Shown: piece by piece, positions 1-64,000 of the stretch
Position numbering within the stretch: the stretch's first letter is position 1
Layout: the number at the start of each line of letters is the position of its first letter
Source of the DNA: Hemiscyllium ocellatum
Taxonomy: Eukaryota
Direction of reading: 5' to 3'
Assembly: GCF_020745735.1 (NCBI RefSeq)
Contig: NC_083449.1
Location: 6,856,923-6,920,922, forward strand
Length of the DNA: 64,000 nt
Notes under the pieces: model-generated
Told to the model about the DNA's origin: nothing
The model's input: the letters and a program-made list of their open reading frames with translations, nothing else
Database searches by the model: none
Made by a program: the position numbers and the translations under genes

Positions 1-1414
1 TGTGGGTTTGCGGTAGATGTGGTGCTGAGTTGTCCATCCTTGATGGAGATGCATGTGTCTAAGAATGAGACAGATAGTCGAGAGTAGTCTATGGTGAGTT
101 TGATGGTGGGATGAAACTTGTTGATGTCACTGGGTAGTTTTATCAGTGACTCCTTGCCATGAGTCCAGAGGAAGAAAATGTCATCAATGTACCTGGTGTA
201 CAATTTTAGTTGGAGATCCTGCATAGAGAAGAAGTCGTGTTCAAACCTGTGCATAAAATTGTTGTCATGTTGGGGGGCACATTTGGTCCCCATGGCTATT
301 CCATGTGTCTGGATCAAGAACTGGTTGTCAAAGGTGAAGACATTGTGATCAAGAATAAAGTGGAAGAGTTATAGGATGGTGTTTGGAGATTGGCAGTTGT
401 TGGTGCTGAGTACTAAGGCTGTTGCTGCGATGCCACCCTGCGGGGAATGCTGGTGTAGAGTGAGAAAAAGTCCATTGTTTGACTGGTCTGTGGGTGCTGA
501 GTTTCTGTAAGAAATCCGTCGTGTCGTGACAGAAGCTGGAGATCCCCTGTACAATAGGTTTCAAGATGCCTTCCACACAACCAGAGAGACTCTCACGTAG
601 GGTCCCATTGTCCGACACAATGGGACGACCTGGTGTGTTGGCTTTGTGTACCTTTGGAAGGCAGTAGAAGTCGCCTACATGAGAAGTACTTGGGATGAGG
701 GTGCGTAGGGAACGCTGAAGGACTGGATCCAAAGTTCTGGTCAGTGTGTCTAATTCACGGGTGTGTTCTTTGGTCGGATCAACCTGTAGTGTTCCTGGTT
801 GTTCAGTTATCGGTACACTTCCTTGCAGTAATCTGTTCTATTCTGAATGACAATGGCTCCTCCTTTATCTGCTGGTTTGATGGCAATGTTGTGATTGGTT
901 TTGAGAGCCTGGATGGCATTGCGTTGTGAAGCGGTGATGTTTTGCTCTATTTTGTGGGTACAGCTGATAAATCTGGCATTTCTATATTTCCTGATGGTTT
1001 GAGCATACATGTCAAGCTCAGGGAAAGCGGCCCTGTGGTGGAGTCCAAGTTGACACCTGCTTTGGTCGCCCCTCTACAGATCCCTGTTCGAGTACATCAG
1101 TGGGCTCATTGGGATCGCTGCTGGCTCCTTGAAAGAATTCCTGGAGCCTCATTCATCTGATGAACTCCTCCGTGTCTGCTGCCAAAACCAACGGGTCCAT
1201 TTTGGCAGTGGGGCAGAAGTTGAGACCCCGACTGAGGACTTCAATCTCTTCCGGTCTAAGGGTGTGGTCCGATAAGTTGATAATAGACTTCCCCGCAGTG
1301 ATAATGTTGTCTACTGTGGTTCCAGGGTGGGCTTTGCTATTACTGGTGAGAATCCAGTTTTTTGTTCTTGGCGTGTATGTACGTGGTGTAGTTTTGTCGC
1401 CTTGTCTGATAATG
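1..1414 (-). mobile_element. Penelope-like retroelement, decayed RT region (runs off the window start)
   Basis: Minus-strand peptides FYCLPKVHKANTPGRPIVS, GIAMGTKCAP, RYIDDIF and VLSRGLNFCP are typical of PLE RT. Frameshifts and stops present. Ends where H4 upstream sequence begins (~1415). Confidence 0.85.
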
Positions 1415-1966
<552 letters not shown>

Positions 1967-1998
1967 GGATAAAGCGACTCTTTTCCAACGAACCCAAA

Positions 1999-2039
1999 GG
2001 CTCTTATCAGAGCCACCCAAATCCTCCGATGGAGAGCGG
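1999..2039 (+). terminator. Histone 3' stem-loop and purine-rich HDE of H4
   Basis: CCCAAA-GGCTCTTATCAGAGCC-ACCCA (stem-loop 1999-2014), then GGAGAGCGG. Confidence 0.93.
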
Positions 2040-2264
2040 AGACCTGAGGACGGGGAAGGTAGCGCATACTGAGGAGAATGTTACTGTAGTCGGTTCCGTT
2101 CCGAAAGTGTACTAATACCGTGTTCTGCGGTACGGCGGATTGCAACACTTTGTTGCTGTTTGTCGTGGCGAACGATTTTCAAATTGGAAATATTCCTGCA
2201 GTGTAGATAAGAGGCTATTCGGTCAATTTTTTCCATGTAAAGAATCACATCATAACTTGTAATT

Positions 2265-2430
2265 GTAAGATGTAGAAGCAGCATTAGACCATTCTGCCCA
2301 TCCAGTTTGTTCTGCTATTCGGACATGGCTGATATTTCTCAAACTTACTCTTGTGCCTGCTCCCCGTAACCTTCGATCCTCTTTCTCGGGAATACATGTC
2401 TATCTCAGTAATGACATCAATGTCTACTTG
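2265..2430 (-). mobile_element. Old CR1 LINE 3' tail fragment
   Basis: Similar to the CR1 tail at 58140-58300 (ccattcggcccatc...catggctgat). Confidence 0.5.
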
Positions 2431-2980
2431 GCTCTCCATATATTATTATTCATGGCATTTTTATTTATTGTGGAGCCCGGACGTTAATGTTACGTATTAC
2501 AGTATTTATGTTTCCCAGGCATAGTAAAGCTCAGTTTTGTTACTAGGAGCCCGCGGATGTGTTAAGTGGCGTGATTTTTCCATCTGCCCGTTCAGGCAGC
2601 GATTACAAATTATGTTCGGGCAAGTAATAATTTGAATGAAATAACAATTACTGATAAAGTGTGGTTCTGTAATTTTATCGGTGTACACTGTTTTAGCTTT
2701 TAAGATGTTTACATCGGCGGTTTTTCGATTGACTCACGGCGAATACAAGTTCGGTTGCTCATCCAGAGAGAGCAGGAAGCGATAGGGGACATTAGTCCAG
2801 TATTTGCAAATAATGAGATCTTCATTCAGGGATTGCGGAAATATAGTAATTAGATGAGTGATGTTCACATTAAATTTTGGTATTGGGTTAGATATTTGTG
2901 GAAAATCCCCATCTCCTCATTGACTCCCTTTGCGTTAACATGGCTTGAGGTGAGGTGGAGGCAGGAGAGAGAAAAGGGAA

Positions 2981-3046
2981 AAAATGGCGCCAAGAGATCA
3001 ACGGCTTATTTTCAAATTTGAAAATGCCCGCCATCACGTATAAAAG
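2981..3046 (+). promoter_or_regulatory. Orphan histone-type promoter with no downstream CDS
   Basis: AAAATGGCG, TTTTCAAATTTGAAAA palindrome (3009-3024), GCCCGCC and TATAAAAG (3039-3046). Paralogous to 4214-4265 upstream of H2A. Confidence 0.5.
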
Positions 3047-3567
3047 AGTAGGAGGATGCACGACTTCGAACACTTTGATTGAGTGAAGTTTAGTTTCATA
3101 ATCGAAAAACCGATCTCACTTTACCACATTCCCTCCTTTTACAGCTGAAAAATGACTGACTGCTGTTGAACATGCCCTCTCTCTCCAGAGGCTGGCGGAA
3201 GAGTGGACATGAACCGAGCAGAGAATAAATTGCAGAGGTATATGCTGCAGAGACAGTGGGAGGATTCAGCTCTTACTGATGCGGTTAAAGGAAACGTGAA
3301 GCCAAACCCGATCGGGAACATCCGTGACACTATTCTAAACTCATAGAACATTGATCAAACATAAAGGTCACTCAGGCAGTGACCGTGCAATGAGAAATAA
3401 TGTAGTTCCAGACACTCTCACAATCGTATTCAATTATATAATACTCCTCTGCTGCCACAGACAGTAACAGTATCCAATAAAAAGGAGATAGAAATGTAGC
3501 GATGTTAGGTATAACGGCCAGGGCTCTACATATTAAAGAGGAAAGTAATTCAATCCGACAGACGGTT

Positions 3568-3609
3568 CAGCCCCTTTCACAGATGCTGTGAGTGGCTCTT
3601 AAAAGAGCC
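3568..3609 (-). terminator. Histone 3' stem-loop and HDE of H2A
   Basis: Minus-strand GGCTCTTTTAAGAGCC (3594-3609), ACTCA, then GAAAGGGGCTG. Confidence 0.93.
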
Positions 3610-3639
3610 TTTGGGTTGTCAGATTCAAGGATGGTCTCT

Positions 3640-4077
<438 letters not shown>

Positions 4078-4585
4078 TCACTTATACCTTCGGGAGGAAT
4101 GGTGGGGCGGACATTTCGGATTGGTCAGCATCTCCAAATGTTGTTTCAATTCCCAATCAGAAATCTGCCTCATTTCCCTATCCGGAGAGGGCCCGGGGAG
4201 GAGGGCGGAAAGTACCGGCGCCAAATCATCAACCGCTTTCTTTTCAATTTGAAAAGCCCGCCAATTTCCAAACAAAGGAGTATGTTTTACCTGAATAAAA
4301 AGTACAAAAAATTGAGGAAGTTCAAAAAAACATTAATACTCATGTTAATTTAACTTTTAGTTTACAAATGTATAATTCACACGGTCTGAGTCTCCCTCAT
4401 TTGCCGATCTGTATTTGATCTTGAGAGTGGGTTAATTTCTAAACCTTGAGAAGTAGCTGAAATAAACACTGCAGTTTGCAACCTGGCTTTTCTCTTCACA
4501 TTTCAGTACCACCCCGATATGCTGATAAAGCAGCACACAACATTCTTCCGGCTCAGCATCGAGGGCGAACGCGTTTTTTAAGACG

Positions 4586-5457
4586 ATAAAAGTCGGTGGA
4601 GTTGTGGATAGTGAGGAAGGAAGTGGTAGGTTACAGCGGGATATAGATAAGTTGCAGAGCTGGGCGGAAATGTGGCAAATGGAATTCAATGTAGCTAAGT
4701 GCGAAGTCGTTCACTTTGGTAGGAATAACAAGATGATGGATTACTGGGCTAATGGTAGGCTACTTGGTAGTGTGGATGAGCAGAGGGATCTTGGTGTCCA
4801 TGTACACAGATCTCTGAAAGTTGCCACCCAGGTAAATAGTGCAGAGGAAGGCATATGGTGTACTGGGCTTTATTGGCAAAGGAATTGAGTTCCGGAGTCC
4901 TGAGGTCATGTTGCAGTTGTATAAGACTCTGGTGAGGCCTCATCTGGAGTATTGTGTGCAGTTTTGGTCGCCATACTATAGGAAGGATGTGGAAGCTTTA
5001 GAACGAGTGCAGAGGAGGTTTACCAGGATGTTGCCTGGAATGGTAGGAAAATCTTATGAGGAAAGGCTGAGGCACTTGGGGCTGTTCTCATTGGAGAAGA
5101 GAAGGTTTAGGGGAGATCTGATAGAAGTGTATAAGATGATTAGGGGTTTAGATAGGGTAGATACTAAGAACCTTTTTACCGCTAATGGAGTCAGGTGTTA
5201 CTAGGGGACATAGCTTTAAATTAAGGGGTGGTAGGTATAGGACAGATGTTAGGGGTAGATTCTTCACACAGCGGGTTGTGAGTTCATGGAATGTCCTGCC
5301 TATATCAGTGGTGAACTCTCCTTCTTTATGGTCATTTAAGCGGGCATTGGATAGGCATTTGGAAGTTATTGGGCTAGTTATTGGTTAGGTAGGATTCGGT
5401 CGGCGCAACATCGAGGGCCGAAGGGCCTGTACTGCGCTGTATCTTTCTATGTTCTAT
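4586..5457 (+). mobile_element. Young 5'-truncated CR1 LINE
   Basis: WAEMWQMEFNVAKC, LYKTLVRPHLEYCVQFWSP and FFTQRVV motifs with a (TTCTATG)-type tail. The empty site is visible in the paralog at ~41240. Confidence 0.92.
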
Positions 5458-5885
5458 ATTTTAAATCCGTCCACCCTTATTGCTCTCAATCAGATTCAGC
5501 TCCACGTTTCAGTCCGGTAGCTGTGTTGGTGTTTCCTCGGTTCGGTTTGAAAGTCTCTCACCAACAACATGAAGATTTATTTTGCATTGCAAAAAATCAG
5601 ATCAAACCCGAGGATTGGAAATGTAAAGTAAATCACACGGTAAAATGCATCAATCGTGGGATTGAAAGACGTGGGCATTTGTCTGCCAGGGGCGAACAAG
5701 CAATATGAAAAATGACTCACGGGCGCCTGACCTGCTATGTCCACCCCACTCCCGAATAATTTGCAAAGCACTTATTAACACAAAACATATAGCACTAGAA
5801 GCTAAAACGCCTCATCAAAAATCACACGGAAACTAAAACAAAGAACTCAAAGAAATGGTTCAACTGTCTCAAGGATGTTGTGGGT

Positions 5886-5901
5886 GGCTCTTATAAGAGC
5901 C
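5886..5901 (-). terminator. Histone 3' stem-loop of H2B
   Basis: CCCAAA-GGCTCTTATAAGAGCC-ACCCA on the minus strand. Confidence 0.93.
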
Positions 5902-5942
5902 TTTGGGTTGTGGATGTGTTTGTTTCAGGACAATGCGGTCCT

Positions 5943-6323
5943 TCACTTGGAGCTGGTGTACTTGGTCACCGCCTTCGTGCCCTCCGACACGGCGTGCTTG
6001 GCCAGCTCCCCGGGCAGCAGCAGCCGCACGGCGGTCTGGATCTCCCGGGAGCTGATGGTGCTGCGCTTGTTGTAATGGGCCAGGCGGGAAGCCTCCCCCG
6101 CGATGCGCTCGAAAATATCGTTGACGAACGAGTTCATGATGCTCATCGCCTTGGAGGAGATGCCGGTGTCGGGGTGAACCTGCTTCATCACTTTGTAGAT
6201 GTAGATGGAGTAACTTTCTTTCCTGGACCGCTTCCTCTTTCTGCCACCCTTCGTTGGCGCCTTCTTGATAATTTTCTTCGCGCCCTTCTTGGAGGTTTGC
6301 TGTGCTTTCTTCTCATCAGCCAT
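5943..6323 (-). CDS. H2B: Histone H2B (126 aa)
   Basis: ATG at 6323. [14 protein letters not shown]...[27 protein letters not shown]...KYTSSK. TATA at ~6380 and CCAAT boxes at ~6435 and ~6482. Confidence 0.98.
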
Positions 6324-7309
6324 AACGCCGCTCACTTTCAGACACAGAATAAGGGAAAGCGGGCTCGGAGTTCCCTCTTTATAGACTGACGGCGTCAGCA
6401 ATGCTAATGAGGGATGGGGAAAGGCTTGCTCCTGATTGGGTAGTTTGCACAGAGTCAATCCAAAACATGGAGTCTCTCTGATTGGTTAGTGTGAGATTCA
6501 ATATGGATCTGCAACGAAATGTGAAGTGGATGGTGATTCTGTGCCTGTCACTCTAACTGAGGGAGATTTATTTTGTGTCTGTGATACAGAAAATGCCTGT
6601 GGTATTGGCTCGGTTTCCTTTTGCTTGTTGTTGTGATGATGTGTTTCTCGCTCCGCATGTCTATTTCTGATGCTCTGTATAGGCTGGAATTAACACACAA
6701 CTTGTCACTGTGTGGAAAAAAACTCATCCATTCGAAATTGCGATTACATTTGTTGTCAAGTTACACAAACCATGGAACCTGACTGTGAATGTTTTCTACA
6801 CTTGGGGTTGAAGCATCTCGTTCTCAATTGCACAGAGTTGAAGAGAAATGATAAGAAAAGGTTACTATATAATACTTTTCTTGAGTCACGAGTTGAGTCA
6901 TGTCTTGACTGCGGGATGAATATATTTCTGAGACCTTGACTGATAACTGTGGGTCCAGAAACGTATCGATAACTGTGTGCTTTGAAAGTACGTGCAGTGT
7001 AACTGGACCACGTCGCTGCACTTTTCAATTAGGCGTCTTGCAGTTTCATGCAGGGATTTATAACATTTCTCAGTCTTATGCGAATACTTGTTAACCAGCA
7101 ACTGTCAGCATGCTATGTATATATGCGTCACTTTAACTTTATATCTGTCATGTCCTAATTTACACATTTTGCATTAACTCAACATCTGTCCAATGAGGCT
7201 CTGGTTTCAAGACAGGTTTTATTCTGTAACCATCAAACACTGATGTGAGCGGTAAACGTTACACTATTTGCCAGTCACTTGGAAATATTCCTCCAATCTA
7301 TGAACCCAG

Positions 7310-7437
7310 GGGAAAATGAGAACTGCAGATGCTGGGGATCAGAGGCTTATGCCCAAAACGACGAGATGAAGGGCTTCTGCTTAAAACAACGATTCTCCTG
7401 CTCCTCGGATGCTGCTGTGCTTTTCCAGCACCACACT
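7310..7437 (+). mobile_element. Short Penelope-tail insertion with two degenerate hammerhead cores; paralogous copy at ~19150-19290
   Basis: Inverted tail piece followed by gcttatgccc...gatgaagggc...cgattctcctgctcctcggatgctgc, matching the PLE tails at 48925 and 54230. Confidence 0.7.
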
Positions 7438-8574
7438 GGAAAATCTCCAATCTGTGCCCGTCTGTTTCTGGGATGTATTTTTGTAAACTCTATTTCACAG
7501 TCTTAACATGTCATTATGTTACTGGACTGTAACTCAACCTTCTGAAGTGTACCTTGTTGCTTTACTCTGTCTGTGTTAATTTTGAAAGTACCAGGTACCA
7601 CTTTGGACAGACTCAGGTAGGACTCACTACCCTCCACTCCCAAACTCTATGAATATTAGCTTCTGCAAAGTGAAGTTGGGTTTGTATTTATAACTGCAGC
7701 ATTTTGATAAAGGATAATGCTTTGTATATTGTTACTGACAATATCTGCAATGTCACTGCGGATGTTACATTGTTTATGCCAGTTTATAACTAATCAATAG
7801 TTGTATTATATCCTAACAATTTATTGCGTTGCAACTCACTCAGTATTTCATTCTGTAAATGCCAGTTTATTGTTTCTAATCTTGTATTTACTCAGTATCA
7901 GTTAAACACTGGCATGACAGAGAGCAAATATCTCAACATCTCAAAGTTTCTGATGAAATGGATGGTTAATCTTTATTTCCACTCCATCCTTGATACATCA
8001 GGGTAACTTATAACTGAATCGATCAGTGTGTGATCTGTGAGCACACACATATCAGTAAGTTAATGATAAAGTGTATGGTGAATGATGCTGCAGATACAGT
8101 GTATTAGCTGTAGTTATTAATTTCTTTCAATCTTGTATCACTTTAAGTATCTCAAAACAGAAGACCATAAGAAGACCATAAGAAGACCATGTGTGCTCTG
8201 TCATGAGAACAAATCACCAAGGCTTTAGTTATGGTCTTCATCTCATTTTGATGTTTAGTGCCCATAACCAAAAACTCCCTTATGTATCAAAAAGTTATAT
8301 GGCTACATGAGCATAAATTAAGCTGATAACTCAACCCTAACTCCTCTCTGTAGAACAGAACAAGGAGAGAATGTTCTGCATTGCATTCTTAGACAGAAGG
8401 CTTCCTGTTCAAAACTGTGTTCCTTACTCGGGAGTCTCTCATCAGCATTGACATATTCCCAGCATCAACTCTACCAACTCCCTTCAGATCATTTTTTTTG
8501 CTCTAAAGGTCATACATTGTTCTTCAAAACTCAATGGAGAATATACCCAACGATTTTATACTTACAATGAGAGG

Positions 8575-9580
8575 CTATGTATCAATCTGCAGCTCTAAAC
8601 TTCTGCCATTCGAATATGTGAGTACAGGTGTCACCCTCTCCCAGTAAGAGTCTGCTATATGCGTACTTGAGTGAAGTTATCACCCTATACCTGTTGTATA
8701 TATACTGTGTGAATATGACGGTTTCTAATCTGTAAATGGGATAGTTTAATCAATTGTCTATATCAGTTTCTGCATTGTTCAAATGTGATCGTAGTTTTCA
8801 ATGTCAACCTGCCATCTTCTGCGAAGTGAACATGTGGGGGCCCATATTGAAATGTACTCATTGCTTTTAGCGACAGGAATGCATGAGTTTAGCTATCATT
8901 CTTTTCCTGTGAGTTTCTTCGATGTGAATGTATTGGTGTAGTTATCAATCTGTACTGATGAAGGGCTTTTAAACAAAACGTCGATTCTCCTGCTCCTTGG
9001 GTGCTTCCTGACCTGCTGTGCTTTTCCAGCACCACACTCCTGACTCTAATCTCCAACATCTTCAGTCCTCACCTTTACCTATCCATCTGTACCTGTCAGT
9101 TTCTGATCTGTGAGTATGGAAGTGTAGTTATTGATCTGTCCATCAGTTTCTGTAATTTGAATATGACTGTCTAGTTATCTATCTCGCCCTGTCAGTTTCT
9201 GTGATGTGAAGATGACAGTCCAATTATCTATCTGCCCCTGTCAGATTCTGCCGTGTGAATACAAGTGTGTCATTCTCAGTCTTTACCTGTCAGCTTTTGC
9301 TATGTCAATGCAATTTTAGTTATCAACCTGCCTCATTAGATTCTAAGTGAATTTAAAAATGTACTTATCTATATATACCAGAGAGATTCTGCTCTGGGAA
9401 TGTGGGTGTGTTATCAAAATGTACCTGTCAGTTTCTGCAATGTGAATGTGTTTGTGCAATCATCAGTCTATCCCTGACAGCTTCAATATATGAATAGATG
9501 AGTGCATCTGTACCTGAAAGTATCTGGACGTGTTAGTTTGTGCTCTGTGAATGAATGAGTGTACTTATATATTTGTCTCT
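8575..9580 (+). repeat. Degenerate ~47-49 bp minisatellite array
   Basis: Recurring unit approx. TTATCAATCTGTACCTGTCAGTTTCTGCTATGTGAATATGAGTGTAG. Interrupted by a PLE tail at ~8955-9080. Confidence 0.85.
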
Positions 9581-9676
9581 GTTTAACATGACACTTGCAG
9601 AAACTGCAGGAACTCTCTTTACTTCAAATCTCTGTTGCTCAACATGAATAAAATTTTAGCTTTTGTCATCCATGTC

Positions 9677-9985
9677 AGGGTAGCATGGTGGCACAGTGAT
9701 GCCAGGGACACAGATTCAATTTCAGCTTCGGTTCATTATCTGTGTGCAGTTTGCACATTCTGCCTGTGGCTCCATGAGTTTCCTCTGAGTGCTCTAGTTT
9801 CTTTGCATGGTCAAACATGTGCAGGTTTGTTGGATTAGCCATAGTAAATTGTCCTGTATTATTCAAGGATGTGCAGTGTTGGTGGGTTAACTATGGGGAT
9901 AGGGTGGGGTCTACATTGGCGTGGGATCCGCTTTGGAGAGTTGTTGCAAGGGGATGGGCCAAATGACCTCTCTCTGCACCGGAGA
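9677..9985 (+). mobile_element. Old HE1-type tRNA-derived SINE
   Basis: Diverged match to the young copy at 56258-56490. Confidence 0.75.
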
Positions 9986-10246
9986 AATTTGATGTACTGT
10001 AAATGAAAGTGAGACTTTTTCTATCATTGTCAGTCTCGACAGTGTAAAGCAGTTTGGATAATTTTCACAACTTTTATTCAATGGTATAGTTTTTGATTGT
10101 AAGTTATATTCTGCATCTGTATTTTGAATTTATTATTCACATGTTTACAACCAGACCACTTTGAGAGCTTTCTCACTCTGTGTCTAATAACCTCTGGGTA
10201 TGTCTGAATGTGTACCTCTTCATGTCAATATCTGATTTCCCTTTGG

Positions 10247-12277
10247 ACAGGTATGATGTTTTGGAAAGTGTTGGAGGGGTGATGACTGTTCATGCTACGT
10301 TCCCCTGAGAATCCAAGTTTCTGGTACAGTGACTGGCTCTAATGCAACGAGGGGTACATCGGCTTCCATGAGATCAATTGTGTGAGGGGATTCTGTAGTC
10401 CGAGGTACAGACAGACATTTCTGTGGCCAGCAGCGATAAAGCAGAACGGTGTGTTGTTTCTCTGGTGCCAGGATCAAGGATGTCTCAGAGAGAGTGCAGA
10501 ATGTTCTCACGGTGGAAGAGGGGACAGCAAGAGGTCATTGTCCACATTTGAACCAATGACATTGGAAGGGAAAAGGTTGAGATTCTGAAAGGAGATTACA
10601 GAGAGTTAGTCTGAAATTTAAAAAGGAGGTTACTCCCAGTGCTACAAGCTAGTGAAGGCAGGAATTGGAGGATAGAGCAAATGAATGCATGGCTGAGGAG
10701 CTGGTGTATGGGGAAAGATTTACATTTTTGGATCATTGGAATCTCTTTTGGGGTAGGAGTGACCTGTACAAGAAGGATGGATTGTACCTAAATTGGAAGG
10801 GGACTAATATACTGGCAGGGAAATTTCCTAGATCTGCTCGGGAGGAGTTAAACTAGTAAGGTAGGGTGGTTTGGGGGGGGTGGGAGTGGGGTGTCCGAAA
10901 TGAGGGTTTGGGAACCACGGATGTAGTGAGGAAAGAGATCAGTCTGTGACTGGCACAGTTGATAACAGAAGCGAGTCAAACAGTCAGGGCTAGCAGGCAA
11001 AAAGTAGGAGTAATAAATTGAACTGCATTGACTTCAAAGCAGGGGGCCTAACAGGGAAAGCAGATGAACTCAGGGCATGGTTAGGAGCATGGGACTGGGG
11101 TATCATTGTAATTACAGAAACATGGCTCAGGGATGGGCAGGGCTGGCAGCTTAATGTTCCAGGATACAAATGCTACAGGAAGGATAGAAAAGGAGGCAAG
11201 AGAAGAGGGGTAGTGGCATTTATGATAAGGGAGAGCATTACAGCTGTGCTGAGGGAGGGTATTCCTGCAAATACACCCAGGGAAGTTATTTGTGTGGAAC
11301 TGAGAAATAAGAAAGGGATAATCACCTTATTTGGATTGCATTATGGATCCCTGAATAGTCAAAGGGAAATTGAGAAACAAACTTGTAAGGAGGTCTCAGC
11401 TATCTGTTAGAATAATAGGGTGGTTATGGTAGGGGACTTTAACTTTACAAACATAGACTGGGACTGCCATAGTGTTAAGGGTTTAGATGGACAGCAATTT
11501 GTTGAATGCATACAAGACAATTTTCTGATTCAGTATGTGAATGTACCTACTGAAGAAGGTGCAAACCTTGACCTACTCTTGGGAAATAAGGCAGGGCAGG
11601 TGACTGAGGTGTCAGTGGGGGAGCACTTTGAGGCCAGCGACCATAATTCTATTAGATTTAAAATAGTGATGGAAAAGGATAGACCAGATCTAAAAGTTGA
11701 AGTTCTCAATTGGAGAAAGGCCAATTTTGATGGTATTAGGCAAGAACTTTTCAAAGCTGATTGGAGGCAGATGTTCGCAGGTAAAGGGACGGCTGGAAAA
11801 TGGGAAGCCTTCAGAAACGAGATAACGAGAATCCAGAAAAAGTATATTCCTGTCAGGATGAAAGGAAAGACGGGTAGCATAGGGAATGCTGGATGACCAA
11901 AGAAATTAAGGGTTTGGTTAAGAAGATGAAGGAAGCATATGTCAGGTATAGACAGGATAAATCGAGTGAATCCTGAGAAGAGTATAAAGGAAGTAGGAGT
12001 ATACTTAAGAGGGAAAGATTTAAAAGAGACCTAAGGGACAACTTTTTCACACAGAGGGTGGAACGGGTATGAAATGAGCTGCCAGAGGAAGTGGTAGAGG
12101 TTGGTACAATTGCAACATTTAAGAGGCGTTTGGATGGGTATATGAATAGGAAGGGTTTGGAGGGATATGGGCTGGATGCTGGTAGGTGGAACTAGATTGG
12201 GTTGGGATATCTGGTCGGCATGGACAGGTTGGAGCAAAGGGTCTGTCTCCATGCTGTACATCTCTATGACTCTATGA
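10247..12277 (+). mobile_element. CR1 LINE: ORF1 esterase remnant and ORF2 endonuclease, internally deleted, with 3' tail
   Basis: FLDHWNLFWGRSDLYKKDGLYLN, IVITETWL, MVGDFNFTNIDW and SDHNSIRF. Jumps to the 3' end at ~12015. CTATGACT tail. Confidence 0.92.
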
Positions 12278-12741
12278 GACATAAGTGGCAGTTTTATTTT
12301 TAAACAAAGAGAGTGGTAGCAGTGGAACACACTGCCAGGGGTGGAGATGGAAGAAGATACAATAAGAGTATTGAAAGGACTTTTAGGTAAGCAAATGAAA
12401 ATAAAAGAAATGGAGGGTTATGGACCAAGGCCAGGCAGAAGAGATTAATTGCATTTTGACGGCACAAAGTGGTGGGCTGAAGGACCTGTTCCTGTCCTGT
12501 ACCGTTCGATGTTCAGATTTTAATGCAGTGTATATTTTGGATGAGGATTCATTCAAGTTGATTGAATCTGGGTAAGATGCATTTAGAATATAGATTAAAA
12601 AATATAAACTTCCGTTTCCTCGGTGGTGTTTGAATCTTGTTTTGAACATATCTCTCTGGGAATGGAGCTCAATGTGAGTCTGACTCAATCCACTCTGTGA
12701 CTGTGGAAAGGATGTTCTTTGCTCTGACAGCAGTAACATAC

Positions 12742-12821
12742 CTGCTGTTTGTTCGAAGCAGCTGGTCACACTTGGTTCTGTATACTTGGTATTACATTGT
12801 CTTGGTCCTTTGGGTCCTTGC
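12742..12821 (-). other. Candidate non-coding exon (80 nt), paralog of 17493-17574
   Basis: Acceptor ttttgtcttcctccag and donor CAG|gtatgt on the minus strand. Confidence 0.5.
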
Positions 12822-13187
12822 CTGGAGGAAGACAAAAGAGATATCACAACATCAGCTGTGATTAGCAACATCAATGTAACATTCAGTTCCTCATCATTAA
12901 GGATTTTTTATTTAAAGCCAGCAATTTAAACAGAACCACGGGTCTGAGCTGTTCCTGGTCCATTTTCTCTTAAAATTCTTAGCCCAAAGGAATGAGATCC
13001 AGAAATGAAACAACACCCATACAGCTCTATAAATGGGGCCTACCTGACGCAAGTGGGTATATGAGTTTAGTTATTGATCTATGCTTGTCAGTTCCTGCTT
13101 GGAGAATGTGAGTGTGTAGTTATCAAACTGTAACATTCATTATATTCACACTGCAAAGTCTGGCAGGGTCCAATTGATAACTATTGA

Positions 13188-14400
13188 ATCATAAAAATAA
13201 TACAGGACAGAAGGGACTATTCAGCCCATTTTGTCCATGCCAACCAAAGACCCCCAGTGGTCCTTTCTCATTTTCTTACCGCAGCCTGTAGCCTTGCAGT
13301 TAACGGAACTGGAGGTGCAGTTCCAGGGAGTTTTGTTTAAAAGAGTTCAGGGTCTCTGCCTGCACCATCAAATCAGGCAGCAAATTCCACTACTCTATGC
13401 ATAAAAAACATTTTCCTCACATATCATGTAATCCTACACCACTTTGTTTGAATCAATGATCCCTGGTGTTTGAACTCTCTGCCAAAGGAAACACGTTCCT
13501 CCTGTGTACTCTAATCTCTCCCTCTCACTATTTCGTGAAAAATCACACAACACCAGGTTACAGTTCAACAGGTATATTTGGAAGCACGAGCTTTCGGAGT
13601 TCTCTCCTTCATTAGTAGCTCACTGTTTAGTATTCACTATTTAATATTCCTTAATCATGGCATCTCTGTTCCAAAGAATAAAACCCAACCTCCCCAATCT
13701 CTCCCGATAGCTACAATTCACCAGCCCTGGCAACATTCTAGTAAATCTCCTTTGCACTCTCTCCAGAGCAATGACGTCCTTCCTGTGATGTGGTGACCCG
13801 ACTGCACACAATACTCCAGTTGTAGCCTTACCAGTGCCTTATACAGTTTCATTGTTATATCCCTACTTTTGTATTCCATCCCTCTGCCCATGAAGGAGAG
13901 TATTCTACGTGCCTTCTTTACAACCCCATCTACCTTTAGGGACCCATGCACTTGCACACCAAGATCTCTCACTTACCCTGCTCCCTCAGTATATTCCCAT
14001 TTATTGTCTATTCCCATTTACTTTTGGATTTCCCAAAATTTCCCTTACACTTATCAGAGCTGAACGCCATCTGCCACTTTCCTGCCCACTCCACCAAACC
14101 ATCTGTAATACATTTGGAGCTGACAGCTATCCTCTACACTATCCACGAAATGGCCAATTTTTGTGTCATCTGCAAATTCCACAAATCTGCCCACCACATT
14201 CAAGTCCAAATCCTTAATGTATAAAACAAACAGCAGAGGTCCCAACACTAAGACATGCAGAGCACCACTTGAAACAACTTTCCATTCACAAGACCAGTCA
14301 TCAACCATTACCATTTGTTTCCTGTTACTAAGCCAACATTGCATCCAATTCACCACATTACCTTGTATCCCACAGGTTTTACTTTTTGAACCAGTCTGCT
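13188..14400 (-). mobile_element. CR1 LINE RT/3' part, containing a PLE-tail insertion at ~13538-13620
   Basis: VLGPLLFVLYIKDL, FADDTKIG and LYKALVRLQLEYCVQ. Confidence 0.88.
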
Positions 14401-16803
14401 GTGATAATGATGATCCTTTAACAAGCTTGTAAAAGACACAGGCTCCGAAAAGTCTGACTTGATGGGTTTTAGGGACATTTTGATTATAGATTATGCCTCA
14501 GGCAAAAGGCTTCCACATTTTTAAGAAGAACTTATACAATGAAAGGGGAGTGTCCCAGTTTTCCCAGCTCAGCTTTTCTCTGGTTTCATTTGGTTTTTGG
14601 CTGTCTGGCTATTGACTGAAAGTAGTCAGGCAATTGAAAAAGCTGCTGAACCCAAAGAAGCCGGTCCATGCTGGTACTCTCTCTCTCTCTCTCTCTGACA
14701 TCTCTCCTGTAAGACCCTGTGTTTGATTTTAAGGGTGTTTGTGGGGATTGTTGGAAGTATTGGGAACAGCATCATTAAGTTGGTATAATCTGTAGGGTTT
14801 TCAGATAGGTTAAGTTATTTAGTATTCTGTTTTCTTTTAAGGCAAAGGAGCATTTGTTTAGTGTTTCATTTGATAATCTTGTAAATCTATTCTGTTTTGT
14901 TTAAAACAACATGGTTTGACCAGCTACATCACCCCGGAATATCCACATTACACCTGCTTAAAACAACTAGCAAGGTTAGGGTCTGTGCTACTTGAAATGT
15001 TTTGAGGGGGTCTGGCCTGATCCGTACCAGTTAGGGTGCTTTTTGCAGGATTTGTTCTGTACTCCTGATTTCGGATTAGGGTTGTTGGACTCGAAGGCAG
15101 CGAGTGGTAGGCGTTAGTGTCCTTCGTTCCGGGTTTTGAATTCAGTTGATTTAAACAATGTTTAGGAGAGCAATGGCTCTTTCAGTCAACCAGAGTTTTC
15201 TGCAGGTGGAAGAAGTGATTTTGGGCCTTTTACAAAAGGTGATTAAGGGTAAGCTGCTGGAAATAGCAAACAATCTGGGATTGAGGCCGTGTCCTTCCAT
15301 GAGGAAAGGAGAGATAATTACAGCAGTAGCTCAGCATTTACATTTGTTGGAAACACCATCAGAATCTTTAGAGATGGCTAACATTCAATGGAAAACGCAG
15401 CAACTTGAGTTAGAGGCAAATGACAAGGAAAGGGCAACCGAAATGAAATGTTTTGAATTATGACTAAACGCAGAAGAGAGAGGAGAGAGAGAAAAGCAGA
15501 GAAAGAAAAGGAAGAAAGAGAGGGAGTTTGAACTTTGGAAAATGGCACTTAGACAGGAGTCCAAAAATTCACTTCCTGAAGTGGTGAAAACCCATGTGAG
15601 TTAAAGTGACAAGATTGGCAGCTGAAATGGCTGATGGTTGTGAGTTGATCCATAAATCAAAGTTTAGCTTCTAAAACCAATTTCAATCCATGAGAGATAG
15701 AAGTTGAGGATAAGAGAAATCCTCACATGGAAAGGAAATGATAGATCTCAGTGAAGGTCGTAAGGATGACTTATCACAGGGTAAAAAAGGAAACACCTGA
15801 AGGGGAAAGAGAAGTTAAAAAGCTCTGGTGTTTTCGCTACAATAAAGTAGTGTTGGTGGGTTAGGAAAGGCACTGGGAAGCCAGATTTAGGAAACAGAAT
15901 AAGCCAGTGAATTTGTTGGGAAGGTAACAGAAAGCACAATGGAGGCTCGAAAGCGGCACCAGAATGTACAAGCTAGTTGAAGGTGCCAGATCTTCTTAAA
16001 CCATCCACCTCTGAAGGTAACGTTTATTTGAATAGGTCAGGAGGATCACGTAAAGTGGTTACAATATTAAGAGATACAAAGATCCTCTAAATCAATGATG
16101 CCGAAAGATGTGGTGATATGTACCTCTGAAGGACGATTGCTAGAAAAGGTACTAGTAACGGAATTCATGTTGAGACAAGAAGCACTGAATTGTGAGAAGT
16201 GAGGTTAGAGTGTCCAGTGAAGAGTGGAGAAGTTGTGGTAGGAGTAGAGGACAAACTCTCAGCTCCGGGAATACAATTTGTCCTTGCTAATGATATTGCT
16301 GATTCACCGGTAGGAGTGCTGCCTACTGTGGTTGAAAAGCCAATGGAAAATCAGGCAACTGAATTATTGATGGACACATATCCTGGTGCACACATTTTTC
16401 CTGAGTGTGTGGTGACAATGTCACAGTCATCAGTTGAAACAGGAGCGATCAAAGAGTACAGATAAAGTTGAAGTGAAATTAGCAGAGACCCTGTTTGATC
16501 AGATGGTTGAGACAAACTGGGAAGAGATAGCTGAGTTAAATTAACCAAGTTACAGCAGAAAGATGAAAATTTACAGCAAATTTACCAAATGGCCAACACA
16601 GAAAAAAAATCTTAATATATCCCTGCATAATATTATCTTAAAAATGATGTCTTAATAAGGAAATGGAGACCAACACATATTCAGGCTGATGAGAAATGGG
16701 CAGAAGTGTATGAAGTTGTATCGCCAGTGGATTTTAGAGGGCGATGTTGTGAGTAGCGCATGAGCTCCCACTTGGACATCATTTTGGAGTGAGAAAAACT
16801 CAG
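14400..16803 (+). mobile_element. Gmr1-like Gypsy LTR retrotransposon remnant (LTR, gag, protease, integrase N-terminus)
   Basis: gag-like MALSVNQSFLQ...; ILRDT protease motif at ~16065; SGEVVVGVEDKL...LANDIA; AHELPLGHHFGVRKT at ~16755 directly after the protease (IN before RT). Confidence 0.75.
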
Positions 16804-16949
16804 ACTTTTGCAGACATTGTTTGGAAATCACATTATTTAAGTGTCGTCTCTGTGACGATTGTTCAGTAAAAGATTAATGCTGTCCTTCTCAGTCATAGAT
16901 AAACCCCATGTAAATGTGCTTCATCTGGGTTGGAGGCTTTGAGTTAGTG

Positions 16950-17215
16950 GTAGAGACTGAGTAGGCTGGAGTTGTTTTCCTTGGAGAGGGACCTTTATAG
17001 AGGTTCATAAAATCATGAGCAGCATGGATAAGTGGTGGAGGCTGGTACAATTACAATATTTAAAAGGCACCTGAATGGGTATGTGAATAGGAAGGGTTTA
17101 GAGGGATATGGGCCATGTGCTGGCAAATGGGACTAGATTGGGTTGGGATATCTGATTGGCATGGACAAATTGGACCGAAGGGTCTGGTTTCCGTGCTGTA
17201 CATCTCTATGACTTG
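16950..17215 (+). mobile_element. CR1 3' fragment
   Basis: Standard tail ggtttagagggatatgggcc...ctctatgact. Flank shared with 25855-26090. Confidence 0.85.
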
Positions 17216-17492
17216 ATGGTTGTGAATAATAACACTTATTGGAAATGGGGTGATGTGCAGTGAGAATGGAGAGAGAGAAACTGTTGATGAGCAGTTTCCC
17301 TCCATCTCTGTACTTAGCAGCTACCTCACAGATGGTTGTTGAAACTATGTAACAGTGTGATTTATTTGTACATTTGTAGAAAATGTTCTTATTAAATGCA
17401 GATTTTAATGCTGTTCCTGAGTGTCTATTTTGGATGAGGATTCAGTCTATCTATCTTCAAAACTGATGTATAAATGTCAATGGGCTACATAC

Positions 17493-17574
17493 CTGCTGTT
17501 TGTTTGAGGCAGCTGGTCACACTTCCCTTTGAACTGAGGAAGTATTACAGCATCTTAGTCCCTCAAGTATTTGT
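17493..17574 (-). other. Candidate non-coding exon 3 (82 nt) of the minus-strand transcript, unit 1
   Basis: Acceptor ctctctatcttcctccag and donor CAG|gtatgt. Both are preserved in the paralogs at 33304-33384 and 12742-12821. Confidence 0.55.
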
Positions 17575-17828
17575 CTGGAGGAAGATAGAGAGACACCATC
17601 TGTTAATCAACATGAGGCGAGTCTGACAAAATTGATCAATGTCACATTCATTGCACATTCGTTAGGATAAGCCAGCAACTTAAACAAAACCATGAATCTG
17701 ATTCCATTGTTGCACTGAGCTGCTCTTTGTCTGGAGATTGTGTTTGTTTTTCATATGATTCTATATCAAATGAGTGAGATGGAGAAACTGAGCAACAACT
17801 GCACAGCTCCATGAATGGAACTACTCAC

Positions 17829-17875
17829 CACCGGAATGCTAACAGTTCAATATGCAACTCTCAATACACTAGTTG
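17829..17875 (-). other. Candidate non-coding exon 2 (47 nt), unit 1
   Basis: Acceptor tttttttctctctccag and donor GTG|gtgagt. Homolog at ~33616-33655. Confidence 0.5.
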
Positions 17876-18042
17876 CTGGAGAGAGAAAAAAATGGCGCTA
17901 TATCTATTTTTTTTCCCCAAGACCCACTCCTTTTACCGGTGTATCCCATTCCTACAGTCGGTCTACGATTCCACTATTGACTGCACAACCTCAACAAACA
18001 GCGGGAAACAATGAAATCTCAACAGAGTTCAGAGGATTGTAA

Positions 18043-18417
18043 ACCACAAGAATGTCCCACAGCAGCTTCTTCCCGCTCTGCCTCCCTCAGCAGGCCCACA
18101 CACAGCCCGAGAAAGGCCTCTCTCTTCCCCCCCAGCCCGCTCACTCCAAGTTCCGGGACCAGTTCCTGCTCCGCTCGGCCTCTTACAAACAGCCCCCGGT
18201 TCTCCCTGAACTCACCCCGAATCAATCCCGGTCTCGGAGCCCCCTCTGTGTCCCAGGCTCCCATCCCGATGTGCTGCTGGAAGGAGCCTGCTGTTCCCTC
18301 ACTTCCCTGGGCGCTGATCTCTCCATTGCGGTCTGTTTCAAACAAACCTCTTGCACTCACTGAGTAAATGCTCCTCAATGGCAGCGCTGGGGGAGGGCCT
18401 CACGCATGCGCTCCTCT
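18043..18417 (-). promoter_or_regulatory. Conserved GC-rich cassette, copy 1: NRF1-type promoter, exon 1 and 5' intron
   Basis: NRF1-like ACGCATGCGC at 18402-18411, GCCATT initiator-like motif at 18377-18382, and minus-strand GTGAGT donors at 18355-18360 and 18210-18215. Only a few substitutions versus copies 2 and 3. Confidence 0.65.
18052..18363 (+). CDS. Hypothetical 103-aa orphan ORF inside the cassette (unproven)
   Basis: ATG-to-TGA frame open in all three copies. 4 synonymous versus 2 non-synonymous differences. No recognisable domain. Confidence 0.2.
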   Translation: MSHSSFFPLCLPQQAHTQPEKGLSLPPQPAHSKFRDQFLLRSASYKQPPVLPELTPNQSRSRSPLCVPGSHPDVLLEGACCSLTSLGADLSIAVCFKQTSCTH

Positions 18418-19554
18418 GCACAGGATCAATCAGCATTGGGGTGAAAAGGTTCAGTCCCAGATACAGTTGGGGCTGGAGTGAGCTGGAGGCGGAGCAGGGT
18501 GATCAAACACATTGCATTGCTCTGTCTGTCACTCAGTTTCCTCTGTATTCTGAATTAACATAGAACTTACCACTGTGTGAAAAAAAACTCATCCATCTAA
18601 AATTGACTTTACATTTGTTGTCAAGTTACACAATCCGCTAGAACCTAACTGTGAGTGTTTTCTACCCTTGGGGTTGATGTAACTCGTTCTCAACTGCACG
18701 GAATTGAAAATAAATGAAAAGAAAGAGTTTCTATGTAACATTTTTCTTGAGTCAAGAGTTGAGTCACGTCTTGAGTGTGTAACTAATATATTTCTGAGAA
18801 GTTGATTGATAATTGTGGGCCCAGAGACCTATCGATTACTGCTTAGGCGTCATGCAGCTTCATTTAGGAATTATAGCATTTCTCAGTGTTATGCGAATGC
18901 CTGTTAATCAGCAACTGTTAGCATGATATATATAGTTGTCACTTTAACTTTGTATCTGTCGCGTCCTTATTTACACATTTTGCATTAACTCAACAGCTGT
19001 CCATTCAGACTCTGCTCTTCTGTGTAATAGTCAACTAGTGTTACTTCAAGAGAGGTTTTATTGTGTATCTATCAAGCACTGATGTAAGCAGTAAAACGTT
19101 ACGCTATTTGCCAGCCACTTAGAAATATTCCTGCAATCTGTGTTCCTAGGAGAAGCGAGTTCTGCAGATGCTGAGGTTCAAAGGGCTTATGCTTGAAACG
19201 TCGAGATGAAGGGCTTATGCCCGATACATTGATTCTCCTTTTCCTCGGATGCTGCCTGACCTCTGTGCTTTTCCAGTACCACACTCTCAACACCAGTCTG
19301 TGCCTGTCTGTTTCTGGGATGTAAAGCATTTTTGTAAACCTTATTTCACAGTCTTTACATATCAGTATGTTACTGAACAATAACTCAAACCTTCTGAAGT
19401 GTAACTTGTTTTACTCTGTAGGTGTCATCCATTGACATAAGAATGTGTTTCATGTAGTACCTACAATTTTGAATGTACCAGATACCACTTTGGAGGGACT
19501 CAGGTAGGACTGACTACCCTCCACTCCCATACCCTATGAATATCAGCTTCTGCA

Positions 19555-19642
19555 CACAGACAGTCACCCAAGACTGGAATCGAACCTGGGACCCTGGTGC
19601 TGTGAGGCAGCAGTGCTAACCACTGAACCACTGTGCCACCCC
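19555..19642 (-). mobile_element. HE1-type SINE 5' fragment
   Basis: ggtggcacagtggttcagtggttagcactgctgcctcacagc on the minus strand. Confidence 0.85.
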
Positions 19643-21617
19643 AAGAGCAGGGGTAGGATCTCCAGGGAGAATATGCCCAACCATTTTATACTTACAATGA
19701 GACCGTATATATCAATCTGCAACTTGCAGATTCTGCCACGTGAATATGCGAGTACAGTTGTCACTCTCTCCCTGTCAGTTCTGCGATGTGCACACTTGAG
19801 TAAAGTTACCTACCTGTACCTGTGGGTTTACACTCACTGAATGTACGAGTAGAGGTATTACTCTCTCCCAATAAGATTCTCGTATTGCATACTTGAGTGA
19901 AGTTATCACCCCATACTTGTTGGCTCCTGCTATGTGAATATGACAGTTTTTGCTCTGTGAATGTGATTGTTTAATTATCAATCTGTCCATGTCAGTTTCA
20001 GCATTGTTAAAATTTGAACATTGTTATCAATATCTCAGGTAGGGGTCTACATCTGGGTGAGATCCACTTTGGAGAGTTGTTGCTGAGGGCTGGGCCAAAT
20101 GACCTCTATCTGCAATGGGGAAATTCTATGTACTGTAAAAGAAAGTGAGACTTTTATACTATTGTCTGTCTCTGACAGTACAGGCCAGTTTGGACAATTT
20201 CCACAACTTCTATTCTACGGTACGGTTCATGGTTGTAAGTTATATTCTGAGCATTTTGAGTTTATTGTTCACATGTTTATAACAAGACCACTGTATGACA
20301 GCTTTTTTATTCTGTGTCCAATAATCCCTGGGGATCTGACTGAATGTGTATGTTTTCATTTCAATATTTCATTTCCCTTTGGACCACTTGAAAACAACGT
20401 ATTTATTCAGTCATTTTGGAAGAGATGTGTTCTGTTTTCACTTTGTGGAAATGAATTAAATTGCAATATTTGTTTCAATCTGACACTTGGCCTGCTATCT
20501 AATTCCTCCAGTTTGGACAAACAGAATTGATACAGGAATTACATACAGTCATAGAGTCAGACAGCAACTTTAAACCATGGTGAGATAATTGGATGAATAC
20601 TTAATCTGAATGTTTATTTACTTCTTTCCCTACACAACTGGAATACATTGTGGACATGCAATAGGGGGCTCAGTATTTCTGAATAAACAAGTGGAGTTTA
20701 CTTTTTGACCAATGTGATACTATGCATTTAAATTTGATTAGAAGTTCACTTGTACACTGGGACTGAGACATTTCACTCTTACCCTGTCCTGTTTAACTTC
20801 ATTAATAAAATGCTAGCTCTCCCAACCAGGCAATCCTTGTGGGCATGATTTTTCTATTTTTGCCTGTGGATTTACTAACCTGACAGTATTTATATGCTTT
20901 GCAAGTTATTCTATACCCACTGTGTACTGGCACTATCTCATTCTTTGTTGTGTCCAGAAATCAGTTTCCTTCACACCCTTCATTACATGAATAAGGACAA
21001 TAACCGGCACAGTCAGCAACTATTTGCTCTGCTCTTCCATTCACTTGTACGGCTTGTGTACTTGGGAATTACTATCTACCTGTGAGCCTGTGCTTTTCAG
21101 TGGGACTGGCCCTTCAAACCTCTGCTCAGATGTGACAGGCTGCCACAGTGTAGAGCCGCAATGTCTAGTGAAGACCTTAGAAACTAAAATTTAATGTTGA
21201 CTACTCAGGCTGTTCTCCACTGTGTATATACACTTACTTTATGTATTAAAAAAAGATTTTTGAAAGGAACAGTTATGACACAGGGAGGATGCCCATACTC
21301 ACTTGACCCTGCTTCAGTCTTCCTGCATTGTGTTACTGAACAGTTTAAATGTTTGCTATAAAGTGGACAGCCAGTTAGCAGAGTGGGACAGGAGAGAGTT
21401 CTCAGTTCATGTTTCCTGAAGTGAACGGGAAAGATCTTATTTTCTGTAATTGTTTGTATCTGTAGGATTCACAGACAAGTAAAACTGCAACACATTGCCA
21501 TGGAAACAAGTCTGTGCTGTTCTTAAAAGTAAGGTGAGAAAAGCAATGGACTTTTGCAACTCTAAGAGTGCGGAATCTAACTGGGAGTAGTGATATCAAG
21601 GTCTGGCCTTCAGAGTG

Positions 21618-22082
21618 TCATACAGTTATACAGCACAGAAACAGGTCCTTTGATCCAAGTTGTTAGCGCTGACCAGAGATCCTAATCCAACCAAGTCCCA
21701 TTTGCCAGCATTTGGTCCGTCTCCCTCGAAGCCCTTCCTGTTCATGTACCGATCCAGGTGTCTACAAAGGATTGTAATTGTACCCACCACCTCCACTTCC
21801 TCTGGTAGCTCATTCCATACAAGCACCACCCTCTACAATAATAAAGCAACCCCACAAGTGCTTTTTAAATCTTTTCCCTCTCACCTTAAACCTTTGCCCT
21901 CTATTATTGGATTCTCCAACATTAAAAAAAGACCTTGCGTATTCACCCTCTCAATGTCACTCATGATTTTATTAACCTCAATAAGGTCATATCTCAACCT
22001 CAGACAGTCCGGGGGGAAGAAAAACAACTGCCTATTCGGTCTCTGCCCATAACTCAACTCCTCCAGTCCTGGCAACGAAACA
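21618..22082 (-). mobile_element. CR1 3' fragment
   Basis: LRYDLIEVNKIM, VWNELPEEV and the CR1 tail. Confidence 0.85.
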
Positions 22083-22136
22083 TACTGATGGGAGTAGTGC
22101 AGTTGATGTGGTTTACATGGACAACAATAAGGCCTT

Positions 22137-23160
22137 TGCAGGAGCGTAACCACCGACCAGAGATAAAAGACTCAGGAGGCAGGCAGGATTCAGTCAAGTG
22201 GTAGGTTTTTATTCAAGCAGAAACCGGTTAATGCAGGGAGAGGGCAAAAGGATCTTTCCCCGAGTCTGGCCTCGGACGAGAGATCCATGGCACACTCTTA
22301 CAATAAAAAAAGCAGTATTTATTGTACACATTCTGTGAACAATCACATATAACGTGATTAAATGTTCCTCCCTCTTACTTTGCATACCCTATCCTATGAG
22401 ACACCTAATCAATGATGGGCATCCATTGGATAGCTCCAGGTTCACATGATCTTAAGGTGATTAGCAGATACTGTAATCGCTCGGCCTTGGGATCTTTCTA
22501 TGTCTCCTATTTGTTCACATTCCAGAGTGACTTGCTATACTCCTTCGGTTTTCTGTCAGTCTAGCTTATCTTGAGGGACATCTTGAATGCTGTTATTCAT
22601 TGTATTTAATTTTAATCAAATTCTATTGCTCCTCTTACATGCCCCAAAGTCCTTATTATATATGAAGAAAAAACAGTTAATTTTGCATTACTTGCTATAA
22701 ATTGGTAATTTTGATTTCTGTTATTAAGTTAGTTAAAATGTGTAAAGTCACACAGTTATGAAGCAGAATAGTAGAAGATAACTTTAGCTGTTGCCCCCCC
22801 CCCCCCCCCCCCCCCCCTCAGTTGTTTTAGGGGAATAATGGGCTGTATCTAACATCTGGTGCCTGTTCATTTACTGGTACAATTCCCTTTCATTTAATGT
22901 GGCTGAAGTTACTCATTTCTCTGACCTTAGGTGTGTGTGTCAGAACTGTTTCGAATGGGAACAGGCTGGGTCCTTTTTACTGTCCTCTGAATGGCTTGTT
23001 CAATGGTATCATTATGCCTCACTGTGCGAACAGGCTGATGTGCTTAGTTTCTGCCATTGTCTCTCACGTCCTGCTGTTTAATTCTACTTTCCACTTATCG
23101 GCCAGTTTGTTTAAACAGATATGGGCCACTCTATTCTGGCAGGTACAGGCCACCCCGATA
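22137..23160 (-). mobile_element. Solo LTR (~1024 bp)
   Basis: Splits a CR1 codon run. TG...TA termini, 5-bp TSD gcctt/gtctt, and minus-strand AATAAA at ~22207-22212. Confidence 0.65.
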
Positions 23161-24014
23161 GTCTTTGACAAAATCCCATATAAAAGACTGGTCTAAGATT
23201 GGCTCTTGGAGTCTTAAGCAAACTGGATCTGAAATTAGCTTGCAGACAGGATGCAAAGTGTGATGGTGATGGGTTGTGTTTGTGAGTGGAAGCCTGTGAC
23301 CAGCAGTGTCCCACAGGGATCAGTGCTGGGAACCTTGCTCTTTGTTCTGTACATTAATGACTTGGATGTAAATGTAGAAGGTACAATTACTATGTTTGTA
23401 GATGAGATTTTAGTGTGGAAGTACAAAATGTGTTGGTGCTGGCTTGGAGGGCAAAGGGCCTATGCTGTACTGTTCTTTCTTCTTCGACATGAAAATTGGC
23501 AGCACTGTTGACAGTGAAGGGGACGGTCTCAGGCTACAGTCTGAGTACAGCCGGCAGAACAATGGCTCTGATATTTCTGGTAAGTGTGAGATAATGCATT
23601 TTAGGAGGTCTAACAAATGAAAGAATTACACAATGAAGGGTAAGTCCTTAGGGAGTACTGAGGAACAAAGAGACCTTGGTATACAAGTCTATAGATCCCA
23701 GAAGGAAACAGCTCAGGCAGACAGGCTGCTGAAGAAGGCAAACAGAATGCTGGCCTTTATTACCTGAGCTGTACAATTTAAAAGAAAGGAAGTCTTATTA
23801 CAATTTTATAGAACATTGATTAGGCCACAGACGGAATACTGTGTGCAGTTCTGGCTGCCACTCTATCAGAAGGATGCGATTGTACTGGAGAAGGGGTAGT
23901 GGGTTGGAAAGTCACCGTTATGAGGGAAGACTAGATAGGCTGAGTTTTGTTTCCTTGGAGCATAGGAGGCTGAGGGACAATCTGGCTAAAGAATACCAGA
24001 TTATCAGAAATGTA

Positions 24015-24248
24015 CAAAGTTAAAAATCACACAACACCAGGTTATAGCCCAACAGATTTAATTGGAAGCACACTACCTTTCGGAGCAACACTCCTTCCTC
24101 AGCTGATAGTCACCTGGTGACTATCACCTGATGAAGGAGCGTCTCTCCGAAAGCTAGTGTGCTTCCAATTAAACCTGTTGGGCTATAACCTGGTGTTGTG
24201 TGATTTTTAACTTTGTACACCCCAGCCCAACACTGGCATCTCCAAATC
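24015..24248. mobile_element. Palindromic Penelope-tail insertion (second family) with 12-bp TSD
   Basis: ~100-bp inverted arms centred at ~24115 plus a 30-nt tail. TSD atcagaaatgta at 24003-24014 and 24249-24260. Confidence 0.85.
24125..24159 (+). ncRNA. Minimal type I hammerhead ribozyme motif
   Basis: cac-CTGATGA-A-GGAG(cgtct)CTCC-GAAA-GCTA-gtg. Palindromic AGCT stem III and cac/gtg stem I. Confidence 0.75.
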
Positions 24249-24594
24249 ATCAGAAATGTAGGCAGAGTAGATTGAGAGACTCTTTCTCCCCGTGACCGAT
24301 GTGTCTAAGTCCAGAGGGCACAAATTGAAGTTGAGGAGAAAACAGCTTAGAGGAAATGTGAGAAAAATATTTTTACCCAGAAGATGGGTAAAGTTTGGAA
24401 CGTTCTGCCTGAGAGGGTGATTGAGTACTCTCACAGCATTTAAGCAGCATCGGGACGTGCTTTTAAAAAGCCAAGATATAGTCAGCTATGGGCCAAGTGC
24501 AGGTAAATGGGATGAATGTAGTTTGATGTTTGTTGAACATCGTGGACATGGTAGGCCAAAAGGTCTGTTTCTAAGCTGTACGACTATCTCAATA

Positions 24595-25140
24595 ACATCC
24601 TAGTAAATCTTTACTGTACCACCTCAAGTTTAACAAAATCCTTCCTGCAGCAGGTTGATGAGAATTGTACACAATCTCCTGAAAGTGGATTCACCAATGT
24701 CCTGCACAGCCACCAGATGACCTCCCAACTCCAACAGTCAACATTCTGAACAATGAAGGCAAGCATGCCAAATGCCTTCTTCACCGTCCTGTCTATTTGT
24801 GACTTGGACTTGGAGGTGCCAGTGTTGGACTCGGGTGGACAAAGTGAAAAATGACACAATACCAGGCTTTCGTCCAACAGATTTATTTAGAAACACTAGC
24901 TTTTGAAGCACTGCACCTTCATCAGGTAGTTGAAGGAACAGTGCCTTGACAGCTAATGCCTCCAAATAAACCTGTTGGAGTACATTCAAGGAAATCTTCA
25001 CCGGCACACTGAGGTTTCTTCATTCAGCAACCCTCCCTAACGCCCTACCATTAAGTGTGGAATTCATGTCTTGGTTTGCCTTTTCAAAATGTAAACTAAA
25101 CGACAACTGCCACTCCTCAGCCCACTGACTCACCTGACAA
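24595..25140 (-). mobile_element. CR1 fragment with a PLE-tail insertion at ~24805-24985
   Basis: VKKAFGMLAFI and LCRTLVNP. The insert is homologous to 24116-24248. Confidence 0.75.
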
Positions 25141-26035
25141 GAGGTATAGTTAGTAAGTATGCAGATGACACCAAAATTGGAGGTGTAATGGACAGCGAAG
25201 ATGATTACCTCGGATTACAACAGGATCTTGATCAGATGGGCCAATGGGCTGAGAAGTGGCAGATGGAGTTTAATTTAGATAAAGTGAGGTGCTGCATTTT
25301 GGGAAAGCAAATCTTAGCAGGACTTATATACTTAATGATAAGGTCCTAGGGAGTGTTGCTGAACAAAGAGACCTTGGAGTGCAGGTTCATAGCTCCTTGA
25401 AAGTGGAGTTGCAGGTTGATACGATAGTGAAGAAGGCGTATTGTATGCTTTCCTTTATTGGTCAGTGAATTGATTACAGGAGTTGGCAGGTCATGTTGCA
25501 ACTGTACAGGACATTGGTTGGGCCATTGTTGGAATATTGCATGTAATTCTGATCTCTACCTATTGGAAAGATATTGTGAAACCTGAAGGGGTTCAGAAAG
25601 GATTTACAAGGATGTTGCCAGCGTTGGAGTATTTGAGGTATCGGAAGATGTTGAATAGGCTTCAGGCTGTTTTCGGAAGGGTAAACTAATAGAGTTTGAT
25701 AAAATCATGAGAGCTATGGATAGGATAAATAGACAACATTTATTCCATGGGGTAGGGGAGTCCAGAGCGAGAGGGCATAGGCTTAGGGTTAGAGGGGAAG
25801 ATTTAAAAGGGATCTGGAGGGCATGTGTGTATAGAATGAGCTGCCAGAGAAGTTGGTGGAGATTGGTACAGTTACACCATTTAAAAGGAACCTGGATGGA
25901 TACACGAACAGGAAGGGTTTAGAGGGATATGGGCCATGTGCTGGCAAATGAGACTGGATTAGTTCAGGATATCTGGTTGGCATGGATGAGTCCAGCCGAA
26001 GTGTCTGTTTCTGTGCTGTATAAATCTATGACTAT
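25140..26035 (+). mobile_element. CR1 3' portion
   Basis: YADDTKIGG, WAEKWQMEFN and the CR1 tail. Confidence 0.9.
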
Positions 26036-27719
26036 GTGGCAGTGAATAATAACATTTATTGGAAATGGGGTGATGTGCATGGAGAGTGATAAAAACATTG
26101 TAATTCCTTGGTGGGATTTAACTCTTTGTTTGAAATGGAGCTGAATATGCATCTAATTCAAACAGCTCTGAGACTGTGAAAAGGACGTTCTTTAGTCTGA
26201 CAATAGTAACAGAGCTGCTGTTTGTTAGAAGAAACTGATCACACTTGGCTTTGCCCCGAGAGAATATATCTTGGTCCTTCAAGTATTTGTCTGGAGGAAG
26301 ACAGAAGTGACATCTCCTGTAAATCAACATTAAGTTTGACAGTATCATTCATTTAATAATCATTAGGCTGCTTTTCTTTCAAACCGGCAAGTCCAACAGA
26401 ACTACAGGTCTGATTCTAGTCTTGGCCTGAGCTGCTCTTTGTCTGGTGATTATAATAAAAATATCTATACCAATTCACTGAGAACCAGGTACTAACCAAC
26501 GCCTCCACAGCTCCACAATAGGGCTACCAATACAAGTGTGTATCTGGATCTGACAGTTACCTGTCAGTTCCAGTGAGATGAATGTGGAAGTACAGCTGTC
26601 AACCTGTACCTGTCAATAGAAGCTGTGCAAACGTGTGAGTGCATGTACTTATCAATCTGTCCCTGTCACACTCTGGTAAATATAGTTACATTTTGGCATT
26701 GCAGAGACTGACAGGGATGGATTAATAACTACACTCACACATTCACATAGTTATCAATGTATATCTGTCAGTTTATGCTAAATTCATATATCCACACAGA
26801 ATAAATTTGCAGGGACTGGTTGTTAAATACATTTTATATAAATAAAATCTGTTTCACTGATGGGGATGTGAGAGTTTAGTCATCAATATGTACCTGTCAG
26901 TTTCTGCCCTGTGAATGTGTGAGTTTACATACCAATCTGTCCTGAACAGTTTCTACTGTATGTAGACGGTAGTTATCAACCTGAACCTGTCAGTTTCAGC
27001 TATGAGAACGCAAGTGTCATTATCAGTATCTACCTGTCAGTTTCTGCTGTATGAATATTAAATGCAGTCATCAAATTGTACCCATCAGTTCTTCTGTGTG
27101 AATGTAGATATTGATCTCTATTTGTCTGCTTTAGCTATACCAATGTGTGAATGCAATTATCAAACAGTACCTGTCAGGTTTTGCTATTTGACACCAGAGT
27201 GTCTTTGTCAATCTGTTTCTACCACGTCAATTTGAGAGAGTCGATACCAATCTGTCCCTGTCAGTTTCTTCCCTGTCAATATGTGAATACAGTTATTGAT
27301 CAGTACCCATCAGATTCTGCTGTGAATATGGGTGTATTAATCAAACTGTAGTGGTCAGTTTCAGCGATGTGAATGTGGGAGTACAGTTACCATTCTCTAC
27401 TGGTCAGTTTCTTCTTTGTCACAGTGAGTGTAACTCAATCTGTACCTTTCAGACTCTGCTGCGTGAATACATAAATATAGTTATCAATCTGCAGCTGTCA
27501 GTTTCTACTTGGTGAATATGTTTATATAATTGTCAATCTATCCCTGCTATGTGAACTTGCGAGCTTTGTGAATGTGAGAGTTTAGTTATCAATATTACCC
27601 TGTCACGCTCTGTAATTCCAGTGTTTTGAGTGTATTTATTCATCTTTTCCTGTCAGTTTGTGTGACTGTAGTTATCAGCCTTTTCCCTTCAGATTCTGCT
27701 ATATGAACATAAGACTACA

Positions 27720-28255
27720 GTTATTCATTTAATTATATCATTGTTATCACATGTCCTGAGATAAAGTATTGTTGTGTGCACCTTACAGGTAAATCATCTC
27801 ATCCAAAGCCCATCAAGGTAATAGAACAGAATACAGTGTTAAAGCTGCAGAGAAGGTGCAGACCCCACCTTCATTAGCATCACAATTTAGAGGTCCATTC
27901 AAAAGTCTAATGATAGCGGAGAAGCAGTTGTTCAACCTATTGGATAGTGTATTCAAACTTTTGTATTTTGTACCTGACAGACCAGTGGAGGAGTGTATAA
28001 CTGGGGTCGGATGGGTTGTTGGTTGCTTTCCTGAGACAGGGGGAAGTGTAAATTGAGCCTTTAGATGGAAGGCTGCTTTCAGTGATGGACTGGGCTGAGT
28101 CACAACTCTCTGTAGTTTCTTGTCGTCTTGGGCAGAACTGAAGCCATACTATGCTGTGACACATCCAAATAGGATGCTTTCTGTGGTACATCTATAAAGA
28201 CATGCAAGAGTCTTTATGGATATGCTGAATTCCCTTAGCCATCTGAGGAAATCTG
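27720..28255 (-). mobile_element. Rex1/Babar-like LINE 3' end
   Basis: LSGTKYKSLNTLSNRLNNCFSAIIRLLN resembles the Rex1 C-terminal motif. Confidence 0.7.
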
Positions 28256-28265
28256 CTTGGTGAAT

Positions 28266-28866
28266 GTCATAGAGATGTACAGCGTGGAAACAGACCCTTC
28301 AGTCCAACTTGTCCATGCCAACTACATATCCCAACCCAATCTAGTCCCACCTGGCAGCACCCGGCCCATATCCCTCCAAATACTTCCTATTCATATACCC
28401 ATCTCAATGCCTTTTAAATGCTGCAATTGTACCAGCTTCCACCACTTCCTCCTTGCAGGTCATTCCATACAAGTACCACCCTCTGCATGAAAATGTGCCC
28501 CTTAGGTCTCTTTTCCCTCTCACCCTAAATCTATGCCCTCTAATTCTGGACTCTCTCTACCCCAGAGAAAAGACTTTGTCTATTTATCCTTTCCATGCCC
28601 CTCATGATTTTATAAACCTCTATCATGTCGCCCCTCACCCTCTGATGCTCCAGGGAAAACAGCCCTAGCCTATGCAACCTCTCCCGATAGCTCAAATCCT
28701 CCAAACCTGGCAACATCCTTGTAAATCTTTTCTGAAACCTTTCAAGATTCACAATATCATTCCTACAGGAAGGAGACCGGAATTGCATGCAATATTCCAA
28801 CAGTGGCCTAACCAATGTCCTGTACAGCTGCAAGATGATCTCCCAACAACTGTACTCAATACTGAA
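28266..28866 (-). mobile_element. CR1 3' portion
   Basis: LYRTLVRPLLEYCMQF...FTRMLPGL. Confidence 0.9.
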
Positions 28867-29128
28867 TGTGTTTGGGTAATTGTCGATCTAAGTCTGCCAG
28901 GTTCTGCTATGTGAATATGAGAATTTATTTTTTAACAGTCCCTGTCAGTTTTTGCTTCATGAATGTTTTTAGTTAAGAACCCTTCCCGGTCAGGCTCTGT
29001 TACGTAAATGTGAGTGCATTTATCAAATGTTTGCATGACAGATTTTCTTTTGTGAGCATGTGAATGTGGTTATCAATTTTCTCTGGTAGTTTCTGCTGTG
29101 AATATGAAAATGTAGTTATTAATCTCTA

Positions 29129-29868
29129 AATGAAAACCAAAAGAACTGCAGATGCTGGAAATCAGAAACTAAAAAAATTGCTGGAAAAGTTCAGCAGGTC
29201 TGACCGAGTCTGTGGACAGAAATCAGTTAAAATTTCCAGTGTAGTAACCCTTCCTGTGAAGAGATGGTAGCCAGGAAAATATTAGTTTTACTGCAGAAGA
29301 TAGGGTGTGTTGAAGGGTAAGGGAATAAATGGTGGATGGATATAGAATCCAAAGAGTGGGAAGAGCAGTTGGACCGATAAACTAGTGGATCACAGTCAGA
29401 CAGGGATGGTAATAGCTATTAATAGAGATTGTTAGTGAGTTGTGGTGTACAATAGAAGACCCTATGACGTGAGAGGTTTTGGGAAATGATACAGGAGAGC
29501 TCTAGCTCTAAAGTTGTAGAATTCAATATTGAGTCCAGAAGGCTGTCGACTTCCGAAGCAGAAAATAAGGTGCTGTTCTTCCAGCTTGCACTGAACTTTG
29601 CTGGAGCACTGCAGCAAGTCTGAAACAGAGATGTTGGCCAGGGAACAGGGTGGTGTGTTGAAGTGGCACGCTACTAGAAGTTTAGGGACATTTTTTGTGG
29701 ACAGAATGTAGGTGTTCTGCACAGTGGACACCCAATCCACAAGACCAAATGGTAGCTAGGAAAATGCACACAATCAGTTCTGAGGAGGGGTCACTAGACC
29801 TCAAATGTTAAGTCTGATTTCCCTCCATCAATCTGCTAAACCTGTGGATTTTCCAGCAATTTTTGTTC
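29129..29868 (-). mobile_element. Old Penelope-like fragment (GIY-YIG end) with an inverted tail copy
   Basis: KLEEQHLIFCFGSRQPSGLNIEF. Inverted tail at ~29775-29868. TSD ttaatctcta/ttaatttcta. Confidence 0.75.
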
Positions 29869-30569
29869 TTAATTTCTACCTGTCAGTTTCTGTGCTGTAA
29901 ACATGAGTGTCATTATCAAACTGTACATGTCAATGTATGCGATTTGAAACAGGGAGTGTTATTAATCTGTTCCAATAAGTTTTGATGATGAGAATGTAGC
30001 TATCAGTGTTCCTCTGAAATGTCCTGCTGTGTGCACATGTGCATGATTGTTCAATCTGTCCCCATTATATTCTGCTCTGGGTATCTCAGGATGGAGTTAT
30101 GAATCTGTATCTGTCAGCATCTTATTTATAAATGTGCAAATGCATTAAGCAGACTGTAGCTGCCAGTGTTTGCTAAGTGAATGGGTTAGTTTAGTTGTCT
30201 ATGGGTGTGCACGCGCACGTGTATATTTATGTATCATTCCCTCCCTTTCAGTTTCTGCAGAGTGAATATGTGAGAGCAGCTATCAGTCTACACCTGTCAG
30301 TTTCTGTCATGTCCACATGAGTGTTTTGGAATTGATCTATACTTGTCAGTTTCTGCTGTGTGACTGAGAGAGTCAAGTACTCAATCAGTACCAACTACTT
30401 TCAACTCTTTTATGTACGAAAGTTGCTTAATTCTCTGGCAGCCAATAATATTCTAAGAGTCCAGTCATCACCAGGAATCTATGGTTGATTGTCAGGAAAA
30501 CCCATCTGGTTCACTAATGTCCTGTAAGGAAACTGCCATCCTTGTGTCTCCAGACCTGCAGCAATGTGG

Positions 30570-30887
30570 TTAGGTTTAGATTAGGTTACTTACAGTGTGC
30601 AAACAGGCCCTTCGGCCCAACAAGTCCACACTGGCCCACCGAAGCGCAACCCACCCAGACCTATTCCCCTACATTTACCCATTTACCTAACACTACGGGC
30701 AATTTAGCATGGCCAATCCACTTGACCAGCACATCTTTGGGCTGTGGGAGGAAACCAGAGCACCCAGAGGAAACCCACGCAGACACAGGGAGAATGTGCA
30801 AACTCCACACAGTCAGTCGCCTGAGGCGGGAATTGAACCCGGGTCTCTGGCGCTGTGAGGCAGCAGTGCTAACCACTGTGCCACCCA
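30570..30887 (-). mobile_element. HE1-type SINE nested in an older SINE/LINE-tail element (~30460-30990)
   Basis: Near full-length reverse match to 56258-56490. Confidence 0.9.
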
Positions 30888-33303
30888 CAAATGGTTGACT
30901 CATAACTACCCCCTGAGCAGTTAGGGATGGGCAATAAATACTGGCCTAGCCAGTGATGCCCTCATCCCATGAATGAATTTAGGAAAAAGAATTCTCTGTG
31001 ACTGAGATTCATTCCGTGATAGTAGTTTTTAAGGGTGTTGTGGTTGGGCCTTAAACTCTTCTGCATTTTGTGATTTATGACAGTCACAGAATTGATACAG
31101 CCATTCAGCCCACTGTGTCTGCACTGGGACATTCTGTTGTTCATCTGTTCTCCATACTAATTCCCACTAATTGTTGGGCGTCTGAACTTCATCCACCTAC
31201 TGCCAGTATCTCAAGGTAAATGCTAATGGGAAATTAGTTCTGCAGTATTCTGCCATTGAATAACTATAGTGCCAGTTTGGTTTTGTATGCAACAACATCA
31301 GGTGGAGTGTGAGAATCTCATTCTCATTTATACGTTGAGTAGTATTTGTTTGGTCTGAGTGTTGGATAAACTCGATCAATATTCACTAACACTGTGTGGG
31401 AGAGATGAATGTTGGTTCAATGTTTACCTTTGCCATGAATCTGAATGTTATTATTTTCAGACTTTTTTTTTTACATTTTATGTATGTAGGAGTCTTTATC
31501 AGTTACTGCTGTAAAATGTAACATCTAACACTAATTGAAGCAATTAATGGTTTGGTGTGTCAATTTACAACTGTCCATATTTGGAAATATCTGAGCCTAA
31601 ATTTCATTATTTTTTTCCCTTTCACCATTAACTGGCTGAGTGTGAGTGAATTTTCTGTTGTGCTGCCAATCTGTATCACTTTGAAGGAGCGGTACTGGTC
31701 TATATAACACTGACATTTTCTGCATATCTCCTTATGTTTCCAGTTCTGCATATCATGATCTGATACACTTTGAGGTAGGTGAATACTTCAACAGCACTGC
31801 AGCTGACTGAAGACAATGCTCCTTGTGCAGAAAAGAGAACTGGCCAATTCTATTTTATTTACCAATTTGGACAAGATTTGGTGCAAATCATTAGCAGTAT
31901 TCTTGTGTTGCTCTCTGGTAGGGCGGGGGAAAACAAAAGGTCTTTTATTTTCCACTATCAGTGAAGAATATTTAAACAGTCAAATTCAATTTAATGAACA
32001 ATACACTTGTGTTGGTTAAAATAAAGGAGCAGCTTGACAAACCTATCAATTTTAGCTTTTTCTTTCTTTCTGCACTACTGTAAATAGTAGTGATCTGATT
32101 CCATTGACTCCTTGGCAAAACTATATCCTGATTCCTTGATTTATTTTTGTAGTTTAATGAAGAGATAGTCAAGATGAATGCAGGGTTCTCCATAGATTTC
32201 TTGAAACAAATTTTGAAAGACACACAGAATAAGAATAAAAAAACTTTCTTCCTGGACTGAAAAGACAAACTCTGACAAAATGATGAAATGGAGAATGGCT
32301 TTATGATACAGGTGGGGATGACAACTTCTCTGCTGCCATGAAAAATCTACGGAAATGGAATACTCATTGAGTTAACAATTCTAATCCCTTTCAATCAACT
32401 GTGTTGTTATAGACTGTTTTTGATCAGTGCAGACTTAATAATTTGAATAGACGTATTCTGTGCTGTTGATCTCTGACTTGAGATCCGAGAGTAGAAATTA
32501 GTTTGATGAAATGTTTTCTGCTAGTTGCGGTGTATATGGATGTTCATCACTGTTAGATGTTGTAATGTGTATCTCAGGATGGTGTACGAATTTGCAACTA
32601 TTGTAAATCAGTCAGTAGCTCTGTATAAGATAGAATAGTGTGCGTGCATGCACAAACACACACATGGGGGTGGGATGGAGGTGGTGGTTGTGGGTGTGTA
32701 CACACGATGAGCACTCTCTCCACATCAGGCTTTGGCCCAGACATTCATTTGGAATTTACATAGTTTAATTGTTGTGTCTTTTCCAGGACAATGATTTATC
32801 GAAAATGTAATTTTGACTTTCTCAGTTACTGAAATTATCAAAGTTTCCTTCTACATCTGCACTCAATATCTTCTTCATATAGCCTTGTTGTAACAATGTA
32901 ACAGCATGACTTGTTTGTTCACCTTGATTGTAACTTTAAAATTACCTTTACTACACGTGGATTAATGTAATTCCTGAATGTATATTTCATGAGGATACAG
33001 TCTATCCCACTTCAGATATTGCAAATGATAATTAGCTATGTATAATGGAATTTGTTGGAACGGTGCTTTTGAGCATTGAGTATTCATACAGTCATAGAGA
33101 TGTACAGCATGGAAACAGACTCTTCGGTCCAACCCGTCCACTCCGATAGGAGTATAAAGAGAATTTGTAAAAAATATATTTCATCAGTTGTGTCCGATTC
33201 TTGGATTGAATGCATATTTCTGGAAATTGAGCTCAATGTGTATCTGACTCAATCCACTCTGACAGAGGAAAGAATGTTGTCCAATCTGACAACTGTAACA
33301 TAC

Positions 33304-33384
33304 CTGTTAGTTGTTAGAAGCAGATGGTCATACTTGGCTTGTACTGAGGAAATATTACATTATCTTGGTCCATCAAACATTTGC
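33304..33384 (-). other. Candidate non-coding exon 3 (81 nt), unit 2
   Basis: Acceptor tcttttcttactccag and donor CAG|gtatgt. Confidence 0.55.
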
Positions 33385-33793
33385 CTGGAGTAAGAAAAGA
33401 GAGATATCATCATTTCTGAGTAGAAAGAAATCAACTGATCAACACAACATTCAAGTCATGATCATGATACTTCTGTTTTTAAAAAGAACAAGGTCTGGTT
33501 ACAAACAACACGGAGCTCCTCCCAGTCTTTTTCTGTTTGCGAAATTCTGAAACAATTTACTCAGATGAAAGAAAACTAACCAACATATGCACAGCTCCAA
33601 AAATAGAATAATTACACAGTTCAAAATTCAGCTTCCACAAAAAAAACACTAACTGCTGAAGGAAGAACAACGGGCACTTTTATCACATTTAGATCACTGT
33701 CCTTTATTTCCCAACGATTCAAAGTCTATTCGCAACAAACAGCGGGAAACAGAAGCCAAACAATCAATTCCATCAGTTTTTAGGGGATTAAGA

Positions 33794-34215
33794 ACCACAA
33801 GAATGTCCCACAGCAGCTTCTTCCCGCTCTGCCTCCCTCAGCAGGCCCACACACAGCCCGAGAAAGGCCTCTCTCTTCCCCCCCAGCCCGCTCACTCCAA
33901 GTTCCGGGACCAGTTCCTGCTCCGCTCGGCCTCTTACAAACAGCCCCCGGTTCTCCCTGAACTCACCCCGAATCAATCCCGGTCTCGGAGCCCCCTCTGT
34001 GTCCCAGGTTCCCATCCCGATGTGCTGCTGGAAGGAGCCTGCTGTTCCCTCGCTTCCCTGGGCGCTGATCTCTCCATTGCGGTCTGTTTCAAACAAACCT
34101 CTTGCACTCACTGAGTAAATGCTCCTCAATGGCAGCGCTGGGGGAAGGCCTCACGCATGCGCTCCTCTACTCGGGAACAATCAGCATTGGAGGAGGGACT
34201 GCATCGCGCATGCGC
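33794..34215 (-). promoter_or_regulatory. Conserved GC-rich cassette, copy 2
   Basis: Two substitutions versus copy 1 across the 312-bp ORF span. NRF1-like motifs at 34153-34162 and 34206-34215 (perfect GCGCATGCGC). Confidence 0.65.
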
Positions 34216-34759
34216 TGCTTTTCCCAACGATTCCTAGAAACAAACATCAATTGATCATTTCCCCAATTCCCTTTTCTCCCAGTCTGAGCAAAGGAACTGG
34301 GGCTTTGGAGGAAAGGGCAGAGAAGGTTTCAAGCTGGGCCATTGTCCCTTTATGAAGCTCATTCCCAGGTTATGCTAATAACTCCTCCCTCCCGCTCTCT
34401 CACAATCTGATCAGGGAGCGGAGAAACTGGCAGCCACTCGGCCCACCCCCTGTGCTCCCCCATTCAATAACATCACATTAACTGTGGTAATCCTGCTGAC
34501 CCTCATCCACAAATATTAAGACCTTTAAGTAAGTGACATAAGTGGAAAATAGTAACACAAATGAAATAAGTGGAACACTCTTACTAAGGCAGAATATAAC
34601 TGTTGCGGAGTGTCAGTCCTCTTTCTGGTTCAGGAGGCGTGTGTGCAAGAATGTCTCTAGGCCTCGATTTAGTGTATTGTGGACAACAGATGTTAGTGTC
34701 AGGTATGTTGCAGACAGAAGCTTTGTCATGTATGGTATGCCACAATGAGAGACCCCAGG

Positions 34760-35060
34760 TGTTTTTGTTTATTCACTCTGGGGACGTGCATGTTGCTGGC
34801 TGAGCTTCACCTTTATTCCCCTTTGAGCAGGCGGTGGTGAGCCACCTTCTGGAACAGCTGTTGTCCATGTGCTGCCCACAATGACATGAACAGGGAATTC
34901 CAGGGTCTTGATCAAGCAACAGTGAAGGAAAGGGGATGTATTTCCAAGTGATTATAGTGTGTGGCTTAGAGAGAAACTTTCCCTCTATTAAGCTGATGTT
35001 TGCCTATATCAGCTGCATTTGACTTTTCAGATGGAGGTTGCCCTGAGTTTGGAAGGTGTT
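34760..35060 (-). mobile_element. Old LINE 3' end (RTEX-like)
   Basis: Homologous to 63290-63710. Confidence 0.5.
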
Positions 35061-35202
35061 ACAATTTACAAGTTATTACTTTTGTAATTTTAACAAAAAT
35101 TTAGGGTTCTGTGAGATAATATTTGATCCCAAGAATAGGCATACAAATTGGAAAAAAAAATAAACAGACAAACATAAAGCCTGGGGACAATTTAGAATTC
35201 AG

Positions 35203-35707
35203 GGAAGAGGAGATGACCTGGGGTTTGCAGTGAGAGAAAAACTCACTGAGATCTTTGTAGAGAGAGGAGGAGAACTTCTTCAAGGTAGCATCCTTACAAG
35301 AGGTTTCACCGTAAGCTTAGAATCAACTTCGTGGGCTTCACCAGTTTCCACATTTCCCCTCCCCACACCTTACACAGTTTCAACCTGCCAGCTCAGCAGC
35401 ATCGTCATGAACTGTCCTACCTGCCAATCTTCCTTCACATCTATCCCTTCCACCCTCCTCTCTGACTTATTACCTTCATCTCCACTTCCATCCACCTATT
35501 ACACTCTTAGCTACCTTCTTCCCAGCCCCACTACACTCTCATTTATCTCTCCACCCTGGAGGATCCCAGCCTCATTCCTGATGAAAGGGTTTTGCCCGAA
35601 ACGTCGATTTTCCTGCTCCCTAGATGCTGCCTGACCTGCTGTGCTTTTCCAGCACCACTTTAATGTTGACTCTGATCTTCACCATCTGCAGTCCTCACAT
35701 TTGCCAT
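35203..35707 (+). mobile_element. Penelope-like 3' fragment with a hammerhead core at ~35574-35608 and a 14-bp TSD
   Basis: TSD aatttagaattcag at 35189-35202 and 35708-35721. CTGATGA...GAAACGTC core. Confidence 0.8.
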
Positions 35708-36827
35708 AATTTAGAATTCAGCAAGTGATGAGATAAAGGGCATTGATCAAGAAAGAGAGAATGAGGACTGGAGTAAACTTGCAGATGTTTTGAAAAAGAA
35801 ACTAACTGGTAAATTATTGATAAATGTGTAAAGGGAAAATGGAAGAATACATGGGTTGGTTAACACAAAGACAGGTCTCTTACGATCAAAAACAGACAGT
35901 CTATATTGGGGAGCAAAAATGGCTATCCATCCAAATATCTAACTGTTGTTCTCTGATCACAAAGGACAACACAGATGATACACAAGGAACGTTGTGAAAC
36001 ACAGAGTTCAGTGAGAGGGAAAAACTGAAACAAATCAGTATTATTTGGAAAATTATATTGGGACAATGGATAGATTGAAGCTGGGAAACAGCAGGGCCTG
36101 ATCATCCACATCCCAGAGTACTTAACATAGTGGTCACAGAAATAGTGAATGGTCATGTTCCAAGATTCCATAGACATTGTAATATTTTCAACAGATTGAG
36201 TTAGCTAATGTAACCAATCTATTTGAAAAGCAAGTTAGAGATAATCTGGGAATTATAGGCCACTCAGCCTGCAGGAAAAAAATTACTTGCAGAGTATCTG
36301 CGGGACAAAAACGATTGGGACCAAACAAAGTCAGCATGGATTCGACATGCCTGTTCCTGTGTCATAATGTTCTATGTTCTCAGCTTGGCAAATCTGCTGG
36401 AGTAGAGGTGATAAGCAGATGGCATCATTCGGATGTTTCTTTTGACAAAATCTCACATAAAACAAAATAAAGAACATGGTGTTGAGATGGATTTAAAAAA
36501 CTGGTTGGCTGAAAGAAAACACGTAGAGGGAATAAATGGATCATTTTTTCGATGGCAGGCAGTGACTAGGAGTCATGGCAAGAATCATGATTAGAATCCT
36601 ACTGTTCACAATGTAAGGTTTTTAGTAAGGACAGTCAGAGTTGATAAAAACGAAATTGGAAAAGCACAGCATCAGAGGAGCAGCAAAGTCAATGTTTTAT
36701 TTGCAAGTACAAATAAATCATATGTTAGACATAGACAGCTGGGGTGAAAAGCATCTCTTGAACATTATGCAAATAGTAAGGGCATTCTTGAGAGGGAGAT
36801 TAGGAAATCAAACAGGGGATACCAAAG

Positions 36828-37135
36828 AAGGCGTGGCATGGTGGCAAGCACTGCTGCCTCACAGCACCAGAGACTCGGGTTCAATTCCCGCCTCAGGTGA
36901 CTCTCTGTGGAGTTTGCACATTCTCCCCGTGTATAAGTGTTTGCTCTGGGTGCTCTGGCTTCCTCCCACACTCCAAAATTGTGCAGGTGAGGTGAATTGG
37001 CCGTGCAAAATTGCCCATAGTGTTAGGTCAAGGGGTAAATATGGGGGAATGGGTCTGGGTGGGTTGCACTTCAGCGGGTCGGTGTAGACTTGTTGGGCCA
37101 AAGGGCCTGTTTCAACAATGTGGGTAATCTAATCC
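36828..37135 (+). mobile_element. HE1-type SINE
   Basis: gcactgctgcctcacagc...ggttcaattccc...ggagtttgcacattctcccc. Confidence 0.88.
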
Positions 37136-37139
37136 AAAG

Positions 37140-39755
37140 ACAGTCTTGGCAGATAAGGTTAAGCATAATTCAATGAGATTCTACAAGATCGTTCAAAGCA
37201 AGTTAACAATGAGGGAGAGAAAGAGAGTAGGGCACCTTAAAGATCAAACATGTAGTTGTTGTTGTCGGAGACCCCCCCCCCCCCCCGAAACGGAATGCAA
37301 CCTCAGCAGGCAGGCAGAACTCAGGCAGGTGGAGGTTTATTCATGCAAAACCCATTTAAAGCAGGGACAAAAGATCCTCTCCAGAGACCAGCCCTGAAGG
37401 GGAGATCATGACACACTCTGAATTTGTAACATAAAGCCGTAATTTTATAAATTTGCTGATGACAATTGCATACAACTTGATCACTTTGATCCTCCCTCAT
37501 ACTTCGTAAACCCAATCCTATAAGACACTGAATCAATGACAGTCATTCCTTTAACAGGCCTCAGCTTCCCATGACCTCATGGCATTGAAAAGACACTATA
37601 ATTATGCATCCTTGCCATCTTTCTATGCATCCTCTTCATTCACATTCCAAAGTTAATTGCTGGACTCCTTCAGGCCTCTCAGACTGGCTTTATCTGTGAG
37701 TCAGTTTGAATTCTGTTATTCATTGTATCTCATGTGCTTTCTTTATGAAATTCTGTTTTTCCTCTTATATTTCCCATTGTCCTAATTATGTGTGTTAAAA
37801 AATACCAAAGACATTTAGTTTTAACTTGTTACTATAAGATTTCTAAGAATGTTTTCTGTTCTGGTTAGTTAGGCTTAGGTCGGTTTTCAAAGACTTCCAG
37901 CATAGATACATAGAACCAAAACATTTATGCCAATGTGTGAAAGTTAGTAAGTTTTCAGAAGTACCCTGATTTTCCCTGGACAAAATAGATTACTCACAGC
38001 CATTCATGACAATGTACTAAGGGTAGACATTTGTCAGCTATTTTGTGGGAGCAGACATGGGTCATTTTGTTACCCGCAGATCCAATTCACCTATGCAGTT
38101 CTGTTTGAATTTCAGAAGACATGAAGCAGAAAATGAATTTTCATATCAGTTTTTACTGGGAAGCAGGCAAACTCAGGAAAATGAATGTTGATGTTTTGAA
38201 AATAGTTCACATTACATAAGAGGAAATGCTGGATAATCTCAGAGACCTGATTGAATGTATCCCAGGACATTGTGGGAAATGAAGGAGGATATTGTGGTGC
38301 CCCGTGCAGAAATATTTTTATCATCTGTAACTATGGTGTGGTGCTGGATGATCAGATATTGGGGAATATTTCGCCGTTATTTTAAAAAGGGATGTAAGGA
38401 GAAGCCTAGGAAGTATAGATCTGTGAGTCTGACTTGTGTGATGGGTACATTGTTGAAGGTGATTCTGAAAGATAGGATTCAAACGTACGGTTTGGGGAGG
38501 AGTGTTAGGAGAGGGCAAGGAATAATTAGGAATTGTCAGGATTGTTTTGTAGAAGGAAATTATTTTTCCCAAAGTTGATTGAGATTGTTCAGGGAGTATC
38601 CAAGAAGAATGAGGGCACATTGGTAAACATTATTGACTTGAAGTTTGGTAAAGTCTTTTACAAGTTTCTGCATGGTAGACTAAATAACAAGGTTAGATTA
38701 CATGGGATTCAGGTTGAGCGTGCCAATTGAATATAAAATTGATATAACAGCAGGAGATGGAGAGGAGGTGGACAGTTGCTTATTAGACTGGATACAAGTT
38801 ACCAATGATGTTCCACCCCATTCGGTGCTGGGTCCACTTTTGTTTTTTTTTAATGTAAATGATTTAGATGAGAATGCAGAAGACATGGTTAATAATTTTG
38901 CAGATGTCATCAAAATTGGTGGCATAGTGGACAGTGAAGGCTATCTCAGATTAGAAACAAATCTTGATTAAATCAGTCAATGGCATGAGGAATGGTAGAT
39001 GGAGTTATTGAGGCAATGCATATTTACAAAACAAACAAGGATAGAACTTATACAATTACAAGTAGGGCCTTGGGTAGTGCTGTTGAACAGAGAGACCTAG
39101 TTGGCCAGTGCATATTTTTGAAGTTTGCTTTACATGTAGATAATGTGGTGAAGAAAACATCTAGTGTGCTTGCCTTCATTGCTCAGACCTTTGAACACAG
39201 GAGTTGGAAGGTTGTATTGAGGTTGCATAGGATGGTGATGAATCCTCTTCTGGATTACCGTATCAAGTTTTGGTCACCCTGTTATCAAAAGTATACTATT
39301 AAGCTGGAAAGGGTTCAGAAAAGATTTACTAGGATATTGATGGGAATGGAAGATTCCATTATAAGAATAGGCTAGAACTTCTGTTCTTTGGAGCCTAAGA
39401 TCTTGATGGGTGATAGAGTTTTGACAATCATAAGAGTTAAAGGTAAGGGGAATGGTAGGTATCTTTTTCTATGGTAGGAGACTGCAAGACTATGAGACAC
39501 ATTTTTAAAGGTAAAAGGAAAAAGATTTTAAAAGTAAGTTTTTAAAATAAAAACAGCATAGATTGTGTGGAATTATCTTTGAAACGGGGTGATGAATATG
39601 GACACAGTCACAATGTTGAAAAGACATTTGGATAAGTATATCATTGTTAAGATTTTGGAGGGTTATGGGCCAAAAACAGGCAGGTGTGACTTGTCTATCT
39701 TGAGATTATATTGGGTATGGACTGGTTGGACAGGAGGATCTGTGCTATTTGACTG
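37140..39755 (+). mobile_element. Decayed CR1 ORF2 with an LTR-like insert (~37265-38078)
   Basis: KKGCKEKPRKYRSVSLT, SVLGPLLF and FADVIKIGG. The insert shares motifs with the 22137-23160 LTR. Confidence 0.8.
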
Positions 39756-40280
39756 ACCCTTGCAGTGAGGCTAGTGTTCTGGTTTGATCTCAGTTCATTT
39801 TGAAAGCTTCCAAACAATAGCAGAAAGTCTCATTCAGAGTACTGTGCAATCAAACGACACTCTTGTGTTTGGAAATGTTACTCTAAAATGAATCTATCCA
39901 TGGAGTTCAAAGATAGGGCACTTCTGTTCGGCGGAGGTGGGTATTGCAGATGCTGGAGATTAGAGTGGTGCTCGGAAAGTACAGCAGTTCAGGCAGCATC
40001 CGAGAAGCAGGAAAATCGATGTTTCAGGCAAAAGCCTTTCCTGCTGCGCTTTTCACGCTCCTTGTGCTACGGCTCAAACGGTGAACGACCATGAGAAAAG
40101 GTTTCCTTTCAGATCACACACACAGTGACAGTGCAGTATCGAATAAGGCAGGGACCGACATTGATATCAATTAAATGAAGGTAATTCACTCAGACAGACG
40201 GGAGTGTTTAACTCCTTCCACAGATGCTGTGAGTGGCTCCTAAAAGAACCTTTGGTTTGTCAAATTCAAGAACAGTTTCT

Positions 40281-40671
<391 letters not shown>

Positions 40672-41617
40672 AGCCACAAACACTTTCGAAGAGAATACTG
40701 CACTCCGCCTCTTATACTGTCGGGAGGAATGGTGGGGTGACTATTTCCGATTGGTCCCATTGTTCAGCCCCGCCTAATGTTGTTTCAATCCCCAATCAGA
40801 TCACAGTTTCATTTCCCAATCGGTGAGGGTCCGGGGAGGGGGGCGGAAAATACCGGCGCCAAATCATCAACCGCTTTCTTTCCAATTTGAAAAGCCCGCC
40901 AATTTCCAAACAAAGGAGTAAGTTTTACATGAAAAATGAAGTACAAAAAGTGAGGAAGTTTAAAAAAAACATTAATACAATTGTTAATTTACTTTTAATT
41001 TACAAATGTGTACTTCACACCGTCTTAGTCTCCCTCATTTGCCGACCTCTACCTGACCATTTCTGATTTTGAAAGTGGGTTATTTTCTAAACCTTGAGAA
41101 GAAGCTGAAACAAAACAGGCCAAACACTGCAATCTGCAACCGGTCTTTTCACTTCACATTTCTTTAGCACACTAACATGCTGAGAACGCGGCCCACAACG
41201 TTCTTCCGGCTCAGGATCAATGGAGAACACTGATTTTAAGACGATCTTTTACAGACGTCCTCGATTGTCGCTCTCGATCAGATTCAGCAAAAGCTCCACA
41301 TTTCAGTCCGGTAACAGTGTTCTCTCGGTTCACTTTGAAAGTCTCTCTCTGAGAACAGGAAGTGAGACTGAAGGATATGGGCACTTACTTTTTGTCTGCC
41401 ACGGGTGAATATACAAGATGAAAGATGACTCACTGGCACTTAATCCGCTTTCTCCACCCCAACCCCCATTAATCCGCAAAGTACTTGTAAAAACAAATGC
41501 ATATCGCACTGAAATTAAAATTACCTCGTCAAGAATTATTGTACAAAACAAAACAAAACAAAACAAAACAATCAAATCGTAAAGAATTAGTTCAGCTGTC
41601 TCAGGGAAGTTATGGGT

Positions 41618-41633
41618 GGCTCTTAAAAGAGCC
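41618..41633 (-). terminator. Intact histone stem-loop of the H2B pseudogene
   Basis: GGCTCTTTTAAGAGCC with CCCAAA/ACCCA flanks. Confidence 0.9.
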
Positions 41634-41674
41634 TTTGGGTTGTGGATGTGTATGTTTCAGTGCAGTGCGGTCCT

Positions 41675-42042
<368 letters not shown>

Positions 42043-44139
42043 CGTCCTACTCACTTCCAGACACAGAATAAGGGAAAGTGGGCTTGGAGTTCCCTTTTTA
42101 TAGACTGATAGCGTTAGCAACGGTAATGAGGGATTGGGTGGGTGGGGTAGAGCCTGGCTCCTGATTGGTAGTGTAGGCATGGTAACTTCGCTCTGATTGG
42201 TTAGTGTGGCACTCAAGTGGATCTGTTAGGATCTGTAATACCATCGGAAACACAAACCAAAATTTTGTGAAGGGATCAAATTCCGACCTCACTCGATGGT
42301 TTTCTTTTCTTTTCCATTTTAAAATAGCATCACATTTGTTGTCAAGTGAGAAAATGCACTGCAATCTGACAGAGAGTGTGTTTTACTCCTGGAAATGATG
42401 GAACTACTTGACAAGTGCATCGTGTTGGAGGAAAATGGGGAGTTAAGCAATGTTGTCTTTTGCTTGCGTTTCTTGCTCTACACTCTGAAGGTGAAGGACA
42501 TCCTATTATCTACGCTGTAAACTCCCTTCAGTTATCTTTTCCTCTATTCTTCTTCAAATCTCCAATGAGTATCAGCCAAAGTATTCATACATTACTCAGA
42601 ATAGCTGCCAGGGTGCGTATCATTGTCAGTTCTACTCTGATTACCTCAATGACTAAAGGGAACTGACGTACTGTGACCTGTGAGTAGAAAAGCACAGCAG
42701 TTCAGGCAGCAACTGTGGAGCAGTAAAATCAACGTTTCGGGCGACCTGTGCCTTTTGCTTCCTGCTGACAACATGAATTTTACTCTCTATCTGTTCGGTG
42801 TCAGCAGCCTCCTGCCAATACTTCAGTTTCTGAAATTTTACTTTGCACTACATTCGAATAGACATTATTTGGTGCATTTCAGTTTCTAGCAGAAGTTTTT
42901 TCATTATGAACTTTGCTATGTGGATTTTCTCTGAACTTTATTTGGTCACAAGTCATTTGTACTCACTCTGAACTGGTCACTGTTATTTAAAGATTATTTT
43001 GAACATGATACCTGTGCCAATTTTAATTGTGACAATCTCGTGTTATTTGTTTTATCACTGTGATTCCCTGCTTACACTGTGAGATAGCGTTGTTCAGAAT
43101 TTCAGGTTGGTTAAGGGTTAGTTTACCTCTCCTTATTGGCTGTGTAAAACTGAAGTGTGGTATTTGATCTGCCCATGTGAGCTTTCGGGAGGTGAATGAT
43201 TATTACTCTCTCACAATCTATCCCTGTCAGTTTCTGCCATCTGAATGTTTGAGTGTAGTATGTCTTTACCTGTCTGTTCTTCCACAGTGATTACGTTAGT
43301 ATAATTATCATAATCTCAGAATGTCTCTGATTTGAGAATGTGTAAGGGTATTTATCATTGCAATGCCTATCAGTCTTTGCTATGAGACTGTTTGACTGGC
43401 TTTATTAATCTGTACCCGTTTCTTTCTGCTCAATGAATTTGTCTGTGTAATTATCAATCTCCCAATATCAGTCTCTGCTATGTGAATGTGGGAGTGCTTT
43501 TATCAGTGTTACCTTGTTCATTTCTCTGTTGGGAATATGTCAATGTAGTTTTCAACATGTACCTGTCAGCTTCTGTTTTGTGAGTAGCTCAGTTTAGTTA
43601 AACTTTTCCACACAGGTTGTGATGTGCGAATATGGCGGTCTAGTCATCAATCTGTCCCTGTCAGTGTTTGCTCTGTGAATGTGAGAGTGTATTTACTAAT
43701 TGGTCCCTGACAGTTTCTGCTATGTAAATGGGGGTTTTGCTAACCATGTCTTTATGTTCATTTCTGTTATGTGAACGTTTGACTGGCTTTCTCAATCTGT
43801 ACCTGTCAGTTTCTGCTCAGTGAATATGTCTGTGTAATGAACAGTCTATCCCTATCAGTCTCTGCTTCGAGTCTGTGTGAATGCTTTTATCAGTCTCACC
43901 TTGTCAGTTTCTGTGTTATAAACATGGTCATCAATCTTTAACTGACATTTTCTGGTTTGTGAATATGAGAGTTTGGTTATTGATCTGTACCTGTCAGCTT
44001 CTGCTTTATGAATATCTAAATTTGGCTTAATCTGTTCCTGAATGTTTCTCTGGTGTACATATGGCAGTGTAGTTATCTATCTGTACCAGTCTATTTCTGT
44101 TATGTGAATATGAGGGCAGGTAACAGTTAGAATGATTGT

Positions 44140-45100
44140 GCGGCTTTAAAAGGTGCATTTTGTCCTGTCCACAGTAGTTAACATACAACGCAATAAAGAA
44201 GAAATTGGAATACTTAACAGAATAATGGATACAGTACCACTTCCTAATTAACTGTTCCAATACAGTAATATCTTATAAACATCCTTGGCAAAAGACAAAT
44301 TCAATAAAATATATAGTCTCACATCTGACTCCAGTAACAAAAAGAAAATCTGCAGCTGCTGACTGTAACTGAGAGGAAAAAAAATAGTTTACTGTCTCCA
44401 AGACGCTGACAGTTTTGCTGAAAGCCAAAACTAAAAATGTCATTCTTTGAGAGCTTGACCACACCCATTCAGGCTGCTTCTGTTGTTCCAACTTTAAAAG
44501 GAGCCTCAAACTGTTTACTCTAGTGCAGACTTCTTGGCACTTCTGCCATAAAACCTCTCTTCAACAAGAAAGAAAGAACAAAATAAATATCTTAAAGCTA
44601 CAATATCATCAAACCTTCCACCCTTCTTAAAAAGAACTGATCAATATAAAGAGATGGCCTAATTTTTAAAAATTCCTTAGCTTTACATTGTTAGTAAACA
44701 ATATGTGCACATTTAGTTGACTCCAAGCATACATACACTCACTACGACAGTCCATGTTTTCCTGCTATGTAACGCTTCCATCTTTTATCATCAAAGTCGC
44801 AACAACACTTTGGCAATTAGGTTCTCTCGTCCTGCCATGTGTGTAATTTGCAAAGTGAATGGCTGCGATAGTAAACTTCATCTAAACAGTCTGTAATTTT
44901 TGTTCTTAAATTTCTCCAAAAATAATAACCTGAAGGTGTCCTTCTCAAACATGAAGTATTTCTGTTGAGTCTTCAGCTTTCTGTAAAGATGCCCAATAGG
45001 CCTCAAACTGTTTCCTCTCATGGCTCGGTGTCTCTGCCTTAAATTTGCTCTTCAAGAACAAAAAGACAAAAACCTGTTAAAGCCACAGTCTCAATCTCTT
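44140..45100 (-). mobile_element. Gmr1-like LTR element 3' end (RNase H, PPT, 3' LTR) plus an LTR fragment
   Basis: Minus-strand RLFR*SLLSQPFTLQITHMAGRENLIA. PPT aagaagggtggaagg abuts the LTR-start TG at ~44611. Confidence 0.7.
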
Positions 45101-48100
45101 ATTTCTCGAATTGTGAATATGCAAATTCATCTATTGACGTGTACCTGTCCATTCTTGTCACATGAACATGTAAATGTTGTCATTAATGTGTTCCTGTCAG
45201 TTATTGCAATTCAAGCGTGTGACTACTGTTATAAATTTACCCTCTCAGTTTCTGCTGTGTGAATGTGAGTTTAATTATCAAACTGTACCTGTCAATTCAT
45301 GTTCTGTGAAATCGGAGTGTTATCAACTTGTTCCTGTCAGTTTCTGCATTGTGAATATGGGAGTGCACTTATTAATCTTTCTAGGACAGTTACTATTGTG
45401 CAAAAGTGCAAGTGTACTTACCTAAATGTCCGTGTCAGGTTCTGACATCTGAATGTAATTTTAGCTATCCTAACATACCTGTCAGTTTGTCTTTTATCTC
45501 TGGGAGTGAGAGTGTCACCTTCAGTCTCTACCTGACAGCAGTTGAGTTTGGTTATTGATCTGTAATGCCACTTTCTGATAGGTGAACATTTGAGCACAGT
45601 TATTCATCTGTACGTGATACTTTCTGATATCTGAATATGAAAGTGTAGTTGTCAACCCATTCCTGTTGGTATGTGCAATGAAAATAAGAGAGTGTGTGTC
45701 ACTTTGTCATGTGAACATCAGAGTGTTATGAATCTATCCATGACAGTGCCTGCAAAAGATTTTGTGTGTGTGTGTGTAACTGCCCTGTTAATACGTGTGT
45801 TGTCATCAATGCGTTTTTGCTTGTTTCTGCAAAGTGAACGAGTGAACAAAGGTATCAATGCATGCTTGTCAGTTACTATTTGGTAAAGGGATGTATCTCT
45901 CTGGCAGCCACTAATATTCTCTGTGAGGGTGTGATTCGTTATGTGATACTTATGAGGGTGATTGTAGGCAGATCTGTTTCAGTTCGTGAGTGCATATTTT
46001 GGACAAGAATTCAGACTTTCCAGTTTCAAATTTGTGCAAATATCAATGAGCTGTAAATGGTTAATTTGTTCAAACTGGACATATGTGCATTGTGAACTGT
46101 GAGAAAGAAACAAACTGATATTTTCTCAATTGTTTGACAGAAGTGAAATCCCCTGCAAATCACCATCAGTCAAGTTTGACTATCTTTAACTGATCAATGC
46201 AACATTCTGTTAATAATCATAAGGATATTGTATTTAAAGCCAGGAATTCAAACAGAACAACATGTCTGATTCTACTCTTGCTCCATGTCTGATGATTTTT
46301 CTTTTTGTTAATTCAATACCAATTGACTGAGGTCCAGAAACTAACCAATAACTGTACAGCTCCATGAATGGGACTATCCAATGCAAGTGGGTCTGTGAAT
46401 ATGAGTTTAGTTATTGAACTATTCATGTCAATTCCTACTTTGTGAATAACAACCACACTATGACATTCTGTGCCTCTCAGCCTTGCTTAAATTACTTATG
46501 CATTCAAATAGCAGTGACTCACAATGACAGATTGATCGAGAACTATAGATCCATTGAAATGACATTGCACATCAGAGGGCCATTTGGCCTATCTTGTCCA
46601 ATCCAAGCCAAAGACACCAGATGGTCATTTAATCCCATCTTCCTGCTAACAGCCCATATCCCTGCAGCTGAGAGCACTGCCTATTTCTGCAATCTGAATT
46701 TATTTTTCAATTTGTTCCTACCAGTGTCTGTTTCATGGATATGTCAATGTAGCTATCAATTTGGACCAGTCAATTTTTGAATATTTGAATGGAGTTATCC
46801 ATCTCTACTTGTAAATGTCAAAATACAGTTATGAATACATATTTGTCAGTCTCCACAATGTGAATGTGTGAGTTTATTGAGCAGCCTGTCCCTGTCAGTT
46901 TCTGCTCTGTTAATTTGAGAGTGTCAGTAAAACCTGTACCTGTCTGTTTCTGGTTTGTTAATAGATGAATGCAGTTATCAACATATACCTGCCAGTTTCA
47001 GTTAGTATGCATGTAGGAGTGCTGTTATCAATCTGTACCTGTCAGATTTTGCTGTGTGAATGTGACTGTCATTTTCGGTCTCTGTCAATTCTGTCATGTG
47101 AACAAGAGATTGTCAATCAATGTGTTGCTATCAGATGCTGCAATGAGAATGGGTGACTGTAGTTACTAATCTGTCCATGTCATTTTCTGCTTTTATCAAT
47201 AGCAGCGTGCAGTTATCAATCTGTACCTAACATTTTCTGTTGTGTCTGTGGGTGTATTTATCAATCTATTGCTGTCAGTGTTTGCAATGTGAAAGTAAAT
47301 TGATCAATCTTTCCTCATTAGTTTCTGTTCTCTGAGTCAGAGTGTTTAATTATCAATGAGTAACTGTCAGTTTTTGGGTTTGTGAATGCGTAAATGCATT
47401 TATCATTCTGGATCTATCAGATTCTGCTTTGAGTTTTTCTGAGAGTTTAATTTAATCTGTCCCTGTCAGAATCTGTAAATGTAGTTACCAATCCATACCT
47501 GTCAGTTTTTCTGACTGAATATGTGTGTGAAATTGTCACTCTATCCCCGACCAATTCCACTGTGTGAATATGAGAAATTCGGAAGCAATGCTTCCTGTCA
47601 GTCTCTGCAATGTGAATATGTGAGTGTATTTATTAATGTTTCCCTGACAGTTTCTGCTCAGTGAGACAGTGCTGTGATCAATACATTCTGCACTATGAAT
47701 ATGAGCACCTTTATCAAATTATACTTGTCAGAAAATTTTCTCTGCATATACAGAAGTTTAGTAGTCAGTTTCGTTAATGTGAATACGTGAGCACAGGTTT
47801 AAATCTATGCCTATCTGTTTCTGCCAAGTCAATATGCGAGAGTAGTTTTCAATCTCTACCTGTCAGATTCTGTGTGAAATTGAGAGTACTTATCAAACTG
47901 TATCTGAGAGTTTATGTTAAGTGAAAGTGGAAGCGTTGTTATCAAATGGTACCTGTGATTTTCTGTTATGTGACTAGAAGAGTGTAATTTCCAATCTGTC
48001 CCTGTCAGTGTCTCCTCCATATATCCGAGGAAGTAATTAAATTATACCTGCCAATTTTTGCTACGTGAATGAGAGTGTACATCTCAACCAATATCTGGCA

Positions 48101-48411
48101 GTAATAGTTTGAGAATGAGAGTGTTGCTATCAGTCTGTACCTTTCAGTTTCTGTTATTTCAACATTTGAGTTTAGTTATCAATCTGTACCAGTCAGTTTC
48201 TGCTTGGTGAATATATGAGTGCATATATCAACCAGTCCTTGTCAGTATCTGTGTTGTGAATATATGAATGAGGTTATCAATTTGTAAATCTGTCAGTTTC
48301 AGACATGTACAAATGGAAATATACCTGTCAGATTCTGCTCTGCGAATATGGTGGAGTTATCAATCTGTCTTTGCTTTGTGAACATCGAAATATAGTCATT
48401 AATATGGACAT

Positions 48412-49052
48412 AATATTTACTGTATCCGTTGCACCCGATGTGGTCTCTCCACATTGGGGAGACAGGCCGCCTACTTGCGGAACGTTTCAAGGAACACCTC
48501 TGGGACACCCGCACTAACCAACCCAACCGTTCCATGGCTGAACACTTTAACTCCCCCTCCCACTTCGCCAAGGACATGCAGGTCCTTGGCCTCCTCCATC
48601 GCCAGATCATGACCACACGACGCCTGGAGGAAGAGCGCCTCATCTTCCACCTAGGAACCCTCCAACTACACTGGATGAATGTAGATTTCTCCAGCTTCCT
48701 CATTTCCCCTCCCCCCCATCTTATCTCAGTCCCAACCCCCAGATTCAGCACCACCCTTTTGACCTGCAATCTCCTTCCCAACCTCTCTGCCCCCACCCCC
48801 TCCCCGGCCTATCACCCTCCCCCTCACCCTCACCACCTTCCACCTATCGTATTCCCAGCGCCCCTCCCCCAAATTCCCTCCCCCCTACCCTTTATCTCAG
48901 CCCTCTTGGCACACCAGCCTCATTCCTAAAGAAGGGCTTATGCCCGAAACATCGATTCTCCTGCTCCTCAGATGCTGCCTGGCCTGCAGTGTTTTCCAGC
49001 ATCACATTTTTCAACTCTGGTCTCCAGCATCTGCAGTCCTCACTTTCTCCTA
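48412..49052 (+). mobile_element. 5'-truncated Penelope-like element (GIY-YIG and tail) with 14-bp TSD
   Basis: HIGETGRLLAERFKEH. TSD attaatatggacat at 48398-48411 and 49053-49066. Confidence 0.92.
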
Positions 49053-49954
49053 ATTAATATGGACATTTCAGTTTCCATTATGTGAATACGTATGTGTATT
49101 TCCTAACCTACCTCTGAGTTTCTGCTGTCTATCTATGAGAGTGTTGACATGAACACGAAGTTGTAAGTTTTTCGTTTGGTAACGTTCAAATGCCTTTATC
49201 AAAATGTATGTCAGTTTCTGTGATGTTAATGTGTCAGTCCAGTTATCAATTTATGACTGTAATGTTTTGTTCTGTGAATAAATAAGTGGTGGTTATCATC
49301 TGTAACTATTAGTTTCTGTTTCATAAATGAATGAGGGTAGTTGTCAACCTGTTCCTGTCAGTTTATGCTGTGAATGTGTCAGTGTAGTTATCAGTCTGCA
49401 TCTGTCAATTTCTGCGAGGTGAATGAGAGAGTGTAGTTCCTAATATGTACCTGTGAGATTCTGATCTGTTATGTTTGAGTATCTTTATCAAACTGTACAT
49501 GACAGTATGTTTATTTCTCTGTGAACTTGTAAGTGTAGTAATAAATATTTACCTGTTCGGTTATACTATGGGTAAGTTCTTGTCAGTTTCCTCCAAGTGA
49601 GTGTAGTTATCCATCTCTGCCTGTCAGTTTCTGCGATCTGAATGTATGAGTGCAAGTATCAATCTGTGGGTCTCAGTTTCTGCTACGTCAATAAGCGAGT
49701 TACAATTTTTATTTGTATCTGTCAGTTTCAGATATGTGAATGTATGAATGCAGTTATTAATATATCCCTCAATGTTTCTGCTTGCAAAAATGTAAATACA
49801 TTCATTAAATCATCCCTGACATTTTCTGCAAAGTGAATATGAAAATGTAGTTATCAATCTGTAACTGTCAGTTTTAGTTCTGTGAACATACAAGTGTTGT
49901 AATCAATCTGTACCAGTCAGTTTCTGCAGTATGAATATTCTTGTATAATGCGGC

Positions 49955-50285
49955 ACATTATACGGCACAGTGGTTCAGTGGTTGGCTCTGTTGCCTCACA
50001 GCACCAGGGACCTGCATTTGATTCCAGTCTCGGGCAACTGTCTGCGTGGAGTTTGCACATTCTCCCCGTGTCTGGGTGGGTTTCTTCTGGGTGCCCCGGT
50101 TTCCTCCCACAGTCCAAAGAACAGATTAATTGCCCATCGTGTTCAGAGATGTGTGGGTTAGGTGCATTAGTCAGGGGTAAATGTAGAGTGATAAGGGAAT
50201 GGCTCTGGTTGAGATAATCTTCAGAGGGTCAGTGTGGACTTGCCAGGCTGAACGTCCTGCTTTAAACCTGTATGGATTCTAATTC
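49955..50285 (+). mobile_element. HE1-type SINE
   Basis: ggcacagtggttcagtggttgg...gagtttgcacattctccccg. Confidence 0.85.
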
Positions 50286-51332
50286 TAACTAAAAGACTAT
50301 ATCTTAATAATTCATCTAGCTGAACTTTAAATATAAATTGATTAGTTATTCATCTCTCCCCATCTGTTTCTGATTTGATAATGTATGAATGCATTTATCA
50401 ATCTGAATCTGCTATTTTTTGTAATATGAATATGTGAGTACAGTTACTGTTCTATGCCTGGAGACATAGGAGTGGAGGCTAGGAAACTTGGGGAAATATA
50501 TATTGATATCTTGAAAAATATTTGATATCAGTCCACATGCCAAAAGTGGAGGTGTTAGAGATGTTAAAAAAGTGCATCAAACTCTCAGACCTGATCAAGT
50601 ATATCCCTTGATGTTGTAGGAAGCTGTATTGGTAATTTGAATAAATGATATTGTTTTCTTACTTTTTTTAAGAACATCTCATAGGGAGGGTCAATCTATC
50701 CCTGTCAGTTATTGCAATATGCATGTGTGACTGTGGTTATAAATTTGTACCTGTCAGTTTCTATGTGAATATGTGGGTGCAGTTACCCATCTCAGTTTCT
50801 GCAATGTGAATGAGAGTATAATTATCAGTCTCTAGCTGTCAGCTTCTCCTACATCTGTATGTGATGTTAGTTATGGAGCTGAACATCTGTTAGTTTCTGT
50901 CATATGAATGTGAGTGTCATCATCAACCTGTCCCATATCAACAGCGTGAAACAGAAGCCAAACAGAATTCCCATCAGTGCTGCGGGGATTAAATACCACA
51001 AGAATGTCCCACAGCAGCTTCTTCCCGCTCTGCCTCCCTCAGCAGGCCCACACCCAGCCCGAGAAAGGCCTCTCTCTTCCCCCCCAGCCCGCTCACTCCA
51101 AGTTCCGGGACCAGTTCCTGCTCCGCTCGGCCTCTTACAAACAGCCCCCGGTTCTCCCTGAACTCACCCCGAATCAATCCCGGTCTCGGAGCCCCCTCTG
51201 TGTCCTAGGTTCACATCCCGATGTGCTGCTGGAAGGAGCCTGCTGTTCCCTCGCTTCCCTGGGCGCTGATCTCTCCATTGCGGTTTGTTTCAAACAAACC
51301 TCTTGCACTCACTGAGTAAATGCTCCTCAATG

Positions 51333-52950
51333 CTGCAAATGTGTTGCTGGTCAAAGCACAGCAGGCCAGGCAGCATCTCAGGAATAGAGAATTCGACGTT
51401 TCGAGCATAAGCCCTTCATCAGGAATAAGAGAGAGTAGCCAAGCAGGCTAAGATAAAACGTAGGGAGGAGGGACTAGGGGGAGGGGCGATGGAGGTGGGA
51501 TAGGTGGAAGGAGGTCAAGGTGAGGGTGATAGGCCGGAGTGGGGTGGGGGTGGAGAGGTAAGGAAGAGGATTGCAGGTTAGGAGGGCGGTGCTGAGTTGA
51601 GGGAACCGACTGAGACAAGGTGGGGGGAGGGGAAATTAGGAAACTGGAGAAATCTGAATTCATACCTTGTGGTTGGAGGGTTCCCAGGCGGAAGATGAGG
51701 CACTCCTCCTCCAGCCGTCGTGTTGTTACGTTCTGCCGGTGGAGGAGTCCAAGGACCTGCATGTCCTCGGTGGAGTGGGAGGGAGAGTTAAAGTGTTGAG
51801 CCACGGGGTGATTGGGTTGGTTGGTTCGGGCGGCCCGGAGGTGTTCTCTGAAGCGTTCCGCAAGTAAGCGGCCTGTCTCACCAATATGGAGGAGGCCACA
51901 TCGGGTGCAGCGGATGCAATAGATGATGTGTGTGGAGGTACAGGTGAACTTGTGGCGGATATGGAAGGATCCCTTGGGGCCTTGGAGGGAAGTGAGTGTG
52001 GAGGTGTGGGCGCAAAAGTTTGACATTTCCTGCAGTTGCAGGGGAAGGTGCCGGGGGTGGAGGTTGGGTTGGTGGAGGGTGTGGATCTGACAAGGGAGTC
52101 ACGAAGGGAGTGGTCCTTGCGGAACGCTGATAGGGGAGGGGAGGGAAATATATCCTTGGTGGTGGGGTCCGTTTGGAGGTGGCAGAAATGGCGGCGGATG
52201 ATACGTTGTATGTGCAGGTTGGTGGGGTGGTAGGTGAGAACCAGTGGGGTTCTGTCTTGGTGGCAGTTGGAGGAGCGGGGCTCAAGGGCGGAGGAGCGGG
52301 AAGTGGAGGAAATGCGGTGGAGGGCATCGTCGATCACGTCTGGGGAGAATCTGCGGTCCTTGAAGAAGGAGGCCATCTGGGCTGTGCGGTGTTGGAATTG
52401 GTCCTCCTGGGAGCAGATGCGGCGGAGACGAAGGAATTGGGAATATGGGATGGCGTTTTTACAGGGGGCAGGGTGGGAGGAGGTGTAGTCCAGGTAGCTG
52501 TGGGAGTCAGTCGGTTTATAATAGATGTCAGTGTTGAGTCGGTCGCCCGAGATAGAAATGGAAAGGTCGAGGAAGGGGAGGGAGGAGTCTGAGACAGTCC
52601 AGGTGAATTTCAGGTTGGGATGGAAGGTGTTAGTAAAGTTGATGAACTGTTCAACCTCCTCGTGGGAGCACGAGGCAGCGCCGATACAGTCATCGATGTA
52701 GCGGAGGAAAAGGTGGGGGGTGGTGCCAGTGTAGTTGCGGAAGATGGACTGTTCCACATATCCTACGAAGAGGCAGGCATAGCTGGGGCCCATGCGGGTG
52801 CCCATGGCAACTCCTTTAGTTTGGAGGAAGTGGGAGGATTGAAAAGAGAAGTTATTCAGGGTGAGGACCAGTTCAGTCAGTCGAAGGAGGGTGTCAGTGG
52901 AAGGGTACTGGTTGGTGCGGCGGGAAAGGAAGAAGCGGAGGGCTTTGAGT
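51333..52950 (-). mobile_element. Penelope-like (Neptune-type) element, left arm
   Basis: MGTRMGPSYA, RYIDD, Cys linker PCNCRKC and a GIY-YIG-type IIYCIRC..HIGET. One frameshift at ~52015. Confidence 0.95.
51391..51426 (-). ncRNA. Minimal type I hammerhead ribozyme motif (intact)
   Basis: attc-CTGATGA-A-GGGC(ttat)GCTC-GAAA-CGTC-gaat. Confidence 0.78.
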
Positions 52951-52979
52951 TACTGGTTGGTGCGGCGGGAAATCACGAA

Positions 52980-54361
52980 TTCACTATGAACATCCAGTCC
53001 CTGTACACCTCCATCCCCCATCACGAAGGAACGCTTCCCCGGTCCCCAACGCCTTATTTTCACTATGGACATCCAGTCCTTGTACACCTCCATCCCCCAT
53101 CACGAAGGAAGACCAACTCAACACAGACATCTGTTATAAACCGACTGACTCCCACAGCTACCTGGACTACACCTCCTCCCACCCTAGCCCCTGTAAAAAC
53201 GCCATCCCATATTCCCAATTCCTTCGTCTCTGCCGCATCTGCTCCCAGGAGGACCAGTTCCAACACCGCACAGCCCAGATGGCCTCCTTCTTCATGTAAC
53301 GCAGATTCCCCCCAGACGTGATCGACGATGCCCTCCACCGCATTTCCTCCACTTCCCGCTCCTCCGCCCTTGAGCCCCGCTCCTCCAACCGCCACCAAGA
53401 CAGAACCCCACTGGTTCTCACCTACCACCCCACCAACCTGCGCATACAACGTATCATCCGCCGCCATTTCCGCCACCTCCAAACGGACCCCACCACCAAG
53501 AATATATTTCCCTCCCCTCCCCTATCAGCGTTCCGCAAGGACCACTCCCTTCGTGACTCCCTCGTCAGATCCACACCCCCCACCAACCCAACCTCCACCC
53601 CCGGCACCTTCCCCTGCAACCGCAGGAAATGTAAAACTTGCGCCCACACCTCCACACTCACTTCCCTCCAAGGCCCCAAGGGATCCTTCCATATCCGCCA
53701 CAAGTTCACCTGTACCTCCACACACATCATCTATTGCATCCGCTGCACCCGATGTGGCCTCCTCTATATTGGGGAGACAGGCTGCTTACTTGCGGAACGC
53801 TTCAGAGAACACCTCCGGGCCGCCCGAACCAACCAACCCAATCACCCCGTGGCTCAACACTTTAACTCTCCCTCCCACTCCACCGAGGACATGCAGGTCC
53901 TTGGACTCCTCCACCGGCAGAACACAACTACACGACGGCTGGAGGAGGAGCGCCTCATCTTCCGCCTGGGAACCCTCCAACCACAAGGTATGAATTCAGA
54001 TTTCTCCAGTTTCCTCATTTCCCCTCCCCCCACCTTGTCTCAGTCGGTTCCCTCAACTCAGCACCGCCCTCCTAACCTGCAATCCTCTTCCTGACCTCTC
54101 CGCCCCCACCCCACTCCGGCCTATCACCCTCACCTTGACCTCCTTCCACCTATCCCACCTCCATCGCCCCTCCCCCTAGTCCCTCCTCCCTACCTTTTAT
54201 CTTAGCCTGCTTGGCTCTCTCTCTCTTATTCCTGATGAAGGGCTTATGCTCGAAACGACGAATTCTCTATTCCTGAGATGCTGCCTGGCCTGCTGTGCTT
54301 TGACCAGCAACACATTTGCAGCTGTGATCTCCAGCATCTGCAGACCTCATTTATTACTCGA
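52980..54361 (+). mobile_element. Penelope-like element, right arm with full tail
   Basis: Inverted copy of the left arm from ~53111. 258-aa ORF with GIY-YIG. Hammerhead cleavage triplet mutated (GTC>GAC at ~54257). Confidence 0.95.
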
Positions 54362-54696
54362 AAATGCTCCTCAATGGCAGCGCTGGGGGAGGGTCTTACG
54401 CATGCGCGCCTCTACTCAGGAACAGTCAACTTTGGGGAAGTCGCAGCATCGCGCCTGCGCTCCTTCAGCTTGCCAGAATAAATCATTCACAACAAACGGA
54501 CAGTGACAGCAGCAGTGCTAACCCCAGACCCAGTGTGGGGGATTAGGATCAAAACACAAATATGACTTCCAAAAGGAAAGGAGAGACTAAATGAGCTTGG
54601 ATTGTTTTTTCTCTAGAGCAGAGATGACTGAGGTGGCGGCACATGATTGTGGTGTGAAAGATTATGAGGCGTATGGACAGGGTGAATGGAGATCAC

Positions 54697-55991
54697 AGCT
54701 GAAAATGTGTTGCTGGTCAAAGCACAGCAGGTTAGGCAGCATCTCAGGAATAGAGAATTCGACGTTTCGAGCATAAGCCCTTCATCAGGAATGAGAGAGA
54801 GTAGCCAAGCAGGCTAAGATAAAAGGTAGGGAGGAGGGACTTGGGGGAGGGGCGATGGAGGTGGGATAGGTGGAAGGAGGTCAAGGTGAGTGTGATAGGC
54901 CGAAGTGGGGTGGGGGCGGAGAGGTCAGTAAGGAGATTGCAGGTTAGGAGGACGGTGCTGAGTTGAGGGAACCGACTGAGACAAGGTGGGGGAGGGGAAA
55001 TGAGGAAACTGGAGAAATCTGAATTCATACCTTGTGGTTGGAGGGTTCCCAGGCGGAAGATGAGGCGCTCCTCCTGCAGCCGTCGTGTTGTTATGTTCTG
55101 CCGGTGGAGGAGTCCAAGGACCTGCATGTCCTCGGTGGAGTGGGAGGGAGAGTTAAAGTGTTGAGCCACGGGGTGGTTGGGTTGGTTGGTCCGGGCGTCC
55201 CTGAGGTGTTCTCTGAAGCGTTCCGCAAGTAAGCGGCCTGTCTCACCAATATAGAGGAGGCCACATCGGGTGCAGCGGATGCAATAGATGATGTGTGTGG
55301 AGGTGCAGGTGAACTTGTGGCGGATATGGAAGGATCCCTTGGGGCCTTGGAGGGAAGCGAGTGTGGAGGTGTGGGCGCAAGTTTTACATTTCCTGCGGTT
55401 GCAGGGGAAGGTGCCGGGGGTGGAGGTTGGGTTAGTGGGGGGTGTGGCTCTGACGAGGGAGTCACGAAGGGAGTGGTCCTTGCGGAACGCTGATAGGTTA
55501 GGGGAGGGAAATATATTCTTGGTGGTGGGGTCCGTTTGGAGGTGGCGGAAATGACAGCGGATGATACGTTGTATGCGGAGGTTGGTGGGGTGGTAGGTGA
55601 GAACCAGTGGGGTTCTGTCTTGGTGGCAGTTGGAGGAGCGGGGCTCAAGGGCGGAGGAGCGGGAAGTGGAGGAGATGCGGTGGAGGGCATCATCGATCAC
55701 GTCTGGGGGGAATCTGTGGTCCTTGAAGAAGGAGGCCATCTGGGCTGTGCGGTGTTGGAACTGGTCCTCCTGGGAGCAGATGCGGTGGAGACGAAGGAAT
55801 TGGGAATATGGGATGGCGTTTTTGCAGGGGGCAGGCTGGGAGGAGGTGTAGTCCAGGTAGCTGTGGGAGTCAGTCGGTTTATAATAGATGTCTGTGTTGA
55901 GTCGGTCGCCCGAGATAGAGATGGAAAGGTCTAGGCAGGGGAGGGAGGAGTCTGAGACAGTCCAGGTGAATTTCAGGTCGGGATGGAAGGT
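54697..55991 (-). mobile_element. Third young Penelope-like copy with an intact hammerhead motif at 54757-54792
   Basis: Uninterrupted RT C-terminus and GIY-YIG frame, same tail. Confidence 0.95.
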
Positions 55992-56950
55992 CGCCCTGTC
56001 CACATACTGAGTAAGGAAACCCTCCTGAACACACCTGATAAAAATGGCTCCATCCAAACCATCTGCATTTAGGAGGTTCCAGTTGATATTGGGAAAGTTG
56101 AAATCACCCATAACAACAACCCTGCTACTTTTGCATTTTTCCAGAATCTGCCCACCTATGAGATCTTCAATCTCTCTACTGCTATTAGGTGGTCTGTAGA
56201 AAACCCCCAATGCGGTGGCTGTTCCCTCGCTGTTCCTAACTTCCACCCATACTAACTGGGCGGCACGGTGGCACAGTGGTTAGCACTGCTGCCTCACAGC
56301 GCCAGGGACCTGCGTTCAATTCCCGACTCAGGCGACTGACTGTGTGGAGTTTGCACGTTCTCCCCGTGTCTGCGTGGGTTTCCTCCGGGTTCTCCGGTTT
56401 CCTCCCACAGTCCAAAGATGTGCGGGTCAGGTGTATTGGCCATGCTAAATTGCCCATAGTGTTAGGTAAGGGGTAAATGTAGGGTAAATGTTCTTCTTAA
56501 ACGTTCTAAACCCTGGAGCATCAAACAACCCCTCCTGCCCCTGTGAAACCCATTACGACCACAACATCATAGTCTCCAAGTACTGGTCCATGCTCCAAGT
56601 TCATCACTCTTATTTCAGATACTCCTTGCATTAAAGAAGACACACTTTAACTGATCCCTTTGTTTCATCGTGTGAGAAACCTTCCCGATAGATTCAATAT
56701 ATCCTGTCACTGTCCTGTCTGCAACTGACCCCCTCTCAGACAAGTGGCCCTGATTCCCACCCTCCTGCCAAACTATTTTAAACCCTCTCGAATCACGTGA
56801 GCAAATCTCCCACCCAGGACATTTGTGCCCCTCCAGGTGCAACCCGTCCTTCATGTACAGGTCCCACCTTCTCCCCAGAAGGTACCCCAATGGTCTAGGT
56901 ATCTGAAGCCCTCCCCCCTGCACCAGCCTCACAGCCATGTGTTAAGCTGC
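55992..56950 (-). mobile_element. CR1 ORF1-end/ORF2 endonuclease fragments
   Basis: GVFYRPPNS, VMGDFNFPNINW, LYMKDGLHL and FFNARSI. Confidence 0.9.
56258..56490 (+). mobile_element. Young HE1-type tRNA-derived SINE
   Basis: A box tggcacagtgg, B box gttcaattcc, and a V-SINE-like core. Confidence 0.92.
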
Positions 56951-56999
56951 ATTTGCTGACTGTTACTCACTTCACTATTTCGTGGAATCTAAATGAATT

Positions 57000-57980
57000 G
57001 AGAGAAGATGCACAGGGAGATTTACTAGCATATTGCCTTGGGGGCAGGAGAGTTTCAATGATCGAGAGAAGTTGGACAGACTGGGGTTGTTGTCCTTACA
57101 GCAGAGTGGGTTGAAAGAGAGGGATGTATAAAATGATGAGGGAAGATGATAGGGGAGGCAGGAAGAAACTTCCCCCTTTGACGGAGGTGGGTGAAGGGGT
57201 ATAGATTGAAGGTAAGGGGCAGGAGATTGAGGGGATGTGAGGAAAATCTTGTTCACACAGAGGGTGGTGGTGAATCTAGAACTCATTACCTGTAAGGGTG
57301 GGAGAGGCAGAAACTGTCATCAGGTGAATTTAGATGTGCACTCGTGACGCCAAGGCTATGGGGCCAAGTACTGGGGAAATAGGATTAGAGAATAGTGAGG
57401 TGGTTGTTTCTGACCAGCACAGGCTCGATGAGCCTTTTTCTGGGCTGCAGATCTCTCCGAAACTATGACTAACTCACTTTGAAATGTGTATTTTACATCC
57501 AAGCTAGCAACTAAAGTGATTTTGTATATTTCATGTTCAGAGATGAGGGGTTTGTCTTCAAAAGAGAGATTGAGCAGTTAAGGCCAATACGCTCTGGAGT
57601 TTAGAGGAATGAGTGGAGTTCCAACTGAGGGATATAGGATGATAAAGGGGTGGGATTGACAAAGGAGACAGAGAGAGGATATTTCCTCATGTATGAGGAT
57701 TTAGAATGAGGGGGTCATTGTTTCAGAAGAAGGGGGTGGGGCAGATTGAAAAGAAAGATGTTGAGAAATGACTTCTCTCCAAGGCAGAGGGGGTGGGAAT
57801 ATCTGGGAATTCATCCCCCAATGTGTGTGTGGGGGGGGGGCGGGGGGGCATGTCAGGAAACTGGCAATCTATCTATCCCTTCCTTCAACTTATTCAATCA
57901 GTGAGGGGTTAAAGGGAGCAGGGGCAGGAAACTGTCATTGAGGCTGGGATGAGAACAGTCACAGCCATAAGAAACAAGGG
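57000..57980 (+). mobile_element. Old CR1 3' fragments
   Basis: Degenerate FTSILP and LFTQRVV motifs plus tail remnants. Confidence 0.65.
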
Positions 57981-58139
57981 AAGCAGGCTCCCAAGGGCTC
58001 CTAGCCCATATGTTCTATTGGTCGTCCAGCTGCCTGCACATTTTTTAGTGTGGGTGCCTCATAGCACATGCTCAGAAAACTCTGAATCTGAGGGCCTGAA
58101 CTGTGTGACTCATCACAGGCCATTAGTCACTTAATAGCC

Positions 58140-58960
58140 AAGACCATAATATACAGCAGCCATTCGGCCCATCAAGTCTGCTTTGCCATTCTATCATGGC
58201 TGATATGTTTGTTAACCCCACTCTCCTGCCTTCTATCTGTAAAAGTCAATCCTCCTACTGATCAAGAACCTATTTATCTTTGTCTTAATGACAGCCATCT
58301 CCAGTAATGAGTTCCACAGATTCCCCACTGTCTGGTTGAAGAAATTCCTCGTCATCTCAGTTCTAGAGTTTCCTTCAGTCTGAGGCTGTGCCTTCGGGTC
58401 TTAGTCTTTCCTACTCGTGAAAACATTTTCTCCACGTCCACTCTATCCGCGCCTTTCAGTATTCTCCAAGTTTCAATCAGATTCTCCCTCACCCTTCTAA
58501 ACTCCATCGAGTCCAGACTCAGAGACCTCAACCTCTCCTCATATGATAAGTTCGTCATCCCTGGCAAATTTCTTGTAAACCTCCACTGGACTCCTTCCAA
58601 GTTCAGCACATCCTTCCTTAGATAGCGGGCCCAAAAATGCTCACAATGTTCCAAAGCGTTATACAGCCTCAGCAGTACATTCTTCCTCTTGTATTCTACG
58701 CCTCCCAAAATGAATGCTGACATTATATTTGCCTTCCTAACTGCCAACTGAACCTGCCTGTTAACCTGAACAGAATCCTGAGCTCGGACTCCCAAGTCGC
58801 AAGATTTCCAAAACTTTCCCCATTTAGGAAACAGTCTCTGTCTCTATACTTCCTACTAAAGTACATAACTTCCCGTATTGTATTTCTTCAGCCATTTCAT
58901 TGCCCACTCTCCAAGCCTGTCCAAATCCTTCTGCAGCCTCACCCCTTCCTCAACATTATC
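58140..58960 (-). mobile_element. CR1 3' portion
   Basis: LEGVQWRFTRNLPGM...YEERLRSL. Confidence 0.88.
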
Positions 58961-59497
58961 ATCAAAGAAACACTCAGGACAATGAAATGGCAATGCCCCT
59001 CATGTGAATGATAGTAGACCCAAAGTGAATGGCTCCTTGCTCCAAAGACCAAGGCTCGAAGGGACCACTCTCAAACAATAAGCTGTTGTACTGAGGTAAT
59101 CAACAGATTGATGTCCCAGGGTCTAAAATTTAGGCATCCCCTCAAAACAAGATGTCAGATAAAGCAATTAGCCATCGGTGTAACGTCTCCCCTTCCGATT
59201 CACATTGCCCTGTTGTTAATTTAGTTGACATAGATGGAACATCTCTATGATTTAGATGATTGCAAACACTATCCATTATTAATAAATTCAAATGATGTAA
59301 AAAGATTCCAATAGTGTGGGCTCACTCCATGTTATAAGCAAGAGAAGCACTAATGATGCTTAAAAGTGGCTGAGCTTTGAGGATTAAGATAGAGAAAATC
59401 ACCAATTTCACTGAACCAAAAATGTTATGAAAGTATATACATTGTATCCAGTACCAGCATTTCTTGGTTTGGAGATGAAGAAAACTGAGTACACCAA

Positions 59498-59589
59498 CCT
59501 GATGAAGGGCTCTGGCCCGAAACGTCAAATTTCCTGTTCCTTGGATGCTGCCTAACCTGCTGTGCTTTAACCAGCAACACATTTTCAGC
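59498..59589 (+). mobile_element. 92-bp PLE-tail micro-insertion starting at a hammerhead core
   Basis: TSD tacaccaa at 59490-59497 and 59590-59597. CTGATGA-A-GGGC(tctg)GCCC-GAAACGTC. Confidence 0.85.
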
Positions 59590-59769
59590 TACACCAAACT
59601 GCTGTCTATTTCGGAGTCATCTACAATCAAGAAACAATAAGCAAAGTGAACCAAAAGGTTAGAGATCAGAATGTTAAACCAACAGCAAACGATACCTCAA
59701 AATTAAATACGGAGTGATGATTTAGGTCGCAGACCCAACCTAGTAGGAATATAAACCTAAAGTCTTGGC

Positions 59770-62600
59770 GAGATATCGACCTTTTCAAAGGTCGTGAACC
59801 ACCCTCTGTCAAAAAATGTTACCCGTCATGTCATTTTCAAAAATGTTTCTCTTCTCAACTGAAAAATATATCCCCTGGTCTTGAAGTCCCCTACCCTTGG
59901 GAAAAGGCACCTGCCATTCACCTCATCTATGCCCATCATGATTTCATAAACCTCTATACCCCTCAAACTTCTACCCTCCAGTGAAAATAGTCCCAGTCCA
60001 TCCAGCCTCTCCTTATAACGCAAACTCTCCATTCCAACCAACATTCTGATATATCTTTTCTGAACCCTCTCCAGCTTAATAATGTCCTTCCTCTAACAGG
60101 GCAACCAGAACTGGACACAATACACCAGAACAGGCTACAGCAGTGTCCTGTACATCCACAACAGGGTGTCTGAACTCCAACACTCAATGGACTGAGCAAT
60201 GAAGGCAAGTGTTCTAAACACTTCCTCAAATACCCTGTCTACCTGTGACACAAACGCCAAAGAATTATGGACCTGAACCCGTCAGGCGCTCTGCTCGACA
60301 ACACTTCCAGGAAGAGATTTGTTTTTGCGGATCTTCCCAATCGGATAAATACCAGCATGAACGCTGACCAATACGTGACGGTGTAGGATCAGCATCTCAC
60401 AGAATCATACTTACCATTCAATCAGCTTGACCTGATCTGTGTATTTGAAATTTCTTGCAAGTCTGTCCTCACTCACACCCTCAGCTTGATCTTCCATCAC
60501 CTCCCCTGAAATGAAATATTTCCAGATCATTACCCAACTAAGTTCCAATCCTGCTCATGACCACAATTTACTGCTGTTTGTGTACAAAACCCCTGGTAAC
60601 GAGGTCACTGAGCCAAGGTCCCAAGGAATGACTTCCTGGAAGTCCGGAATGTGGCTCAGAACTTGTACGTTCATTGAATCATAGAATTTTACAGTACAGT
60701 GTCTGTACCAACTCCCGAAAGAGCTACCCAGCTAGTCCCACCCACCAGCCCTATCTCCGTAGCCCTCTACCATCATCCCTTTCAAATTTATAAACAGCTC
60801 TCTTTTCAACCCTCCTTAGGAATCCGCCTCCTCCAGTCTCCCAAGCAGCACATTCCAAACCCAACAACTCAAATAAGTTTCTCCTTATCTCACTCTCTCA
60901 CTGACAATCTTGAAATTCTGACCAGCCAGTTACTAATAGATCAATGAGTGGGAAACAATAACTTGCGTTCCCGTCAGAACTGTTCAAACTTTCATCTCAA
61001 TAAGGTCAACATTTCATCTTCTCTGCTCGAAAGAGAATAAGCTCAATCTCCTGAACCTTTCCCGGAATCTAAAATCCCTCATCGTTGTGATCATCCTCAT
61101 AAATCTCCTTCATACTGTCTCCAGGGTTTGAACAGCCTTCCTTAAGTAAGGTGTCCAGAACAGAACAAAACCAGCCTGGGGAATAGAAGGCAACTCTCTT
61201 GGTCAAATGTATTTCTAAATTCAGCTTCTGTTGCCTGTGAAGGTTAAGTGTTACACACATACAAAGAAATACCCAATAGATCAAAGGCTTATCTCCAATA
61301 TGATCTAATATTCTCCATTCAGTACTTGTGCTGTCATTGCAATTAATTTCTTTTCTGCCCTCTGCTTTATGTTGGGTGTCAGGTTAGCTCAGTTGGCTGG
61401 ATGGCTGGTTTTAAATGTGGATTAACATTGACATCGTGGGTTTGAATCTCTCACTGACTGAGGTTACCATGCAGGACTGTCCTTCTCCATCTCTCCCCTT
61501 GTGTGAGGCATGGTAACCCTCAGGTTAAACCACGACCTACCAGTTATCATTTTCTCCCTCTCTCTCTCTTTGACACTCCAGCTGAGGTCCACCAGTGTCT
61601 TTTATAACTTCAACATCACCTCCTTGTTCTCGGACTCTATGCCCTTATTAATAAAACCAAGAATGCTGTGCGTTTTATTAACTGCTCTCTCCCTGTTATG
61701 CCACCTTCACTGATCTGTGGATATATACCCCCAGCTCCCTCTGCTCCAAACCTGCTCTAGTTTTTCTTTTATCCCCCTAAATGTATTATCTTTCCATTTC
61801 TTTCAACCAACGCCCTTCGCTAAATTTGTGTTGAATCATGTTTTTCTTTATTTTCAAATGTTCACGAATTAAAACCTATTTTAAATCAAACTTCATTTTC
61901 TCCCTCATAGCAGTTTTGGTATTAACTAACAACATAACTCCACAAGAACATCCAGGCTGGCATCAGGTCGAGTCCACCTAGCCTCTCAGGAACCAGCTCT
62001 GCTCTTCCATACGATCGCAGCTGATCCCATCTCAGCCTCAACTTCACTTTCCTGCAAACACTCCCTTTGACCCACCACTGATTAACAATTTGTTTGTCTC
62101 CTCCTCCAATTTATGCAGTGGTGGGAGGTTGGGTGGGGGTGTGTGATGTTCCCACAGATTTACAACCCCCACCTCATTTGAGAGAATTCATTGCTCCTTA
62201 CCTGTTTTCAGTCTGCCCAGCCCCTTATCATGAAATGATAACCTTTTATTCTAGATTCTCCCACATGAGCAAACATCCTCTCTCCAACTCCTTTGTTTTT
62301 ATCCCTTTAGCATCTTATAACCTTCAGTTAGATCTCCTCTCTTCCAAACTCCAGAGGAACTGTTCAATCTCTCATCTAAGACAAACCCTTCATTTCTGGA
62401 AATGATTGAGTGAATCTCCTCTGGACTACCTCCAGTATAAACTGCGTCTGTCCTCAAGTAAAGAGATCAAAATTGTACCAGTATCTTCTCATAAGACTAA
62501 ACTTTCATCTGGGCAATCAATTCAGTGATCTCCTTTGAACTCCTTCCAATTCAATTACATCCCTCAAGGAAGGGAACCAAAACTGTCTGCAGTATTCTGG
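59770..62600 (-). mobile_element. Series of decayed CR1 3' fragments
   Basis: YKERLDGLGLFSLE (59826-60044) and further tail-like fragments at 60675-61170 and 61940-62600. Confidence 0.65.
61372..61560 (+). mobile_element. tRNA-derived SINE (second family)
   Basis: A box tagctcagttgg and B box ggtttgaatct. Confidence 0.55.
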
Positions 62601-63289
62601 ATGTGGAAACCCCAATCTCTTGTACAGGTGCAGTAACAATTAGCTACCGCCATTCCGTTCGTCATAAATGTCTTCCTTGTGACTGCTGTAGCCTTTGCAC
62701 TGATATTTTTGAACTTTCTCTCCTATTCAGATGATAAGTTCCCTTTTTTAATTCTTCCAACTGCAATGGATAACCTCATTGCTAATGGGACTGACCAATG
62801 CTCAGTTCACTGTCTCACGGAAATTGTGAGTGTGTCGTCAATTTGAACTGTTGTGCTTTAGATTTGCAAACTAGTCAGACACAACAATTCATTTGCTCTA
62901 ATTTGTCTGACAAATGTAAAGTTGCTGGCTTTGCACCCAGAGTGATTTTTCAGCCCATTCAAACAGTGTTTGAATGCTGTTTGAAGTTGCTAACCTCACT
63001 AATTTACCTATGCCACCAGGAACTGTTGGAAGAATCAGCTGGGGAAAGTAAGAGAGAAAGAACATGGGAAATTTTTACTGCAAATATTCAGCTTCTCCTG
63101 CTAGCAAATGAATCTGGATTTTTTGACTGATGCACAAGCAACAATTATTCCAATTTTAACCTTTAGTTTATATCTGTGCTGACTATTCCTCTGAACACAG
63201 CACATTCCTTTGTATGTCTCCAAGTAATTTCGTCTGCCACTTGTTCAGCCTGTCCACATCCTCATAAAGCACTATCCCATATAGTGCTT

Positions 63290-63710
63290 TATTTCTTTTT
63301 TAATTCACTGGTGGGGATGTGAAAATCACTGGCTGGACTGAGAATTTATTATCCATCCCTCGTTGGCCCCTTGAGGAGGAGGTAGTGAGTTGCCTTCTTG
63401 AACCACTGCAGTCCCTGTGCTGTAGGTAGACCCATGATCCCATTAGAGAGGGAACTACAGGATTTTGACCCAGCGACACTAAATGAATGGCTGATATATT
63501 TCCAAGCTGGGATGGTGAGTGGCTTAGAGGGAAGCTTGCAGGAGGTGATATTCTCATGTATCAACTATTCTTGTCCTTCTAGAGGGACATGGTTGTGGGT
63601 TTGGAAGGTGCTGCCTGAGGATCTTTGGTGAATTTCTGCAGGGCATCTCGTAGCTCCTACTGAGGATAGGTGGTGAATGGAGTGGATGTGGTGCCAATCA
63701 AGCAAGGGCT
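63290..63710 (-). mobile_element. LINE 3' end (RTEX-like)
   Basis: FSVAGSKS..SLSN..GLQWFKKATHYLLLKG C-terminal motif. Confidence 0.6.
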
Positions 63711-63809
63711 GCATTGTCCCTGTACTGTGTTCGGCTTCTCAAGTGTGGTCTACAATGTGCACTGCAGACATGACTGAGTGAGTGTGTGTGTGCGCAGGTG
63801 AAACTATGT

Positions 63810-63816
63810 CTGTCTG

Positions 63817-63860
<44 letters not shown>
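63810..63860. repeat. (CT)n(CA)n microsatellite
   Basis: Directly visible dinucleotide runs. Confidence 0.95.
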
Positions 63861-63863
<3 letters not shown>

Positions 63864-64000
63864 TGTACACTTTCATACTCTCTCTCAAACGTACTCACAC
63901 ACGCACACCTTCGTACACTGTGAGCAACATCAGTTTGAAACCTACACCGAGTGCAGACTGGAGAACGATCGCCGGAGTTACCTGCTGGAGGTCTCCCTCA

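Follow-up and report, generated by a model that had tools for sequence, protein, structure and literature searches.

A near-invariant cassette of a shark histone cluster as the probable 5' module of a multi-copy, spliced and probably non-coding transcription unit

The window analysed here, a continuous stretch of 64 kb (64,000 nucleotides) of Hemiscyllium ocellatum DNA, holds one intact gene each for H4 (1655-1963, plus strand), H2A (4032-3643, minus strand) and H2B (6323-5946, minus strand), and no H3 gene. The only assembly in which the H2B and H2A proteins of the window were found is GCA_020745735.1, on a 16.2-Mb record, and PMC10587355 gives this assembly as the paternal haplotype of the epaulette shark. 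The window also holds three copies of a GC-rich non-histone block of 375 bp, referred to below as the cassette (Table 1). Between cassette copies 2 and 3 lie a second H2A (40615-40284) and a second H2B (41983-41678), both on the minus strand and both frameshifted pseudogenes. The H2A pseudogene (40284-40615) is spread over two frames, misses its first 19 codons and has no stem-loop detected nearby by Rfam, and the H2B pseudogene (41678-41983) matches only from residue 25, has its N-terminus in another frame and retains a histone 3' stem-loop (41593-41638). Within the window, Rfam places the histone 3' stem-loop (RF00032) only there and at 3569-3614, with none near any cassette.

Table 1. Coordinates of the cassette copies, of the features assigned to the associated transcription unit, and of the intervals over which copies 1 and 2 were compared
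Feature	Position	Strand	Remarks
Cassette copy 1	18043-18417	-	homogenised GC-rich block: promoter, exon 1 and proximal intron 1; BLASTN, alignment
Cassette copy 2	33794-34168	-	exon 1 equivalent 33967-34141; BLASTN, alignment
Cassette copy 3, left part	50995-51332	-	intron part and most of exon 1
Cassette copy 3, right part	54362-54460	-	exon 1 start and promoter with two NRF1-like sites; cassette match 54362-54413
Exon 1	18216-18390	-	~175 nt; 5' end approximate, high-depth contig reaches 18389
Main 5' splice site GTGAGT of exon 1	18210-18215	-	contigs diverge here; joints end 18214-18219
Intron 1, first 173 nt	18043-18215	-	invariant; two more GTRAG motifs (18186, 18144)
Proximal 82-nt exon, copy 1	17493-17574	-	AG 17576-17575, GT 17492-17491
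Distal 80-nt exon, same exon family	12742-12821	-	polypyrimidine-AG acceptor, GTATGT donor; joint to exon 1
Proximal 81-nt exon, copy 2	33304-33384	-	AG 33386-33385, GT 33303-33302
Distal exon module, unit 2	26187-26317	-	donor GT lost
NRF1-like palindrome, copy 1	18402-18411		one mismatch to 10-mer consensus; just upstream of inferred start
Two NRF1-like palindromes, copy 2	34153-34162, 34206-34215 (perfect)		CCAAT-type motif between
Two NRF1-like sites, copy 3	54398-54407, 54451-54460		right part of split copy
H4 distal promoter remnant	18436-18544	+	homolog of 1415-1535, 81% identity
Identity of copies 1 and 2	17575-17990		about 48%
Identity of copies 1 and 2	17991-18042		60%
Identity of copies 1 and 2	18043-18215		173/173
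Identity of copies 1 and 2	18216-18390		173/175
Identity of copies 1 and 2	18391-18417		26/27
Identity of copies 1 and 2	18418-18440		78%
Identity of copies 1 and 2	beyond 18441		24%

When 17900-18700 is compared with the window by BLASTN, matches are obtained at 33733-34190 (93.7%, 459 bp), 50960-51332 (94.9%, 375 bp) and 54362-54437, and cassette matches are confined to the three copies, each at the same place in the repeat unit. A sequence-only reading of this DNA had described three near-identical copies with six differences and no indels, an abrupt loss of identity to the left, and paralogous flanks far more diverged than the block itself. Alignment and per-position comparison bear out all three points. 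The copies differ at 6 of 338 positions (18043-18380), namely 18102, 18254, 18258, 18261, 18301 and 18333, and no indel was found; just outside the block on the left, identity drops to ~50-60%; and between copies 1 and 2 the intron is ~48% identical and the proximal short exon 77-79%. The block forms a GC island, with 58-65% GC against 35-41% in the flanks and a CpG observed/expected ratio of only 0.4-0.57. Copy 3 is interrupted at 51332/54362 by a transposon insertion of 3,029 bp, bounded by a 15-bp TSD (51318-51332 and 54362-54376). An RT-bearing element is present here in three copies that are 95-96% identical (51332-52628, 53111-54333 in inverted orientation, and 54698-55991); the first two sit as an inverted pair in the interrupted exon 1 of copy 3, with the third placed immediately to the right of what remains of the cassette.

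Self-comparison of the window reveals the traces of old tandem units, in which 6673-7576 aligns with 18541-19425 at 75% and 7029-10248 matches 18843-20384. Copy 1 had been said to continue directly into a homolog of the H4 upstream region, and it does so: its right end is separated by 18 bp from an H4 distal promoter remnant, which in turn is joined straight to the homolog of 6673 onward, with a breakpoint at ~18541-18544. Since the remnant jumps to this homolog, the H4 proximal promoter, H4, H2A and H2B have been deleted from the copy 1 unit; the unit right of copy 1 is ~5.1 kb shorter than the intact one. From these relationships an ancestral unit can be reconstructed, which would have consisted of a cassette (minus strand), H4 (plus), H2A (minus), H2B (minus), a spacer, a distal short exon (minus) and a proximal short exon (minus), followed by the next cassette.

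The earlier proposal that the cassette occurs once per histone unit agrees with this putative ancestral arrangement and does not describe the window as it stands, where one intact H4/H2A/H2B set (1655-6323), one deleted set and one H2A/H2B pseudogene pair (40.3-42.0 kb) are present. The proposed linkage to H4 likewise holds in part: it is seen at copy 1 only, through the distal promoter remnant, and no cassette in the window has an intact H4 partner beside it. Within the window, the cassettes have outlasted the histone genes. A comparison with ten H4 loci of other animals found no similarity to the cassette.

Evidence of transcription comes from sequencing runs. The 31-mers of the block are present in runs of at least six organism labels and at least ten studies, many of which resemble RNA assemblies. 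Three contig sets with different organism labels (X17, X15 and X19) were placed on 12750-18700; their runs are only guessed to be RNA, and their contigs are unstranded and carry no marked start or end. In these probable RNA contigs, depth in the bin 18123-18321 is 1434, 3277 and 1290 (X17, X15 and X19, respectively), against 22.6, 11.5 and 66.7 in the bin 17924-18122. The high-depth contigs include 18246-18307 (1998, X15) and 18258-18389 (704, X19), and the low-depth contigs are 18006-18244, 18063-18224 and 18095-18241, so that probable RNA depth overall amounts to 700-3400 over ~18246-18389 and to 20-68 over 18006-18244. This 20- to 100-fold step coincides, under all three organism labels, with the minus-strand GTGAGT donor at 18215-18210. 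Unique neighbouring bins (16730-16928 and 17725-17923) have a depth of 0 or near 0, and coverage that is uneven across four orders of magnitude, with unique bins close to zero, fits RNA and is unlike whole-genome DNA. In X22, a poly(A) single-cell run of raw RNA reads, no read fell anywhere on the window, so that this run speaks neither for transcription nor against it.

The contigs also carry the marks of splicing. Just left of 18216 they cease to match the window, and several different sequences continue in their place. One joint connects 12820/1 to 18215/6 (cut +1), with CT..AC on the plus strand, which is GT..AG on the minus strand; its acceptor at 12821 has a polypyrimidine tract and an AG at 12823-12822. 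The join between exon 1 and exon 2 is seen again in a second run (X17). Further joints link ~17572-17589 to 18215-18219, and ~17490 to 12810, with a few intervening letters that match paralogous versions of the short exon; these are read as transcripts of other family members, including joins of one short exon to another. It is the splice motifs that assign the transcript to the minus strand.

Two observations on the contig sets stand apart from the gene model. The intervals 16929-17326 and 13347-13744 reach k-mer depths of 10,000-70,000 in all three sets, as expected of very abundant repeats in transcript assemblies, and the family of the first interval recurs at 12067-12276 and 25829-26038. 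A run of seven Cs at 18127-18133 is one C shorter in all covering contigs of three runs, and the three copies of the window agree with one another at this point; the mismatch reflects either a homopolymer error that recurs in the assembly or a genuine departure from the majority copies that are expressed.

Together, the alignments and joints support a structure in which the cassette comprises a promoter with NRF1-like palindromes, exon 1 and the first 173 nt of intron 1, and in which exon 1 splices to exons of ~82 nt. A profile search of the window with this exon returned four modules, all on the minus strand (17602-17464, 12851-12713, 33414-33275 and 26317-26187), and the splice sites are kept in three of them. 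For copies 1 and 2 alike, the proximal exon lies ~410-470 bp downstream and the distal exon 5-8 kb downstream. The short exons are mutually only 70-80% identical, approximately as diverged as the intron flanks. Satellite-like arrays with 65-80% self-similarity are found in each unit (~9080-9470, 26866-27500, 43465-44113, 46800-48300 and 49200-50930), and one of them stands in place of the expected proximal exon region in the left flank of copy 3.

The right end of the cassette and the adjoining exon and intron have promoter-type features, two of which, an NRF1-like motif and strong minus-strand GTGAGT donors, had been pointed out beforehand and prove to exceed expectation. With one mismatch allowed, the NRF1-like motif has six matches in the window against 0.14 expected, and five of the six lie at the right ends of the three cassettes. 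The pentamer GTGAG has five matches on the minus strand of the block and none on its plus strand (null mean 1.38, P = 0.008, dinucleotide shuffles); the more general GTRAG occurs six times on the minus strand (18403, 18360, 18302, 18215, 18186 and 18144), again with no plus-strand match (P = 0.002, dinucleotide shuffles). Poly(A) signal hexamers (AATAAA/ATTAAA) are absent from the block. Furthermore, plus-strand GC skew, which lies between -0.2 and -0.5 over 18000-18350, becomes positive at about 18350-18450, that is, near the inferred start. Given this flip, both divergent directions would yield G-rich RNA, which is the pattern of bidirectional GC-rich promoters. The depth step at the donor, the CT..AC joint, the NRF1-like sites and the skew flip thus combine, on the footing that the runs are probably RNA, to support the leftward transcription unit that the sequence-only reading had proposed.

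A perfect E2F-type motif, TTTCCCGC, is found on the minus strand at 18001-18008 and 33742-33749. These two sites belong to intron 1 of copies 1 and 2, at a distance of 35-45 bp beyond the left end of the block, and copy 3 has the motif in mutated form. The window has four matches to it against 0.56 expected, the remaining two being located inside the transposon insertion of copy 3.

The transcription unit is most likely non-coding. In each combination of exon 1 and exon 2 that was translated by hand, a stop is encountered inside the 82-nt exon; the ATG whose frame is open through the donor is followed by 16 codons of exon 1 and then by a stop in every version of the 82-nt exon, and the first ATG of exon 1 opens a 34-codon frame that terminates within that exon. 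A minus-strand frame of 119 aa has two stop-creating changes in copy 3, and its product has no Pfam domain and finds in the PDB only an ABC ATPase at E about 0.8 (phmmer). Pfam returned no family at E≤10 for the open frames of the block, including the histone fold PF00125, and phmmer returned no histone chain from the PDB. Nine downstream minus-strand ORFs were equally devoid of Pfam domains.

Known RNA families are similarly unrepresented. Rfam 15 gave nothing relevant at the gathering score over the whole window, and its best match in 17800-18800 (E≤10) has E 2.8 and 6.8 bits; no tRNA was found. A structured small RNA, or an intronic snoRNA or miRNA, was considered as the product and rejected, with folding z-scores of 0.13 for 18043-18215, -1.48 for exon 1 and -0.32 for the whole plus strand, and no Rfam match. 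That the block is not a recognised RNA gene or transposon, as first noted, is in line with the lack of an Rfam match, the lack of a TSD and flanks that are homologous but diverged.

The explanation favoured here, to which we assign a probability of roughly 0.7, is that the cassette serves as 5' module to a multi-copy minus-strand gene that is transcribed by RNA polymerase II, spliced and probably non-coding, and that lies head-to-head with the H4 promoter, where many histone repeats have H3. In the proposed mechanism, a TATA-less NRF1/CCAAT promoter would fire leftward at ~18390, and productive elongation and splicing would be favoured by the U1-type GTRAG motifs clustered within its first 250 nt. 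Exon 1 (~175 nt) would then join at least one 82-nt exon to give a long non-coding RNA. Gene conversion among the many copies of the cluster, combined with selection on the promoter and exon 1, would keep the 375-bp block uniform, and conversion would be confined to the block because the flanks are too diverged. As a guess, the likeliest role would be exerted in cis, with putative divergent transcription holding open the promoter region shared with H4.

The uniformity of the block deserves separate consideration. At 97-100% identity it exceeds not only the introns (48-77%) but also the H2A and H2B copies (94-98%). One of the differences falls in the intron part (18043-18215) and five fall in the exon, a distribution short of significance (binomial p about 0.11). 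The part within the intron varies no more than the exon does, so selection on the RNA product alone is insufficient; the two GTRAG motifs of this part, as alternative or decoy donors, may be one reason for its constraint. Copy 3 is still 97-99% identical despite the transposon in its exon 1, ~10 nt from the inferred start, and a copy that stays uniform with its exon 1 split implies that uniformity need not reflect the function of each copy. The overall pattern is consistent with gene conversion between numerous copies in combination with selection on the family's exon 1 and promoter, and a GC-rich block is in keeping with biased conversion; with no more than six differences, conversion and selection cannot be told apart.

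An intron part about as invariant as the exon is also what would be expected if the block were mainly a regulatory island at the DNA level, either the upstream half of a bidirectional H4 promoter or a GC-skewed, R-loop-prone island, with the spliced RNA as a by-product. Such an island agrees with the strong strand skew of the GC island, which flips at the start site, with the direct adjacency of copy 1 to the H4 distal promoter, and with downstream exons that evolve approximately as fast as introns (77% vs about 48-70%). However, copies 1 and 2 have remained almost identical in the absence of a neighbouring H4 gene, the splice sites of the 82-nt exon survive in three of four modules, and probable RNA depth over exon 1 is high in three organism labels. 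Taken as the main function of the block, the island is rather unlikely; it overlaps the preferred reading of a spliced gene and does not exclude it.

The position of the block raises the question of its origin. If it were the decayed 5' part of an H3 gene, the promoter would have stayed active and the body would have gained splice donors, an origin that is compatible with the spliced gene favoured above. Position and orientation are those of the H3-H4 pairs at the loci of other animals (for example, locus L004), and two collinear, weak tblastn segments correspond to H3 residues 5-26 and 43-107. When H3 sequences from loci retrieved with the H4 of the window were aligned by a frameshift-tolerant dynamic programme, the minus strand scored 45 against 33.8 ± 5.8 for shuffles (p=0.044, uncorrected), and H3 on the plus strand and H4, H2A and H2B on both strands gave p>0.5; the minus-strand value nevertheless fails correction for the eight protein-strand tests. 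Other searches speak against such a relic: nhmmer with an H3 DNA alignment gave no match even at E≤1000, neither phmmer against the PDB nor Pfam detected a histone, and the histone 3' stem-loop is absent near every cassette. We regard the possible similarity to H3 as a lead, not a result, and consider an H3 origin distinctly unlikely.

It is less likely still that a small protein of 103 aa is encoded without introns on the plus strand (18052-18363), with the boundaries of the block being those of its mRNA. None of the three copies interrupts this ORF, whose start lies 9 nt within the conserved region, counted from its left boundary, and four of the six differences are synonymous in it against 25% expected (uncorrected p about 0.04). 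But three of the six frames are open in the block, as its composition predicts, and with six frames tested the p value is not significant. Moreover, the protein has no homolog among 5.8 billion proteins or in Pfam or the PDB, and its recognition score in a protein language model (1211, ESM Atlas) lies within the range of shuffled sequences. The contigs of three runs, by being one C short at 18127-18133, would change ~75% of the protein, and depth over the 5' half of the ORF is 20-100 times below that over the 3' half. Independent insertions of a transposon fragment or solo LTR would be another source of the three copies, for which the sharp boundaries, LTR-typical size and transposon-rich surroundings of the block might be cited. 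This idea is highly implausible and is rejected because copies 1 and 2 share homologous flanks in collinear order (left flank, 82-nt exon ~410-470 bp away, and distal modules) and no TSD is present at the block ends, to which may be added the absence of a transposon protein domain and the occurrence of just three copies in 64 kb, all in the same unit position and none elsewhere in the window.

Beyond the gene model itself, a bolder and rather improbable reading would have the replication-dependent histone repeat of the shark include the cassette as a selected, integral non-histone part, an additional 'gene' occupying the H3 slot, whose DNA or RNA acts in cis to organise or license the cluster, for instance by keeping H4 promoters open or by seeding the histone locus body. 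If true, this would account both for the uniformity of the cassette, which exceeds that of the histone genes, and for its survival in units whose histone genes have decayed. Textbooks use histone clusters to illustrate concerted evolution as well as a dedicated nuclear body. To our knowledge, their repeat units are thought to contain histone genes only, joined in some lineages by tRNA, 5S or snRNA genes, and the papers searched describe neither a comparable unit in shark histone clusters nor a matching lncRNA of histone loci. A spliced non-coding unit would be a new ingredient of histone clusters if it sits in the H3 position, is amplified together with the repeat across megabases and stays near-invariant where histone genes are deleted or broken. 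The cassette would also lend itself naturally to distinguishing selection from gene conversion in sequence that is non-coding, here a promoter with its first exon. Even as a mere by-product of the H4 promoter, it would be a clean example of promoter-restricted homogenisation.

Several known systems share some of these properties. SNHG14/SNORD116 and Rian/Meg8 are non-coding host genes built of repeats, and the cassette unit is similar to them in its serial short non-coding exons (~82 nt), which are duplicated with their intron flanks and spliced successively. Unlike these host genes, it has no intronic snoRNA or miRNA that could be found, and its most conserved elements are the promoter and exon 1 rather than an intronic RNA. 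Invertebrate histone repeats include linked 5S rRNA and snRNA genes, which, like the cassette, are non-histone transcription units repeated with the histone unit and evolving in concert with it. Those genes are structured and transcribed by Pol III or by snRNA-type Pol II, whereas the cassette has no Rfam match or significant fold and its product is spliced.

The closest positional parallel is the divergent H3-H4 pair, as at locus L004. The cassette has the same slot and orientation relative to H4, with an inferred start-to-start distance of roughly 250 bp, and it is homogenised as the histone coding region of such a pair is. In contrast to H3, it has neither a histone fold nor a 3' stem-loop, it is spliced, and its resemblance to H3 falls short of significance. 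In Drosophila, the H3-H4 promoter has been reported to nucleate the histone locus body.

Divergent lncRNAs transcribed from bidirectional promoters form a class of lncRNA/mRNA pairs in vertebrates, and the directionality of such promoters has been modelled as a 'U1-PAS axis'. The cassette resembles this class in lying within a few hundred bp of, and head-to-head with, the promoter of a protein-coding gene, represented at copy 1 by the H4 remnant, H4 itself being deleted. As in these pairs, it is TATA-less and GC-rich, with U1-type 5' splice motifs enriched and poly(A) signals absent just past the start. Its transcript is likewise spliced, as judged from the probable RNA runs, and lacks a conserved ORF, and conservation is far higher in its promoter than in the downstream exons. 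What sets the cassette apart from divergent lncRNAs is that it forms a many-copy family co-amplified with a tandem gene cluster, that its first 375 bp are homogenised to 97-100% against 50-80% in the rest of the unit, and that it persists after its protein-coding partner has been deleted.
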